From an uncultured Candidatus Saccharibacteria bacterium (GTDB taxonomy: Bacteria > Patescibacteriota > Saccharimonadia > Saccharimonadales > 2-12-FULL-41-12), in contig CAZSRV010000001.1 in assembly GCA_964609815.1 (NCBI GenBank), positions 12,868 through 59,642 on the forward strand: 46,775 nt of DNA, written 5' to 3'. The notes beneath the pieces are model-generated. The model saw only the letters and a program-made list of their open reading frames with translations. It did no database searches and was not told the DNA's origin. Every line of letters starts with the position of its first letter. The stretch's first letter is position 1. This document shows, piece after piece, positions 1 through 46,775 of the stretch. A program made the translations under genes and the position numbers.

Positions 1-61
1 CATTTGCTAATTTGTCAGACAAAGAACTAAATAAACTCAATCAACTACTCAAGAAGATCTA
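1..61 (+). CDS. 3' end of an unidentified gene entering from the left edge (partial)
   Basis: Frame 2 is open from the window edge and reads FANLSDKELNKLNQLLKKI before TAA at 59-61. It is too short to assign a family. Confidence 0.3.
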
Positions 62-79
62 AGCTAATAGATATTGAAA

Positions 80-1348
80 TTATTCGTGGCGTAAAGCTTC
101 TATTGGGTCTTGGCGGCTGGCTCTAAAGGCTGGAATCAGGCCGGCTAGTAAAGTAACTGCAGAGATAGCAACTATGATTAATAGGGCTACTTTAGGAGTT
201 ATGCTTAGTAGTGATAGACCTTCTATGCCCTTTAAGAAAGTGTTGCCGGCTACTGAATTGACAATGCCTTGAGCGATATAAGCTAGTCCTAATCCTAGTA
301 TGCCACCCCAAAATCCTAGCAAACAAGCTTCTAGAGTAAATAGTCCAAATATAGTTCGTCTTTTAGCACCGACAGCTCTGAACAATCCAATTTCTCTGGT
401 TCGTTCTAGGACAGCCATGAACAAAGTATTAATCACACCTATAACGCTAGCTGCTATAGCTATACCGCTAAAGGCTGCCAGACCATACTGAGCGCCACTA
501 ACAATACTATTCAGGGTGTTATTTATATCGGCCATACTGCTGGCGCTAAAATTATTATCTGAGAGATTTTGCTTGAATTGGGTGTCTGTTATGTCATCTG
601 TTTTACTGGCAAACACGTAGGACACTTGGGCTTGCCCGGTCGCTGATTGTTTTTCACTAATTCGCTTGGCGTCTGGTTGGCTCATGACTACCTGGCTGTC
701 AATTATTGTTGGTTCATAAACTCCTTTTACCGTGAATTCTTCTTCTATTTCTTGACCCTTGGCATCTTTATAGCCGAGCTTAACTTTTTTACCGACTGCA
801 CCGGCACTATCACTGGCGCCCGTTAAGCTGGCAAATTTACGAGAAATATTTATCTGACCAGCATCCTTGCCAAAGTCTAATGACTTACCAAAGGTAATTC
901 GGTTAGGCAAATTCTCTATCTGAACACTAGCCATTATGGTATATTTTTTGCCATCGGCGCTGGTTATGTAGTCAATAGTTGGCGCATAAGGTATCTGAAC
1001 TGACTTAACGCCGTCAATTGATCTGACTTTATCTATATCAGAGTCCTGAAAAATCAGTTGCGAAAAATCAGTACCATTTGTTGACGCTTTATCTGGGTCG
1101 TATTCTTTGGGGGCGGAATTACCAAAACTGGCTGATACTTCAGCGCCTTGCTTGGTAACTTGATACAAGTTAACATCTTTATAATCACCCAGCTGCGAGG
1201 TTATATAGTTTTTTATGCCTTGACCTAACCCTAGGCTCAAAGCCAGCGTAAAAGTACCAATAGATATGGCCACTAGCGTTAGAAAAGTACGCAGTTTAGC
1301 TCGGCGTAGATTGGAGTTGGCGGTCAGTATGATGTCGGTTATTCTCAT
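80..1348 (-). CDS. ABC transporter permease, FtsX/MacB type
   Basis: 422-aa ORF with an N-terminal TM helix, a roughly 250-aa extracytoplasmic domain and a C-terminal multi-TM FtsX-like module. Its start overlaps the stop of the upstream ATPase gene by 4 nt. Confidence 0.85.
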   Translation of the reverse strand: MRITDIILTANSNLRRAKLRTFLTLVAISIGTFTLALSLGLGQGIKNYITSQLGDYKDVNLYQVTKQGAEVSASFGNSAPKEYDPDKASTNGTDFSQLIFQDSDIDKVRSIDGVKSVQIPYAPTIDYITSADGKKYTIMASVQIENLPNRITFGKSLDFGKDAGQINISRKFASLTGASDSAGAVGKKVKLGYKDAKGQEIEEEFTVKGVYEPTIIDSQVVMSQPDAKRISEKQSATGQAQVSYVFASKTDDITDTQFKQNLSDNNFSASSMADINNTLNSIVSGAQYGLAAFSGIAIAASVIGVINTLFMAVLERTREIGLFRAVGAKRRTIFGLFTLEACLLGFWGGILGLGLAYIAQGIVNSVAGNTFLKGIEGLSLLSITPKVALLIIVAISAVTLLAGLIPAFRASRQDPIEALRHE

Positions 1349-2037
1349 TTCTTGGCTCCTTTCTTAGATTTAGACGCTTCATCGCTGATTATCTGGCCGT
1401 CCCTGACGGTAATTATACGGTCACAGCGTTTTGCCAAATCTTCGTCGTGGGTTACCAGTATCAAGGTAGTCTTATTGGTTTTATTTAGCTCAAATAGCAA
1501 ATCTTCTATAACTTTACCGTTTTCGCTATCTAAGTTACCGGTTGGTTCGTCGGCGATTAATATGTTGGGCTGGTTAACTAGCGCTCGGGCAATCGCCACT
1601 CGTTGTTTTTGGCCACCACTTAAGTCTTTGGATCGATTCTTAGTTTTGTCTTTTAGACCAACAGACTCCAGAACTTCTTTACCGCGTTTTTGTCTGGCTT
1701 TACCCCTGACACCATTTAATTTTAGAGGCAGGATAGTATTTTCTAATACATCTACATTGGGTTGCAAAAAGAACTGCTGAAAGACTATGCCAATATTTCT
1801 GGCTCGCCAGTCGTCAGTGTTCATGTCGCGAATATCTTGGCCGTTATAAATAACCTGACCTTTGGTAGGTTTATCTAGACCAATTAGGATATGAATCAAG
1901 GTACTTTTGCCCGAGCCACTTTTACCGATGATGGCATTAGTGGTGCCTGGTTCAAACTTTAAGTTAATATTCTTTAGGGCGGTAAAGGTGTTAGCTTTTT
2001 TGCCGTAAGTTTTATAAATATTCTTTAATTCCAGCAT
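1345..2037 (-). CDS. ABC transporter ATP-binding protein (MacB/LolD-like)
   Basis: Walker A GKSGSGKST, ABC signature LSGGQKQR, Walker B ILIADEPTGNLD and an H-loop VTHD. Confidence 0.93.
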   Translation of the reverse strand: MLELKNIYKTYGKKANTFTALKNINLKFEPGTTNAIIGKSGSGKSTLIHILIGLDKPTKGQVIYNGQDIRDMNTDDWRARNIGIVFQQFFLQPNVDVLENTILPLKLNGVRGKARQKRGKEVLESVGLKDKTKNRSKDLSGGQKQRVAIARALVNQPNILIADEPTGNLDSENGKVIEDLLFELNKTNKTTLILVTHDEDLAKRCDRIITVRDGQIISDEASKSKKGAKK

Positions 2038-2084
2038 ACTAATATCTTAACATTAACTAGTTAATCTAAACTAATAGAAGTTTG

Positions 2085-2118
2085 CATAAAAAGAAAAAAC
2101 CCCGTCATGTTGACGAGG
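2085..2118 (-). terminator. Rho-independent terminator downstream of the tmRNA
   Basis: The minus strand reads CCTCGTCA-ACA-TGACGGGG (8-bp stem including one G-U pair) followed by TTTTTTCTTTTT. Confidence 0.6.
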
Positions 2119-2127
2119 TACTTTCTT

Positions 2128-2522
2128 TGGTGGAGTTGGCGGGTTCTGCCCCCGCGTCCATCGGTTTACGTTGATTAGCAGTCTACGTGTGTATTCCGTT
2201 TAGGATCTTATCCTCCAGGGTCAACAAACGGACAAAACCCATAGAGGGGCAACTCCCTAAAGTCTTAGGCAAAATATAGGAGAGTGGCTATATCTCACAG
2301 CAACCAAAAATATGGCGCGATTTTACTCTATTGGTGTCAAGTAAATCACGGCAAGTAGACTAAGCTACTGCTGGTGCTAGGCTGAAATTGCTTCTCTGAA
2401 ATAGATTAGCTACAGCTTCGCGAACAGATGTTTTTGCATCTATTTTTATTCCCGTATAACGCTCAGGAAGCGACACGCGTACTAATCTGTAAAGGTCCAA
2501 TGTCGAGCTTAAAATCAACCCC
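2128..2522 (-). ncRNA. ssrA: tmRNA (transfer-messenger RNA)
   Basis: The minus strand starts GGGGTTGATTTTAAGCTCGACATTGG and ends GACGCGGGGGCAGAACCCGCCAACTCCACCA. It has a 7-bp acceptor stem GGGGTTG/CAACTCC with a G3:U pair, a 5-bp T stem GCGGG/CCCGC with a 7-nt loop, and an encoded CCA. After AAAAATAGAT an internal frame resumes at GCA and encodes AKTSVREAVANLFQRSNFSLAPAVA followed by TAG. Confidence 0.85.
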
Positions 2523-2532
2523 ATATATTTAC

Positions 2533-2561
2533 ATTATACCACTTATGTCAATATTATGCAA
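2533..2561 (-). promoter_or_regulatory. Putative sigma-70-type promoter of ssrA
   Basis: The minus strand has TTGCAT, a 17-nt spacer and TGG-TATAAT (extended -10). The -10 ends 10 nt before the mature 5' GGGG. Confidence 0.45.
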
Positions 2562-2633
2562 AGGCCTTGAGGAAAATGATAAAAATAATGTTCATGCTTG
2601 ATTTCTTAGTTCAAAAGCCTGATATTAATATTC

Positions 2634-3113
2634 ATGGAAAGTCAACTGTGTGGACGCATAGAGAATGATACTTTAATGAGAACCAGCTTCATGGTGTTCA
2701 GATTTTTAGGTGATGAGATTGTGGTTATGTCAGAAGTTGAGCGGAATATAGGGGACTGTGGTAAATTTAATTTTTTCCATCAAGCGCGCTACAAGGATGT
2801 AGAACATGACAATGGCAGTTTGGAATATAGACCATTTTTTCCTGATATACAAAATATAACTAATGACATGAAAATCAATGGTATCTCTGTAAATATGGAG
2901 GGCACCTTGACAGATGGAATTATAGAAGAGTTAGAAGTGTACAAGGTTGATAATCGAGATTACTGGGGTCTAGTCGCCGACTCTATGATTAGACACTTAA
3001 GAGATGTGCGTGATACTAGAGGAGTTGTGGTCGATAGCTATATATCCAGCAAAGTTCAAAAATTACCAGATCATATTGTAGTTGATGATTTTTTTAATTC
3101 TAATACGACTTAA
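2634..3113 (+). CDS. Hypothetical protein
   Basis: 159-aa ORF with no recognisable motif. The start is uncertain because there are internal Met codons at residues 15, 20 and 32. Confidence 0.5.
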   Translation: MESQLCGRIENDTLMRTSFMVFRFLGDEIVVMSEVERNIGDCGKFNFFHQARYKDVEHDNGSLEYRPFFPDIQNITNDMKINGISVNMEGTLTDGIIEELEVYKVDNRDYWGLVADSMIRHLRDVRDTRGVVVDSYISSKVQKLPDHIVVDDFFNSNTT

Positions 3114-3123
3114 GATGCTATAA

Positions 3124-4200
3124 TTGAATCCAATGTCTAAAAATAATAAGAGTTCGCTATTTCGTATCTATGCGTTATCTACAGCTATATCGTTAATTCT
3201 AATTGTATTTGTTGGTTTTAAACTTGGTATAGCTGCTTTATTTTTGACTCTTGTTTTGGTTGCTCTAGAAGTTACCTTTAGTGTTGATAACGCTGTAGTT
3301 AACGCTCGGATTCTAGAAAAAATGTCAGCTGGTTGGCAAAGAGCGTTTTTGACGATCGGAATTTTGATTGCTGTGTTTGGTGTAAGAGTTATATTGCCGT
3401 TAGCTATTGTGTCTGGATTGTCTGGTATGACAATGTCTGATGTCCTAAATTTGGCACTTAACGACCCAGAAACATACGGCCACAAACTAGAAGAAGCCCA
3501 TCCGATTATTGCTTCATTTGGTGGCATGTTCCTTATGATGATATTTTTGGACTTTTTCTTTAAGGAGCGTAAAATTAAATGGCTCAAGAGAGTTGAGTCT
3601 ATCCTGGCGGGTGCTGGCAAGTTGCAAAATATGAGCATTATTATAGCTAGCACAATATTATTGACATTTAGCAGCTTCTTCCCTAGTAAGGAGCATCTGG
3701 AAGTAATGACAGCTGGGTTTTTTGGTCTGTTAACATACTTGATAATTGTGTCATTTGACACGCTGTTACATAAAACTGGAGTAGAGGATAATTTGAACAA
3801 TAAGTCCTCTAAAAAATCCTCAGCCAAAGCATTTAGGGCCGGTTTAATTGGCTTTATATACCTCATGATAGTTGACGCTAGCTTCAGTCTTGACGGTGTG
3901 ATTGGAGCGTTTGCTATCACTAGTCAAATTCTAATCATCGCAATTGGCCTAGGTATTGGCGCGCTGTATGTCAGGGTAATCACCGTTCATATGCTTCGCC
4001 ATGGTGTTTTGGATCAATATCGCTATTTAGAGCACGGCGCTCACTACGCTATAGGTGTGTTAGCTATTTTGTTATTTGTGTCGTTAAAGGTTCATATACC
4101 TGAAGTAGCCACTGGTTTGGCCGGTATGTTGTTCGTGATTACTGCAATTGTACAGTCTTATTTGGAGCTAAAGCGTGGACAACGACGAAAGCCAGCTTAA
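3124..4200 (+). CDS. Integral membrane protein, TerC/DUF475-like
   Basis: 358-aa polytopic ORF. The FSVDNAVVNA motif and the repeated helix pattern are typical of TerC-superfamily/DUF475 proteins. Confidence 0.7.
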   Translation: MNPMSKNNKSSLFRIYALSTAISLILIVFVGFKLGIAALFLTLVLVALEVTFSVDNAVVNARILEKMSAGWQRAFLTIGILIAVFGVRVILPLAIVSGLSGMTMSDVLNLALNDPETYGHKLEEAHPIIASFGGMFLMMIFLDFFFKERKIKWLKRVESILAGAGKLQNMSIIIASTILLTFSSFFPSKEHLEVMTAGFFGLLTYLIIVSFDTLLHKTGVEDNLNNKSSKKSSAKAFRAGLIGFIYLMIVDASFSLDGVIGAFAITSQILIIAIGLGIGALYVRVITVHMLRHGVLDQYRYLEHGAHYAIGVLAILLFVSLKVHIPEVATGLAGMLFVITAIVQSYLELKRGQRRKPA

Positions 4201-4213
4201 GTGTGCAGGTAAA

Positions 4214-4342
4214 TTGACCTTTAACTCCGAAGGGGAGGCTAAGAAGTCGGCTACAGCTATAGAGCATCAAAGGGGCATTAAACTGACTGCTTATTTATGT
4301 AATGATTGTGACCTCTGGCATTTATCTAGTAAAGTTTGGTAA
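4214..4342 (+). CDS. Possible small CxxC protein (42 aa, TTG start)
   Basis: An ORF absent from the supplied track. It reads (M)TFNSEGEAKKSATAIEHQRGIKLTAYLCNDCDLWHLSSKVW with a weak AGG 4 nt upstream. It is supported only by the open frame and the Y-x-C-x-x-C-x-x-WH-L-S-S ending. Confidence 0.3.
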   Translation: MTFNSEGEAKKSATAIEHQRGIKLTAYLCNDCDLWHLSSKVW

Positions 4343-4352
4343 GCTATAGGAT

Positions 4353-5819
4353 ATGAGTTCAAAGAAAAATTATTATGTTACAACGTCTATTGCTTATATA
4401 AATGGCGAGCCTCATCTAGGGCACGCTATGGAGTATGTAATGGCCGATGTACTAGCGCGGGCGTCTAGGCAGGCTGGACAGAATGTTATGTTTAGTATCG
4501 GTACAGACGAGCATGGCGGCAAAGTAGCTGAAAAGGCTGCCGAGCTAAACAAAGATCCCCAAAGTCTAGCCGATGAAATGAGCGCTAAATTTAGGGATTT
4601 AGCTAAAAATCTTTATATTAGTAACACTAGGTTTATTCGTACAACCGACAAGGGACATATGCAGCGCGCTCAGCTGGTCTGGAAGGCACTAGATAGTTAC
4701 ATTTACAAAAATAACTATGAAGGTTGGTATTGTACTGGTTGTGAGGAATTTGTAACAGATTCTGTAGTAAAAGAGCGAGGTGGTACCTGCCCGTATCATA
4801 ACCGTCCATATGAAAAGATAAACGAAGAAAATTACTTCTTTAAGCTTAGCCAATTTTCTGATGAAATTTCCGATAAAATTACCAAAGACGAACTTAGAGT
4901 GATCCCGACCACCCGAAAAAATGAAATACTGCAAGTTCTAAAAAAAGGCCTAGAAGATATCAGTATCTCTAGGCCTAAAGAAAAAATTGCTTGGGGTATA
5001 CCGGTGCCGGGTGATGATAAGCAGGTAATGTATGTTTGGTTTGAAGCCCTGATGAATTATCTGACCGTTCTGGGTTACCCAGAACATGCTGATTTCAAGA
5101 ACTTTTGGCCGGCTGATGTGCAGGTTATAGGCAAGGATATTTTGCGGTTTCATGCAGCTATCTGGCCGGGAATGTTACTGGCGTTAGGTTTACCACTGCC
5201 AAAAACTGTTTATGCCCATGGTTTTATCACTAGCGGTGGTCAAAAAATGAGTAAATCGCTGGGCAATTCGGTTGCTCCAGAAGAAATTATTAATAAATAC
5301 AGCGCCGATGTGTTCCGCTACTATTTCCTCAGGCATATACCTAGTTATGACGATGGTGACTTTACATGGCAACGCCTAGAAGAAGTTTATAATACAGAAT
5401 TAGCTAATGAGCTAGGCAATGCTGTTAACCGTACTTCGGCCATGATCAATAAATACCAAAGAGGAGTTATTGGTGATATTCCTGGGTCCAAGCACGATTC
5501 TGCTCAGTACTATGAAGCTTTAGCCGATTGTCGCTTTGACAGAGCTTTAGAAGAAGTTTGGGAACAGGTCAGGGGGTTAAATCAGTATATTGACGAACAA
5601 AAACCCTGGTCTTTGGCCAAAGATGGAGACGAAGAGCATCTAAGAGAGGTTTTGGCTTATATGACTAGTTGTTTACTGGAGATAAGTAATTTGTTAGAAC
5701 CATTTATGCCTGATACGGCTGCTAAAATTCATTACATCTATGAGTCAGGGATTATTAAGCCAATAGAGGGTACTTTATTCCCCAAGCATGAAACGGCTGC
5801 AGCCACAACGACACCTTAG
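4353..5819 (+). CDS. metG: Methionine--tRNA ligase (short form without C-terminal tRNA-binding appendix)
   Basis: HIGH motif (PHLGHA), KMSKS motif (QKMSKSLGN) and a zinc knuckle CTGCEEF...CPYHN. Confidence 0.95.
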   Translation: MSSKKNYYVTTSIAYINGEPHLGHAMEYVMADVLARASRQAGQNVMFSIGTDEHGGKVAEKAAELNKDPQSLADEMSAKFRDLAKNLYISNTRFIRTTDKGHMQRAQLVWKALDSYIYKNNYEGWYCTGCEEFVTDSVVKERGGTCPYHNRPYEKINEENYFFKLSQFSDEISDKITKDELRVIPTTRKNEILQVLKKGLEDISISRPKEKIAWGIPVPGDDKQVMYVWFEALMNYLTVLGYPEHADFKNFWPADVQVIGKDILRFHAAIWPGMLLALGLPLPKTVYAHGFITSGGQKMSKSLGNSVAPEEIINKYSADVFRYYFLRHIPSYDDGDFTWQRLEEVYNTELANELGNAVNRTSAMINKYQRGVIGDIPGSKHDSAQYYEALADCRFDRALEEVWEQVRGLNQYIDEQKPWSLAKDGDEEHLREVLAYMTSCLLEISNLLEPFMPDTAAKIHYIYESGIIKPIEGTLFPKHETAAATTTP

Positions 5820-5832
5820 GGATGGTTAGAAT

Positions 5833-6621
5833 TTGCAAGACGATATACAGTTAACCGACACACATTGCCATATTCAGTTTAGTGATTATGGTTTAGATGC
5901 CGATGAAGTTTGGCAAGAGGCTATAGATAGTGGTGTGACTAGAATGATGGTGGTTGGCTGTGACAAGAAATCATCGCGTGAAGCCGTGCAGTTTGCCAGC
6001 AACCACGATGGTGTTTGGGCAGTAGTTGGAGTTCATCCGCATTATGCCAGTCAGTTTTTGGCTACAGAAGATCCTATCAATCAGTTAAATGCTATGCTAC
6101 AGAACATTAAAAAAGATAAAGTAGTGGCTATCGGTGAGTTTGGGCTAGACTATTCACGTCCTGGTGCCGATAAAGAGGCCCAAAAAACGTTATGTCGTCT
6201 GCATTTGGATCTGGCCAAAGAATATGATTTGCCAGTTATGTTACATATTCGTGATGCTTTTAGTGATTTTTGGCCGATTTTTGACGAATATCAGGGTCTA
6301 AGAGGCGTAGTTCATTGTTTTACGGCCCACACGCCAGAACTGGAAGAAGCTTTGTCCAGGGGTTTGTATGTAGCTCTAAATGGCATAATGACCTTTACTA
6401 GTGATGAGGAGCAACTAAAGGCAGCCAAAAAAGTTCCCCTAGATAGATTATTACTAGAAACAGATGCACCCTACTTGACTCCAAAGCCGTTTCGTGGTAA
6501 GATATGTAAGCCTAGTCATACTAGGCAAACTGCAGAGTTCCTAGCTTCACTTCGGGGTGAGGATTTGCAGAAATTGTCGCAATTTACTACAAATAATGCT
6601 ACAATACTATTTGACTTATAA
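5833..6621 (+). CDS. tatD: TatD-family metal-dependent hydrolase/DNase
   Basis: TTG start. N-terminal DTHCH metal motif, GEFGLDY, and a C-terminal LLLETDAPYLTP. Confidence 0.85.
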   Translation: MQDDIQLTDTHCHIQFSDYGLDADEVWQEAIDSGVTRMMVVGCDKKSSREAVQFASNHDGVWAVVGVHPHYASQFLATEDPINQLNAMLQNIKKDKVVAIGEFGLDYSRPGADKEAQKTLCRLHLDLAKEYDLPVMLHIRDAFSDFWPIFDEYQGLRGVVHCFTAHTPELEEALSRGLYVALNGIMTFTSDEEQLKAAKKVPLDRLLLETDAPYLTPKPFRGKICKPSHTRQTAEFLASLRGEDLQKLSQFTTNNATILFDL

Positions 6622-6637
6622 TCTAGACGAGGTAAGA

Positions 6638-7060
6638 ATGTCTTTTAACCCACTCAGTATCATAGAAGTACTCTCTGTTAAACCAGAGGCTAGTTCAGTG
6701 CGTACTGAGCTTGATCCTGTAGAACGAGGCAGATTAAGAGTTGTGAGCGACGCTGTAGAGAACTTGGTGGTGTCCGTTGATAATTCTGTAACTGTAGTGC
6801 CTACTGAGGCATCTAAATCACCGGTTATTAAATATAGTATTGAATCTGTTAACTCACAGCCGACTATGGCAGAATCAACAGTGATAGAAAAGACTAAGAT
6901 AGTAACAAAGAATACAGCTAATACTGTAGTTGAATCAACTAGCGATATATTGGCTGATGCTAGGCAACGAATTGATGGCATCTTTGCCGAAGGCGATATA
7001 CAGCAACAGCAGAACGTGACTGAGTATATTAACTATTTGTCGTCTACAAACGAGGTTTAA
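6638..7060 (+). CDS. Hypothetical protein (Ser/Thr/Val-rich)
   Basis: The ATG at 6638 follows GAGG and avoids overlapping tatD. The longer track ORF from 6557 overlaps tatD by 65 nt. Confidence 0.5.
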   Translation: MSFNPLSIIEVLSVKPEASSVRTELDPVERGRLRVVSDAVENLVVSVDNSVTVVPTEASKSPVIKYSIESVNSQPTMAESTVIEKTKIVTKNTANTVVESTSDILADARQRIDGIFAEGDIQQQQNVTEYINYLSSTNEV

Positions 7061-7063
7061 ACA

Positions 7064-7438
7064 GTGGCAGTTATAAAGAAAATTCTGGGGCTGGATGGTC
7101 CTGGTAATGATGCCGAAAAAGCCGCTCGTGAATATCGCGACCTGATGCGTAAAGAAGCCAAGATTGGCGGTGAGTTGTTTGGGCCACTACCCAAAGGTCA
7201 TCGCAGAGAATTTTTTGCATTAGACGAGCATACTTGGATTTGGCACGAAGAATCCAAGGATCCTCTTGGTCAAACTGTTGTAAAAACTACTAGATATGAT
7301 GTTCGTCCTAGTGGAATTGTTAAGTCTCAAGATAACAAGCACTACCAAAAAGTTAGCGATCAAGAAGCTTTAAGGCTCAAAAAGGCCGTAAAACTTTACC
7401 GCAAGCGCGTAAGTCATCAGCTGTACAATGACCAATAA
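7064..7438 (+). CDS. Hypothetical protein, 124 aa, basic
   Basis: GTG-start ORF tightly packed between neighbours. No motif recognised. Confidence 0.55.
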   Translation: MAVIKKILGLDGPGNDAEKAAREYRDLMRKEAKIGGELFGPLPKGHRREFFALDEHTWIWHEESKDPLGQTVVKTTRYDVRPSGIVKSQDNKHYQKVSDQEALRLKKAVKLYRKRVSHQLYNDQ

Positions 7439-8576
7439 GCTAGCTGGTTACTATGACTATGCAGCTGCTACTCCGCTAGATGAAGCTGTGTTGGCGGTTA
7501 TGACGCCATATTTTACAGGTAAATTTTATAATCCATCTGCTTTGTATCAGTCGGCTCGGCGAGTTAAGGCTGATATCAAGCAAGCTCGGGAGCTGGTTGC
7601 TTCATGTCTGGGCGCACGCGCTCCAGAGATTATCTTTGTGAGTGATGTTAGTGAGGCTAATAATTTGGCCATAAAAGGCGTTATGGATCAGTATGACGGT
7701 GCTAATATGATTATTTCGGCCCTAGAACATAGCTCGGTCATACAGGCAGCTGGTAATTATAATGTTAAAGTTTGTCCAGTGACTGCCAGTGGTATTACTG
7801 ATTTGGATGCTCTGAGCCAGCTGATAGATGACCAGACGGTGCTAATCAGTATAATGATGGCTAGTAATGAGATCGGTACTATTCAGCCACTACGAAAGAT
7901 TAGTGAGCTGGTAGCCAAGGTGCGCGTTAACCGCCACAATAGTGGCAATAAGCTACCGCTGTATCTTCATACTGATGCAGCACAAGGAGTGAATTACTTG
8001 GATATTCATACGTCTAGGCTGGGTGTGGATTTGTTATCTTTGGGCGGTGGCAAGATTTATGGTCCGCGCGACTGTGGAGTTCTGTTTGTGAAGGCTGGTG
8101 TGGTTCTGAAACCGCTCATTAGCGGCGGGCATCAAGAATACGGCGTGCGCTCTGGCACCGAAAATACGCCAGGGATTATCGGTCTGGCAAAGGCTATGGA
8201 GCTAGCTGAGAGACGCAGAGGTGGTGAGGTTAAGCGTCTGACAGATTTACGCACAGAGTTAGCGGAGGGCCTGGCTGGCTTGGGGGCCGAGTATCAGATA
8301 AACGGTAGCCTAAAGGCTCGCTTGCCTAACAACCTAAACGTGACGTTCTTTGGCCAAGACAACGAGCGACTGATGATATTGCTGGACAATGCTGGGTTTT
8401 TGGTAGCGACAGGCTCGGCCTGCAACGCCAGTGACCAAGAAGCCTCAGCCGTACTGATGGCCTTGGGGTTATCAGAGGCCGATGCCCGCAGTTCGCTCAG
8501 GTTCAGCATGGGTCGCTATACTACCGACGCCGACGTAAATGCCTTACTATCAGCCCTAAAAACCATACTTGCTTAA
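7428..8576 (+). CDS. Cysteine desulfurase (class V aminotransferase, NifS/IscS-like)
   Basis: PLP-lysine region GGGKIYGPRDCGVLFV, catalytic loop ATGSACNAS and RFSMGRYTT near the C-terminus. Confidence 0.85.
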   Translation: MTNKLAGYYDYAAATPLDEAVLAVMTPYFTGKFYNPSALYQSARRVKADIKQARELVASCLGARAPEIIFVSDVSEANNLAIKGVMDQYDGANMIISALEHSSVIQAAGNYNVKVCPVTASGITDLDALSQLIDDQTVLISIMMASNEIGTIQPLRKISELVAKVRVNRHNSGNKLPLYLHTDAAQGVNYLDIHTSRLGVDLLSLGGGKIYGPRDCGVLFVKAGVVLKPLISGGHQEYGVRSGTENTPGIIGLAKAMELAERRRGGEVKRLTDLRTELAEGLAGLGAEYQINGSLKARLPNNLNVTFFGQDNERLMILLDNAGFLVATGSACNASDQEASAVLMALGLSEADARSSLRFSMGRYTTDADVNALLSALKTILA

Positions 8577-8607
8577 AGACTAATAAAGGCTCCTGACACT
8601 TTTAGTG

Positions 8608-8636
8608 TTGACCGATAAACAATTACGAACTAAAAT
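8608..8636 (+). promoter_or_regulatory. Putative promoter of the peptide / AsnB-like pair
   Basis: TTGACC, a 17-nt spacer and TAAAAT, about 36 nt upstream of the AGGAGG Shine-Dalgarno sequence. Confidence 0.4.
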
Positions 8637-8672
8637 TATAATTACAATAATAGTTTGTCAAGGAGGTCTCTA

Positions 8673-8861
8673 ATGTCAATAGAATTATTAGATCTAAAAC
8701 AAGAGCAAATAAGTGAAGATTTTGACCAAAAGTTTGCAGATGCAGTAGAGCTTTTAGATTCAGGCAGTGAAGTTCTAGGTACGAAAGAATTGATAGATCT
8801 AGAAAAATCCCCAGTCGTTAAAGCAGCTGGCGTTAGCGATCAAGGCTATAGATTCAATTAA
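8673..8861 (+). CDS. Small bipartite peptide (62 aa), candidate modified-peptide precursor
   Basis: AGGAGG lies 6 nt upstream of the ATG at 8673. Residues 1-45 contain 13 Asp/Glu, and the C-terminal 17 residues SPVVKAAGVSDQGYRFN are neutral to basic. The stop is 5 nt before the next gene. Confidence 0.55.
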   Translation: MSIELLDLKQEQISEDFDQKFADAVELLDSGSEVLGTKELIDLEKSPVVKAAGVSDQGYRFN

Positions 8862-8866
8862 GATAA

Positions 8867-10399
8867 ATGCGATTAGATGTCGTTATAGAGTTTAATGAAG
8901 AGTCTTCTCGTGTGGTTGACTCATCTAGTGATGAAGATTTTTATTATAAAAATCCTTATGCTAGTATAAAATTGTCAAACCGCAAATTTTATCCTGGCAC
9001 CTTCTGCAATACCAAAAATCAAATAATAACTTTTGGTTACGGCAAAGAGGCAATTAGCCAAGATATATCAGAAGAATATTTGATATGTAGTTACGATCCA
9101 AGGATTAATAAAATTACAGTAAACCGTGATTTTCTTTGTACCTGGCCATTGTTTTATTATATGGATCAAAATTATTTTATATTATCTAGCTGTCTAAAAA
9201 GTCTCACAAGAACTCTAGAAACCAAAAAAGTAGAAGTATCTATAGATAAAACTGCGTTATTTGATTTACTGGTTAGTCCTAATATAGACGAAAGAACCTT
9301 GTTCAAGGATATAAAACTACTAAAATCGGACAGTCAGCTGATCTGGAGTAATGGCAAAATAAACAATAGTGTTCGCACATATTCCATAAATAAGCAAAAA
9401 GATAGCTCTAAGCCTAAAGATTTCAAAAAAGCTATTGAGCAAACAGTAGAAAATTATTTGCAAAGAGTTGACAGTCAGTCGGCAATAATAGCATTTGAGT
9501 GGAGCGGTGGTTTAGATTCATCTTTTGCTCCACTGTGGGTAAACATGACTCACAACATCAGCCCTAAACTAGCTTCTATAAAGTTTTTGGAAGGGTTTGG
9601 GAAAAGCCAATTAGAAAAATATAAGCCTATGCAAAATCGCACAGAGTCAACTCTCGTATCGGTAACTCCCAGCCCAGATACTCATTACCCCTTAGCAAGA
9701 TTTGCAAGTTTTGGAGATTATCAGCCTTTTTATCAATACCAAGAAATTTATACAGAATGCCTTGATGGACTGGCTAATAAACTAGCACAGGATAATGTAA
9801 ATATAATATTTACAGGAATAGGCGGTGATGAGCTGTTTGAAAATAACACCGAACCCGTAGAAGATAGCTTAATCAGAAGTGAATTCCAGTATATTAGTGA
9901 TAAATTGTGGGACAATAAGCCTAGTAGAAGTCAAGAAACAACTTCGCCAGTGGCTGATTCAGCCTTTTTTTCTAATCAATCGCGGAATTCTATCTATATA
10001 TCCAAGGGAATTTGGCCTGTTGCGCCTTTGGCAGACCCTAAGCTTTATAATTTTTGCCAAGAGCTACCAATTCTGGCTCGTACTAATAAAAATATATTGC
10101 GGATCTTGTATGAATCTTACAATTGGCCAAAAGAGATATATGATCCAGTACAAAACGAGCACTTCGGTCGGTTTTTTGATGATTCTATGAAAGTTGGTTA
10201 CAAAAATAGATTTCACAAGATAATAAATGACAACAGTTGGTTGGTCAAAAATAGTTATATACTCTTAAGCGAAGTGAAAGATTTATATAAAAAAGGACAA
10301 TACACGGAGTCATCCGGTACGGATATGTTTACTATCTTCCGTATAATCAGCGCTGAGATTATTATTTCTTCCGTATTAACCCAAACCTCATGCGAATAA
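8867..10399 (+). CDS. Asparagine-synthetase-like ATP-dependent amide-forming enzyme lacking the glutaminase nucleophile
   Basis: PP-loop FEWSGGLDSS and an AsnB-like N-domain segment VNRDFLCTWPLFYY. The protein starts MRLDV with no Cys2. At 510 aa it is similar in length to lasso cyclases, beta-lactam synthetase and CarA. Confidence 0.8.
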   Translation: MRLDVVIEFNEESSRVVDSSSDEDFYYKNPYASIKLSNRKFYPGTFCNTKNQIITFGYGKEAISQDISEEYLICSYDPRINKITVNRDFLCTWPLFYYMDQNYFILSSCLKSLTRTLETKKVEVSIDKTALFDLLVSPNIDERTLFKDIKLLKSDSQLIWSNGKINNSVRTYSINKQKDSSKPKDFKKAIEQTVENYLQRVDSQSAIIAFEWSGGLDSSFAPLWVNMTHNISPKLASIKFLEGFGKSQLEKYKPMQNRTESTLVSVTPSPDTHYPLARFASFGDYQPFYQYQEIYTECLDGLANKLAQDNVNIIFTGIGGDELFENNTEPVEDSLIRSEFQYISDKLWDNKPSRSQETTSPVADSAFFSNQSRNSIYISKGIWPVAPLADPKLYNFCQELPILARTNKNILRILYESYNWPKEIYDPVQNEHFGRFFDDSMKVGYKNRFHKIINDNSWLVKNSYILLSEVKDLYKKGQYTESSGTDMFTIFRIISAEIIISSVLTQTSCE

Positions 10400-10441
10400 T
10401 TCTTGTAAGTATTTCGGGCTGAGATGTATAGAACATAGCTA

Positions 10442-10471
10442 TTGCTTAATTGTTGCCATAAACGGTATAAT
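10442..10471 (+). promoter_or_regulatory. Putative promoter of the ATPase operon
   Basis: TTGCTT, an 18-nt spacer and TATAAT, about 30 nt upstream of the 273-aa gene. No terminator is seen between that gene and the b-like gene. Confidence 0.4.
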
Positions 10472-10502
10472 AATCATAAGATTATAAGAAGTTAACTTTA
10501 TT

Positions 10503-11324
10503 ATGTATAAAATAAAAAGGACATTATCGGGATTAATAGGGGTAGCTGTCTTGGTTGCTGCTTTTGGGGTGTTTGGAACGCTGGTTAATGCTCAGAGTGT
10601 TTTGCAAGGTTATTCATCAGAAGAAAAACTCCAAAAAGGTATGTTGGTAGCTCTAAAGGAGGGGGATGAAGGTAAAATAGTCGCCCTAACCAACGAAACT
10701 GCCAGTAGGTTTAAAGGCGTGATAGTTGATAAAAATGACTCGCCAGTAACTATTAGTAGCGAAGACCATCGGTTTTTTGTAGCTACTAGTGGTCCGTATG
10801 AGGTTTTAGTTAGTAATGAACGTGGTGCTATAACTAAGGGTGATTATATTTCGGTTTCTTCTAATCCTGGGATTGGTGCCAAAACGTCAGAAAACCAAGA
10901 ATTTGTGATCGGAATAGCTACTTCTGACTTTGGTGGTGGCGGTGAAGCTGTCAGCACTACCGAAGCAGGTGGTCGCAAGGCTAGTGTTGGACGTATAACA
11001 ATTGATGTAGCTTTTAGCAAAAACCCAAATATGAAAGCGCCAGAAAAGGACAAGATACCAGATGTAATTCAGAAGTTCAGTAACACCATTGCCGAAAAAC
11101 CAGTCAGTAACACTCGTATATATATCGCCTCGGCGGTGCTTTTGATTACAGCTTTTATAACAGGAACCATGCTTTATGGAGGTGTTAGAAACGCCATAAT
11201 CTCTATTGGTCGTAATCCACTGTCCAAGGGTAGGATTATCAAAGGCTTAATACAGGTTATAATTATGGCGCTTATTATTTTCATTGTGGGCGTATTTGGG
11301 GTATATTTAATAATAAAGCTTTAG
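10503..11324 (+). CDS. Secreted-domain membrane protein with a C-terminal c-subunit-like helical hairpin
   Basis: Signal peptide ending LVNA/QS, then a roughly 170-aa beta-rich domain. The hairpin has two TM helices joined by the loop RNAIISIGRNPLSKGRIIK. Neither TM helix contains Asp or Glu. Confidence 0.8.
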   Translation: MYKIKRTLSGLIGVAVLVAAFGVFGTLVNAQSVLQGYSSEEKLQKGMLVALKEGDEGKIVALTNETASRFKGVIVDKNDSPVTISSEDHRFFVATSGPYEVLVSNERGAITKGDYISVSSNPGIGAKTSENQEFVIGIATSDFGGGGEAVSTTEAGGRKASVGRITIDVAFSKNPNMKAPEKDKIPDVIQKFSNTIAEKPVSNTRIYIASAVLLITAFITGTMLYGGVRNAIISIGRNPLSKGRIIKGLIQVIIMALIIFIVGVFGVYLIIKL

Positions 11325-11352
11325 CAATATGAGGGGGCGGGAGTAACTAAAA

Positions 11353-11973
11353 ATGGATTCATGGCTGCAGACTGGTTTGGTGGTAATCTCACTTCTGGGT
11401 GCTACAGTGGCTTTTATTTGGCTGGCTACCCGTATGGGGGCCAAAAATCAGTCAGATAATCAAAATAATGATTTTGTGCGCATGGCTGAAAATGACATTG
11501 AGCACATTTTTAACGATGAGTTCCGCGAGGAGTTGCGTAATCGCGGCCGACTGCATTTTGAGAAAATCATTGGCGAAAACGCTATGTTCCTTCAGCAAGA
11601 TTTGCGTTTAACTACATCGCAAGTCAATGACTATATGAAATCCGAGATTACCAAGACCCTGCAAGAAGCTTTTTCTAAATATCAAGAATCAATCAATGAT
11701 GCTGAGCAGCTGGCTCTAGAAAGTATCCAAAAGACTCAAGAAACAGTTGAGAAACAGCGCGAGGTAATGAGCCGGCAACTAGAGGACGAAATTGCCAAAG
11801 AAAAGGCTCGTCTAACAGAGAGGTTTTCTAATCGTATGGCCGATATAGTTAACCATTATGTATTGGCGGCTATTGGCAACCAAATTAGCTTGGAAGATCA
11901 GCTGGAATTTATTATGGGTGAGCTAGAGCGTAATAAGCAGGCAATTGTTGAGGACATAAATCAGGGCGCCTAA
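11353..11973 (+). CDS. atpF: ATP synthase subunit b-like stator protein
   Basis: A single N-terminal TM helix followed by a long charged coiled-coil. It lies immediately upstream of the delta-like gene. Confidence 0.55.
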   Translation: MDSWLQTGLVVISLLGATVAFIWLATRMGAKNQSDNQNNDFVRMAENDIEHIFNDEFREELRNRGRLHFEKIIGENAMFLQQDLRLTTSQVNDYMKSEITKTLQEAFSKYQESINDAEQLALESIQKTQETVEKQREVMSRQLEDEIAKEKARLTERFSNRMADIVNHYVLAAIGNQISLEDQLEFIMGELERNKQAIVEDINQGA

Positions 11974-11989
11974 AGGATAATAAATAGAA

Positions 11990-12661
11990 ATGACCGAGCA
12001 CAAAAACCAAGATCAAGAAGTATTCAAACTACCACATAGGTTAGTGAGTTCTGTTGACCTAGCTAGAGTTACTCGCGAGCTAAAATTATTGGATGACTGG
12101 TTTAATCAAAACGAAATTCGTGACGCCGGTAAGCAAGCTAATCCCCCCAAGACCAGCACCACTTTAGAAGAATTGGCTAGTAGTAATGGCGTGTCGGTTT
12201 TGGATAAAAGTCAAAGATCACAGTTGATTGGTTTGTTGGATAATTTTATTGTTAATGCTCCCAAAATTCATATTGCTTTTGCCGTAGAGCCATCGGTGCG
12301 ATTTCTGAATGAAATGATTATTTGGCTCAGAAGCCATATTAATCCGGTTATATTGCTAGAAGTGGGTTTGCAGCCGGCACTAGCGGCTGGCTGCAGTGTA
12401 CGTACTACCAATAAATTATTTGATATGAGTTTACGTAACCATTTTCGGGATTCTAGACATTTACTTTATCAATCAATCAAAGAGTTTGGCCAGGATAAGT
12501 CTCCTGGTGGAGTCAGTGAAAGTCCTCAGGCTCAAACACCTATACCGACTAAAGAAGCTCCAAGCGAACCTGCTCAAACTGCTGCAGTACCTATGACTAG
12601 TCAAGTGCCAGCACCAACAGCAGCCCAGCCAGTAACTACAGAGGTAGTCGATGCAAAATAA
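11990..12661 (+). CDS. atpH: ATP synthase subunit delta (OSCP)-like with a Pro/Thr/Ala/Gln-rich C-terminal tail
   Basis: The C-terminal domain pattern [11 protein letters not shown]...[32 protein letters not shown] parallels the delta motif (v.l....d.sl.gG..v..gd...D.S.r..l). It sits between the b-like and alpha genes. Confidence 0.6.
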
Positions 12662-14071
12662 TCACTTTGACAAGTTAGTTGGTAGTGGCGCGCCAGTTGG
12701 CGAGGTTGTCTCGGTTGACAAGTTTTTGGTAAACGTCAAAGGCCTGCACCCAGTAGCGGTTCATGCCCTAATAATGTTTGAAGATGGTAGTAAGGGCTTT
12801 GTTCAGGAAGTGACGCCACAATCAGTGGTTATATTGCATTTGGGCACTAAGACTTTGACTATTGGTATGATCGCAGTTGTTCAGCACCAGGAACTGGTTT
12901 GCAAAGTAGGTAAAGACTTTATCGGACGGGTTATATCGGTCAACGGTGAGCCTTTGGACGGCAAAGGTTCTATTGCTCCAGACGGAACTCGTAAAGTGTT
13001 CAGTACAGCCCCGCCACTTTATGAAAGAAAACTGCTAGAAGACCAGCTAGAATCAGGCGTTACAGCGGTAGATGCTATCTTTCCATTGGTGCGGGGCCAG
13101 CGTATTGCTCTACTGGGCGACGGTAAATCGGGCAAAAGTACACTGGCTACTCAGCTAACGATCAACCAAAAAAACACTGATCAAGTAGTGGTCTATTGTT
13201 TGATCGCCAAACGCAGGAGTGACGTTGATGATTTGCTTAGCAAACTCCAAGAAACAGACTCATTAAAATCAGCGATCGTGATGGTGTCTACAATGTTTGA
13301 ATCACTAGTTATGAGCTATTTGGCGCCATACGTAGCCTGTGCCATGGCCGAATATTTCTGGCAAGAATGCGACAATGACACCATTATTATTTACGACGAC
13401 CTAACATCTCACGCCCATGCTCTGAGGGAGATGGCCTTACTTATGGGAACTAGTCCTGGACGTGATAGTTATCCGGGTGATATGTTCTATGCGCATTCGT
13501 CCTTGCTAGAGCGCGCTGGTCGTTTGGATCGTAATAGCAAATGTCTGACATCTATCCCACTAGTGCATGCTGCTAATGGCGATATAACAGCTTATTTGCC
13601 AACCAATATTATGTCTATTACCGACGGGCAGTGGATTTTAGACATGGATTTGTTTAGGTCTGGGTTACGTCCGGCGCTTAATAGTGGACTGAGTGTTACT
13701 CGTATCGGAGGAGTCGGGCATAATAAACGTCAAAAGGCTCAGGCAGCAACTACCCTAAAGACGCTAGCAGCTTACCGCGAGGCCGAAGAATTTTCTCACT
13801 TTGGATCAGAACTAGCGCTAGAAGCCAAAGTGGCCCTAGAAAGGGGTAAAAACATCTTCAAAATCCTCAGCCAAGGGCCATCTGACACTTATTCGTTTAT
13901 GGAACAACAGTTAATGCTGGACATCGTCCTTAACACCGATCCAGAGATAAAGTTTGATGTAGACTCTCTAAAGGCTAATGTAAAGGAAATAGCTGCCAAA
14001 GTTACCAAAGATGAAGAATTTGACAAAGCTCGCGATGAATTGCTAGCCAAATGCAAAGTGGAGCTCAAAAA

Positions 14072-14075
<4 letters not shown>
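12651..14075 (+). CDS. atpA: ATP synthase subunit alpha (divergent, 474 aa)
   Basis: P-loop [43 protein letters not shown] and [14 protein letters not shown]. Confidence 0.9.
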
Positions 14076-16239
<2,164 letters not shown>

Positions 16240-16241
16240 CC

Positions 16242-16607
16242 ATGGCTGATGATGACAAAAAACCACCTGCCGAAGAACCAAAAGCTCCGCAGGCTGAAGA
16301 GCCAGCCAAAAAACTAACCAAAGAAGAAAAAAAGGCTCAGGCAGAGGAGTTCAAAAAAACTTCTACTGTTCGCCTAAAGGTTTATTCACCGTTTAGGGTA
16401 TATTATGATGATGATGCAGAGAGTGTCTCGGCCGAAAACGCCACCGGGCCGTTTGATATTTTGGCTCAGCACCGCAATTTTATCACACTACTTGTGCCTT
16501 GTGAGATTGATGTTAAATCATCCAAAACCGGCAATAAAAAGATCAAAATCAACCGTGGTGTGATGCATGTTAGACAAAACAAAGTCACCGTCTTTTTAGA
16601 CGTCTAG
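16242..16607 (+). CDS. atpC: ATP synthase subunit epsilon-like (beta-sandwich only, Lys/Glu/Pro/Ala-rich N-extension)
   Basis: It is the last gene of the operon. Residues from about 40 to 121 (VRLKVYSPF...GPFDILAQHRNFITLL...GVMHVRQNKVTVFLD) follow the epsilon N-domain pattern. There is no C-terminal helical hairpin. Confidence 0.65.
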   Translation: MADDDKKPPAEEPKAPQAEEPAKKLTKEEKKAQAEEFKKTSTVRLKVYSPFRVYYDDDAESVSAENATGPFDILAQHRNFITLLVPCEIDVKSSKTGNKKIKINRGVMHVRQNKVTVFLDV

Positions 16608-16646
16608 CCACGCACTCCAGCCTAGCACCTAGTGGGGGTCTGTGTG

Positions 16647-16676
16647 TTTTCACAGATTTTCACGAGTTTTCACGGA
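16647..16676. repeat. Three tandem 10-bp units TTTTCACNNN
   Basis: The units read TTTTCACAGA, TTTTCACGAG and TTTTCACGGA at exactly 10-bp spacing. A fourth copy, TTTTTCACGG, is at 16710-16719. Confidence 0.8.
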
Positions 16677-16694
16677 GCTTATGACCGGTGTTGT

Positions 16695-16805
16695 CTGGCC
16701 TGCATTCACTTTTTCACGGCACGGTCCTGGGCTCCAGATATGGCAAGCATTAATTATGCCATATCTGTTCGTGCGGAGGTGCCGAAAAAAATAAACGCAG
16801 GCCAG
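16695..16805. other. Nested-helix element between the convergent atpC gene and the 340-aa gene
   Basis: Three nested complementary pairs: CTGGCCTGC (16695-16703) with GCAGGCCAG (16797-16805), CGGCAC (16717-16722) with GTGCCG (16779-16784), and CAGATATGGCA (16735-16745) with TGCCATATCTG (16757-16767). Confidence 0.35.
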
Positions 16806-16829
16806 CTATAAGTCCATGCTAGTTAATAT

Positions 16830-17852
16830 TTAGTCAATCACTATGTAATCAAACGCGAAGCTTTGGCCGGCTGGGGCAGAGTTGCTGGTGCATAGGCTAA
16901 AGCCTGTACCAGAACGGTTGACGTAATAATTTATACCGCCAGCTGCTGCACCAATAGGCGCTATAGCAATGTGTGGCGAGTTAAATCTCTGAGTAAAGTT
17001 GATGTTTATAAAACAGCCAGGAGTAGTGCCACCACCGGTATTGATACTAATAGTCCCGGCTGTGTCGGTACCGCTAACAGAAGCCGTACCACCGCCACCT
17101 AGAGCGTTGCCAGAAGATCCGCCCGGTGTGCCGCCACCAGCGTCAATATGACGAGTTATTTGTAGGTCTTGGTTCACCACCAATGTTTCTATATTTAATC
17201 TAGATGAAGAGATAGTGCCGCCAACTGTTAAGTTGCCACTAATGCCTACGTTGTTTTGGACATTTAGCTGTCCGTCAATAGTGGTATTGCCGGCAATCTG
17301 CAAGCTGTTGGCAGTTATTTGGTCAAAAATACTCATACCGGCCACGCTAATACCCGGTAAATTAAGCGGTCCGCCAATTTTTAACTGACCAGCTACCTCC
17401 AAGCTGTCACGCACCAGTACTTTACCAGCAAAGACAGCGTTAGATTCTACGCTTAGGATTTGTTTGGGGTCGCCTACCTTTACGTCCGTTTGACGCAGTT
17501 TTTCTAGGTCTTCTTCACTCAGCGGCGTGGTACTGATGTTGGCTTGGTTTTTCTCGTCAGCTTTTTTGCTTTGTTGGTAGGCGATAAAAGTTACGACAAC
17601 TGCTACTACTATTATGAAAATAAAAATCAGTAGATAAATATTGAGCTTACCGGCTAGCCCTGGGGCGTTGGAACGCTTTTTCTTCTTAGCTTTTTTGTCG
17701 TCTTCTGGGGTTGGTTGTTCGGGGTTTTCGCTCTGAGTGGTGGTATCAATTACGCTACTATCACCAGAAGAAGCCTGAGAGTCCAAGCTTTCTAATTCCG
17801 TTGCTGATTCTAAACTATCTTCTGGTTTTTGTTGATTAGCTTCCATATCCAC
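16830..17852 (-). CDS. Membrane-anchored protein with a Gly/Asn/Thr-rich beta-helix-like repeat domain
   Basis: Acidic N-terminus, Lys-rich stretch and one TM helix (IYLLIFIFIIVVAVVVTFIAY). These are followed by repeats such as LEVAGQLKIGG, LQIAGNTTIDGQLNV and ISGNLTVGGTI. Confidence 0.7.
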   Translation of the reverse strand: MDMEANQQKPEDSLESATELESLDSQASSGDSSVIDTTTQSENPEQPTPEDDKKAKKKKRSNAPGLAGKLNIYLLIFIFIIVVAVVVTFIAYQQSKKADEKNQANISTTPLSEEDLEKLRQTDVKVGDPKQILSVESNAVFAGKVLVRDSLEVAGQLKIGGPLNLPGISVAGMSIFDQITANSLQIAGNTTIDGQLNVQNNVGISGNLTVGGTISSSRLNIETLVVNQDLQITRHIDAGGGTPGGSSGNALGGGGTASVSGTDTAGTISINTGGGTTPGCFININFTQRFNSPHIAIAPIGAAAGGINYYVNRSGTGFSLCTSNSAPAGQSFAFDYIVID

Positions 17853-18046
17853 CTAAACGACCACTTAGTCTTTATCTTAAGCATAAGTATAAATGTTATA
17901 GCCTGCCCGGTCAATGATCTAAGGCTCAGAATGAGGAGCATAGCTAGCGGGTATTGTTTTTTTTGATTTACACTGACATAATTATTAGCATAAGGATAAC
18001 TATATCCATAACCTGGATAAAACCAAGAATATACGAAAAGTGAGCT

Positions 18047-18745
18047 ATGAAATATAACAAGAACCTCAACTATAGGGATAGAAGGCGGTTACTTATTAAG
18101 TTGCGCATAATCTACTTTATAGTGGCTTTATTACTTGTAGCTGGAGCAATCATACTTTATTGGGTATATATTCGTGATGATGCGGTCAATGAAAAGACTA
18201 CTTCAGAGCAAACTACTAGTGTGGTAGCGCCTACTATTACTACTTTTAAAACACCATTTTTTCAGTTTCAGGCAGCTACATCATGGGTAGAAGCACCCAA
18301 AGAATCTACGGTTAATAAATTTGTTTACAGAAGCTATAACAAAACGTTGCTAGAGCACCAACTGACGGTTTATGTTAATCAAATACCAGATCCGATGGAG
18401 TTCAAAGCTACTAGAGTTCTGCCAGTAGATGTGGTGACCGATCCAGGCAGTAAGTCTTCGCGGTTTGTACTGTCAGATGTTAGCGAGCCATGTACGCCAG
18501 CACTGAAAAAAGACGTTATTCCGCCAGATGTCCAGGTTGTGAATTTTAAGGGAGTTACTTTTACTTGTTATGGCATGATCAACCAGTATAATGTGCTAAT
18601 CGGCAAACTAGGTGGCGAGACCAATATTACTATGACTCGGACTGATGGTAGCTCGGCTGTCTATACTATTCAGTACAAAGACCTAAGGGCTGTAAATAAT
18701 CCGACAGAAATCAATCAGATTGCTAACACATTCCAGAGCTTGTAG
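18047..18745 (+). CDS. Hypothetical N-terminally anchored extracytoplasmic protein
   Basis: 232-aa ORF with a basic N-terminus and one TM helix. No motif recognised. Confidence 0.65.
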   Translation: MKYNKNLNYRDRRRLLIKLRIIYFIVALLLVAGAIILYWVYIRDDAVNEKTTSEQTTSVVAPTITTFKTPFFQFQAATSWVEAPKESTVNKFVYRSYNKTLLEHQLTVYVNQIPDPMEFKATRVLPVDVVTDPGSKSSRFVLSDVSEPCTPALKKDVIPPDVQVVNFKGVTFTCYGMINQYNVLIGKLGGETNITMTRTDGSSAVYTIQYKDLRAVNNPTEINQIANTFQSL

Positions 18746-18795
18746 GGTAGTTATAAGCGGCCAGACGCTTATGCTATAATTTGTGTTAGACATAA

Positions 18796-19578
18796 ATGAA
18801 GACTATAAAAAAATCACTATTGTATGGATTAGTAGTTAGTTTGGGGTTCTTGGCAGCGCCAGTTTATGTATTGGCGCAGGCTTCATCCAATAACTATCGG
18901 CTAGAAGAATCATTCTTTGGTACTGGCGGTGAGGTAGACGCTAGCTCTAACAACTATCGGTCGCGCCAATCAGCCGGAGCTTTGGGTGTCGGTGATGTAT
19001 CCAGTACCAATTATGACGCTAGCCTTGGTAATATTACCCAAGACCAGCCGTTTTTAGAAATGGTGGTTACCGGTGGCCCTATAGATTTTGGTGATCTATC
19101 GTCTTCGTCTACATCTTATGGTTCACCAGTTGGCGGTGCTTGTAACTGCTCGTTTTATGTTCGCACTTATTATTCGTCGTCTTATGTGGTGCTCAGCGCC
19201 AATAACCAGCCGGCTACTAGCGAGGGCGGTGCGTACCTAGCGCCCAAGACAGTGCTGGGCCCACCATCTGGTAGCCAGAGCACCGAAGAGTTTGGCTATA
19301 ACCTAGTAGCCAACACATCACCAGGCAACTTTGGCGCTAACCCTACTAACCAGCCAGACAACAGCTTTGCTGACGGTGTAATAGCCAGTGGTTATGACAC
19401 ACCCAATGAGTTTAAGTTTGGTGCTGGCGAGACGCTAGTGCAGTCACCAGGGACTATAGGCAACCCAGCAATTGGTCAGACAGACTACACTATTAGCTAT
19501 ATAGCCAAAAAGAAGCCGACCACGCCAGCCGGTATGTATGTGTTCAACCACGACCTAGTGGCTGTAGCTACATATTAA
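18796..19578 (+). CDS. Secreted surface-locus protein, paralogue family member (260 aa)
   Basis: Sec signal peptide ending VLA/QA and three S-S-x-N-Y repeats (SSNNYR, SSNNYR, SSTNYD). The C-terminus is PAGMYVFNHDLVAVATY. Confidence 0.75.
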   Translation: MKTIKKSLLYGLVVSLGFLAAPVYVLAQASSNNYRLEESFFGTGGEVDASSNNYRSRQSAGALGVGDVSSTNYDASLGNITQDQPFLEMVVTGGPIDFGDLSSSSTSYGSPVGGACNCSFYVRTYYSSSYVVLSANNQPATSEGGAYLAPKTVLGPPSGSQSTEEFGYNLVANTSPGNFGANPTNQPDNSFADGVIASGYDTPNEFKFGAGETLVQSPGTIGNPAIGQTDYTISYIAKKKPTTPAGMYVFNHDLVAVATY

Positions 19579-19726
19579 GCTGAGTTTTGGCTGATTGTGT
19601 ATAGGTTTGTGTACATTTTGTGTAAAATCTGTGGATTTCTGTGGATAAAGTACTTGCATCAGTGTATAAGCTTATGCTATAAACAGAGGTATGTTATCAA
19701 ACATAAAAAATATTTAAAAAAATATA

Positions 19727-20999
19727 AAAGGAGAAAACAAATGCAACGTATGTTTTGTGTAGATGCTATGCGCTACAAGCTAAGACAATTGTCTACTTTA
19801 GCAATAACATCTACTTTAGTACTATCGGCTCTAGCCCCAGTCCTATTCTTTGGACAAGCTAGTGCTGCTCAGATAACTGAGCGAAAAATAACAATGAGCA
19901 CGTCACAAAGGGCGGCCACAGGAGTAAGTTATGCGGTATCGTTTAAGCCAGCGACATCCATAACAGCTACGGGTATGGTCGTAGAATTCTGTGCTAACAG
20001 TCCGCTTGTCGGTTCTAGCTGTACGGCACCAGCTAACGGAAACACTCTAGAAGGTTTTGTGGGAAATACTGGTTCAGTCAGTGGATCTTGGGTGATTGAC
20101 GGAACTTCTGATGCTAATACATTAATCCTAACCCACTCTGGTGCCACATTGACTGCTGGCAGTACATTTACTGTAACGGTATCTGGTGTAACTAACCCTA
20201 CCTATGACAGTGTGCAACCAGCTACTTTCTACGCCCGTATACTGACCTATACAGGTAGCCCAACTGGTTACACCTCAACATCACCCGGCTCTTACACTGA
20301 CCAAGGTGGTATAGCTCTAACAACTAACAACCAGCTACAAGTTGATGCTCGTGTCCAGGAAGAATTGGAATTCTGTGTTGGTACTGTAGATAACACAGTT
20401 ATATCTAACGCTACAACACCGGCTAACTGTTCAGCTGCTCCGTTCTCTAGTGCTACGCCTACAGTAGACATAGGTACTATTAGTTCTACAACTACATCAA
20501 TATCTCCAATAGCTGTATCTTCTGGCGGTAATAACATGAACGGTGCTGCCATGATCCGTACTAACGCCGTTAACGGTGCTACCATTACTTACTTCGCCGA
20601 GCAAGAAACTGGCTCTGGTCGTCTAAAGGTAGCTGGTGCTACATGTACTGGCTCATCAGGTTTTGATGCTGGATCTGGCGTAACTGATCAATGTTTTGGT
20701 AGTAGTTCTACTCAGGGTGACTTCTCTACAGCAGGTGAGAAGTTTGGTATGACATCTTCTGACGTTTTTAGGCCAACTGGTTCTACAACTACCAACCTAA
20801 CACGTGATGCTTCTTATGACGGTGACGGAACTGCTGCAAGTGGGTTTGCTTGGCAACAAGATGGCACTACGACCACTTTAGCTACATCTAGCACTGTTAT
20901 GGACTATGAGATGCTACTACTAAGGTTTGCAGCCCGAACATCTGCTACTACACCTACTGGTAGTTACTCTGTAACTAGTACATACGTAGCTACATCAAC
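19727..20999 (+). repeat. Copy 1 of a 1273-bp direct repeat
   Basis: It appears identical to 21872-23144. Spot checks at the start, middle and end matched, and the sense ORF and two antisense ORFs in different frames translate identically. Identity begins 14 nt before the ATG (AAAGGAGAAAACAA) and ends 5 nt before the stop codon. Confidence 0.9.
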
Positions 21000-21006
21000 C
21001 TTCTAA
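19741..21006 (+). CDS. Secreted surface-locus protein, copy 1 (421 aa, ends ...ATSTF)
   Basis: The ATG at 19741 has AGGAGA 6 nt upstream and matches the start of copy 2. It has a signal peptide (GQASA/AQ), conserved Cys pairs (EFCANSPLVGSSC, EFCVGTVDN...NC) and the C-terminus TGSYSVTSTYVATSTF. Confidence 0.85.
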   Translation: MQRMFCVDAMRYKLRQLSTLAITSTLVLSALAPVLFFGQASAAQITERKITMSTSQRAATGVSYAVSFKPATSITATGMVVEFCANSPLVGSSCTAPANGNTLEGFVGNTGSVSGSWVIDGTSDANTLILTHSGATLTAGSTFTVTVSGVTNPTYDSVQPATFYARILTYTGSPTGYTSTSPGSYTDQGGIALTTNNQLQVDARVQEELEFCVGTVDNTVISNATTPANCSAAPFSSATPTVDIGTISSTTTSISPIAVSSGGNNMNGAAMIRTNAVNGATITYFAEQETGSGRLKVAGATCTGSSGFDAGSGVTDQCFGSSSTQGDFSTAGEKFGMTSSDVFRPTGSTTTNLTRDASYDGDGTAASGFAWQQDGTTTTLATSSTVMDYEMLLLRFAARTSATTPTGSYSVTSTYVATSTF

Positions 21007-21032
21007 ATATCAGAATATAGATAAAAGGTTAC

Positions 21033-21062
21033 AAAAGAGTCCGGCTCACCCCGGACTCTTTA
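21033..21062 (+). terminator. Hairpin terminator after copy 1; left copy of a 30-bp direct repeat
   Basis: AAAAGAGTCCGGCTCACCCCGGACTCTTTA has a 9-bp stem AGAGTCCGG/CCGGACTCT. It is identical to 21657-21686. Confidence 0.7.
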
Positions 21063-21202
21063 GTTTATGTGCGCTGACCCATTGACATAAGCGGTTATTC
21101 TGTGTTATATTAACAGGCAGACAAGCGCCAAACGCCTGTCACTAGGAACTTCGTCGTAGTTTATACACTACACCCAGCGAGGTTCTTTTTTATTGGATTT
21201 AT

Positions 21203-21613
21203 CTATCTTGGTGGAAATACCGACATAAAGTATTTGTTGCCAGTTTTGTTATCCTGCTTAATTTGCACGTAAAATAGTTCGTCGTTTGTCGTAATACCTG
21301 CAAATCGATAGACTATTTCGTTTTTACCGTTTGGGTTGCGTTTATCTATTGGTGTCATGCGAGAGTTTTGTATAAGATCAAGTGCTACCGCATATAGCTT
21401 TAGGCGTCGTTTTCTATCTGCCCGAGGCTTTTGGTTAAGATGGCTCCAGAATACATCAATGAACACCTTATCTTTGTCAAAATAGGCGCTCTTGATATAC
21501 GGTGTTCGCTTGGTGCTGTGCGCATGTTTATTGTGTAATGCACGAGCAACTCGCTCAACGTCAATATATGCACGCCCAGGTATCTTTTGTAGTTTTGACT
21601 TATAGACTTTCAT
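21203..21613 (-). CDS. Hypothetical basic protein (136 aa) inside the inter-repeat cassette
   Basis: It is the only ORF between the two 30-bp repeats. It is Lys/Arg-rich and no family was recognised. Confidence 0.6.
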   Translation of the reverse strand: MKVYKSKLQKIPGRAYIDVERVARALHNKHAHSTKRTPYIKSAYFDKDKVFIDVFWSHLNQKPRADRKRRLKLYAVALDLIQNSRMTPIDKRNPNGKNEIVYRFAGITTNDELFYVQIKQDNKTGNKYFMSVFPPR

Positions 21614-21656
21614 TATGTACTATTTTAGCACGAAATCAAGCTACTTAACTCTGATA

Positions 21657-21686
21657 AAAAGAGTCCGGCTCACCCCGGACTCTTTA
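21657..21686 (+). repeat. Right copy of the 30-bp hairpin-containing direct repeat
   Basis: Identical to 21033-21062, with a spacing of 624 bp between copies. Confidence 0.85.
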
Positions 21687-21871
21687 ATTATTACATATCA
21701 TAAGTCTAATGCTGGTAAGGTGTATACTCTCTATAGAACTGCAGTTTTATCCACTACAGGGGTAGCAATTATAAACAGTTTATCCACAGATACAGGTGGC
21801 GGCTATTGCAATATACAAACCACTTATGGTATAAATTAGCTACAACATACAAAAATAAAAAACAATTTAGT

Positions 21872-23144
21872 AAAGGAGAAAACAAATGCAACGTATGTTT
21901 TGTGTAGATGCTATGCGCTACAAGCTAAGACAATTGTCTACTTTAGCAATAACATCTACTTTAGTACTATCGGCTCTAGCCCCAGTCCTATTCTTTGGAC
22001 AAGCTAGTGCTGCTCAGATAACTGAGCGAAAAATAACAATGAGCACGTCACAAAGGGCGGCCACAGGAGTAAGTTATGCGGTATCGTTTAAGCCAGCGAC
22101 ATCCATAACAGCTACGGGTATGGTCGTAGAATTCTGTGCTAACAGTCCGCTTGTCGGTTCTAGCTGTACGGCACCAGCTAACGGAAACACTCTAGAAGGT
22201 TTTGTGGGAAATACTGGTTCAGTCAGTGGATCTTGGGTGATTGACGGAACTTCTGATGCTAATACATTAATCCTAACCCACTCTGGTGCCACATTGACTG
22301 CTGGCAGTACATTTACTGTAACGGTATCTGGTGTAACTAACCCTACCTATGACAGTGTGCAACCAGCTACTTTCTACGCCCGTATACTGACCTATACAGG
22401 TAGCCCAACTGGTTACACCTCAACATCACCCGGCTCTTACACTGACCAAGGTGGTATAGCTCTAACAACTAACAACCAGCTACAAGTTGATGCTCGTGTC
22501 CAGGAAGAATTGGAATTCTGTGTTGGTACTGTAGATAACACAGTTATATCTAACGCTACAACACCGGCTAACTGTTCAGCTGCTCCGTTCTCTAGTGCTA
22601 CGCCTACAGTAGACATAGGTACTATTAGTTCTACAACTACATCAATATCTCCAATAGCTGTATCTTCTGGCGGTAATAACATGAACGGTGCTGCCATGAT
22701 CCGTACTAACGCCGTTAACGGTGCTACCATTACTTACTTCGCCGAGCAAGAAACTGGCTCTGGTCGTCTAAAGGTAGCTGGTGCTACATGTACTGGCTCA
22801 TCAGGTTTTGATGCTGGATCTGGCGTAACTGATCAATGTTTTGGTAGTAGTTCTACTCAGGGTGACTTCTCTACAGCAGGTGAGAAGTTTGGTATGACAT
22901 CTTCTGACGTTTTTAGGCCAACTGGTTCTACAACTACCAACCTAACACGTGATGCTTCTTATGACGGTGACGGAACTGCTGCAAGTGGGTTTGCTTGGCA
23001 ACAAGATGGCACTACGACCACTTTAGCTACATCTAGCACTGTTATGGACTATGAGATGCTACTACTAAGGTTTGCAGCCCGAACATCTGCTACTACACCT
23101 ACTGGTAGTTACTCTGTAACTAGTACATACGTAGCTACATCAAC
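21872..23144 (+). repeat. Copy 2 of the 1273-bp direct repeat
   Basis: See copy 1. The offset between copies is 2145 bp. Confidence 0.9.
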
Positions 23145-23151
23145 ATATTAA
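21886..23151 (+). CDS. Secreted surface-locus protein, copy 2 (421 aa, ends ...ATSTY)
   Basis: The protein is identical to copy 1 except for the last residue (Y instead of F). Confidence 0.85.
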   Translation: MQRMFCVDAMRYKLRQLSTLAITSTLVLSALAPVLFFGQASAAQITERKITMSTSQRAATGVSYAVSFKPATSITATGMVVEFCANSPLVGSSCTAPANGNTLEGFVGNTGSVSGSWVIDGTSDANTLILTHSGATLTAGSTFTVTVSGVTNPTYDSVQPATFYARILTYTGSPTGYTSTSPGSYTDQGGIALTTNNQLQVDARVQEELEFCVGTVDNTVISNATTPANCSAAPFSSATPTVDIGTISSTTTSISPIAVSSGGNNMNGAAMIRTNAVNGATITYFAEQETGSGRLKVAGATCTGSSGFDAGSGVTDQCFGSSSTQGDFSTAGEKFGMTSSDVFRPTGSTTTNLTRDASYDGDGTAASGFAWQQDGTTTTLATSSTVMDYEMLLLRFAARTSATTPTGSYSVTSTYVATSTY

Positions 23152-23186
23152 TCCTTTGCTAAATATAGATTTAGGCAACAATTATC

Positions 23187-23216
23187 AAACAGGTCCCATA
23201 TCTGGACCTGTTTTGA
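23187..23216 (+). terminator. Rho-independent terminator after copy 2
   Basis: AAACAGGTCC-CATATCT-GGACCTGTTT forms a 10-bp stem and runs into TTTTG. Confidence 0.7.
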
Positions 23217-23360
23217 TTTCGCAATTTCCGCACCGCCCAAGCCTGTCCACCGGCGGAGCCGGTAGGTCCGCTTGGGCCTCTTAGGCCTTAGCGATTATTT
23301 TTCCTGTGAGTGCTCCTTCACAGCGTACCATATGTACACTTCTGTCCGCTCCCCAGGAAA
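23217..23360. other. GC-rich, helix-rich intergenic island (possible small RNA or leader)
   Basis: GCCCAAGC (23235-23242) pairs with GCTTGGGC (23270-23277), enclosing ACCGGC-GGA-GCCGGT. GGCC-TCTTA-GGCC follows. TTTCCTG (23299-23305) pairs with CAGGAAA (23354-23360). Confidence 0.3.
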
Positions 23361-23361
23361 T

Positions 23362-23393
23362 AACAACCACTATGGCACTAATTGCAAGAGTTG
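23362..23393 (+). repeat. 32-nt conserved motif upstream of the 345-aa gene
   Basis: AACAACCACTATGGCACTAATTGCAAGAGTTG matches 24499-24530 at 29 of 32 positions. It lies 60 nt before the start codon. Confidence 0.7.
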
Positions 23394-23452
23394 TGTTAGT
23401 TTAAGCATAGACATTTTGGCTGGTCAGAACATATAATAATATGGGATAGACT

Positions 23453-24490
23453 ATGAGGACATATATAAAACAGCTATTTATAGTAGTGATAGCCCTGATA
23501 ACCGTCCTGGCCGGTTGGCCAGCGGGACAGGCTAGGGCGGCTGACCTGAATAATCGCAGTGTTACTATTGGTACTTCTACGCCGTCTGCTACGACGTCTT
23601 ATAGGTTTAGGTTTGACATACCATCGGTCAATACGGTGGGATCTATAGTTATAGAATTTTGCCAGACTAGTCCGCTATATGCAGTAACCTGTGTGTTGCC
23701 TAGTGGTTTTAACGCATCGGCAGCTACGCTGACATCACAGACTGGCGAAGTAGGTTTTAGTATTGACCCCAGTAGCACCAACAATACTATAGTGTTAACC
23801 AGATCACCGTCACTAACATCTATTGGTACAGCTAGATATAATTTTTCTGGTATTGTTAACCAAGATTTTATTGGTACTAGCTATATCAGGGTGGCAACTC
23901 ATGCCTCTACTGATGGTAGCGGGCCGCGCATAGATTCTGGTGGCTTGGCATATTCTACTGCTTATGGAGTATCTGTAGATGCCTATGTGCCGCCATATCT
24001 TACTTTTTGCGTGGGAGTGACTGTAGCTGGTGATTGTAGCTCGGCTACCGGTCAGTTTTTGGGATTTGGCGAGCTGACTAGCAATGCGCCACGTTATCTG
24101 ACTTCTCAGTATGCTGGTGCTACTAATGATCCAGGTGGTTTTAGTGCCTCGGTTACTGGTGTGACCATGACCTCTGGTAGTAATGTTATACCGGCCTTGG
24201 CATCGCCCACGCCGTCATTCCCAGGTACTAGCCAATTTGGTATGAACGTGCGGTCCAATACTAATCCTGGAGTAGGGGCGGATCCTTCGGGACTAGGTAC
24301 ATCTATGCCAACTAGTGATTACTCCCAAGCAAATTTGTTTACGTTCAAAAATAATCAGGTAGTGTCGGCGTCTAATTTGTCTACTGACTTTAATTTGTTT
24401 ACCGTGACGTATCTGGTAAACGTTAGGCAAGGCCAAGCGCCTGGCGTGTATAACACTACCTTGACTTACATTGCTGTCGCTGCGTTTTAA
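23453..24490 (+). CDS. Secreted surface-locus protein, paralogue (345 aa)
   Basis: Signal peptide ending GQARA/AD. It shares motifs with the 421-aa proteins (EFCQTSPLYAVTC, LTFCVGVTVAGDC). The C-terminus is PGVYNTTLTYIAVAAF. Confidence 0.8.
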   Translation: MRTYIKQLFIVVIALITVLAGWPAGQARAADLNNRSVTIGTSTPSATTSYRFRFDIPSVNTVGSIVIEFCQTSPLYAVTCVLPSGFNASAATLTSQTGEVGFSIDPSSTNNTIVLTRSPSLTSIGTARYNFSGIVNQDFIGTSYIRVATHASTDGSGPRIDSGGLAYSTAYGVSVDAYVPPYLTFCVGVTVAGDCSSATGQFLGFGELTSNAPRYLTSQYAGATNDPGGFSASVTGVTMTSGSNVIPALASPTPSFPGTSQFGMNVRSNTNPGVGADPSGLGTSMPTSDYSQANLFTFKNNQVVSASNLSTDFNLFTVTYLVNVRQGQAPGVYNTTLTYIAVAAF

Positions 24491-24498
24491 TTAAACAG

Positions 24499-24530
24499 AA
24501 CAACCACTATGGTACTAATTGTAAGGGTTG
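24499..24530 (+). repeat. Second copy of the 32-nt motif, upstream of the 327-aa gene
   Basis: AACAACCACTATGGTACTAATTGTAAGGGTTG lies 90 nt before the GTG start. Confidence 0.7.
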
Positions 24531-24619
24531 CGATATATACTTAGTAAAAATAGTATTTACAAAAGCTAAAATAATGCTTATAGTTACTGCTAGATATTCA
24601 AACAAATTGGAGGGATAGA

Positions 24620-25603
24620 GTGTTATCTAGAATAAAAAAACTATCAATTGGTGGACTATTGACTTTATTTGCTGTGGCTTTAGTCATGCCATCACTAACT
24701 GTTGTAGCTCAGGACTCAACAGGTAACGGGTTGTTGATTTCGCCAACCAGGACGGAACTAACAGCCAACGCAGGAGAAGTCAAAGACTTTTCTATAACAG
24801 TAAAGAACGTAACCCAGGGTGAAGTTACTGCCAAAGCTTACCTAAACGACTTTGAGTCTGATGGTACTACTGGTACACCAAAGATCATAACTGATGATCG
24901 TCGGACACCTTACACGTTAAATAATATGCTACAAGGTCTAACTGACTTAGAGCTAAAACCGGGTGAGACTAAGCAAGTTAACTTGAACTTAACTTTGCCA
25001 GATGACGTAGCTCCAGGTGCTTATTTTGGCGCAGTGCGTTATGCAGCTGTACCAAAAGGTCAGACCGATGACCAGCAACAGCAGGTGTCACTAACAGCTA
25101 GCGTGGCTCACTTAGTGTTCCTAAACGTTCCTGGTAATATTACAGAGCAGATCAAACTAGAGAAGCTATCTGTTAGCAACGAAAAGAGCCAGACAGGTAT
25201 CTTGTTTAATAAACCTACAACTTCTGCTGTAACTGTAAAGAACTTGGGCAACGGATTCTCTCGTCCTTTTGGTACAGTTAGTATCTACAAAGGCAATAAA
25301 GAGATCTACAAGTACGATGTTAACAAGACCGACCCTAAGGGTATAGTGCTGCCTAACTCTACAAGGGTGTTTGAAGACAAGGTAGAGAACGTCAAAACTC
25401 CTGGTAAATACAAGGCTGTAGCATCAGTTGCTTATGGTAACGGTGGTGAGGTTGTGAATCTTACAACAACATTCTGGTATCTACCAATCTGGTTTATTGC
25501 CTTGCTAGTAGTCATTTTGGCTGCAATCGTCTTCGGTGCCTTCTACTTGTACCGCAAGGTAGCCGGTGGTCGTGCTTCATCTGGCAAAAAATCTAAGCGC
25601 TAA
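24620..25603 (+). CDS. Membrane-anchored two-domain Ig-like surface protein (DUF916/DUF3324-like, CscA-like)
   Basis: GTG start with GGAGGG 5 nt upstream, and a signal peptide (VVA/QD). The N-domain reads LLISPTRTELTANAGEVKDFSITVKNVTQGEV. The C-domain reads VTVKNLGNGFSRPFGTVSIYKGNKE...LPNSTRVFEDKV...PGKYKAVASV. A C-terminal TM helix and basic tail follow. Confidence 0.75.
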   Translation: MLSRIKKLSIGGLLTLFAVALVMPSLTVVAQDSTGNGLLISPTRTELTANAGEVKDFSITVKNVTQGEVTAKAYLNDFESDGTTGTPKIITDDRRTPYTLNNMLQGLTDLELKPGETKQVNLNLTLPDDVAPGAYFGAVRYAAVPKGQTDDQQQQVSLTASVAHLVFLNVPGNITEQIKLEKLSVSNEKSQTGILFNKPTTSAVTVKNLGNGFSRPFGTVSIYKGNKEIYKYDVNKTDPKGIVLPNSTRVFEDKVENVKTPGKYKAVASVAYGNGGEVVNLTTTFWYLPIWFIALLVVILAAIVFGAFYLYRKVAGGRASSGKKSKR

Positions 25604-25627
25604 ATTAAGTAAAATATAGTATAGGGG

Positions 25628-25676
25628 ATAACCCGTCCACACTTTAGAATTTCTACAAAGAGGACGGGTTATTTTT
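25628..25676 (+). terminator. Hairpin terminator after the 327-aa gene
   Basis: ATAACCCGTCC pairs with GGACGGGTTAT (11-bp stem, 23-nt loop), followed by TTTT. Confidence 0.55.
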
Positions 25677-25715
25677 ATAACGCTTATGCTATGATAGTAT
25701 TAAACAGAAGTTAAT

Positions 25716-26612
25716 ATGATAAAAGTAAGAATGATAAAAAAGTTTAGTCTGCTTACTGCGCTGGTGGTATTGGGTACAGTTTTGCTCACCCCAGGCGCTT
25801 TTGCCGCCCAAGAGCAAGGATCGGTTGGTCTGGAGGGCAAAATTAGTTCACCTCCGCCAACTACTCCAGCCACTATAACCTTTCCTAGGGATGGCACGGT
25901 TAGCTCGGAGCAGACAATAACCGTTACCGGTATTTGTCCTAATGGGTTGTTGGTCAAGATATTCAAGAACAATGTGTTTTCTGGCGCAGCACAGTGTAAT
26001 AATGGTAGCTATTCGGTGCAAATTGACTTATTTACCGGCCTGAACGAGCTAGTTGCCAGAGTTTATGATGATTTGGATCAAGCTGGTCCAGACTCTAACA
26101 TAGTAAAGGTAACAGTACCGGCAACATCAGTTAATATTGGCGCCAAAATATCTATAACCAGTAGTTTTGCCAAAAAAGGTGCTAATCCAGGCCAAAAGAT
26201 TGTTTGGCCGATTACTATATCTGGTGGTAACGGGCCTTATGCTATAACCGTAGACTGGGGCGATGGCAAAACGGCAGATATAATATCACAGACCTTTGCC
26301 GGTACGTTTAATATTGAGCATGTTTATGATAACCCTGGTATCTATAATGTGATTATTAGGGCTGTAGACAAAGATGGCAATGTGGCGTTTTTGCAATTGG
26401 TTGGTGTAGGTAACGGCGAGGCCGGGCAAAATGTCAGTACAGAAGCTGGTGATGTTAATGGCGATAACAATAGTCAGCCAGCCAAGGTAAAAGTATTGTG
26501 GTTGCCAGCTTTGATCAGTATCCCGCTGATTATTAGTACGTTTTATGTTGGTCGTAAATACGAACTTCGGGCTTTGCGTAAGCGGCTAGAACAGCGTGAT
26601 GAACCTCGTTAA
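25716..26612 (+). CDS. PKD-domain surface protein with a C-terminal membrane anchor
   Basis: Signal peptide (GAFA/AQ), PKD signature ITVDWGDGKT...HVYDNPGIYNVIIRAVDKDGN, and the C-terminal TM helix WLPALISIPLIISTFYV. Confidence 0.8.
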   Translation: MIKVRMIKKFSLLTALVVLGTVLLTPGAFAAQEQGSVGLEGKISSPPPTTPATITFPRDGTVSSEQTITVTGICPNGLLVKIFKNNVFSGAAQCNNGSYSVQIDLFTGLNELVARVYDDLDQAGPDSNIVKVTVPATSVNIGAKISITSSFAKKGANPGQKIVWPITISGGNGPYAITVDWGDGKTADIISQTFAGTFNIEHVYDNPGIYNVIIRAVDKDGNVAFLQLVGVGNGEAGQNVSTEAGDVNGDNNSQPAKVKVLWLPALISIPLIISTFYVGRKYELRALRKRLEQRDEPR

Positions 26613-26650
26613 ACTTTATAAAAGTGTTATAGTCAGCTAAAATTAATAAA

Positions 26651-27709
26651 ATGCAACAGGGCGCTACTAAAGTTTTTGTAGGTATGAGCGGCGGAGTAGA
26701 CTCTAGTCTGACTGCTCATTTACTAAAAGAACAGGGTTATGACGTGACCGGTGTATATATGAAAAACTGGACCAAAGATTTGCCTGGGTTTGACTGTCCA
26801 TGGGCCGAAGATTACCAAGATGCCAAGCGTGTGGCGGTGTCCCTGGGGATTGATTTTGTGGTTTATGACTTTCAGGATCAGTATAAGCAAAAAGTGGTTG
26901 ATTATATGATAGATTCTTTTAAAATCGGTCTAACACCTAATCCTGACATAATGTGTAATCAAGAGATAAAGTTCCGGCTGTTCTTGGATACAGCGGTTTC
27001 TGGTGGTGCTGACATGATCGCTACTGGACACTATGCCAGGACTAGTGGTGGCCGACTATATAAGGCGGCTAATGCCGACAAAGATCAGACTTATTTTTTG
27101 TACAGAGTAACGCGTGAGGCTCTGGACAAGACACTATTCCCTTTGGGTGATTTTGTTAGCAAAGAAGAAGTTCGTGCCGAGGCCAGAAAACGTGGCATTG
27201 TGACTGCCGATAAAAAAGATAGTCAGGGGATTTGTTTTGTTGGTAAGGTAGGGATTCGTGAGTTTCTGAAGCAATATATAGACGAAGAGCCGGGCCCAAT
27301 TATTGACCAAAATGGCGTAGAGATCGGCCAACATAGCGGAGCGGTATTTTATACGATTGGTCAGCGTCAGGGGCTAAATATCGGCGGCGGACTGCCGTTT
27401 TATGTCACTGGCAAAGATATCGGCCAGAATATTGTTTATGTTAGTAGCGATTTGCAATCTGAGGGCTTATGGACTGACAAGATTAAGTTAACTAGTTTGC
27501 ATTTTATAGGTGACCAGCCAGTTAGCTCTGATGAGTTGCAGGTTCGGACACGCCACCGGGCACCACTGGTGAATGTTCAGGGTATTAATTATTTAGATAA
27601 TGGCGATGTCCAGCTGACTCTAACAGAGGAGATTCGGGCTAATACACCTGGGCAATCGGCGGTGATTTACCGAGCAGATGAGTGTTTAGGTGGCGGCATA
27701 GTTACCTAG
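26651..27709 (+). CDS. mnmA: tRNA-specific 2-thiouridylase
   Basis: PP-loop VGMSGGVDSS, NPDIMCN, ATGHYAR, DQTYFL and DSQGICFVG. Confidence 0.93.
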   Translation: MQQGATKVFVGMSGGVDSSLTAHLLKEQGYDVTGVYMKNWTKDLPGFDCPWAEDYQDAKRVAVSLGIDFVVYDFQDQYKQKVVDYMIDSFKIGLTPNPDIMCNQEIKFRLFLDTAVSGGADMIATGHYARTSGGRLYKAANADKDQTYFLYRVTREALDKTLFPLGDFVSKEEVRAEARKRGIVTADKKDSQGICFVGKVGIREFLKQYIDEEPGPIIDQNGVEIGQHSGAVFYTIGQRQGLNIGGGLPFYVTGKDIGQNIVYVSSDLQSEGLWTDKIKLTSLHFIGDQPVSSDELQVRTRHRAPLVNVQGINYLDNGDVQLTLTEEIRANTPGQSAVIYRADECLGGGIVT

Positions 27710-27720
27710 CACGCGCCTTT

Positions 27721-27776
27721 GCGCAACTTTGCGTGAAAAACACCAGAATCTTGCCCTTTTTCACGCAAAGTTGTGC
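27721..27776. promoter_or_regulatory. 20-nt-arm inverted repeat between mnmA and fic (terminator and/or operator)
   Basis: GCGCAACTTTGCGTGAAAAA, a 16-nt spacer, then TTTTTCACGCAAAGTTGTGC; 19 of 20 positions are complementary. TATAAT follows immediately, 6 nt before the fic ATG region. Confidence 0.6.
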
Positions 27777-27788
27777 TATAATATACTT

Positions 27789-28676
27789 ATGATTAATCGA
27801 ATAACCATAGACCGTATTACTGCTTTATCGGAGCAGTACAAGAAGTTGGCAAAAGAAAAACCCGAAGCCGTGCGTATGGTAGCGTTGAGCGAAATACCAG
27901 AGATGGTATATAACAGCAACGCCATAGAGAATTCAACTTTGACACTTAAGGATACCGAAGATATTCTATTGTACGATGTTGTCAAGCGCGACCATGATAT
28001 TCGCGAGATTTATGAAGCCAAAAACCTGGCTCGTATCACCAAACAATTACTTGATAGTCCTGATCAGCCACTTTCTACCGAGCTTATATTGGACCTGCAC
28101 AAGACGTTGTTGTCTGGCATTAAAGATGAGTGGGCTGGGCGGTTCCGTAGTGGCAAAGAATGGGTGCGTGTTGGTGCGCATGTGGGCGCTAACCCAGATT
28201 TTGTAGAAGGGCTTATCGGCCAATTGGTTGATGATTACAACGCCAAAGACAGGCAGGATTTCTTGGGCAATATATCGTGGTTTCATGCCGAATTTGAGAC
28301 TATTCACCCCTTTAACGATGGCAATGGCCGACTTGGACGAGTACTGATAAATCAGCAACTTGGATTGCTTGGTTTGCCATCGGTGATTATTCCCAGCAGG
28401 GGTAAGCACACTAGCTATTATCCGGCGTTTGATTCATACAGAACTACTGGCAAGTTTGACGAGTTTACCAAAATTCTGGCTGGGCTACTTGTGCAGGCAC
28501 TTTATCGGCGTATTACACTACTGTCTTCGCCAAAGATAACTACTGTAAGTGAGTGGGCAAAGGCTAATGGTGTGGCAGGTAATGTCGCTACCAACAGGGC
28601 TGTGCGTGGTACGATTCCTGCTTTTCATCTGCGTGGTAAATGGATGATTGCCGAGGACTACAAAGAAAAAGATTAG
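27789..28676 (+). CDS. Fic-family protein, class II (intramolecular inhibitory helix)
   Basis: Fic motif HPFNDGNGRLGR and an N-terminal inhibitory motif SNAIEN that fits (S/T)xxxE(G/N). The ATG at 27789 is preferred because the longer track ORF would start inside the inverted repeat. Confidence 0.88.
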   Translation: MINRITIDRITALSEQYKKLAKEKPEAVRMVALSEIPEMVYNSNAIENSTLTLKDTEDILLYDVVKRDHDIREIYEAKNLARITKQLLDSPDQPLSTELILDLHKTLLSGIKDEWAGRFRSGKEWVRVGAHVGANPDFVEGLIGQLVDDYNAKDRQDFLGNISWFHAEFETIHPFNDGNGRLGRVLINQQLGLLGLPSVIIPSRGKHTSYYPAFDSYRTTGKFDEFTKILAGLLVQALYRRITLLSSPKITTVSEWAKANGVAGNVATNRAVRGTIPAFHLRGKWMIAEDYKEKD

Positions 28677-28692
28677 TGGTGATACAGGAAAG

Positions 28693-28719
28693 GGGGGTGG
28701 TACAAATTGTACCGCCCCC
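28693..28719. other. 27-bp near-perfect palindrome downstream of fic
   Basis: GGGGGTGGTACAA-A-TTGTACCGCCCCC has 13-nt arms with one G-T position. Confidence 0.6.
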
Positions 28720-28756
28720 TTGACCTAAAGTCCGAAACTACTAGTGGTGTGGCTTA

Positions 28757-28790
28757 GTCTTGCTGATGTGCAAGACCCTGTCTTTTTATT
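28757..28790 (+). terminator. Rho-independent terminator upstream of alaS
   Basis: GTCTTGC-TGATGT-GCAAGAC followed by CCTGTCTTTTTATT. Confidence 0.6.
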
Positions 28791-28863
28791 ATATCACACA
28801 ATGCTTATGCTTGTCAAGTATGATTTGCCGAAAGCACTTTGTTTTTAGTATAATTCATCAGAT

Positions 28864-30804
28864 ATGACAGCACAGGAAATCCGCCAGAAGTATATTAGCT
28901 ATTTGCAGGCCAAAGGCCACGAGGTTATTCCTAGAGCGCCACTAGTACCGTTAAATGACCCTAGTACGCTATTTACTGGTAGTGGTATGCAGCCACTTAT
29001 ACCGTACTTGCTGGGTGAGGACCACCCAGAGGGGACAAGGTTAGTTAATAGCCAACCGTGTCTGAGAGCTCAGGATATAGATGAAGTTGGCGATAATCGT
29101 CATACGACGTTCTTTGAGATGCTGGGCAACTGGAGTTTGGGTGATTACTTTAAGGTAGAACAGTTAACGACGTTTTGGGAATTTATGACCAAAGAGATTG
29201 GTCTGGATCCGGAGCGAATTTATGTAACGTGTTATAGTGGTAATGAGTCTGCTGGCATACCCAAAGATACAGAAAGTGCCGAAATCTGGAAAGTATTGTT
29301 CGCAAATGCCGGCATAGAAGCTAAAGAGACTGAAATTGGCACTGAAGAAGCTGGTGCAGAAAAAGGCATGGGCGGTGGACGGATATTTTATTATGGCGAT
29401 AAAAACTGGTGGTGTCGGGCTGGCAAGGCCGAAAATATGCCGACGGGCGAACCCGGTGGTCCGGATAGCGAGGTATTTTATTTGTTCCCGGGTGTGCAGC
29501 ATGACCCAAAATGGGGCCAGAACTGTCATGTAAACTGTGATTGTGGCCGATTTATTGAGCTAGGCAACTCAGTATTTATGGAGTATATAAAGACAGCTGA
29601 TGGGTTTGATAAATTACCCAAGCAAAACGTAGATTTTGGTGGTGGCTTGGAGCGAATAGCAGCTGCTAGTATAGATGATCCTGACGTTTTCAAAATTAGT
29701 TTGCTATGGCCGGTGATTGCCGAGATTGAGCAGGCTAGCGGCAAAAATTATGACAGTCACACCGAGAGTATGCGAGTGATAGCTGATCATCTGCGTGGAG
29801 CAGTATTTTTGGCCGCCGATGGCGTAGAACCTAGTAATAAGGAGCAGGGTTATGTAATGCGCAGGCTGATGCGCCGAGCGATTAGGTTTGCTTTTGAACT
29901 GGGGGTTGCTGACGGTATGTGCGAGCGTTTGGCGCCGATTATAATTGATGTTTATGCAGATGATTATGAAGAAGTAAAAAATCAACGCCAAAAAATAACT
30001 GATATTTTGGTGCGTGAAGAGAGATTATTCCGCGAGACTTTGCGCAAAGGTTTGCGTGAATTTGGCAAAATTGCGTCTATAAAATATATTAGCGGAGAGG
30101 ATTCACCAGGTGTTGGTGCAGTTATGTTCGGAAGAGAAATATTTAAGCTCTATGATACTTATGGTTTTCCTCTTGAAATGATTTTAGAAGAAGCCGTAAA
30201 ACGTCAAATAAGTTTAGAAGAAAACTGGCGTGAGATGTATGAGTTTGAAATGAATGCACAGAGGGATCGTAGTCGAACGGCTGGTAAGGGCGTATTCAAG
30301 GGTGGGCTAGCTGACCATTCAGCCGAAACAACTAGGTTACACACAGCACACCACTTGTTGCTCAGGGCATTAAAGGATGTTTTGGGCGACCAAGTAGTTC
30401 AGCGTGGTAGTAATATAACCGCCGAGCGTCTGAGAATTGATTTTAATCACCCGGAAAAAGTTCAGCGTGATGTGTTGGATAAAATAGAAGAGATTGTTAA
30501 TCAAAAGATTAATGAAGATTTGCCTGTGATTCGGAGTGAGATGGACCGCGCGCAAGCCGAACAACTGAATGCCGAACGTGAATTTGGAGCTAAATACCCT
30601 GATAAAGTATCGGTTTATTCGGTTGGTCCAGAGGGCGCTACAGATGATGACCCTAAACATGAACAGGCTTATAGTATAGAATTTTGTGGTGGGCCGCATG
30701 TGGGTCATACTGCCGAGCTGGCAACAGATGGTAAGCGGTTTGTGATCACCAAAGAAGAAGCTTCGTCTGCTGGTGTTCGGCGAATAAAAGCTGTTCTGAA
30801 GTAG
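28864..30804 (+). CDS. alaS: Alanine--tRNA ligase, short form ending after the editing domain
   Basis: N-terminus QEIRQKYISYLQAKGHEVIPRAPLVP, then FTGSGMQP and CGRFIELGNSVFMEY. Editing-site motifs HTAHHLL and CGGPHV are present. The protein ends at residue 646. Confidence 0.93.
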   Translation: MTAQEIRQKYISYLQAKGHEVIPRAPLVPLNDPSTLFTGSGMQPLIPYLLGEDHPEGTRLVNSQPCLRAQDIDEVGDNRHTTFFEMLGNWSLGDYFKVEQLTTFWEFMTKEIGLDPERIYVTCYSGNESAGIPKDTESAEIWKVLFANAGIEAKETEIGTEEAGAEKGMGGGRIFYYGDKNWWCRAGKAENMPTGEPGGPDSEVFYLFPGVQHDPKWGQNCHVNCDCGRFIELGNSVFMEYIKTADGFDKLPKQNVDFGGGLERIAAASIDDPDVFKISLLWPVIAEIEQASGKNYDSHTESMRVIADHLRGAVFLAADGVEPSNKEQGYVMRRLMRRAIRFAFELGVADGMCERLAPIIIDVYADDYEEVKNQRQKITDILVREERLFRETLRKGLREFGKIASIKYISGEDSPGVGAVMFGREIFKLYDTYGFPLEMILEEAVKRQISLEENWREMYEFEMNAQRDRSRTAGKGVFKGGLADHSAETTRLHTAHHLLLRALKDVLGDQVVQRGSNITAERLRIDFNHPEKVQRDVLDKIEEIVNQKINEDLPVIRSEMDRAQAEQLNAEREFGAKYPDKVSVYSVGPEGATDDDPKHEQAYSIEFCGGPHVGHTAELATDGKRFVITKEEASSAGVRRIKAVLK

Positions 30805-30857
30805 CTCTCAGAGGGTTTTCATAACTATAAGTGTTAATGATATAATAGAAACTGCTT

Positions 30858-32165
30858 ATGATAAGTAAAATAAAGAAGTATAAGACACTAGCGGCTGACA
30901 AAGTTCAGTCACTTAAATCGTCTAGATCATCTAGTGACGAAAAATACTTGGTGGCGCTAGATATTGGTACAGAGTTTGTAAAAGCTTTGATTGCTAAAGT
31001 GGATGGCTCTAAGCTGGATGTGACTGGCGTAGGGCGAGTCCACCAAAAGCTGACCGATATGCAGGCTGGGGCAATCGCCGATATTGCTGGCGTAGTCAAT
31101 AATTGTAACGAAGCGCTGGGCCAGGCCGAAGAACAGGCTGGTATAAGCGTCCGAACGGCGATTGTTGGTATCGCTGGGGAGCTGGTAAAAGGTACGACTA
31201 CTACTGTACGCTGTACGCGTAAGGAGCCAAATATTGAGATTGATATTGAGGAAATGCAATATATAGTTAGATTGGTCCAGGATCGCGCATCGGAAATCGC
31301 TAAAAAGAACCTAACCTTAGAAATGGGTGGTAAGGCGCCGGATATTCGATTGGTCAACAGCGCATTGGTTAATATAACGATTGATGGGTATATAGTTACT
31401 AATCCGATTGGTTTTAAGGGGCGTGATATAGTTGTACAACTTTATACGGCGTTTGCGCCTATGATACATATTTCGGCTTTGGAGCGAGTAGCTAAGGAAC
31501 TAGACCTAGACCTGTTAGCTGTAGCGGCTGAGCCGTTTGCGGTAGCTAGGTCAGTGATTGGTGATGACCCAAATGCCAGTATGAGTGCTGTGCTGATGGA
31601 TCTTGGTGGTGGTACAACCGATATCGCAGTGGTTAATGAAGGCGGTGTGCAAGGCACCAAGATGTTTGGTATTGGCGGCCGAGCTTTTACTAAATCTATT
31701 GAGCGTGAGCTAGGGGTTGATTTTGAGGCGGCTGAGAAATACAAACTGGGCGAGACAGAAGGTGAGCTGAATGCTAAGCGCAATGATCAGGTTCAGTCTG
31801 CGCTAGACAGAACGTCTGATGTTTGGATATCAGGGGTAGAACTAGCGCTAAGTGAGTTTAATGATCTAGATAATATTCCACACCAAATATTGCTTTGCGG
31901 TGGCGGTGCCGGGCTGGAAAATATCCATCACGCTCTGAATGAAACTAACTGGTATAAGGATCTGCCATTTACGCGCAAACCAAATATCGCTTTTATAACA
32001 CCTGACCAGGTGGTTGGTATAAGCGACAGTAGTGGTAATGTGTCTGACCATACCTATATTACGGCTATGGGTTTGTTGCGCGTTGGACTTGATACGATTA
32101 ATCAAACAAATAGCGATGACAAAGCGGGATTAAAAGGAAAATTTGATAAACTATTAAGAGTTTAG
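30858..32165 (+). CDS. ftsA: Cell division protein FtsA (actin-like ATPase)
   Basis: Phosphate-1 motif ALDIGTEFVK, phosphate-2 motif DLGGGTTDIAVV, LLCGGGAGL, and a C-terminal amphipathic helix GLKGKFDKLLRV. Confidence 0.8.
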   Translation: MISKIKKYKTLAADKVQSLKSSRSSSDEKYLVALDIGTEFVKALIAKVDGSKLDVTGVGRVHQKLTDMQAGAIADIAGVVNNCNEALGQAEEQAGISVRTAIVGIAGELVKGTTTTVRCTRKEPNIEIDIEEMQYIVRLVQDRASEIAKKNLTLEMGGKAPDIRLVNSALVNITIDGYIVTNPIGFKGRDIVVQLYTAFAPMIHISALERVAKELDLDLLAVAAEPFAVARSVIGDDPNASMSAVLMDLGGGTTDIAVVNEGGVQGTKMFGIGGRAFTKSIERELGVDFEAAEKYKLGETEGELNAKRNDQVQSALDRTSDVWISGVELALSEFNDLDNIPHQILLCGGGAGLENIHHALNETNWYKDLPFTRKPNIAFITPDQVVGISDSSGNVSDHTYITAMGLLRVGLDTINQTNSDDKAGLKGKFDKLLRV

Positions 32166-32167
32166 TT

Positions 32168-33859
32168 ATGAGTGTGCAGTCAAAATCAGCTAAAAAGACT
32201 ATATATATAGACCCCGAAGATGAAATCACGGCGGTAATTGATAAAGTTTCGTCTGCCGATCAGTCAATTATTGCGTTAGTGATACCTAAGCGAGCGCCAG
32301 TCTTTTCGTCAATTGTTAATATGAAGTTGCTCAAGCGAGCTGCTAGCCAGAATGGTAAAAATTTGGTACTTGTTACCTCGGCCCCGGCTATTTTGCCATT
32401 AGCTGGTGCTGTGGGACTACATGTAGCTTCTAATCCTAATGCCAAACCATATATTCCAGAAGACCCTAGCAAGCTAAGTGTTTCTGACGGTGAATCAGGT
32501 ACTGAGGAAACGATCAAAATTGACAATAGTAGCGCTAGTAAAGGTTCGTCTTCTGGTAGTGATAAAAAGAAGTCGTCTGACAATAAAACCGCTAAAGCCG
32601 AATCGCAAACCGACGAACCGGCTATAGAAACCCCCGAAGTTAAACCCGAAAAAGCCAAAAAACAGAAAAAACCAAAAGTACCCAACTTCAATCGCTTTAG
32701 AAAAATGATGATTGTTGGCGCTATAGTTCTAGCAGCTTTGATTAGCGGTTTGGTGTGGGCGATATTTTATGCGCCAAGGGCTACCGTTGCACTAAATGCC
32801 GAAACAACTGTCAAAGCACTAAACTTTAATGTTGATGCCGATACTTCTGTTCAGGAAGTCGATACCGAAAACTCGGTTTTGCCAGCTGTGATGAAGGAAA
32901 TAAAGAAAACTGAAACTGCTAAAGTCGCAGCTAGTGGCCAAAGGGACAAAGGCAATAAAGCTTCGGGCTCGGTTACTATGCGAAATTGTAGTGATAATGA
33001 TGTGGTTATCCCAGCTGGTACAGGTGTAAGTGCTAATAATCTAACATTTATTACCCAGAGTGCAGTTTCTTTGGGGGCTGGTGATTTTACTAGTAGTGGC
33101 CAGTGCAAGCCTTCTTCGCCATCCAAAGAAGTAGATGTTATTGCCCAAGAAGCTGGCGACAAATACAACATAAGTAGTCGCTCATTTACCGTTAGTGGTG
33201 CATCTGGCATTCGGGCTACAGGCTCGGATATGACTGGTGGCACCAGCCAAATTGTAAAAGTAGTAACTAGTGGTGATATAGAATCTGCCAAGCGGCAGAT
33301 TACTGACCAGCAAAACGGTGTAGCTGACCAAATAGCTGGCGAATTGTCAGCCCAGGATATGATTGTTCTGAAGGATACTTTTGTGGTAACTAACGGCGAA
33401 TTTTCGGCTACGCCAAGCGCTGATAGCGAGGCAAATGAAGCCGTAGTGACCGTTAATGCTACTTATTCTATGTTGGGTATAAAAAAATCTGATTTACGTC
33501 AGATCGTTGAGGCGCAGGCTTATAAAAATGGTGTAGATAAAGATCGTCAGTCTATTATCAAAGATGGCATTGATGGTGCAGTTTACAAGATTGGTGCTAC
33601 TACCAAAACTTCTACCAGTATCAATGTGTCTGTAAATGTCGAAGCTGGTCCACAGTTAGACCATCAGCGCATAAAAGACGAAATAAAAGGCAAAAAATCA
33701 GGTGAGGCCGAGCAGATAATGCTAAAATGGCCAGGTATTAAGGAAGCTAGAGTAGAGACTAGTCCGTTCTGGAATAGTAAAATACCAGGTAATACAAACA
33801 GGATTACAATTACAGTTAATGGCACAGACCAATCAGATCAAAATGACCAAACCCCATGA
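32168..33859 (+). CDS. Bitopic membrane protein of unknown function (563 aa)
   Basis: The start is 2 nt after the ftsA stop. It has a cytoplasmic roughly 100-aa domain, a Ser/Lys-rich linker, one TM helix (MMIVGAIVLAALISGLVWAIFYA) and a roughly 370-aa external domain. Confidence 0.75.
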   Translation: MSVQSKSAKKTIYIDPEDEITAVIDKVSSADQSIIALVIPKRAPVFSSIVNMKLLKRAASQNGKNLVLVTSAPAILPLAGAVGLHVASNPNAKPYIPEDPSKLSVSDGESGTEETIKIDNSSASKGSSSGSDKKKSSDNKTAKAESQTDEPAIETPEVKPEKAKKQKKPKVPNFNRFRKMMIVGAIVLAALISGLVWAIFYAPRATVALNAETTVKALNFNVDADTSVQEVDTENSVLPAVMKEIKKTETAKVAASGQRDKGNKASGSVTMRNCSDNDVVIPAGTGVSANNLTFITQSAVSLGAGDFTSSGQCKPSSPSKEVDVIAQEAGDKYNISSRSFTVSGASGIRATGSDMTGGTSQIVKVVTSGDIESAKRQITDQQNGVADQIAGELSAQDMIVLKDTFVVTNGEFSATPSADSEANEAVVTVNATYSMLGIKKSDLRQIVEAQAYKNGVDKDRQSIIKDGIDGAVYKIGATTKTSTSINVSVNVEAGPQLDHQRIKDEIKGKKSGEAEQIMLKWPGIKEARVETSPFWNSKIPGNTNRITITVNGTDQSDQNDQTP

Positions 33860-34262
33860 TCAAAATGGTGATATATTAGCCTTGGATTATGGCGATGCCC
33901 GTGTGGGCGTAGCTAGGGCTAGTTTGATCGCGCGTTTGCCGGAGCCTTTGCCGATTATTATTAATGACAATCAGCTATTTGATAATATCAAGGAGTTAGT
34001 GGCTAGTAATAATGTTAGCTTGATAGTCGTGGGCCTGCCCTATAATAGCTATGGGCAGTCAACTTCTCAGACTGATAAGATACGAAAATTTGCTGACGAG
34101 TTAGCGCTTAAAACAGGGCTAATGGTAGAGTTTGCTGATGAATCGCTGACATCCGTTGACGCTGATACTTTCTTGCACAGCCAAAAAACGTTAAAATATG
34201 ACCAAGATTCGATAGCAGCTTGCTATATATTAGAAGAGTATTTTCGGCAAAATAAAAATTAA
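33843..34262 (+). CDS. ruvX: Holliday-junction resolvase-like / pre-16S rRNA nuclease (YqgF family)
   Basis: ILALDYGDARVGVA N-terminal motif and LIVVGLP. The start could be 33819 or 33843; both overlap the upstream gene. Confidence 0.8.
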   Translation: MTKPHDQNGDILALDYGDARVGVARASLIARLPEPLPIIINDNQLFDNIKELVASNNVSLIVVGLPYNSYGQSTSQTDKIRKFADELALKTGLMVEFADESLTSVDADTFLHSQKTLKYDQDSIAACYILEEYFRQNKN

Positions 34263-34278
34263 ATGTTAGGATAAGGGT

Positions 34279-35301
34279 ATGGGGAATAATTATCACAAGA
34301 GGTCACAAAATAGGTTCTTGAAGTTTGTATTGTATTTTTTAGTGACAGTTATTTTGTTTAGTGTAGTTGGAGTATTTTTCCTAAAAAGGAGTTATGATCG
34401 TAATCTTTTGCCAGTTAGTAATGTTTCGCGCAAAGTTCCGATTACGGTTAAGCAGGGCGAAACTACTTCGCAAATAGCTACCGATTTAAAATCTAATAAT
34501 TTAATCAGGAGTACATGGGCGTTTGAAGTTTATATGCGCATAAATAGGAGTAGTAGCACCATACAGGCTGGTACTTATGCCGTAAACCAAAACCAATCAG
34601 TCCCAGAAATCGTTAAAATGTTTACAAATGGTGAAGTTTCTACAGAGTATATTACAATTTTGCCTGGCAAGACTCTGGAACAAATAAAAAATAGCTTTAT
34701 AGAAAGTGGTTATAGCTCTAGTGAGGTGGTGGCTGCTCTGGACCCATCGCAGTACGCTGGTCATCCGGCATTATCTGAAAAACCAGCCGATGCTAGTCTG
34801 GAAGGTTATTTGTATCCAGAAACCTTCCAGAAGACAGCTAGTACTAGTCTAAAAGATGTAGTAAAAATGTCTCTGGATGAAATGAATAAACATTTAACAG
34901 ATGAGATCAAGGCCGGATTTAAGCGCCAAAATCTGACAGTTCACCAGGCTTTAACTTTGGCTTCTATAGTCCAAAATGAGGTTCATGAACCAAATGATAG
35001 TGCTCAAGTAGCTCAAGTTTTCTTAAAGAGATTGTCTATTGGCATGAAGTTAGAATCAAATGCTACAGATAAATATGCTGAAGCTAATCCAGAGTATGAT
35101 ACTTATAGTATCCCAGGATTACCGCCAGGCCCGATTAGTAACATGCTTGATGTGTCTATTAGGGCGGTAGCCTTCCCGGCTAGCACTGATTGGCTGTTCT
35201 TTGTGTCGGGTGATGATGACAAGACGTATTTTTCAAAGACATCAGAAGAGCATACAGAGCTAGTTCGCCAGCATTGTCAGCAAAAATGTACACCGCACTA
35301 A
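34279..35301 (+). CDS. mltG: Endolytic murein transglycosylase (YceG-like)
   Basis: N-terminal TM helix, LysM-like lobe, LTLASIVQNE and YDTYSIPGLPPGPISN. Confidence 0.88.
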   Translation: MGNNYHKRSQNRFLKFVLYFLVTVILFSVVGVFFLKRSYDRNLLPVSNVSRKVPITVKQGETTSQIATDLKSNNLIRSTWAFEVYMRINRSSSTIQAGTYAVNQNQSVPEIVKMFTNGEVSTEYITILPGKTLEQIKNSFIESGYSSSEVVAALDPSQYAGHPALSEKPADASLEGYLYPETFQKTASTSLKDVVKMSLDEMNKHLTDEIKAGFKRQNLTVHQALTLASIVQNEVHEPNDSAQVAQVFLKRLSIGMKLESNATDKYAEANPEYDTYSIPGLPPGPISNMLDVSIRAVAFPASTDWLFFVSGDDDKTYFSKTSEEHTELVRQHCQQKCTPH

Positions 35302-35336
35302 CAGGGGTGGCGCTAGATTTTATGATTTTACAAGCT

Positions 35337-35368
35337 AACAGGGGTAGGGAATATTTACTACCCCTGTT
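35337..35368 (+). terminator. Hairpin after mltG
   Basis: AACAGGGGTAG-GGAATATTTA-CTACCCCTGTT forms an 11-bp stem. The downstream T tract is weak. Confidence 0.5.
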
Positions 35369-35536
35369 ATTGCTAGGGTTATAAGTACTTGATTCATATT
35401 TCAAAAATTGGTAAAATAAGCATTACAGTATCAAAACATTTATTAGTCAAATATCTGTACTTTGATGTTGTCCTGAATAAGCATAGTAAATTAGTTCTTT
35501 TATTAAATATTAAATAAACGTGCTTGGACAGGTGCA

Positions 35537-35555
35537 GTTTGCAGAGTCTGCAAAC
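35537..35555. promoter_or_regulatory. 19-bp perfect palindrome abutting the Shine-Dalgarno sequence of the LysM-CHAP gene
   Basis: GTTTGCAGA-G-TCTGCAAAC, followed directly by AGGAGA (35556-35561). Confidence 0.5.
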
Positions 35556-35566
35556 AGGAGAGCTTT

Positions 35567-36733
35567 ATTCGTAACTTAGGCACAATTGCTGGTTCGGCGG
35601 CCAAGGCCAAACAGATCGGTAATTTAAGAAAAAGGTCTTCACGGACCAAGATTCTGAAACTTAAGAGTAGGACTCGCCGTCGTCTTATTAGGTATTCGAT
35701 TTTAACAGCCAACCTTGCTTTAGTAGCAGTTGTTGGCTTATTTTTTGTAGGTATTAATCGTACATCTGGCGCTGGAGCCAGTATGTCTCAGAGCCAATCA
35801 GTCCTTACTCAACAAACCCAAGAGGTCAGACTGCTTGATAGTCTGTCATCGGCTGACGTAGCGGTTCATATTGCTAGGATAACCGGGATGGCCGAATCTA
35901 CAGCTGTGGTTAATAAGGCTGACACGGTTAGTGCTCAGCTAGCTATAGCTTCTAGTGAAGACAGTGTAGTGGCTAAGCCTCAAATTGTTGGTGCTGGTCT
36001 GAAGTCTAAAAAAGACATCAAACGCTATACGACTGTTGAAGGCGATACTATAGCGTCATTGTCTAATAAATTTGGAATTAACCAGGATACTATTAGGGTA
36101 TCGAACAATTTAGCTGGTGATGCTTTGACGCCTGGCAAGGAATTATTAATTAGTCCAATAAATGGCATCGTCTATGTTGTTAAAGATGGCGATACACCAA
36201 ATTCACTAGCTAGTAAATATAATGCTAGCGCTCAGAATATAATTATCTTTAATGACGCCGAGTCAACTGGCCAGCTTATAGTCGGTGACACAATTGTGAT
36301 TCCTGATGGTGTTGCTCCATCTGTGCCTGTAGTGGCCACTTCATCTAGATCAGTAGCTGGATCATATTCGGCTGGGTTTGCTTTTGGTACATCTGCAATA
36401 TATAGCGCCAACGGTTATGACTTTGGTTGGTGTACTTGGCACGCTGCTAATCGTCGTAAAGAAATTGGTCGTCCAATTCCAAGTAATTTAGGCAATGCCA
36501 TTTCTTGGCTGCCAGTAGCTAGAGGTGCTGGTTTGCCAACTGGTAATGTTCCTCAGCCAGGTGCTGTAGTTTATCATAAAAATATTGGTGGACTGGGACA
36601 TGTGGCATTTGTAGAAAATGTTTACGAAGATGGTAGTGCGCTATTCTCTGATATGAACTATCCGATTTGGGGCAAAGTCACGTATCGTACTGTTCCGGCA
36701 TCCGAGATGGGTAATTACGCCTTTATTTATTAA
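35567..36733 (+). CDS. LysM-LysM-CHAP peptidoglycan hydrolase with N-terminal signal anchor; probable ATT start
   Basis: Two LysM repeats (YTTVEGDTIASLSNKFGI, YVVKDGDTPNSLASKYNA) and a CHAP domain (GWCTWHAANRR...GLGHVAFVE). The frame is open from 35507 and encodes RKRSSRTKILKLKSRTRRRLIRYS plus the TM helix ILTANLALVAVVGLFFVGI upstream of the first ATG (35783). The only codon in this frame with a Shine-Dalgarno sequence is ATT at 35567. Confidence 0.6.
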   Translation: MRNLGTIAGSAAKAKQIGNLRKRSSRTKILKLKSRTRRRLIRYSILTANLALVAVVGLFFVGINRTSGAGASMSQSQSVLTQQTQEVRLLDSLSSADVAVHIARITGMAESTAVVNKADTVSAQLAIASSEDSVVAKPQIVGAGLKSKKDIKRYTTVEGDTIASLSNKFGINQDTIRVSNNLAGDALTPGKELLISPINGIVYVVKDGDTPNSLASKYNASAQNIIIFNDAESTGQLIVGDTIVIPDGVAPSVPVVATSSRSVAGSYSAGFAFGTSAIYSANGYDFGWCTWHAANRRKEIGRPIPSNLGNAISWLPVARGAGLPTGNVPQPGAVVYHKNIGGLGHVAFVENVYEDGSALFSDMNYPIWGKVTYRTVPASEMGNYAFIY

Positions 36734-36763
36734 ACAGGCGCTCATCTGTTAAACTAGTTATAT

Positions 36764-38044
36764 ATGTTTGTAGATAAGGTACAGGTTTTTGTTAAGGCTG
36801 GCAATGGTGGTAATGGTGCAGTTAGTTTTAGGCATGAGAAGTTTATAGATAAAGGTGGTCCTGACGGCGGTGACGGCGGTGACGGCGGTGACATAATTAT
36901 TGTGGGTAGTAATCGCACGAATACTTTGGCTAATTTTCGCTACCAGAAGGAAATAAAAGCCAAAGATGGTGGTCCAGGTTCTAAGCGTAAACGTCATGGC
37001 AAATCAGCCCCAGATCTACGGGTGATGGTGCCAGTTGGGACTGTTGTGTCTGACGATAACGATCAGCAGATAGCTGACATTACTAGCGAGAACCAGGAAG
37101 TAGTGATTGCTTTTGGCGGCAAAGGTGGTTTTGGTAATGCTCATTTTACATCTAGTCGTCGGCAAACTCCACGAGTAGCCGAAAAAGGTGCTCCAGGTGA
37201 TGAATTTATGGTGACTATGGAGTTAAAGATGATTGCCGAAGTTGGTCTGGTTGGTTTGCCAAACGCTGGTAAATCAACACTTTTATCCAGAATATCAGCC
37301 GCCAAGCCAGAGATAGCTAATTACCCATTTACTACTATTAGACCGAACCTAGGTATGGCCCAAGTTAGTGATGAGAGATCGGTACTTATAGCTGATATCC
37401 CAGGTTTGATAGAGGGTGCATCAGAAGGCAAGGGATTGGGTGATGAATTCTTGCGCCACGTAGAGCGGACCAAAGTTTTAGTGCATTTGATTGACGCTTA
37501 CAATGATGATGTGAGTGATGCTTATAAAATTATCCGTAAAGAATTGGCTGATTATAAAACTGATTTATCTGCCAAGCCAGAAGTAATTGTTATTACTAAG
37601 ACAGAAAATCTTGATCAAGAAATTATAGATGACATAGTAAATCGTCTAAAGAAACAAGCTGGCAAAAGCGCCAAGATTATGGCTATTTCATCACGCAGCG
37701 GACAGGGTCTAAAAGAATTACTTTATGAAGTAGCTAGCCAAGCTGACAAGCAAAAAATCGCTGAAAGCTTAAAAGAAGAGCCAGAAGAAACTATTCCAAC
37801 TATAACTTTACCAAAGACTGACAAGGAATGGACGGTAGAAGTAGGTGATGGATATTTTGTGGTCAAGGGTAGTAAGATTGAAAGGTTTGCTGTTCAGACA
37901 AATTATGAAGGCTATGCTGGTGTAGAACGACTGCGTGATATTATGCGCAAGATGGGTATTATACACGAGCTTGAGAGGCGAGGCATAGAACCTGGCCAGC
38001 TGGTGTACTTTGGCAATGCCAAAAAACAGCATATAGAGTATTAA
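36764..38044 (+). CDS. obg: GTPase Obg/CgtA
   Basis: MFVDKVQVFVKAGNGGNGAVSFRHEKF, a Gly-rich Obg fold, G1 GLPNAGKST and G3 DIPGLIEGA. A C-terminal OCT-like domain is present. Confidence 0.93.
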   Translation: MFVDKVQVFVKAGNGGNGAVSFRHEKFIDKGGPDGGDGGDGGDIIIVGSNRTNTLANFRYQKEIKAKDGGPGSKRKRHGKSAPDLRVMVPVGTVVSDDNDQQIADITSENQEVVIAFGGKGGFGNAHFTSSRRQTPRVAEKGAPGDEFMVTMELKMIAEVGLVGLPNAGKSTLLSRISAAKPEIANYPFTTIRPNLGMAQVSDERSVLIADIPGLIEGASEGKGLGDEFLRHVERTKVLVHLIDAYNDDVSDAYKIIRKELADYKTDLSAKPEVIVITKTENLDQEIIDDIVNRLKKQAGKSAKIMAISSRSGQGLKELLYEVASQADKQKIAESLKEEPEETIPTITLPKTDKEWTVEVGDGYFVVKGSKIERFAVQTNYEGYAGVERLRDIMRKMGIIHELERRGIEPGQLVYFGNAKKQHIEY

Positions 38045-38085
38045 TCATGTTAACTTGATCCCCGTATAGGTTATAATTATTAGTA

Positions 38086-39504
38086 GTGAATTCATTCTTT
38101 TTTTATGATTTAGAAACATCTGGGATTAGCCCGAGGTCTGACCGTATCATGCAGTTTGCTGGTCAGAGGACGGACGAACAGCTAAAGCCCATAGGCGAGC
38201 CTTATAATTTCTTGATTAAATTATCTGGCGATGTTTTGCCAGACCCAGGGGCTATTTTGGTAACTGGCATAACACCACAAATGACACTAGCAGATGGCAT
38301 AACCGAGGCTGAGTTTTTTAAGATTTTTATGAACGATATAGCTGTGGCTGGTACTACTTTTGTTGGCTTTAATAATATTCGATTTGATGATGAATTTATG
38401 CGTTATGGTTTGTATCGCAACTTTTATGATCCTTATCAGTGGCAGTGGAAAGACGGTTGCAGTCGGTGGGATATACTGGATATCGTTAGATTGACTCGTG
38501 CCCTACGGCCGGGTGATATAAAATGGCCGTTTGCACCAGATGGCAAGCCAACCAATCGCCTAGAGCTTCTGACTAGCCTAAATAATATTGATCATAATTC
38601 AGCCCATGATGCCCTAAGTGATGTAAATGCTACAATAGCTGTGGCCAAGATGATAAGAGATGAACAACCTAAGTTGTTTGACTATCTATATGGCCTGAGG
38701 TCTAAAAGAGACGTAGAACGATTTGTGGGAGCAAATCCAAAATTTGTTTATGTGAGTGGGCGTTATGATAATGATAATCAAAAAATGACTGTAGTAGCAC
38801 CCTTGGGTAGTGATAGTAAAAACCAAGGTGCTTATGTGTATGATCTAAGGGTCAACCCTGATAAATATCTAAAGATGAGTCCTGAGCAACTGGCTAAAGA
38901 GTGGCAGCCAGAAGATCGTAGTCAGGCAGAATATTTTCCGGTCAAGGTTATGGCTTTTAATAAATGCCCGAGCATAGCACCAATGGGTGTTTTAAATAAT
39001 GATGCCGATGCCCAAAAAAGACTTAATATTGATATGGGCGAGATTGACGACAATCTAACTAAATTAGCTAAGGCTGAAGGTTTCTATCAGTCTGTAGTGA
39101 AAGCTCAGGAGATTACAAATAGGAAATACCAGACAGAAATGATAACCGATGAGTTTAATGTTGATAGTGCTTTATATGACTCATTTATTGGTGATGCCGA
39201 CAGGAAAGTATCTTGGGAAATTACCAAAAGTTCACCCAATAATCTAGCTAGCTACGAAGACAAACTCAAGGATCCGCGTCTAAAAATTTTGTTACCGCTG
39301 TATAAAGCTCGTAATTATTATAAAGATCTTTCGCCTGACGAGTTAGCTAATTGGGAAAGATATTGTAGCATTAAACTAAAAAATACACTGTCTAAATTTA
39401 GTGAGCAGTTTAACTACGCGTCCAATAGGCAGGGTTTGTCGTCTAACGACCAGTATTTACTAGAAGAAGTTAAGCTTTATGCCGAAAGCTTAATCAGCGA
39501 TTAG
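38086..39504 (+). CDS. sbcB: Exodeoxyribonuclease I
   Basis: GTG start. It is collinear with E. coli ExoI: FYDLETSG, ITGITPQ, GFNNIRFDDEF, YRNFYDPYQWQW, SRWDILD, HNSAHDALSDVNATIAVAK and PKLFDYL. Confidence 0.92.
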   Translation: MNSFFFYDLETSGISPRSDRIMQFAGQRTDEQLKPIGEPYNFLIKLSGDVLPDPGAILVTGITPQMTLADGITEAEFFKIFMNDIAVAGTTFVGFNNIRFDDEFMRYGLYRNFYDPYQWQWKDGCSRWDILDIVRLTRALRPGDIKWPFAPDGKPTNRLELLTSLNNIDHNSAHDALSDVNATIAVAKMIRDEQPKLFDYLYGLRSKRDVERFVGANPKFVYVSGRYDNDNQKMTVVAPLGSDSKNQGAYVYDLRVNPDKYLKMSPEQLAKEWQPEDRSQAEYFPVKVMAFNKCPSIAPMGVLNNDADAQKRLNIDMGEIDDNLTKLAKAEGFYQSVVKAQEITNRKYQTEMITDEFNVDSALYDSFIGDADRKVSWEITKSSPNNLASYEDKLKDPRLKILLPLYKARNYYKDLSPDELANWERYCSIKLKNTLSKFSEQFNYASNRQGLSSNDQYLLEEVKLYAESLISD

Positions 39505-39511
39505 TATGGTT

Positions 39512-39703
39512 TTATAAAGCGATGCTTAGGATTTCTTCTTGATGTATACGCTGTCTCTTGGTCTTAGTCGGTATAGCTACTCGGATAATTATTAGTAGTA
39601 CAGCCAAAATTATGGCTAGGAACACCATAAAAGTACTAAATTGAATGTAATAATTTGTGCCTGGGATCTGTCCCAAAACAATAAATTGTGTCATGTTTGC
39701 CAC
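39512..39703 (-). CDS. Small hypothetical membrane protein (63 aa)
   Basis: One hydrophobic helix (FSTFMVFLAIILAVLLIII) and a basic tail. No homologue recognised. Confidence 0.4.
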   Translation of the reverse strand: MANMTQFIVLGQIPGTNYYIQFSTFMVFLAIILAVLLIIIRVAIPTKTKRQRIHQEEILSIAL

Positions 39704-39765
39704 CTTCAGCGATTAGATTTAATGGCATTGTATAACAAAATTGCTATATAATCAATAATAATTTA

Positions 39766-40203
39766 TTAATGCTTACGTTTAAATAGTTTGCTTAAGTGTT
39801 TTTTGGCTCTTCCAAAACGCTTTTTGTTAACAAAAAATATAACTAGACTTAGAGTAATTAAGCCAACACATGAATCCCGCAGTATGCCATCGGGCAAGTG
39901 TAATAGTAGTAGGATTCCGACGGTTAATAAACAGATGGCCAAGATATCTAATAGCCAAGACACGGTTCGCGACGAATATATATACTTTTCGGCAATGTCT
40001 TCACCTTTGTCTCTAATCTCGTGCAAGATTTTTTGGGCCCAAGCATAGTTATTGGATAGTATACCCAGTCCTGCAAAAAATATAATAATTCCGCCCGGCC
40101 CAGGCAGTATTCCTACAAATGGCGACAAAATAATTAGACCAAATCCGAGTAAGTCTATAATTATTCTTTTTGCTATACCATGGACTTTCTTCACTAGTCC
40201 CAA
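39766..40203 (-). CDS. Small multi-TM protein, PGPGW-like
   Basis: ILPGPGGIIIFFAGLGILS motif, about 4 TM segments and a basic C-terminal tail. Confidence 0.6.
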   Translation of the reverse strand: MGLVKKVHGIAKRIIIDLLGFGLIILSPFVGILPGPGGIIIFFAGLGILSNNYAWAQKILHEIRDKGEDIAEKYIYSSRTVSWLLDILAICLLTVGILLLLHLPDGILRDSCVGLITLSLVIFFVNKKRFGRAKKHLSKLFKRKH

Positions 40204-40275
40204 TCATAACACATCAGCCCTAATAACCGCTGACAGTTGCCCTAGTTAGAAACTAAAAGTATTATTAGGAGTGTC

Positions 40276-40893
40276 ATGAAGATAATACTAGCCTCTACTT
40301 CGCCTAGGCGTATCCAAATGATGAAGTGGTTGAGGATTACTTTTAATGCTGTTAGCCCAGAAGTTGACGAAATGCTTATTAGGCATTCGTCCCCGAGGGA
40401 ACTAACTCGTCTACTTGCTGAGGCTAAAGCTGTGGCACTGCAGAGTAATTACAAAGATGCAGTTATTATAGGCTCTGACGCTGTAGTGAGTTTTAAAGGT
40501 AATATACTTGAGAAGCCTAACAGTAAAGAAGAGCAACGCAAGATGATTAATTTACAAAAGGGTAAGGAGGCTGAAGTTTATTCGTCAGTCTGTGTTATTA
40601 ATACGACTACTGGTAAAAAGATTATCAAAACCAAAGTTACTCCCTATAAAATGGCTACACCTACTGATAAACGAATTGAAGACTATATAGAGTCTGGTAG
40701 TGGTATGGACAAAGCTGGTGGTTACGGACAACAAGATGAGGGCGGGTTGTTCGTTGATAGTATTAATGGATGCTACACAAATGCCATTGGTTTTCCGCTG
40801 TGTGAGGTTGCAGAATTGCTAGAAAAGGCAGGAGTAAATATTAATACGGATATCAAGAGTGTAGTAATGAGAAATATCGGAAAAGAGTGTTAG
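40276..40893 (+). CDS. maf: Maf-family nucleoside triphosphate pyrophosphatase
   Basis: IILASTSPRR, VDE, IIGSDAVV, KAGGYGQQD. Confidence 0.88.
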   Translation: MKIILASTSPRRIQMMKWLRITFNAVSPEVDEMLIRHSSPRELTRLLAEAKAVALQSNYKDAVIIGSDAVVSFKGNILEKPNSKEEQRKMINLQKGKEAEVYSSVCVINTTTGKKIIKTKVTPYKMATPTDKRIEDYIESGSGMDKAGGYGQQDEGGLFVDSINGCYTNAIGFPLCEVAELLEKAGVNINTDIKSVVMRNIGKEC

Positions 40894-41219
40894 AAAATGA
40901 ACTTATCTCTGGTAAATTAAAGAAGTTTTGTGACGTGAAACTTTTCAAAATATTGACTATTACGCTAATTGATAGTATTCTTCAAGAATATTAAATCACC
41001 TAAAACCATATGAGTATTCGCTTTTGTTAACTGTCATACTTTAAGATTGGTTATTGTCTGTCTGATGTTTTAATTTAAATAATTAAGACCTCTTTCAGCC
41101 TATTAGTTAGTTGTTATAAATAGTTATTGTACTAAGGATTTTAGTAGAAGTCAGAAAATATACCCGGACCCACTGACTAGTTTTGGTGGTTGGGCGGTCC
41201 AACCGTAGCTCACGCACTA

Positions 41220-41248
41220 CTGATAAAAATCTGATTTTCTGGTATAAT
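41220..41248 (+). promoter_or_regulatory. Putative uvrA promoter
   Basis: CTGATA, a 17-nt spacer and TGG-TATAAT (extended -10). The -10 ends only 8 nt before the GTG start. Confidence 0.35.
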
Positions 41249-41256
41249 TGTAGGCT

Positions 41257-44070
41257 GTGAGTGACTATATAAGTATTAAAGGTGCCAGGGAGCACAATTT
41301 AAAGAACGTATCTGTTGAGATACCTAGAAATAAGCTGGTAGTGATTACTGGCTTGTCTGGTTCTGGTAAATCGTCACTAGCTTTTGACACTATTTATGCT
41401 GAGGGTCAGCGTCGTTATGTAGAAAGCCTGAGTGCTTATGCACGGCAATTCTTGGGACTTATGGAAAAGCCTGATGTGGACCAGATTGATGGCCTAAGTC
41501 CGGCAATTAGTATTGATCAGAAGTCTACATCACGCAATCCGCGTAGTACCGTAGCCACAGTTACAGAGATTTATGATTATTTGAGGTTGTTGTATGCCCG
41601 AGTTGGAGTGCCGCATTGTTATATTTGTGGCAAAAAAGTGGCTCGTCAGACCCAAACCATGATAACCGACCAGATTAATGAAACCTATCCTAATAAAAAA
41701 TTGATGATTATGGCACCGGTGGTAATCGCTAAAAAAGGTCAGTTTGAGCATATTCCAGAACAGTTTAGGAGACTAGGGTATGCCAGGGCTAGGGTTGATG
41801 GTGTGATTTATGCTTTGGACGAATGGCCGGAGTTGGACAAGAATCATAAACATAGTATAGAGATTGTAGTAGACAGGCTGGTTAACGACAAGGACAGTCA
41901 GGGTCGTTTAAGCCAGAGCGTTGAACAAGCGCTAGGTCTAGCTGATGGTAAATTGGTAGTTGTATCGGCTGATGACGAGACAGAGCAAAGAATTAGTTTG
42001 CAGTTTGCTTGCGATGATCATCCAGAGATCGTTATTCCTGATCTAGAGCCACGGACTTTTAGTTTTAATAGTCCTTTTGGTGCCTGTATAACTTGTACAG
42101 GTTTGGGCAGTCGGCTGGAAGTGGATCCTGAGCTGGTTATTCCTAATGGTCGGCTAACTATTGCTGAAGGTGCAATTAGACCGTTTAACAGAGTAAATTC
42201 CGATGCTTGGTATATGAAGAAAATGCAGGCTGTGGCTGACAGATACGGTTTTAGTTTGCATGTACCGACTGGCGAACTAAAAGCTGATTCGCTGGATAAG
42301 ATTTTATATGGTACAGGCGAGGAAGTTTATCAAATTCGTCTAGGTAACGGCCGAGTTTTTGATAGCACATACGAAGGTGTTATACCTAATCTGGAGCGTC
42401 GCTGGAAGGAAACTGACAGTGATTTTATGCGCCGCGACATAGAACGTTTTATGCAAGAAAGGCCTTGTCATGCTTGCAAAGGCCGACGTTTGAAACCAGA
42501 AGTGCTAGCCATAACTATAAATGGTCAGTCAATTATGGATGCCTGTGAATTGTCTATCAATGAGGCTATAAAGTTTTTTGAGGCACTAAAGCTTTCCGAC
42601 AATGAGCAGAAGATTGCTCACCAGATATTAAAAGAAATTAATGCTCGCCTGAAATTCCTAAAAGACGTTGGGCTACATTATCTAAATTTGCTTAGAAGTG
42701 CTGTTAGCCTGTCTGGTGGCGAGGCACAGAGAATTCGATTAGCAACTCAGATTGGCTCAGGTTTGCAGGGGGTTCTGTATGTTTTGGACGAGCCTAGCAT
42801 AGGCCTACATCAGCGTGATAATGAGAAATTGATCAGTACACTAAAGCATTTGCGTGATTTAGGTAATACGGTACTGGTCGTTGAGCATGACGAAGAAACG
42901 ATCCGAGTATCGGATTATGTGTTAGACGTGGGGCCGGGGGCCGGGATTCATGGAGGGACTATAGTAGCTGAAGGCACGCCTACTCAGGTTGAAAAAAATC
43001 CAAAAAGTGTAACCGGCCAGTATTTAAGTGGCAAGAAATCAATTGCTGTTCCAGTCAAGCGTCGTCAGGGGAATGGCAAAAAACTAACAATAGTCGGTGC
43101 CCAGGAAAATAACCTAAAAAATATTACAGTTGACATCCCTTTGGGCGAACTCGTGGTTGTTAGTGGTGTTTCGGGCTCAGGTAAGTCTAGTTTAATAAAT
43201 GATATTTTATCTAAAGAGCTGCTAGCAAGATTAATGCGGGCACATACAAATCCAGGTCGTCATGACGAAGTTCGTGGCATAAAAGAACTAGATAAAGTTA
43301 TTGTTATAGATCAGTCACCAATTGGTCGCACGCCGAGATCTAATCCGGCGACTTATACTGGATTATTTACGCCAATTCGTGAGCTATTTGCTGGTTTGCC
43401 AGAGGCTAAGATTCGCGGTTATACTCCGGGGCGATTTAGTTTTAATGTGCGTGGTGGACGTTGCGAGAACTGCCAGGGTGATGGAATTATAAAGATAGAG
43501 ATGCACTTTTTGCCCGATGTTTATATAGCCTGTGATGAATGTGCTGGTAAACGTTATAACCGCGAGGCACTTGAGATACGCTACAAAGGCAAGAGTATCA
43601 GTGATGTTTTGAGCATGACCTGCGACCAAGCGTTGGAATTCTTTGAGAATATACCAGGTATTGCCCGCAAACTTCAGATTTTGGTAGATGTGGGCTTGGG
43701 TTATATAAGCTTGGGCCAATCAGCAACTACGCTGTCTGGTGGCGAAGCTCAACGTATAAAACTAGCTACTGAGCTGTCTAGGCGCCCGACTGGTCGTACA
43801 CTGTATGTTTTGGACGAGCCAACTACGGGGCTTCATATAGCCGATGTTGATAAACTTCTTAGTGTCCTGCACAAACTAGTTGATACAGGCAATAGTATGA
43901 TTGTAATTGAGCATAATCTAGATGTTATTAAATCAGCTGATCATATAATTGATATGGGTCCAGAAGGTGGCTCTGGTGGAGGTCAAGTAGTGGCCGAAGG
44001 TACACCAGAACAGGTTGCTAAGAGTCATGGTAGTCATACCGGCAGATACTTGAAAGAGGTTTTGAAATAA
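41257..44070 (+). CDS. uvrA: Excinuclease ABC subunit A
   Basis: Two ABC modules ([14 protein letters not shown] and [10 protein letters not shown], each with an LSGGEAQRI signature) and zinc modules (CxxC pairs). The N-terminus is [12 protein letters not shown]. Confidence 0.96.
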
Positions 44071-44576
44071 TGAAACCTGAACGACTAGAACAAGCTCCTC
44101 AAGTGCCTGAATATTTAGATCCTAAAAAGGTCTTGGTCCGACAGTTAGAAACTAGGTTGGACCAAACGGAGGATCAACTACTAGAAGTCTTGTTAACTCC
44201 TGGGCATAGTATGGATGAAGAAAATAAAGCTTCTTTAGAATTTGGACTAAACTATTATGTGTATTGGAAGACCGTAAATGATTATCGTTCAGATCATGCT
44301 CTTGAGTGGTTAAAAGATGCTAGATCAGAAATTGGTCGTTATGTAGCTGCTAAGCCAAGGGATTCCCATGCTGAAGTACTAAGGGACACAATATTTTTTA
44401 TGCCAGCGCCGAAGAATCCAAAGAATAAAATAATTCTCAGTACTCATTATTCTAAGGAATACGCCGATATCGATATTAACCGTTATATACTTGGCCATGT
44501 TCGTGATGCTAGAAAGCGCGCAGTGGGGCCAATCGGTCAAGCTTATTTAGATGGCCAAATTACCATTAAATCTTAA
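44070..44576 (+). CDS. Hypothetical protein (168 aa)
   Basis: The ATG overlaps the uvrA TAA (TAATG). No motif recognised. Confidence 0.55.
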   Translation: MKPERLEQAPQVPEYLDPKKVLVRQLETRLDQTEDQLLEVLLTPGHSMDEENKASLEFGLNYYVYWKTVNDYRSDHALEWLKDARSEIGRYVAAKPRDSHAEVLRDTIFFMPAPKNPKNKIILSTHYSKEYADIDINRYILGHVRDARKRAVGPIGQAYLDGQITIKS

Positions 44577-45247
44577 GAAGATTTAGATTTATTAAACATA
44601 TTTTTGATTTTCTTTAGGATTAATTGCCTAGACTCGGTATTGCCGAGTACATGGTAAATAGCTGGCGCAAAGCTTAATATCATTACTGCAATGACTATTG
44701 GGAAGATGTAGCTATCTAGATTAGGGATTTTACTACCAAAGTAATACCCTATCAGTGTTACGCTTGCTCCCCATAAGATCGCGCCGGCAATATTATAAAA
44801 CGTAAAAGTTCGCATATTCATCTTGCCGACTCCGGCTACAACTGGTGCAAAAGTACGAACTATTGGTATAAATCTGGCAAACATTATAGTTTTGCCGCCA
44901 TGTTTTTCATAAAAATCCTCAGATTTTTGTATATACTCTTGCTTGAATAGTATACCATCCTGTTTTTTAAAGACTTTGGGGCCATATTTTTGGCCTATGT
45001 AGTATCCGGCTTGGGCGCCTAATATAGCGGAGATAATGATTGTCAAAATAGCTGCAGTTAGGGATAGATCGCCTTTGGCAGCAATGACACCAGTTAGTAA
45101 TAACAATGTGTCGCCCGGAAAGAAAAACCCAAACAGTAATCCGCATTCTGCAAATACTATAAAGGCTATCAAGATTAAGCCACCGGCAACTATCTTCTCT
45201 GGACTAACTATATCCAAGGCCGCAAAATATAAAAAATCTAAAATCAC
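44573..45247 (-). CDS. DedA-family (SNARE-associated) membrane protein
   Basis: FFFPGDTLLL motif, FARFIPIVRTFAPVVAGV, and about 5 TM helices. Confidence 0.85.
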   Translation of the reverse strand: MILDFLYFAALDIVSPEKIVAGGLILIAFIVFAECGLLFGFFFPGDTLLLLTGVIAAKGDLSLTAAILTIIISAILGAQAGYYIGQKYGPKVFKKQDGILFKQEYIQKSEDFYEKHGGKTIMFARFIPIVRTFAPVVAGVGKMNMRTFTFYNIAGAILWGASVTLIGYYFGSKIPNLDSYIFPIVIAVMILSFAPAIYHVLGNTESRQLILKKIKNMFNKSKSS

Positions 45248-45353
45248 TAGAGTTTATTATAGCACTTCGCGGCTTCTAAATATCTAGCGATTATCTCATT
45301 TGTGCTCAAAATGTTATAATATAACTACAAAAGTAAACAGTAGTGAGGGAATT

Positions 45354-46022
45354 ATGACTGAAGGATTGAAGTTAAAAGCCAAAAAGCGTGATCTTAACAA
45401 AGATAAAAGTAGCCATTTGCGCAAGCTAGGTAATATGCCGGCCGTTATTCATGATCATGGTAAAGATTCGCATCATATTGTGATTGATGAGGCTGAATTA
45501 AAGAAGATTTATGCTGATGCTGGCAAGCACTCTACTATTGAGCTTGATGTAGATAGTAAAAAATTTACAACTTTAATAAAAGAGGTGACTTATAAGCCGG
45601 CAACTACCAAAGCTTATCATGTGGTTTTTCAGTCCGTTAAGGCTAATGAAAAAGTTACAGCCGAAGTTCCAATTCATATGAGCGAAGATATCCCGGCCGA
45701 GAAGGCTAGTTTGTTAGTTGTGACTGGCATAGACCACGTTGAAGTTGAGGCTCTGCCAAAAGATTTGATTGATTTTTTGAGTGTGGACGCATCGGCTCTA
45801 GCCGAGGCTGGCGATAAAATAACAGTTGCTGATATTAAAGTACCATCGGGCGTGGTTATCAAGACTGACCCAGAGGCAGTTATAGCTCATGTAGAAATTC
45901 CAAAAGACCAGATTGCTGAAGCTGATGCTGCGGCTGCTGAGCTGGCTAGCGATAGCGGTAAACCAGTTGCCGAAGAAAATTCAGATGATGAAGCATCACC
46001 TGAAGAATCTAAGGCTGAATAA
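45354..46022 (+). CDS. rplY: 50S ribosomal protein L25 / general stress protein Ctc form
   Basis: The ATG at 45354 lies after GAGGGA. Motifs include RKLGNMPAVIH and HVVFQSV, and the protein has an acidic C-terminal tail. The longer track ORF adds 18 implausible residues. Confidence 0.85.
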   Translation: MTEGLKLKAKKRDLNKDKSSHLRKLGNMPAVIHDHGKDSHHIVIDEAELKKIYADAGKHSTIELDVDSKKFTTLIKEVTYKPATTKAYHVVFQSVKANEKVTAEVPIHMSEDIPAEKASLLVVTGIDHVEVEALPKDLIDFLSVDASALAEAGDKITVADIKVPSGVVIKTDPEAVIAHVEIPKDQIAEADAAAAELASDSGKPVAEENSDDEASPEESKAE

Positions 46023-46035
46023 CGCCTCCAGAGGG

Positions 46036-46245
46036 TTATTCTTCTAGAAATCCACCTGATTGATGTGTCCAGAGATTAGAATAGATATTCTTATTTGCTA
46101 GTAGTTGTTTATGATTGCCATCTTCAGCTATCACGCCGTTACTAAGTACTATTATTCGGTCCATGTTTTGGATTGTGCTTAGACGATGGGCGATGACAAT
46201 TGTTGTACGGCCTTTCATTAGTTCCTTTAGAGCCTTAAAATTCAA
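46036..46245 (-). pseudogene. Remnant of the 3' end of an ABC exporter ATPase gene
   Basis: It encodes only the last approximately 69 residues of an MsbA-type NBD ([39 protein letters not shown]). Walker A, the ABC signature, Walker B and the TM domain are absent. Its only start is a TTG. Confidence 0.55.
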
Positions 46246-46251
46246 GACCCT

Positions 46252-46775
46252 TTAGATTAATAATTTTGGCTGGACAGGCAAGCTTCTGACGATGTTTTCG
46301 AAATGTCCAATATTTTCTTGAGTGATAAGCAATCTTGGAGCTAAAAACTGCCCATTATCCAAGGCTGCATCACACGTGTAGATGCGACGGTATATGCTCT
46401 GTATGGATTGGTAGATAACCTCCTGATTATAGAGCCCATAGGGTAAGACGAAAAATGCGGGTAGTCGGCCTGTGATGGAATTAAGGTATTTTCCAGACTC
46501 GACAAGCTGATATTTAACTTCTTGAGTAGACAATGTATTATTTTTACCATATGGCATACCTCTATAAATACCATCCTCCGGCGCTGGCTCGAGTGCTCCA
46601 TCTTTGAATATAGCGAGTGCTGCATGAGAAACGCCGTGGGAGTCAATGGAGAATCCTTTTCTTGAAAGCAGTACGATATCTGTTTCTGTGAGTCTATTCG
46701 GCTTACCAATATAGTTGGTAATGATTGCCAGATGTATATTCTCGTTACTAACACCGAATTCGATGTCCTCTACTG
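46252..46775 (-). CDS. Polysaccharide deacetylase (NodB-homology) family protein, 5'-partial
   Basis: One frame is open from the right edge to the stop at 46252-46254. It reads ...SRKGFSIDSHGVSHAAL...GMPYGKNN...FFVLPYGLYN. The track shows only the part from an internal Met onward. Confidence 0.7.
   Translation of the reverse strand, partial: VEDIEFGVSNENIHLAIITNYIGKPNRLTETDIVLLSRKGFSIDSHGVSHAALAIFKDGALEPAPEDGIYRGMPYGKNNTLSTQEVKYQLVESGKYLNSITGRLPAFFVLPYGLYNQEVIYQSIQSIYRRIYTCDAALDNGQFLAPRLLITQENIGHFENIVRSLPVQPKLLI

What the first reader, a model, noticed from the sequence alone, without database searches (positions are those of the whole stretch)
8608..10399. Two-gene unit: acidic 62-aa peptide translationally coupled to a glutaminase-less asparagine-synthetase-like enzyme (non-canonical RiPP candidate)
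What the sequence shows:
- A separate promoter (TTGACC-17-TAAAAT) and a strong AGGAGG precede a 62-aa ORF.
- The first 45 residues of the peptide are highly acidic (13 Asp/Glu). The last 17 residues are SPVVKAAGVSDQGYRFN.
- Five nucleotides after its stop begins a 510-aa protein. It has the PP-loop SGGLDSS and an AsnB-type N-domain, but starts MRLDV, so it lacks the Cys2 glutaminase nucleophile.

Established knowledge: AsnB homologues without the glutaminase cysteine catalyse ATP-dependent intramolecular amide formation. Examples are lasso cyclases (McjC family), beta-lactam synthetase and carbapenam synthetase.

The pair therefore looks like precursor plus cyclase, but it is not a canonical lasso system:
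- no B protease or RRE gene is nearby
- there is no Thr at position -2 of a plausible leader cleavage site
- no G/A/S/C-to-D/E ring of 7-9 residues can be drawn

One speculative reading is a side-chain Lys50-to-Asp56 isopeptide (K-A-A-G-V-S-D). That would not require leader removal.
Basis: partly seen in the sequence, partly recalled or inferred. Interest (0 to 1): 0.65.

Follow-up and report, generated by a model that had tools for sequence, protein, structure and literature searches.

The report
Peptide plus asparagine-synthetase-like cyclase pair
A small acidic peptide gene and an asparagine-synthetase-like enzyme gene form a conserved, uncharacterised two-gene unit, found from Saccharibacteria to Proteobacteria and Actinobacteria, that most likely makes a ring-closed modified peptide by a route no described system uses.

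Summary
A 62-aa acidic ORF (8673-8861) sits 5 nt upstream of a 510-aa AsnB-fold enzyme (8867-10399). The enzyme has an SGGLDSS PP-loop and no Cys2.

- All 20 close-homologue loci examined carry a homologous 48-85 aa ORF abutting the enzyme gene.
- A remote sister clade of enzymes (hhalign E 1.5e-50) occurs in Xanthomonadales, Rhizobiales, Burkholderiales, Actinobacteria and a Flavobacteriaceae MAG. It also carries upstream peptides.
- Leaders differ between clades, but the C-terminal core nearly always keeps Lys-x5-Asp: 19 of 22 close-clade peptides and 21 of 22 intact remote-clade loci. The residues in between vary.

No lasso B protease, RRE or conserved transporter accompanies the pair. No curated family model reaches its cut-off, and no paper describing the family was found.

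Best reading, inferred and not shown: the enzyme binds the helical leader, adenylates Asp56 and closes an isopeptide bond with the Lys50 side chain. That gives a 26-atom ring without leader removal. One clade with a selected Arg in place of Lys, and one peptide with Gln in place of Asp, argue for caution.

It is an uncharacterised RiPP-like system and a new variant of asparagine-synthetase-family peptide cyclisation. Co-expression and mass spectrometry would test it directly.

The parts
8608..8636 (+). Sigma-70-like promoter candidate TTGACC-17-TAAAAT
   Evidence: 10 of 12 matches. This is weak on its own because the region is AT-rich (15 sites found against 7.9 expected).
8661..8666 (+). Shine-Dalgarno AGGAGG, 6 nt before the ATG of the peptide gene
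   Evidence: Read directly from the sequence.
8673..8861 (+). 62-aa precursor-like peptide gene (stop codon included)
   Evidence: Homologous ORFs lie upstream of every close enzyme homologue (alignment A2). Gene callers also recorded the peptide family, 15 cluster representatives (P0024-P0038).
8673..8807 (+). Acidic leader-like part (residues 1-45), with a conserved amphipathic helix motif. The window has KFADAVELL where the family consensus is RFxxIVxxI.
   Evidence: Alignment A2. AlphaFold2 of the peptide alone gives a helix over residues 2-45, with pLDDT about 81-83 for residues 11-30.
8808..8858 (+). Core-like part SPVVKAAGVSDQGYRFN. Lys50 is at 8820-8822 and Asp56 at 8838-8840. Family motif: P-x-x-K-x-x-G-x-x-D-Q-G-[YWF]-R.
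   Evidence: The peptide model predicts this part as coil with low confidence.
8867..10399 (+). 510-aa asparagine-synthetase-fold enzyme without the glutaminase nucleophile
9503..9523 (+). PP-loop SGGLDSS (residues 213-219), the ATP pyrophosphatase signature
   Evidence: S213, G215, D217 and S218 are invariant in A1. One search shows SGGxDS in most family members.
9815..9832 (+). GIGGDE (residues 317-322), invariant G317, G319, G320, D321 and E322. It corresponds to the GEGSDE Mg-ATP motif of AsnB; that correspondence is from memory of the family.
   Evidence: Alignments A1 and A4.

Best explanation
This is a self-sufficient two-gene peptide-modification unit of the RiPP type. The 62-aa product is the substrate of the enzyme encoded 5 nt downstream.

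Proposed mechanism:
1. The helical acidic leader (residues 1-45) docks directly on the enzyme, with no separate recognition protein.
2. The PP-loop domain uses ATP to adenylate the side-chain carboxylate of Asp56 in the unstructured core.
3. The epsilon-amine of Lys50 attacks the acyl-adenylate. This gives a Lys50-Asp56 isopeptide and a 7-residue, 26-atom macrolactam (-18 Da) without prior leader removal.

Shown here:
- the gene pair and its conservation;
- the AsnB fold with an intact ATP site and no glutaminase cysteine;
- the leader/core architecture of the peptide;
- the near-invariant Lys-x5-Asp spacing;
- the absence of lasso B/RRE genes.

Inferred:
- that the peptide is the substrate;
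- that Asp56 is the activated group;
- that Lys50 is the nucleophile.

The fate of the leader, any export and the biological role are unknown.
For: Pairing:
- All 20 distinct close-homologue loci examined have a 48-85 aa ORF ending between 1 nt of overlap and 26 nt before the enzyme start.
- In one of these (L169) the gene caller had missed the ORF.
- Genes on either side of the pair differ between loci. In the window they are housekeeping genes.

Breadth:
- 316 50%-identity representatives score E < 1e-30 against the enzyme profile.
- A sister clade at 21-31% identity, hhalign probability 100% and E 1.5e-50 over 431 columns, occurs in Dyella, Luteibacter, Pinirhizobacter, Luteimonas, Cupriavidus, Meso- and Bradyrhizobium, Streptomyces, Longimycelium and a Flavobacteriaceae MAG. 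It also has upstream peptides.

Core motif:
- K-x5-D lies 6-14 residues from the C-terminus in 19 of 22 close-clade peptides.
- In the remote clade all 19 peptides tabulated have it, as do L020 and L109. That is 21 of 22 loci with an intact upstream region; L018 lacks it.
- The Gly moves from position +3 to +5 and all other ring positions vary. Examples: KAAGVSD, KPSQGFD, KMPGGGD, KINADGD, KVRLPGD.
- Fixed spacing with a variable filling is what a ring closure between the two ends predicts.

Enzyme:
- It has an AsnB-type two-domain fold.
- The PP-loop and GGDE motifs are invariant.
- Cys2 is absent across the family, so a glutamine-derived nitrogen donor is unlikely and an intramolecular amine is plausible.

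Peptide: helix followed by a disordered tail, the leader/core layout.

Precedents from papers:
- AS-family lasso cyclases make Asp/Glu side-chain macrolactams.
- Triculamin needs only a precursor and a cyclase, with a precursor helix predicted to bind the cyclase directly (doi 10.64898/2026.07.03.736388).

Logic: with no leader protease encoded, a side-chain amine is the only amine the core can offer.
Against: - No chemistry was tested.
- One clade (L006/L089/L092 and L172) has Arg instead of Lys (PREPGGGDNWRL). Its last 14 codons (EAVPREPGGGDNWRLP in L006) show 6 synonymous changes against 1 non-synonymous, so the Arg is selected. An Arg cannot give an ordinary isopeptide. Lys/Arg could therefore be a recognition or cleavage residue rather than the nucleophile.
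- One divergent member (L010) aligns Gln at the Asp position.
- Remote-clade peptides were picked by eye from upstream ORF lists, which risks selection bias. Homology within sub-clades and the later recovery of L020 and L109 mitigate this.
- A leader protease or exporter could be encoded elsewhere in these genomes.
Confidence: 0.45

Rival explanations
1. Head-to-side-chain cyclisation after proteolysis (lasso-like or branched-cyclic). A protease encoded elsewhere cuts the leader just before or just after the conserved Lys/Arg. The enzyme then joins the new alpha-amine to Asp56, giving a ring of 7 or 6 residues.
For: - The enzyme's weak curated-model hits include lasso cyclases: NF033535 at 1.6e-10 and NF033561 at about 1e-9 for the sister clade.
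- A Lys/Arg position fits a trypsin-like cleavage site and would accommodate the Arg clade.
- Lasso cyclases normally use an alpha-amine (established knowledge).
Against: - No B1/B2 gene or any other protease is conserved next to the pair in any locus or in the 46.8-kb window.
- The Transglut_core3 gene near L006 is absent from the sister locus L172.
- Lys outnumbers Arg by about 40 to 2 lineages, which is not expected for a mere basic cleavage site.
- There is no Thr at -2.
- A 7-residue Asp ring (22 atoms) or a 6-residue ring is smaller than any known threaded lasso ring (my arithmetic and recollection).
Confidence: 0.15
2. The enzyme activates Asp56, but the outcome is not a Lys link. Possible outcomes are attack by the next backbone amide (aspartimide, then isoAsp), amidation with free ammonia, or ligation of an external small-molecule amine. 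In this reading Lys/Arg at -6 only positions the core in the active site.
For: - AS-family enzymes acting on peptides show varied outcomes: C-terminal amidation (TsrC, ScdTA), nitrile formation (PesC) and hydrazide formation (FzmA) (PMC13060819, PMC13622209).
- Beta-lactam synthetase uses an internal amide nitrogen.
- The Arg clade is compatible with a purely electrostatic role for this position.
Against: - It does not explain why the spacing to Lys is fixed at exactly six residues across phyla while the position of Gly shifts.
- Asp-to-Asn amidation would be pointless for a gene-encoded residue.
- No gene that would supply an amine co-substrate is conserved nearby.
- The residue after Asp varies (Q, I, S, G, N, D, T, A, E), which is untypical for aspartimide-prone sites.
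Confidence: 0.2
3. Intermolecular ligation. The small acidic protein is a tag or carrier, analogous to Pup or LysW. Its Asp56 is adenylated and joined to a lysine of other proteins, to Lys50 of another copy, or to a metabolite that is then processed.
For: - Its size (about 60 aa), acidity and helix-plus-disordered-tail layout resemble Pup and LysW (my recollection of those families).
- The enzyme chemistry (carboxylate adenylation followed by amine attack) would allow it.
Against: - Pup and LysW are handled by glutamine-synthetase-like and ATP-grasp ligases and use the C-terminal residue. Here the Asp is internal.
- No proteasome, depupylase or downstream pathway genes are conserved.
- The pair behaves as a mobile cassette with a low-GC signature, which is not typical of a core protein-tagging system.
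Confidence: 0.07
4. The small protein is not a substrate but a regulatory, chaperone or inhibitor partner of an AS-like enzyme that acts on an unidentified small molecule.
For: - Nothing directly links the peptide to the active site.
- Translational coupling only shows co-expression.
Against: - The most conserved part of the peptide is a short unstructured C-terminal motif holding a carboxylate and an amine. That is the hallmark of a modified core, not of a binding partner.
- Leaders diverge between clades while the core chemistry persists.
Confidence: 0.08

Closest known systems
Lasso peptide cyclases (McjC family; C proteins of lasso clusters)
   Same: - Asparagine-synthetase fold with an inactive N-terminal domain lacking Cys2.
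- ATP-dependent activation of an Asp/Glu side chain of a ribosomal peptide.
- A short ring near one end of the core, followed by a tail with bulky residues.
- The proposed ring (26 atoms) equals the Gly1-Glu8 ring of microcin J25 by my atom count.
   Different: - No B1 RRE and no B2 leader protease.
- No Thr at -2 and no Gly/Ala/Ser/Cys at the ring start.
- The conserved partner of Asp is a Lys side chain, not a new N-terminus.
- It scores 40 bits against a cut-off of 525 on the NCBIfam lasso cyclase model.
Triculamin-type non-canonical lasso systems (TriA/TriC)
   Same: - A minimal system without B proteins.
- A helix in the precursor is predicted to bind the cyclase directly (doi 10.64898/2026.07.03.736388).
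   Different: - The triculamin core is at the N-terminus, with a free alpha-amine and a C-terminal follower. Here the helix is N-terminal and the core C-terminal.
- TriC lacks the N-terminal domain, which is present here.
- Triculamin clusters also carry a transporter and an acetyltransferase.
Graspetides (microviridins and other omega-ester/omega-amide peptides)
   Same: - Side-chain-to-side-chain Lys-to-Asp/Glu macrolactams made on a leader-bearing precursor.
- Leader removal is not needed before cyclisation.
   Different: - Graspetide rings are made by ATP-grasp ligases through acyl-phosphates.
- Here the enzyme is a PP-loop asparagine-synthetase homologue that would act through an acyl-adenylate.
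Beta-lactam synthetase and carbapenam synthetase
   Same: - Glutaminase-dead AsnB homologues that form an intramolecular amide through an acyl-adenylate.
- They are among the best structural matches.
   Different: - They act on small molecules, not on a gene-encoded peptide.
- The residue at the Tyr348 position of beta-lactam synthetase is Ile318 here; this alignment of GIGGDE with TGYGSD is from memory and was not tested.
Peptide C-terminus-modifying AS-like enzymes (TsrC, ScdTA, PesC, FzmA)
   Same: AS-like enzymes that act on ribosomal precursor peptides (PMC13060819, PMC13622209).
   Different: - They act on the C-terminal carboxylate with an external nitrogen donor; PesC is reported to use glutamine (PMC13060819), and whether the others keep an active glutaminase domain was not checked.
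- Here the conserved carboxylate is internal and the glutaminase nucleophile is missing.

Membership tests
Canonical lasso peptide system | AS-family cyclase lacking the glutaminase cysteine | tested here: met
   The enzyme starts MRLDV. It has the AsnB fold. Cys2 is absent across the family.
Canonical lasso peptide system | Leader peptidase B2 (Transglut_core3, PF13471) and RRE B1 (PqqD-like) in the cluster | tested here: not met
   None among the window ORFs scanned with Pfam (a few ORFs, e.g. 44573-45247 and 46341-46754, were not scanned). None is conserved in 12 other annotated loci. The single PF13471 gene, 4 kb from the pair in L006, is absent from L172.
Canonical lasso peptide system | Precursor with Thr at -2, a small residue at core position 1 and Asp/Glu at position 7-9 | tested here: not met
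   No such register can be drawn in SPVVKAAGVSDQGYRFN or in the family consensus.
Canonical lasso peptide system | Enzyme reaches the curated lasso cyclase model score | tested here: not met
   NF033535 scores 40.2 bits against a cut-off of 525. For the sister clade, NF033561 scores at most 37.7 against 300.
Glutamine-dependent asparagine synthetase (AsnB) | N-terminal Cys2 nucleophile and equivalog-level similarity | tested here: not met
   There is no Cys2. TIGR01536 scores 51.3 bits against a cut-off of 267; NF006949 scores 19.5 against 499.
PP-loop ATP pyrophosphatase / AsnB synthetase-domain superfamily | SGGxDS PP-loop within an AsnB-type C-terminal domain | tested here: met
   SGGLDSS at residues 213-219. 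Pfam Asn_synthase scores 28.4 bits against a cut-off of 21. Foldseek matches 7ylz, 1ct9, 1q15 and 1mbz.
Triculamin-like non-canonical lasso system | N-terminal core with C-terminal follower, and a cyclase lacking the N-terminal domain | tested here: not met
   The core is C-terminal and the helix N-terminal. The N-terminal beta-sandwich domain is present and confidently modelled.
Graspetides | ATP-grasp ligase as the cyclising enzyme | tested here: not met
   No ATP-grasp gene is in the unit or its conserved surroundings. The only partner is the AS-fold enzyme.
RiPP (general definition) | Gene-encoded precursor with a recognition (leader) part and a core, next to a modifying enzyme | tested here: met
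   Conserved pairing and a helix-plus-core layout.
RiPP (general definition) | Demonstrated post-translational modification of the core | not testable with these tools
   This needs expression and mass spectrometry.

The most novel reading that the evidence does not exclude
An undescribed RiPP class, widespread from Saccharibacteria to Proteobacteria and Actinobacteria. In it an asparagine-synthetase-family enzyme alone, with no RRE and no protease, reads a leader helix and makes a side-chain-to-side-chain Lys(i)-Asp(i+6) macrolactam. The resulting ring has 26 atoms, the same as the microcin J25 ring. The short aromatic and basic tail (QGYRFN) could in principle be held in or through it, giving a 'side-chain lasso' that keeps its leader during cyclisation.
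Probability: 0.4. Interest if true: 0.8.

Novelty: new variant of a known kind. Interest (0 to 1): 0.68.

Why it matters
Asparagine-synthetase-family enzymes are known in ribosomal peptide biosynthesis for lasso ring closure on a new N-terminus and for C-terminal amidation, nitrile or hydrazide formation.

A recent survey of PF00733 left about 300 RiPP-linked members uncharacterised (PMC13060819). That survey relied on co-occurring RiPP elements, so it would probably miss a bare peptide-plus-enzyme pair like this one.

If the Lys-Asp reading is right, three things follow:
- It adds a new ring-forming chemistry for this enzyme family: the graspetide type of cross-link made by an unrelated fold.
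- It defines a minimal two-gene cyclisation system attractive for peptide engineering.
- It shows that reduced-genome Saccharibacteria keep and exchange a peptide natural-product cassette.

The test is simple: express 1.8 kb in E. coli and look for -18 Da.

Tried and rejected
- Sequence search of the enzyme and of its family profile against PDB chains gave only TsnB9 at 2e-7. Fold comparison was needed to place it.
No complex model exists.
- PADLOC defence models gave no hit for the enzyme, the peptide or a sister-clade enzyme. A defence-system reading was dropped.
- NCBIfam and Pfam have no model for any of the peptides.
- The Transglut_core3 gene near L006 was considered as a hidden leader protease. 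It was rejected because the sister locus L172 lacks it.
- The MacB/FtsX-ABC pair at window 80-2037 was considered as an exporter. It was rejected as part of the unit because no such pair is called in the other loci's gene tables.
- Cluster look-ups gave no source names or accessions.
- Seven literature searches found no description of this family. The library lacks most subscription papers, so this is not proof of absence.
Full report
**1. What is in the window.**
- TTGACC-17-TAAAAT lies at 8608-8636. AGGAGG is at 8661-8666.
- A 62-aa ORF runs from ATG 8673 to TAA 8861. A 510-aa ORF starts 5 nt later at ATG 8867 and ends at 10399.
- The peptide is MSIELLDLKQEQISEDFDQKFADAVELLDSGSEVLGTKELIDLEKSPVVKAAGVSDQGYRFN. 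It has 13 acidic residues in the first 45.
- The promoter scan recovers the hexamer pair at 10 of 12. It also shows that such matches are frequent in this AT-rich stretch: 15 found against 7.9 expected. I give the promoter little weight.
- The pair sits in a GC trough of 31-38%, against 40-53% on both sides.
- Its neighbours are housekeeping genes. Upstream lie a TerC/DUF475 membrane protein, MetRS, TatD and a class-V aminotransferase. Downstream lie a 273-aa membrane protein and F-type ATPase subunits.

**2. The enzyme.**
- Pfam gives Asn_synthase over residues 212-328 (E 1.6e-6) and a sub-threshold GATase_7 match over residues 61-114.
- NCBIfam hits are all far below their cut-offs: asparagine synthase TIGR01536 at 51 bits against 267, and lasso cyclase NF033535 at 40 bits against 525.
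- An AlphaFold2 model built on 22 family sequences is confident (pLDDT 89.4, pTM 0.90).
- Foldseek aligns the model over both domains with TsnB9 (7ylz, 2e-16), E. coli AsnB (1ct9, 1e-14), carbapenam synthetase (1q15) and beta-lactam synthetase (1mbz).
- In the family alignment S213, G215, D217 and S218 of the PP-loop SGGLDSS are invariant, as are G317, G319, G320, D321 and E322 of GIGGDE.
- The family begins MFL, MFI, MAF and similar. Among the roughly 150 family sequences checked (the 50%-identity representatives plus the first-search hits), one begins MC.
- So the ATP-dependent carboxylate-activating half looks intact and the glutamine-hydrolysing nucleophile is missing as a family trait. 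A mis-set start codon is excluded.

**3. The pairing is conserved.**
- The first protein search found only 23 relatives. An exhaustive profile search found 316 50%-identity representatives at E < 1e-30.
- Named genomes among the close relatives are Candidatus Saccharimonadales MAGs.
- I obtained DNA for 20 distinct close-homologue loci. Every one has a 48-85 aa ORF on the same strand. It ends between a 1-nt overlap and 26 nt before the enzyme start.
- In L169 the gene caller had missed the ORF, but it is there.
- The peptides align (A2). They share an N-terminal MxExL, an amphipathic helix motif D-A-R-F-x-x-I-V-x-x-I and a C-terminal core P-x-x-K-[PA]-x-G-x-x-D-Q-G-[YWF]-R-x-[DN].
- A profile search with the peptides found 15 cluster representatives with no annotation.
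- Genes flanking the pair differ from locus to locus. They include FolD, a racemase and a Mur ligase; response regulators; an MFS transporter; a cutinase; IMPDH; and serine recombinases. The unit is therefore the two genes.

**4. A wider clade with the same core logic.**
- Scans of species genomes and metagenomes also returned enzymes at 21-31% identity. They come from Dyella, Luteibacter, Pinirhizobacter, Luteimonas, Cupriavidus, Mesorhizobium, Bradyrhizobium, Streptomyces, Longimycelium and a Flavobacteriaceae MAG.
- Profile-profile comparison of the two enzyme sets gives probability 100% and E 1.5e-50 over 431 columns.
- These enzymes also have small upstream ORFs. Their leaders are unrelated to the Saccharimonadales ones, for example MDQLNVVMHEE...NPFGVQ in Xanthomonadales and [DE]ELFxG in actinobacteria.
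- Their C-terminal parts again contain Lys-x5-Asp. Examples are APKINADGDIG, APKTIDPTDVG, DKMPGGGDNNGDHCSK, LLPKVRLPGDSATLMYYL, SPKAPGTADQGFRHDQ and GRKPNGTSDQGYRED.
- In a tabulation, K-x5-D lies 6-14 residues from the C-terminus in 19 of 22 close-clade peptides and in all 19 remote-clade peptides listed.
- Two further remote loci, first missed by my ORF filter, also have it. L018 does not and may belong to another family. L015 is disrupted, and L019 and L098 are at contig ends.
- The Gly inside the segment shifts from +3 to +5 and every other position varies, yet the Lys-to-Asp distance does not change.
- The remote-clade peptides were chosen by eye from candidate lists, so some bias is possible. 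Homology within sub-clades argues that they are real.

**5. What it most likely does.**
Established chemistry of this fold is adenylation of a carboxylate followed by attack of a nitrogen nucleophile. Members without the glutaminase cysteine use an intramolecular nitrogen, as in beta-lactam synthetase, carbapenam synthetase and lasso cyclases.
- The peptide alone is predicted as a helix over residues 2-45 followed by a low-confidence coil for the last 17 residues. This is the layout of a leader plus core.
- The only invariant functional groups in the core are one carboxylate (Asp56) and one amine (Lys50) at fixed spacing.
- No leader protease, RRE or other partner is conserved.
- The simplest mechanism that uses all of this has three steps. 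The leader helix docks on the enzyme, Asp56 is adenylated, and the Lys50 epsilon-amine closes a macrolactam.
- By my atom count the ring has 26 members, the same as the Gly1-Glu8 ring of microcin J25. This is arithmetic, not evidence of threading.
- Direct helix-to-cyclase recognition without B proteins has a precedent in the triculamin system (doi 10.64898/2026.07.03.736388).
- Lys-to-Asp/Glu side-chain lactams on leader-bearing precursors have a precedent in graspetides, made there by an unrelated ATP-grasp fold.

**6. Caveats and rivals.**
- One clade (L006, L089 and L092, and L172) has Arg where the others have Lys. Between L006 and L172 the last 14 codons differ by 6 synonymous changes and 1 non-synonymous change. 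The leader differs by 12 synonymous and 14 non-synonymous changes. The Arg core is therefore maintained by selection.
- This is hard to reconcile with a universal Lys nucleophile. It keeps alive the readings in which the basic residue is a cleavage or recognition site.
- One divergent member (L010) aligns Gln at the Asp position.
- I rate the Lys-Asp macrolactam at about 0.45. The rivals are:
  - cyclisation onto a new N-terminus after cleavage by an unlinked protease, 0.15;
  - other fates of an activated Asp56 (aspartimide, amidation, external amine), 0.2;
  - intermolecular tagging, 0.07;
  - a non-substrate partner protein, 0.08.
- The broader statement, that the peptide is the enzyme's substrate and is modified in the K-x5-D segment, I would put near 0.8.

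**7. Comparison with known systems.**
- It works like a lasso cyclase in fold and presumed acyl-adenylate chemistry. It fails the membership tests for a lasso system. It has no B1 or B2 and no Thr at -2. No N-terminal ring register can be drawn, and the model scores are far below cut-off.
- It is not an AsnB, because it lacks Cys2.
- It is not triculamin-like, because the core is at the opposite end and the N-domain is present.
- It is not a graspetide system, because there is no ATP-grasp enzyme.
- The most recent survey I could read states that of about 3,800 PF00733 members linked to RiPP elements, about 3,500 are lasso-related. TsrC and ScdTA amidate C-termini, and about 300 are uncharacterised (PMC13060819). 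PesC (nitrile) and FzmA (hydrazide) are the newest functions (PMC13060819, PMC13622209).
- I found no paper describing a peptide-plus-AS-like pair with a Lys-x5-Asp core. The library is incomplete.

**8. Verdict.**
The system is an uncharacterised, phylogenetically broad, minimal RiPP-like cassette. I class it as a new variant of a known kind (AS-family peptide cyclisation) rather than categorically new. The mechanism is inferred, and a short co-expression and mass-spectrometry experiment would decide it.

Noticed in passing
window 8600-10500: GC content falls to 31-38% across the two-gene unit, against 40-53% in both flanks. This suggests a horizontally acquired cassette inserted between the class-V aminotransferase gene and a membrane-protein gene. 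The same arrangement recurs in contigs from other samples (L173, L174).
   Followed up: partly
L005 7819-9252; L007 195-1661; L015 5200-5700: Serine recombinase (Resolvase) genes lie next to the pair in two Saccharimonadales-type loci. The Cupriavidus homologue (L015) is truncated, with transposase-like ORF fragments upstream. This fits mobility and occasional decay of the cassette.
   Followed up: no
L006 5776-5997 and L172 5892-6113: One sub-clade of peptides has Arg in place of the otherwise conserved Lys (core PREPGGGDNWRL). The last 14 codons (EAVPREPGGGDNWRLP in L006) show 6 synonymous changes and 1 non-synonymous change between two lineages, against 12 and 14 in the leader. No explanation so far accounts for an Arg at the presumed nucleophile position.
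   Followed up: partly
L010 1949-2206: The most divergent Saccharimonadales member has KKDGYAQGGW, which aligns Gln at the Asp position. Its enzyme has SCGVDTS and GYGGDE in place of the consensus motifs. It may have a degenerate or altered function.
   Followed up: no
window 80-2037 (- strand): A MacB/FtsX-type permease and an ABC ATPase lie 6.6 kb upstream of the pair. No MacB/FtsX-ABC pair is called in the other loci's gene tables, so they are probably unrelated to it.
   Followed up: partly
window 11353-16607: F-type ATPase alpha, gamma, beta and epsilon genes are preceded by two ORFs with no Pfam match (11353-11973 and 11990-12661). These may be divergent b/delta-like subunits.
   Followed up: no
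window 16830-26612: A run of nine sizeable ORFs has no significant Pfam family, apart from one weak WxL-interacting-protein-like match at 24620-25603. A Fic/DOC protein follows at 27729-28676.
   Followed up: no
L006 5151-5555, 9194-9937, 11559-11984: The surroundings of the Arg-clade pair in L006 include weak CdiA_C-like and CdiI_2-like hits and a Transglut_core3 gene. None is present around the sister locus L172.
   Followed up: partly
L001 6264-6632, L003 6524-7341, L168 1282-3230: Response-regulator or histidine-kinase genes lie directly beside the pair in three related loci. This could be shared ancestry of those genomes or a hint of a signalling role for the peptide.
   Followed up: no

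Follow-up and report, generated by a model that had tools for sequence, protein, structure and literature searches.

Two pili that polymerise by donor-strand exchange without an usher were described in 2026, each presented in its own preprint as confined to one phylum (PMC13278184; 10.64898/2026.10.17.759780). Pam pili, first described by Troman et al. (bioRxiv 2026, PMC13278184), are thin surface fibres of ultrasmall parasitic CPR/Saccharibacteria, with a cryo-EM structure from Ca. Mycosynbacter amalyticus. The set in that organism comprises PamA/B/E pilins (PamA/B structures, PDB 25PZ and 25QA), a PamT tip, PamC/D chaperones and a PamR anchor, and a tail-fibre-like gene is co-localised with pam operons (PMC13278184). 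The fibres are thought to let these parasitic bacteria reach and bind host bacteria. The second system, the Elr/WxL pilus of Enterococcus faecalis and other Bacilli, combines the ElrE chaperone (DUF916/DUF3324), ElrC/D WxL pilins and an ElrB LPxTG anchor (Sleutel et al., bioRxiv 2026, 10.64898/2026.10.17.759780); DUF916/DUF3324 chaperones assemble WxL pili in enterococci, listeriae and lactobacilli.

We find that positions 18796-26612 of the window (the whole 46,775-nucleotide stretch of DNA analysed) most probably hold the core operon for a Pam pilus in a bacterium of the Saccharimonadales (CPR/Patescibacteria), a reading to which we assign a probability of about 0.85 (Table 1). It draws on what was observed here: which genes are present and to which families they belong, the paralogy among them, the predicted folds and topology of their products, and the conservation of synteny. 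The six same-strand genes that a sequence-only reading had described as consecutive are all present as called on the plus strand, but a minus-strand ORF of 136 aa interrupts the series. Each of the six products begins with a hydrophobic, signal-like segment by hydropathy, in keeping with the Sec-type signal peptides proposed for them. Across roughly 50 Saccharimonadales genomes fetched for comparison, the recurrent order is F1-type ATPase, beta-helix protein, TM protein, PamT, one to three shaft pilins, a further pilin, chaperone, PamR, mnmA and alaS, the ATPase and beta-helix side being read from loci that extend far enough. The gene set, including the 327-aa gene whose co-occurrence in relatives had been proposed as a check, is fixed in content and order in these genomes, which points to one machine. 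The operon is real and the earlier suggestion of a chaperone-assisted surface fibre is supported by matches to the NCBIfam Pam pilus models, but its kind is already known: the fibre reading is no longer novel, and since the cryo-EM work (PMC13278184) it is outdated to call such loci essentially uncharacterised.

Table 1 Features of the predicted pilus operon and its upstream neighbours (window positions).
Feature	Position	Strand	Basis or remark
F1-type ATPase genes	12651-16607	divergent from pilus operon	upstream neighbours
Membrane-anchored beta-helix ('tail-fibre-like') protein, 340 aa	16830-17852	-	Pfam Bactofilin 21.8 bits, weak; synteny
TM protein, 232 aa	18047-18745	+	conserved within operon
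PamT-like predicted tip pilin, 260 aa	18796-19578	+	ORF call, NCBIfam NF058579/NF058581
Predicted shaft pilin copy 1, 421 aa	19741-21006	+	ORF call, 1273-bp repeat, RBS
Insert between pilin copies	21033-21686	-	repeat family D3, 136-aa ORF
Predicted shaft pilin copy 2, 421 aa	21886-23151	+	ORF call, repeat, AF2 model
Second two-domain Pam pilin, 345 aa	23453-24490	+	NF058581
Membrane-anchored chaperone, 327 aa	24620-25603	+	PF06030, hhalign, AF2, Foldseek
PamR, 298 aa	25716-26612	+	NF058578 equivalog

Profile matches bear on both ends of the operon. The 298-aa product is, by NCBIfam model, firmly identified as an RbmA-like PamR (equivalog NF058578, 381.2 bits over 282 residues; cut-off 300). 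It carries a signal peptide, tandem Ig/FnIII-like domains, a TM helix by hydropathy (255-279) and a basic tail, and its mature N-terminal strand, GSVGLEGKIS, is 70-90% conserved in 54 sequences. The C-terminal anchor noted earlier for this protein holds, and its PKD match, at 22.3 bits, falls short of the Pfam threshold of 27. Tandem Ig/FnIII-like domains are shared with Vibrio cholerae RbmA, a biofilm matrix scaffold of tandem FnIII domains; the C-terminal TM anchor and conserved N-terminal strand are features of PamR, and RbmA binds polysaccharide, whereas PamR is proposed to terminate and anchor the pilus instead. At the other end, the first pilin gene encodes a single-domain PamT-like protein with a mature mass of about 24 kDa, which aligns over its full length with NF058579 PamT (213.1 bits, E 3.9e-63), 27 bits short of the equivalog cut-off of 240, and scores 94 bits against the Pam pilin C-domain model NF058581 (cut-off 55). 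Three SSxNY repeats in its N-terminal segment, kept in 33 orthologues, precede this C-domain.

Between these lie two copies of a 421-aa pilin gene within a perfect 1273-bp repeat (19727-20999 = 21872-23144) that starts at the ribosome-binding site and ends 7 nt before the stop codon, so that the products differ only in the last residue, F in copy 1 and Y in copy 2. A strong ribosome-binding site (AAAGGAGAAAACAA-ATG) and a terminator hairpin (21034-21061 after copy 1; 23187-23213 after copy 2) flank each copy, as expected of a major subunit. A longer GTG-initiated ORF from 19597 is not supported for copy 1, because the repeat and the ribosome-binding site begin at 19727. The copies are separated by an insert, which is not part of the pilus. 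It contains the 136-aa ORF (21203-21613, minus strand) and is bounded by near-identical hairpin repeats of ~30 bp (21033-21065 and 21657-21689; repeat family D3). The ORF has 226 representative relatives, some of which are C-terminal domains of HNH + STAND-NTPase proteins.

The mature 421-aa pilin (38.5 kDa, three Cys pairs) comprises an N-terminal beta-sandwich, a linker strand (LEFCVGTV) and an incomplete Ig-like C-terminal domain. In the AF2 model (pLDDT 84), these correspond to sandwich strands at 45-194, a linker strand at 209-217 and a C-domain at 266-419; the linker-strand block is predicted with a pLDDT of about 97. The protein scores only 17.8 bits against NF058581, under the cut-off of 55, and its C-domain is by this measure too diverged for the NCBIfam model. 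The 345-aa pilin (mature 32.6 kDa, two Cys pairs, linker strand LTFCVGVTV) matches the same model at 135.2 bits and has 45 orthologues with 40-55% identity, one of which (1/45) also matches the Fimbrial family PF00419, at E 0.003. Its gene lies immediately 5' of the chaperone gene, or with one gene between, in all related loci compared. Because it adjoins the genes for the chaperone and PamR, the 345-aa protein is probably a base or adaptor pilin resembling PamE.

All four pilins had been proposed to be Thr/Ser/Gly/Ala-rich paralogues, and both parts of that proposal are borne out. S, T, G and A make up 40-50% of their residues by composition. BLASTP relates the 421-aa and 345-aa pilins at E 4e-20, and their family profiles align by hhalign at 100% probability over their full length (E 1.2e-42, 326 columns). 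The 260-aa protein joins them through its C-terminal domain only (99.7%, E 9e-27, with the 345-aa family) and at 93.9% with the 421-aa family. On these profile comparisons, the paralogy is far beyond chance. The motifs said to be shared by all four are distributed less evenly: EFCxxSPL...C and xFCVG occur in the 421-aa and 345-aa pilins and are absent from the 260-aa protein, which does carry the terminal G-x-Y...Y-I-A...F/Y. [quoted passage not shown]

The 327-aa protein provides the link to the second system. Its signal peptide is followed by two Ig-like domains and then by a TM helix (281-315) that leads into a basic tail, the architecture initially proposed for it, and its AF2 model (pLDDT 80) shows two beta domains and a helix at 290-316. 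The proposed kinship with DUF916/DUF3324 proteins also survives scrutiny. Against six Bacillota proteins of this type, hhalign gives 98.5% probability (E 3e-15) over 273 columns that take in the two Ig domains as well as the TM tail. The protein itself scores 23.6 bits against Pfam PF06030, below the gathering threshold of 27.3, and 29 of 30 CPR homologues match that family (E<=0.01); Pfam searches of the same 30 found neither PF11797 (DUF3324) nor PF00345 (PapD_N) in any. Foldseek ranks the E. faecium WxLIP structures 9i1y/9i25 first, which include a complex with a WxL protein, followed by CfaA, CsuC and Caf1M (E 1e-12 to 1e-8), consistent with the resemblance to PapD-like chaperones that had been remarked on. 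R140 is invariant and R44 is kept in at least 90% of the 30 homologues; we take their positions to recall R8 and K112 of PapD. By family membership and predicted fold, then, the 327-aa protein is a PamC/D-type pilus chaperone of the DUF916/DUF3324 family.

Beyond the published work, the main point of this locus is evolutionary and lies in this chaperone homology. Since the membrane-anchored chaperones are homologous, Pam pili of CPR bacteria and WxL pili of Bacillota probably share a common origin, although Pam pilins are unrelated to WxL pilins in sequence. Neither 2026 preprint (Troman et al.; Sleutel et al.) makes this link, and a common origin would contradict the phylum-exclusive claims of both. 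The homology suggests that membrane-tethered chaperones for pili form one older family in bacteria that lack an outer membrane.

Compared with Ca. M. amalyticus, a member of the same class, the locus encodes the same protein families (NF058578, NF058579 and NF058581) in a shared ATPase and tail-fibre-like neighbourhood. The two-domain pilin with an inter-domain linker published for PamA/B is reproduced in the 421-aa AF2 model, the mass and Cys pairs of this pilin are those of PamB, and both organisms have a membrane-anchored chaperone (PamC/D with a C-terminal TM helix) and a TM-anchored PamR. The differences are of number and divergence: two chaperones there and one in this genome; three two-domain pilins there, and here two pilin types plus PamT; a shaft pilin encoded here by near-identical gene copies, with a C-domain beyond the reach of the NCBIfam model. 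Tentative assignments to PamA, PamB or PamE follow size, Cys count and position as given in published descriptions. The operon here appears to be a minimal, widely conserved form made up of a tip, an anchor, a single chaperone and one or two types of pilin. Of 201 Saccharimonadia genomes sampled, 98, about half, have the chaperone.

From homology with the Ca. M. amalyticus pilus, we infer polymerisation, subunit order and the function of the Pam proteins here. Sec would export all subunits, and a strand of the chaperone would cap the open groove of the incomplete Ig-like C-domain in each pilin. Donor-strand exchange would then polymerise the pilins, the inter-domain linker (xFCVG) of one filling the C-domain groove of its neighbour. 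The single-domain PamT would cap the distal tip, the duplicated 421-aa pilin would build the shaft, the 345-aa pilin would serve as a second shaft subunit or as the base, and PamR would terminate the pilus and anchor it through its TM helix. Assembly would require neither an usher nor a sortase step. The fibre would probably serve to reach host bacteria and bind them.

The strength of the chaperone match raises the prospect that the locus is itself a Bacillota WxL/Csc-type system, either an Elr-like pilus or a cell-surface complex. Its best PDB match is a WxLIP, and secreted subunits with a membrane-anchored, usher-less chaperone parallel the gene logic of elrABCDE (10.64898/2026.10.17.759780). 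The subunits tell against it: they match Pam models instead, and the WxL domain PF13731 is missing from the whole genome and from all 45 pilin orthologues. The earlier remark on the absence of a WxL motif from the subunits likewise held in a motif search, and hhalign of the two Pam pilin families with an Enterococcus WxL profile yields probabilities of 6.6% and 8.9%. WxL pilins use an N-terminal donor strand, whereas Pam pili use an internal linker, and sortase/LPxTG anchoring is replaced here by a TM protein. Regular expressions for LPXTG and class III prepilin signals (G-F-T-L-I-E type) returned none in the locus proteins, only an internal VPATS in PamR, and the two sortase genes of the genome lie elsewhere, on contig 13. 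With PF11797 also undetected in the chaperone family, membership of a WxL/Csc system is largely refuted, and we consider it highly improbable.

A classical chaperone-usher pilus would share still other features. Gram-negative Fim/Pap, archaic Csu and alternative CFA/I pili have the same two-domain chaperone fold (Foldseek E 1e-8 to 1e-10 to CfaA, CsuC, Caf1M and FimC-type chaperones), a conserved aromatic C-terminal subunit strand and incomplete Ig-like subunits completed by a donated strand, as published for Pam (PMC13278184). The assembly is 90% complete, so an usher might lie in the missing ~10% or be too diverged to recognise. Yet a search of the genome for the usher family PF00577 found none where the E. 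coli positive control matched, upholding the earlier statement that no usher is present, and in none of ~50 syntenic loci does the operon include a gene of usher size. Saccharibacteria lack an outer membrane. The chaperone is membrane-anchored, unlike every classical chaperone, the pilins carry an additional domain at the N-terminus and use an internal donor strand, and hhalign detects no sequence homology between the chaperone profile and E. coli K-12 FimC (0.6%) or the pilin profile and FimA (2%). We regard this reading as extremely remote. Alternatively, the subunits could be independent Ig-fold adhesins or a wall-associated layer that does not polymerise, with the 327-aa product an ordinary anchored Ig-domain protein. 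Surface proteomes of CPR bacteria commonly include secreted proteins rich in Ser/Thr, the pilin model retrieves generic Ig-domain matches only in Foldseek (integrins, BslA, MSCRAMMs), and the evidence for polymerisation is all by homology. Specific Pam models are matched nonetheless, conservation falls on the very strands that strand exchange would use, the top structural matches of the chaperone are bona fide pilus chaperones, and the fixed gene order points to one machine; non-polymerising adhesins are thus very unlikely, and a Pam pilus remains the preferred reading.

The upstream neighbours raise the question of a functional coupling between the Pam pilus and, on the other side, the F1-type ATPase operon, beta-helix protein and 232-aa TM protein, which might, for instance, power assembly, rotation or retraction. 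We know of no energy source or retraction machinery for Pam pili. Adjacency is kept across Saccharimonadales and some other families, which speaks for coupling, and in the 201 genomes the chaperone tends to be found together with the ATPase lead gene at an odds ratio of 7.2, kinship being ignored (82 with both, 16 with the chaperone only, 60 with neither). Against it, the lead gene occurs in 43 genomes that lack the chaperone, several families have the two widely separated, and the housekeeping genes mnmA and alaS are equally syntenic on the opposite side. We consider such coupling doubtful in the extreme.

The 340-aa beta-helix protein, whose orthologue occupies the same position in 32 related loci, is a conserved operon neighbour and may be a candidate part of the machine. 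The 232-aa protein has no family match in Pfam, PHROG or PDB. It has an N-terminal TM segment (13-44) and an extracytoplasmic domain of ~185 aa with an invariant Cys pair (C149, C174), and its gene is found in 32 related loci. In a few of these it has moved within the operon, lying between PamT and the shaft pilin in L033 and L036, and between the 345-type pilin and the chaperone in L034 and L056.

The six plus-strand ORFs between positions 18796 and 26612 of the window (260, 421, 421, 345, 327 and 298 aa) form a lean Pam pilus operon, a system that is already known. Each product begins with a hydrophobic, signal-peptide-like segment closed by an AxA-type cleavage site, and two of them, the products of 327 and 298 aa, carry a C-terminal transmembrane (TM) helix with a basic tail (hydropathy scan; cleavage sites judged by eye). 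The sequence-only reading had described six consecutive same-strand genes for signal-peptide proteins with paralogous subunits. We recovered all six ORFs and confirmed the paralogy; the genes do share a strand, but they are not strictly consecutive because a 136-aa minus-strand ORF lies between the 421-aa copies.

Assignment to the Pam system rests on three 'CPR-type Pam pilus' models in NCBIfam (June 2026 release). With 381 bits, the 298-aa protein exceeds the cut-off of 300 set for the PamR equivalog, and the pilin C-domain model (cut-off 55) recognizes the 345-aa and 260-aa proteins at 135 and 94 bits. The 260-aa protein matches the PamT tip pilin model over its full length with 213 bits, falling 27 bits short of the cut-off. 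Two further candidate models, NF058577 and NF058580, belong to the unrelated families FdxA_fam and lipase_V. The three Pam models trace to Troman et al. (bioRxiv 2026, PMC13278184), who solved two Ca. Mycosynbacter amalyticus filaments by cryo-EM. [quoted passage not shown] The operon described there lacks an usher and encodes membrane-anchored chaperones PamC/D with a FimC/PapD fold, the single-domain tip pilin PamT and the RbmA-like, TM-anchored PamR; ATP-synthase genes and a tail-fibre-like gene adjoin it across CPR genomes. Database names of ten homologues are 'hypothetical protein' or clearly spurious, and no accession of the M. amalyticus series WP_2607632xx is among them.

Features of the Pam pilus locus and its surroundings
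Feature	Position	Strand	Remark
Divergent F1-type ATPase operon	10503-16607		upstream of pam operon
ATPase lead gene	10503-11324		
Beta-helix protein	16830-17852	-	membrane-anchored; between ATPase and pam operons
232-aa TM protein	18047-18745	+	
PamT-like tip pilin, 260 aa	18796-19578	+	
Pilin copy 1, 421 aa	19741-21006	+	
136-aa basic ORF	21203-21613	-	between pilin copies, within 21033-21689
Pilin copy 2, 421 aa	21886-23151	+	
Second two-domain pilin, 345 aa	23453-24490	+	
Chaperone, 327 aa	24620-25603	+	
PamR, 298 aa	25716-26612	+	
Perfect repeat, 1273 bp	19727-20999 = 21872-23144		RBS to 7 nt before stop of 421-aa genes
Direct repeat, 37 nt	23362-23398, 24499-24535		just upstream of promoter-like sites of 345-aa pilin and chaperone genes

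The two-domain pilins are clearly related to one another. The 421-aa and 345-aa proteins share 33% identity across their N-terminal halves (BLASTP, E 4e-20), and their family profiles (40 and 45 homologues, respectively) align from end to end (hhalign 100%, E 1.2e-42, 326 columns), with the EFCxxSPL...C motif, the xFCVG linker and the terminal strand G-x-Y...T-Y-I-A-x-x-F all inside the aligned region. Alignment of the 260-aa protein to these pilins is restricted to the C-terminal domain (99.7% and 93.9%). The motifs once listed for all four paralogues hold for the two-domain proteins, and the terminal strand alone is common to the whole set. For the 421-aa protein, AF2 modelling (pLDDT 84) predicts a sandwich at 45-194, a strand at 209-217 and a C-domain at 266-419, exactly the layout published for the Ca. 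Mycosynbacter amalyticus pilins. The protein's mature mass of 38.5 kDa and three Cys pairs equal the published PamB figures; PamA, PamB and PamE are all candidate counterparts. Foldseek returned generic Ig-domain proteins alone for this model (integrins, BslA, MSCRAMMs), with no WxL or pilin match. PDB sequence searches with the 421-, 345- and 327-aa proteins and three family profiles (A1, A3 and A6) gave nothing meaningful in a set that did not contain the Pam structures 25PZ and 25QA. Separately, the N-terminal ~60 residues of PamT carry, in the mature part and before the pilin domain begins, three SS(P/N)NY(R/D) repeats (window 18877-18990, residues 28-65 and on); these repeats are conserved in 33 orthologues and may serve a tip-specific binding or capping role.

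The 327-aa chaperone links this operon to the WxL system of Bacilli. The protein itself scores 23.6 bits against Pfam PF06030 (WxLIP_PGBD, formerly DUF916; threshold 27.3), and 29 of 30 homologues match that family (best E 6.5e-10), while none of the 30 matches PapD_N or PF11797. Its profile aligns with an E. faecium DUF916/DUF3324 protein at 93.5% (hhalign) and with a six-protein DUF916/DUF3324 profile at 98.5% (E 3e-15), the latter over 273 columns that span both Ig-like domains and the TM tail. The six proteins came from food and soil Bacilli (Enterococcus, Lactiplantibacillus, Levilactobacillus, Pontibacillus and Bacillus mycoides); DUF916 genes on Bacillus anthracis plasmids were also matched and left out of the profile. 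The best solved matches of the AF2 model (pLDDT 80) were E. faecium WxLIP structures 9i1y and 9i25, the second in complex with a WxL protein, followed by CfaA, CsuC, Caf1M and other usher-pathway chaperones (Foldseek). Sequence profiles and the predicted structure support the DUF916/DUF3324-like architecture that had been proposed for this protein. Among the 30 homologues, R140 is invariant and R44 is present in at least 90%, and a conserved aromatic residue ends all pilins. PapD R8 and K112 grip the subunit C-terminus, and R44 and R140 presumably sit where PapD has these residues; by analogy, the arginines and the aromatic end could parallel the PapD grip.

A preprint of October 2026 (10.64898/2026.10.17.759780) shows DUF916/DUF3324 proteins to be membrane-anchored chaperones that assemble E. 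faecalis WxL pilins by donor-strand exchange; its authors regard the system as restricted to Bacillota, and CPR is nowhere mentioned. Conversely, PMC13278184 mentions neither WxL nor DUF916. The main value of this locus is as a well-documented case of a Pam chaperone that is a DUF916-family protein. We conclude that the Pam and WxL systems have a chaperone family in common and different subunit families, from which we infer common ancestry of the two machines.

Despite this chaperone, neither the subunits nor the anchor fit membership of a WxL system. PF13731 (WxL) finds no match in the whole genome or in 45 pilin orthologues, and hhalign gives 6-9%, ruling out that the Pam pilins are diverged WxL domains. 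A classical chaperone-usher pilus fails as well: no usher is found in the genome, and hhalign rules out sequence homology of the chaperone to E. coli K-12 FimC (0.6%) and of the pilins to FimA. Independent, non-polymerising adhesins, a less likely alternative, fit poorly with the specific Pam family matches and with a gene set that is fixed across loci. The Pam pilus reading, in turn, supports the earlier interpretation of a chaperone-assisted or self-assembling surface fibre, through the family matches, the DUF916 chaperone and the lack of an usher; profile searches placed the 345-aa and 260-aa paralogues in Pam pilin models.

By homology to the Pam system, all parts would be exported by Sec, and the tethered chaperone would cap the C-domain groove of each pilin. 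PamT would start the fibre and the 421-aa pilin would elongate it through linker-strand exchange. We presume the latter to be the major subunit because of its strong RBS, the terminator after each copy and its variable copy number. The 345-aa pilin would join the shaft to PamR. The strand GSVGLEGKIS, conserved at the N-terminus of mature PamR, would occupy the final groove, and the TM helix of PamR would hold the fibre.

Conservation of the operon was surveyed with one genome per species. The scan found 52 loci encoding the chaperone, all labelled Saccharibacteria, Saccharimonadales or unclassified Patescibacteria. Every locus long enough shows the same order: ATPase alpha-gamma-beta-epsilon, beta-helix protein (opposite strand), 232-aa TM protein, PamT, one to three 421-type pilins, 345-type pilin, chaperone, PamR, mnmA and alaS. 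The chaperone occurs in 98 of 201 genomes sampled from the class (70 of 118 genera), in 1-7 copies. Here the genome carries a single chaperone gene and four pilin-C genes, which all lie inside the window, so its locus is a lean core version of the system. The 232-aa protein, with an N-terminal anchor and an invariant Cys pair, is encoded within the pam operon of 32 related genomes. It changes position in four related loci (L033, L034, L036 and L056) yet stays within the operon; this mobility within but never outside it suggests that the protein belongs to the system as a candidate extra component. It has no family in Pfam, PDB or PHROGs, and PamA-E, PamT and PamR, as named in the available text of PMC13278184, do not appear to include it. 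Neither the beta-helix protein nor the 136-aa ORF matches PHROGs.

The ATPase operon and beta-helix gene precede the pam operon in every sufficiently long Saccharimonadales locus. Across the 201 genomes, the ATPase lead gene and the chaperone occur together in 82; the chaperone occurs alone in 16, the lead gene alone in 43, and 60 lack both (odds ratio 7.2, not corrected for shared phylogeny). The two genes lie 7-22 kb apart in genomes of the same taxonomic order and in some other families; in other families hundreds of kb separate them or they fall on different contigs. On the opposite flank mnmA and alaS keep their place just as consistently, so most of the adjacency is accounted for by general collinearity, and a functional link of the ATPase operon to the pilus is a weakly supported possibility. 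Within the operon, the copies of the 37-nt repeat are 86% identical, and 32 nt fit a degenerate pattern of which none is expected by chance. The repeat could be a shared operator; its absence from 42 related genomes, where the best shared 28-mers were paralogous pilin 3' ends only, rules it out as a conserved element.

A tblastn search of plasmids with the chaperone gave its best match on Deinococcus sp. AB2017081 plasmid NZ_CP140100.1 (L059:5854-11539, E 0.02, 71% coverage), a 272-aa two-Ig-domain hypothetical protein whose neighbours are small hypothetical proteins and a CarboxypepD_reg-domain protein of 1090 aa. This may be a further chaperone-type fibre locus, outside both CPR and Bacillota.

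The ends of the 1273-bp repeat almost coincide with the pilin gene limits, and the flanking sequence is unrelated. The repeat begins 14 nt before the ATG at 19741 and includes the ribosome-binding site (AAAGGAGAAAACAA), which makes this ATG the better predicted start of the first 421-aa gene than the GTG at 19597, from which the ORF would be longest. As the repeat stops 7 nt before the stop codon, the products are identical up to their final residue, which is F in copy 1 and Y in copy 2. Relatives carry one to three diverged copies, and the pattern looks more like gene conversion between tandem paralogues that already existed than like a new segmental duplication; alternatively, it may be an assembly artefact. 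The 136-aa ORF between the copies is flanked by two near-identical hairpins, each of ~30 bp. Among its 226 representative relatives are some (P0326 and P0332) in which the domain forms the C-terminus of large proteins combining HNH with a STAND/NACHT-type NTPase. This hints at a domain with a role in conflict or defence, carried by a small mobile cassette.
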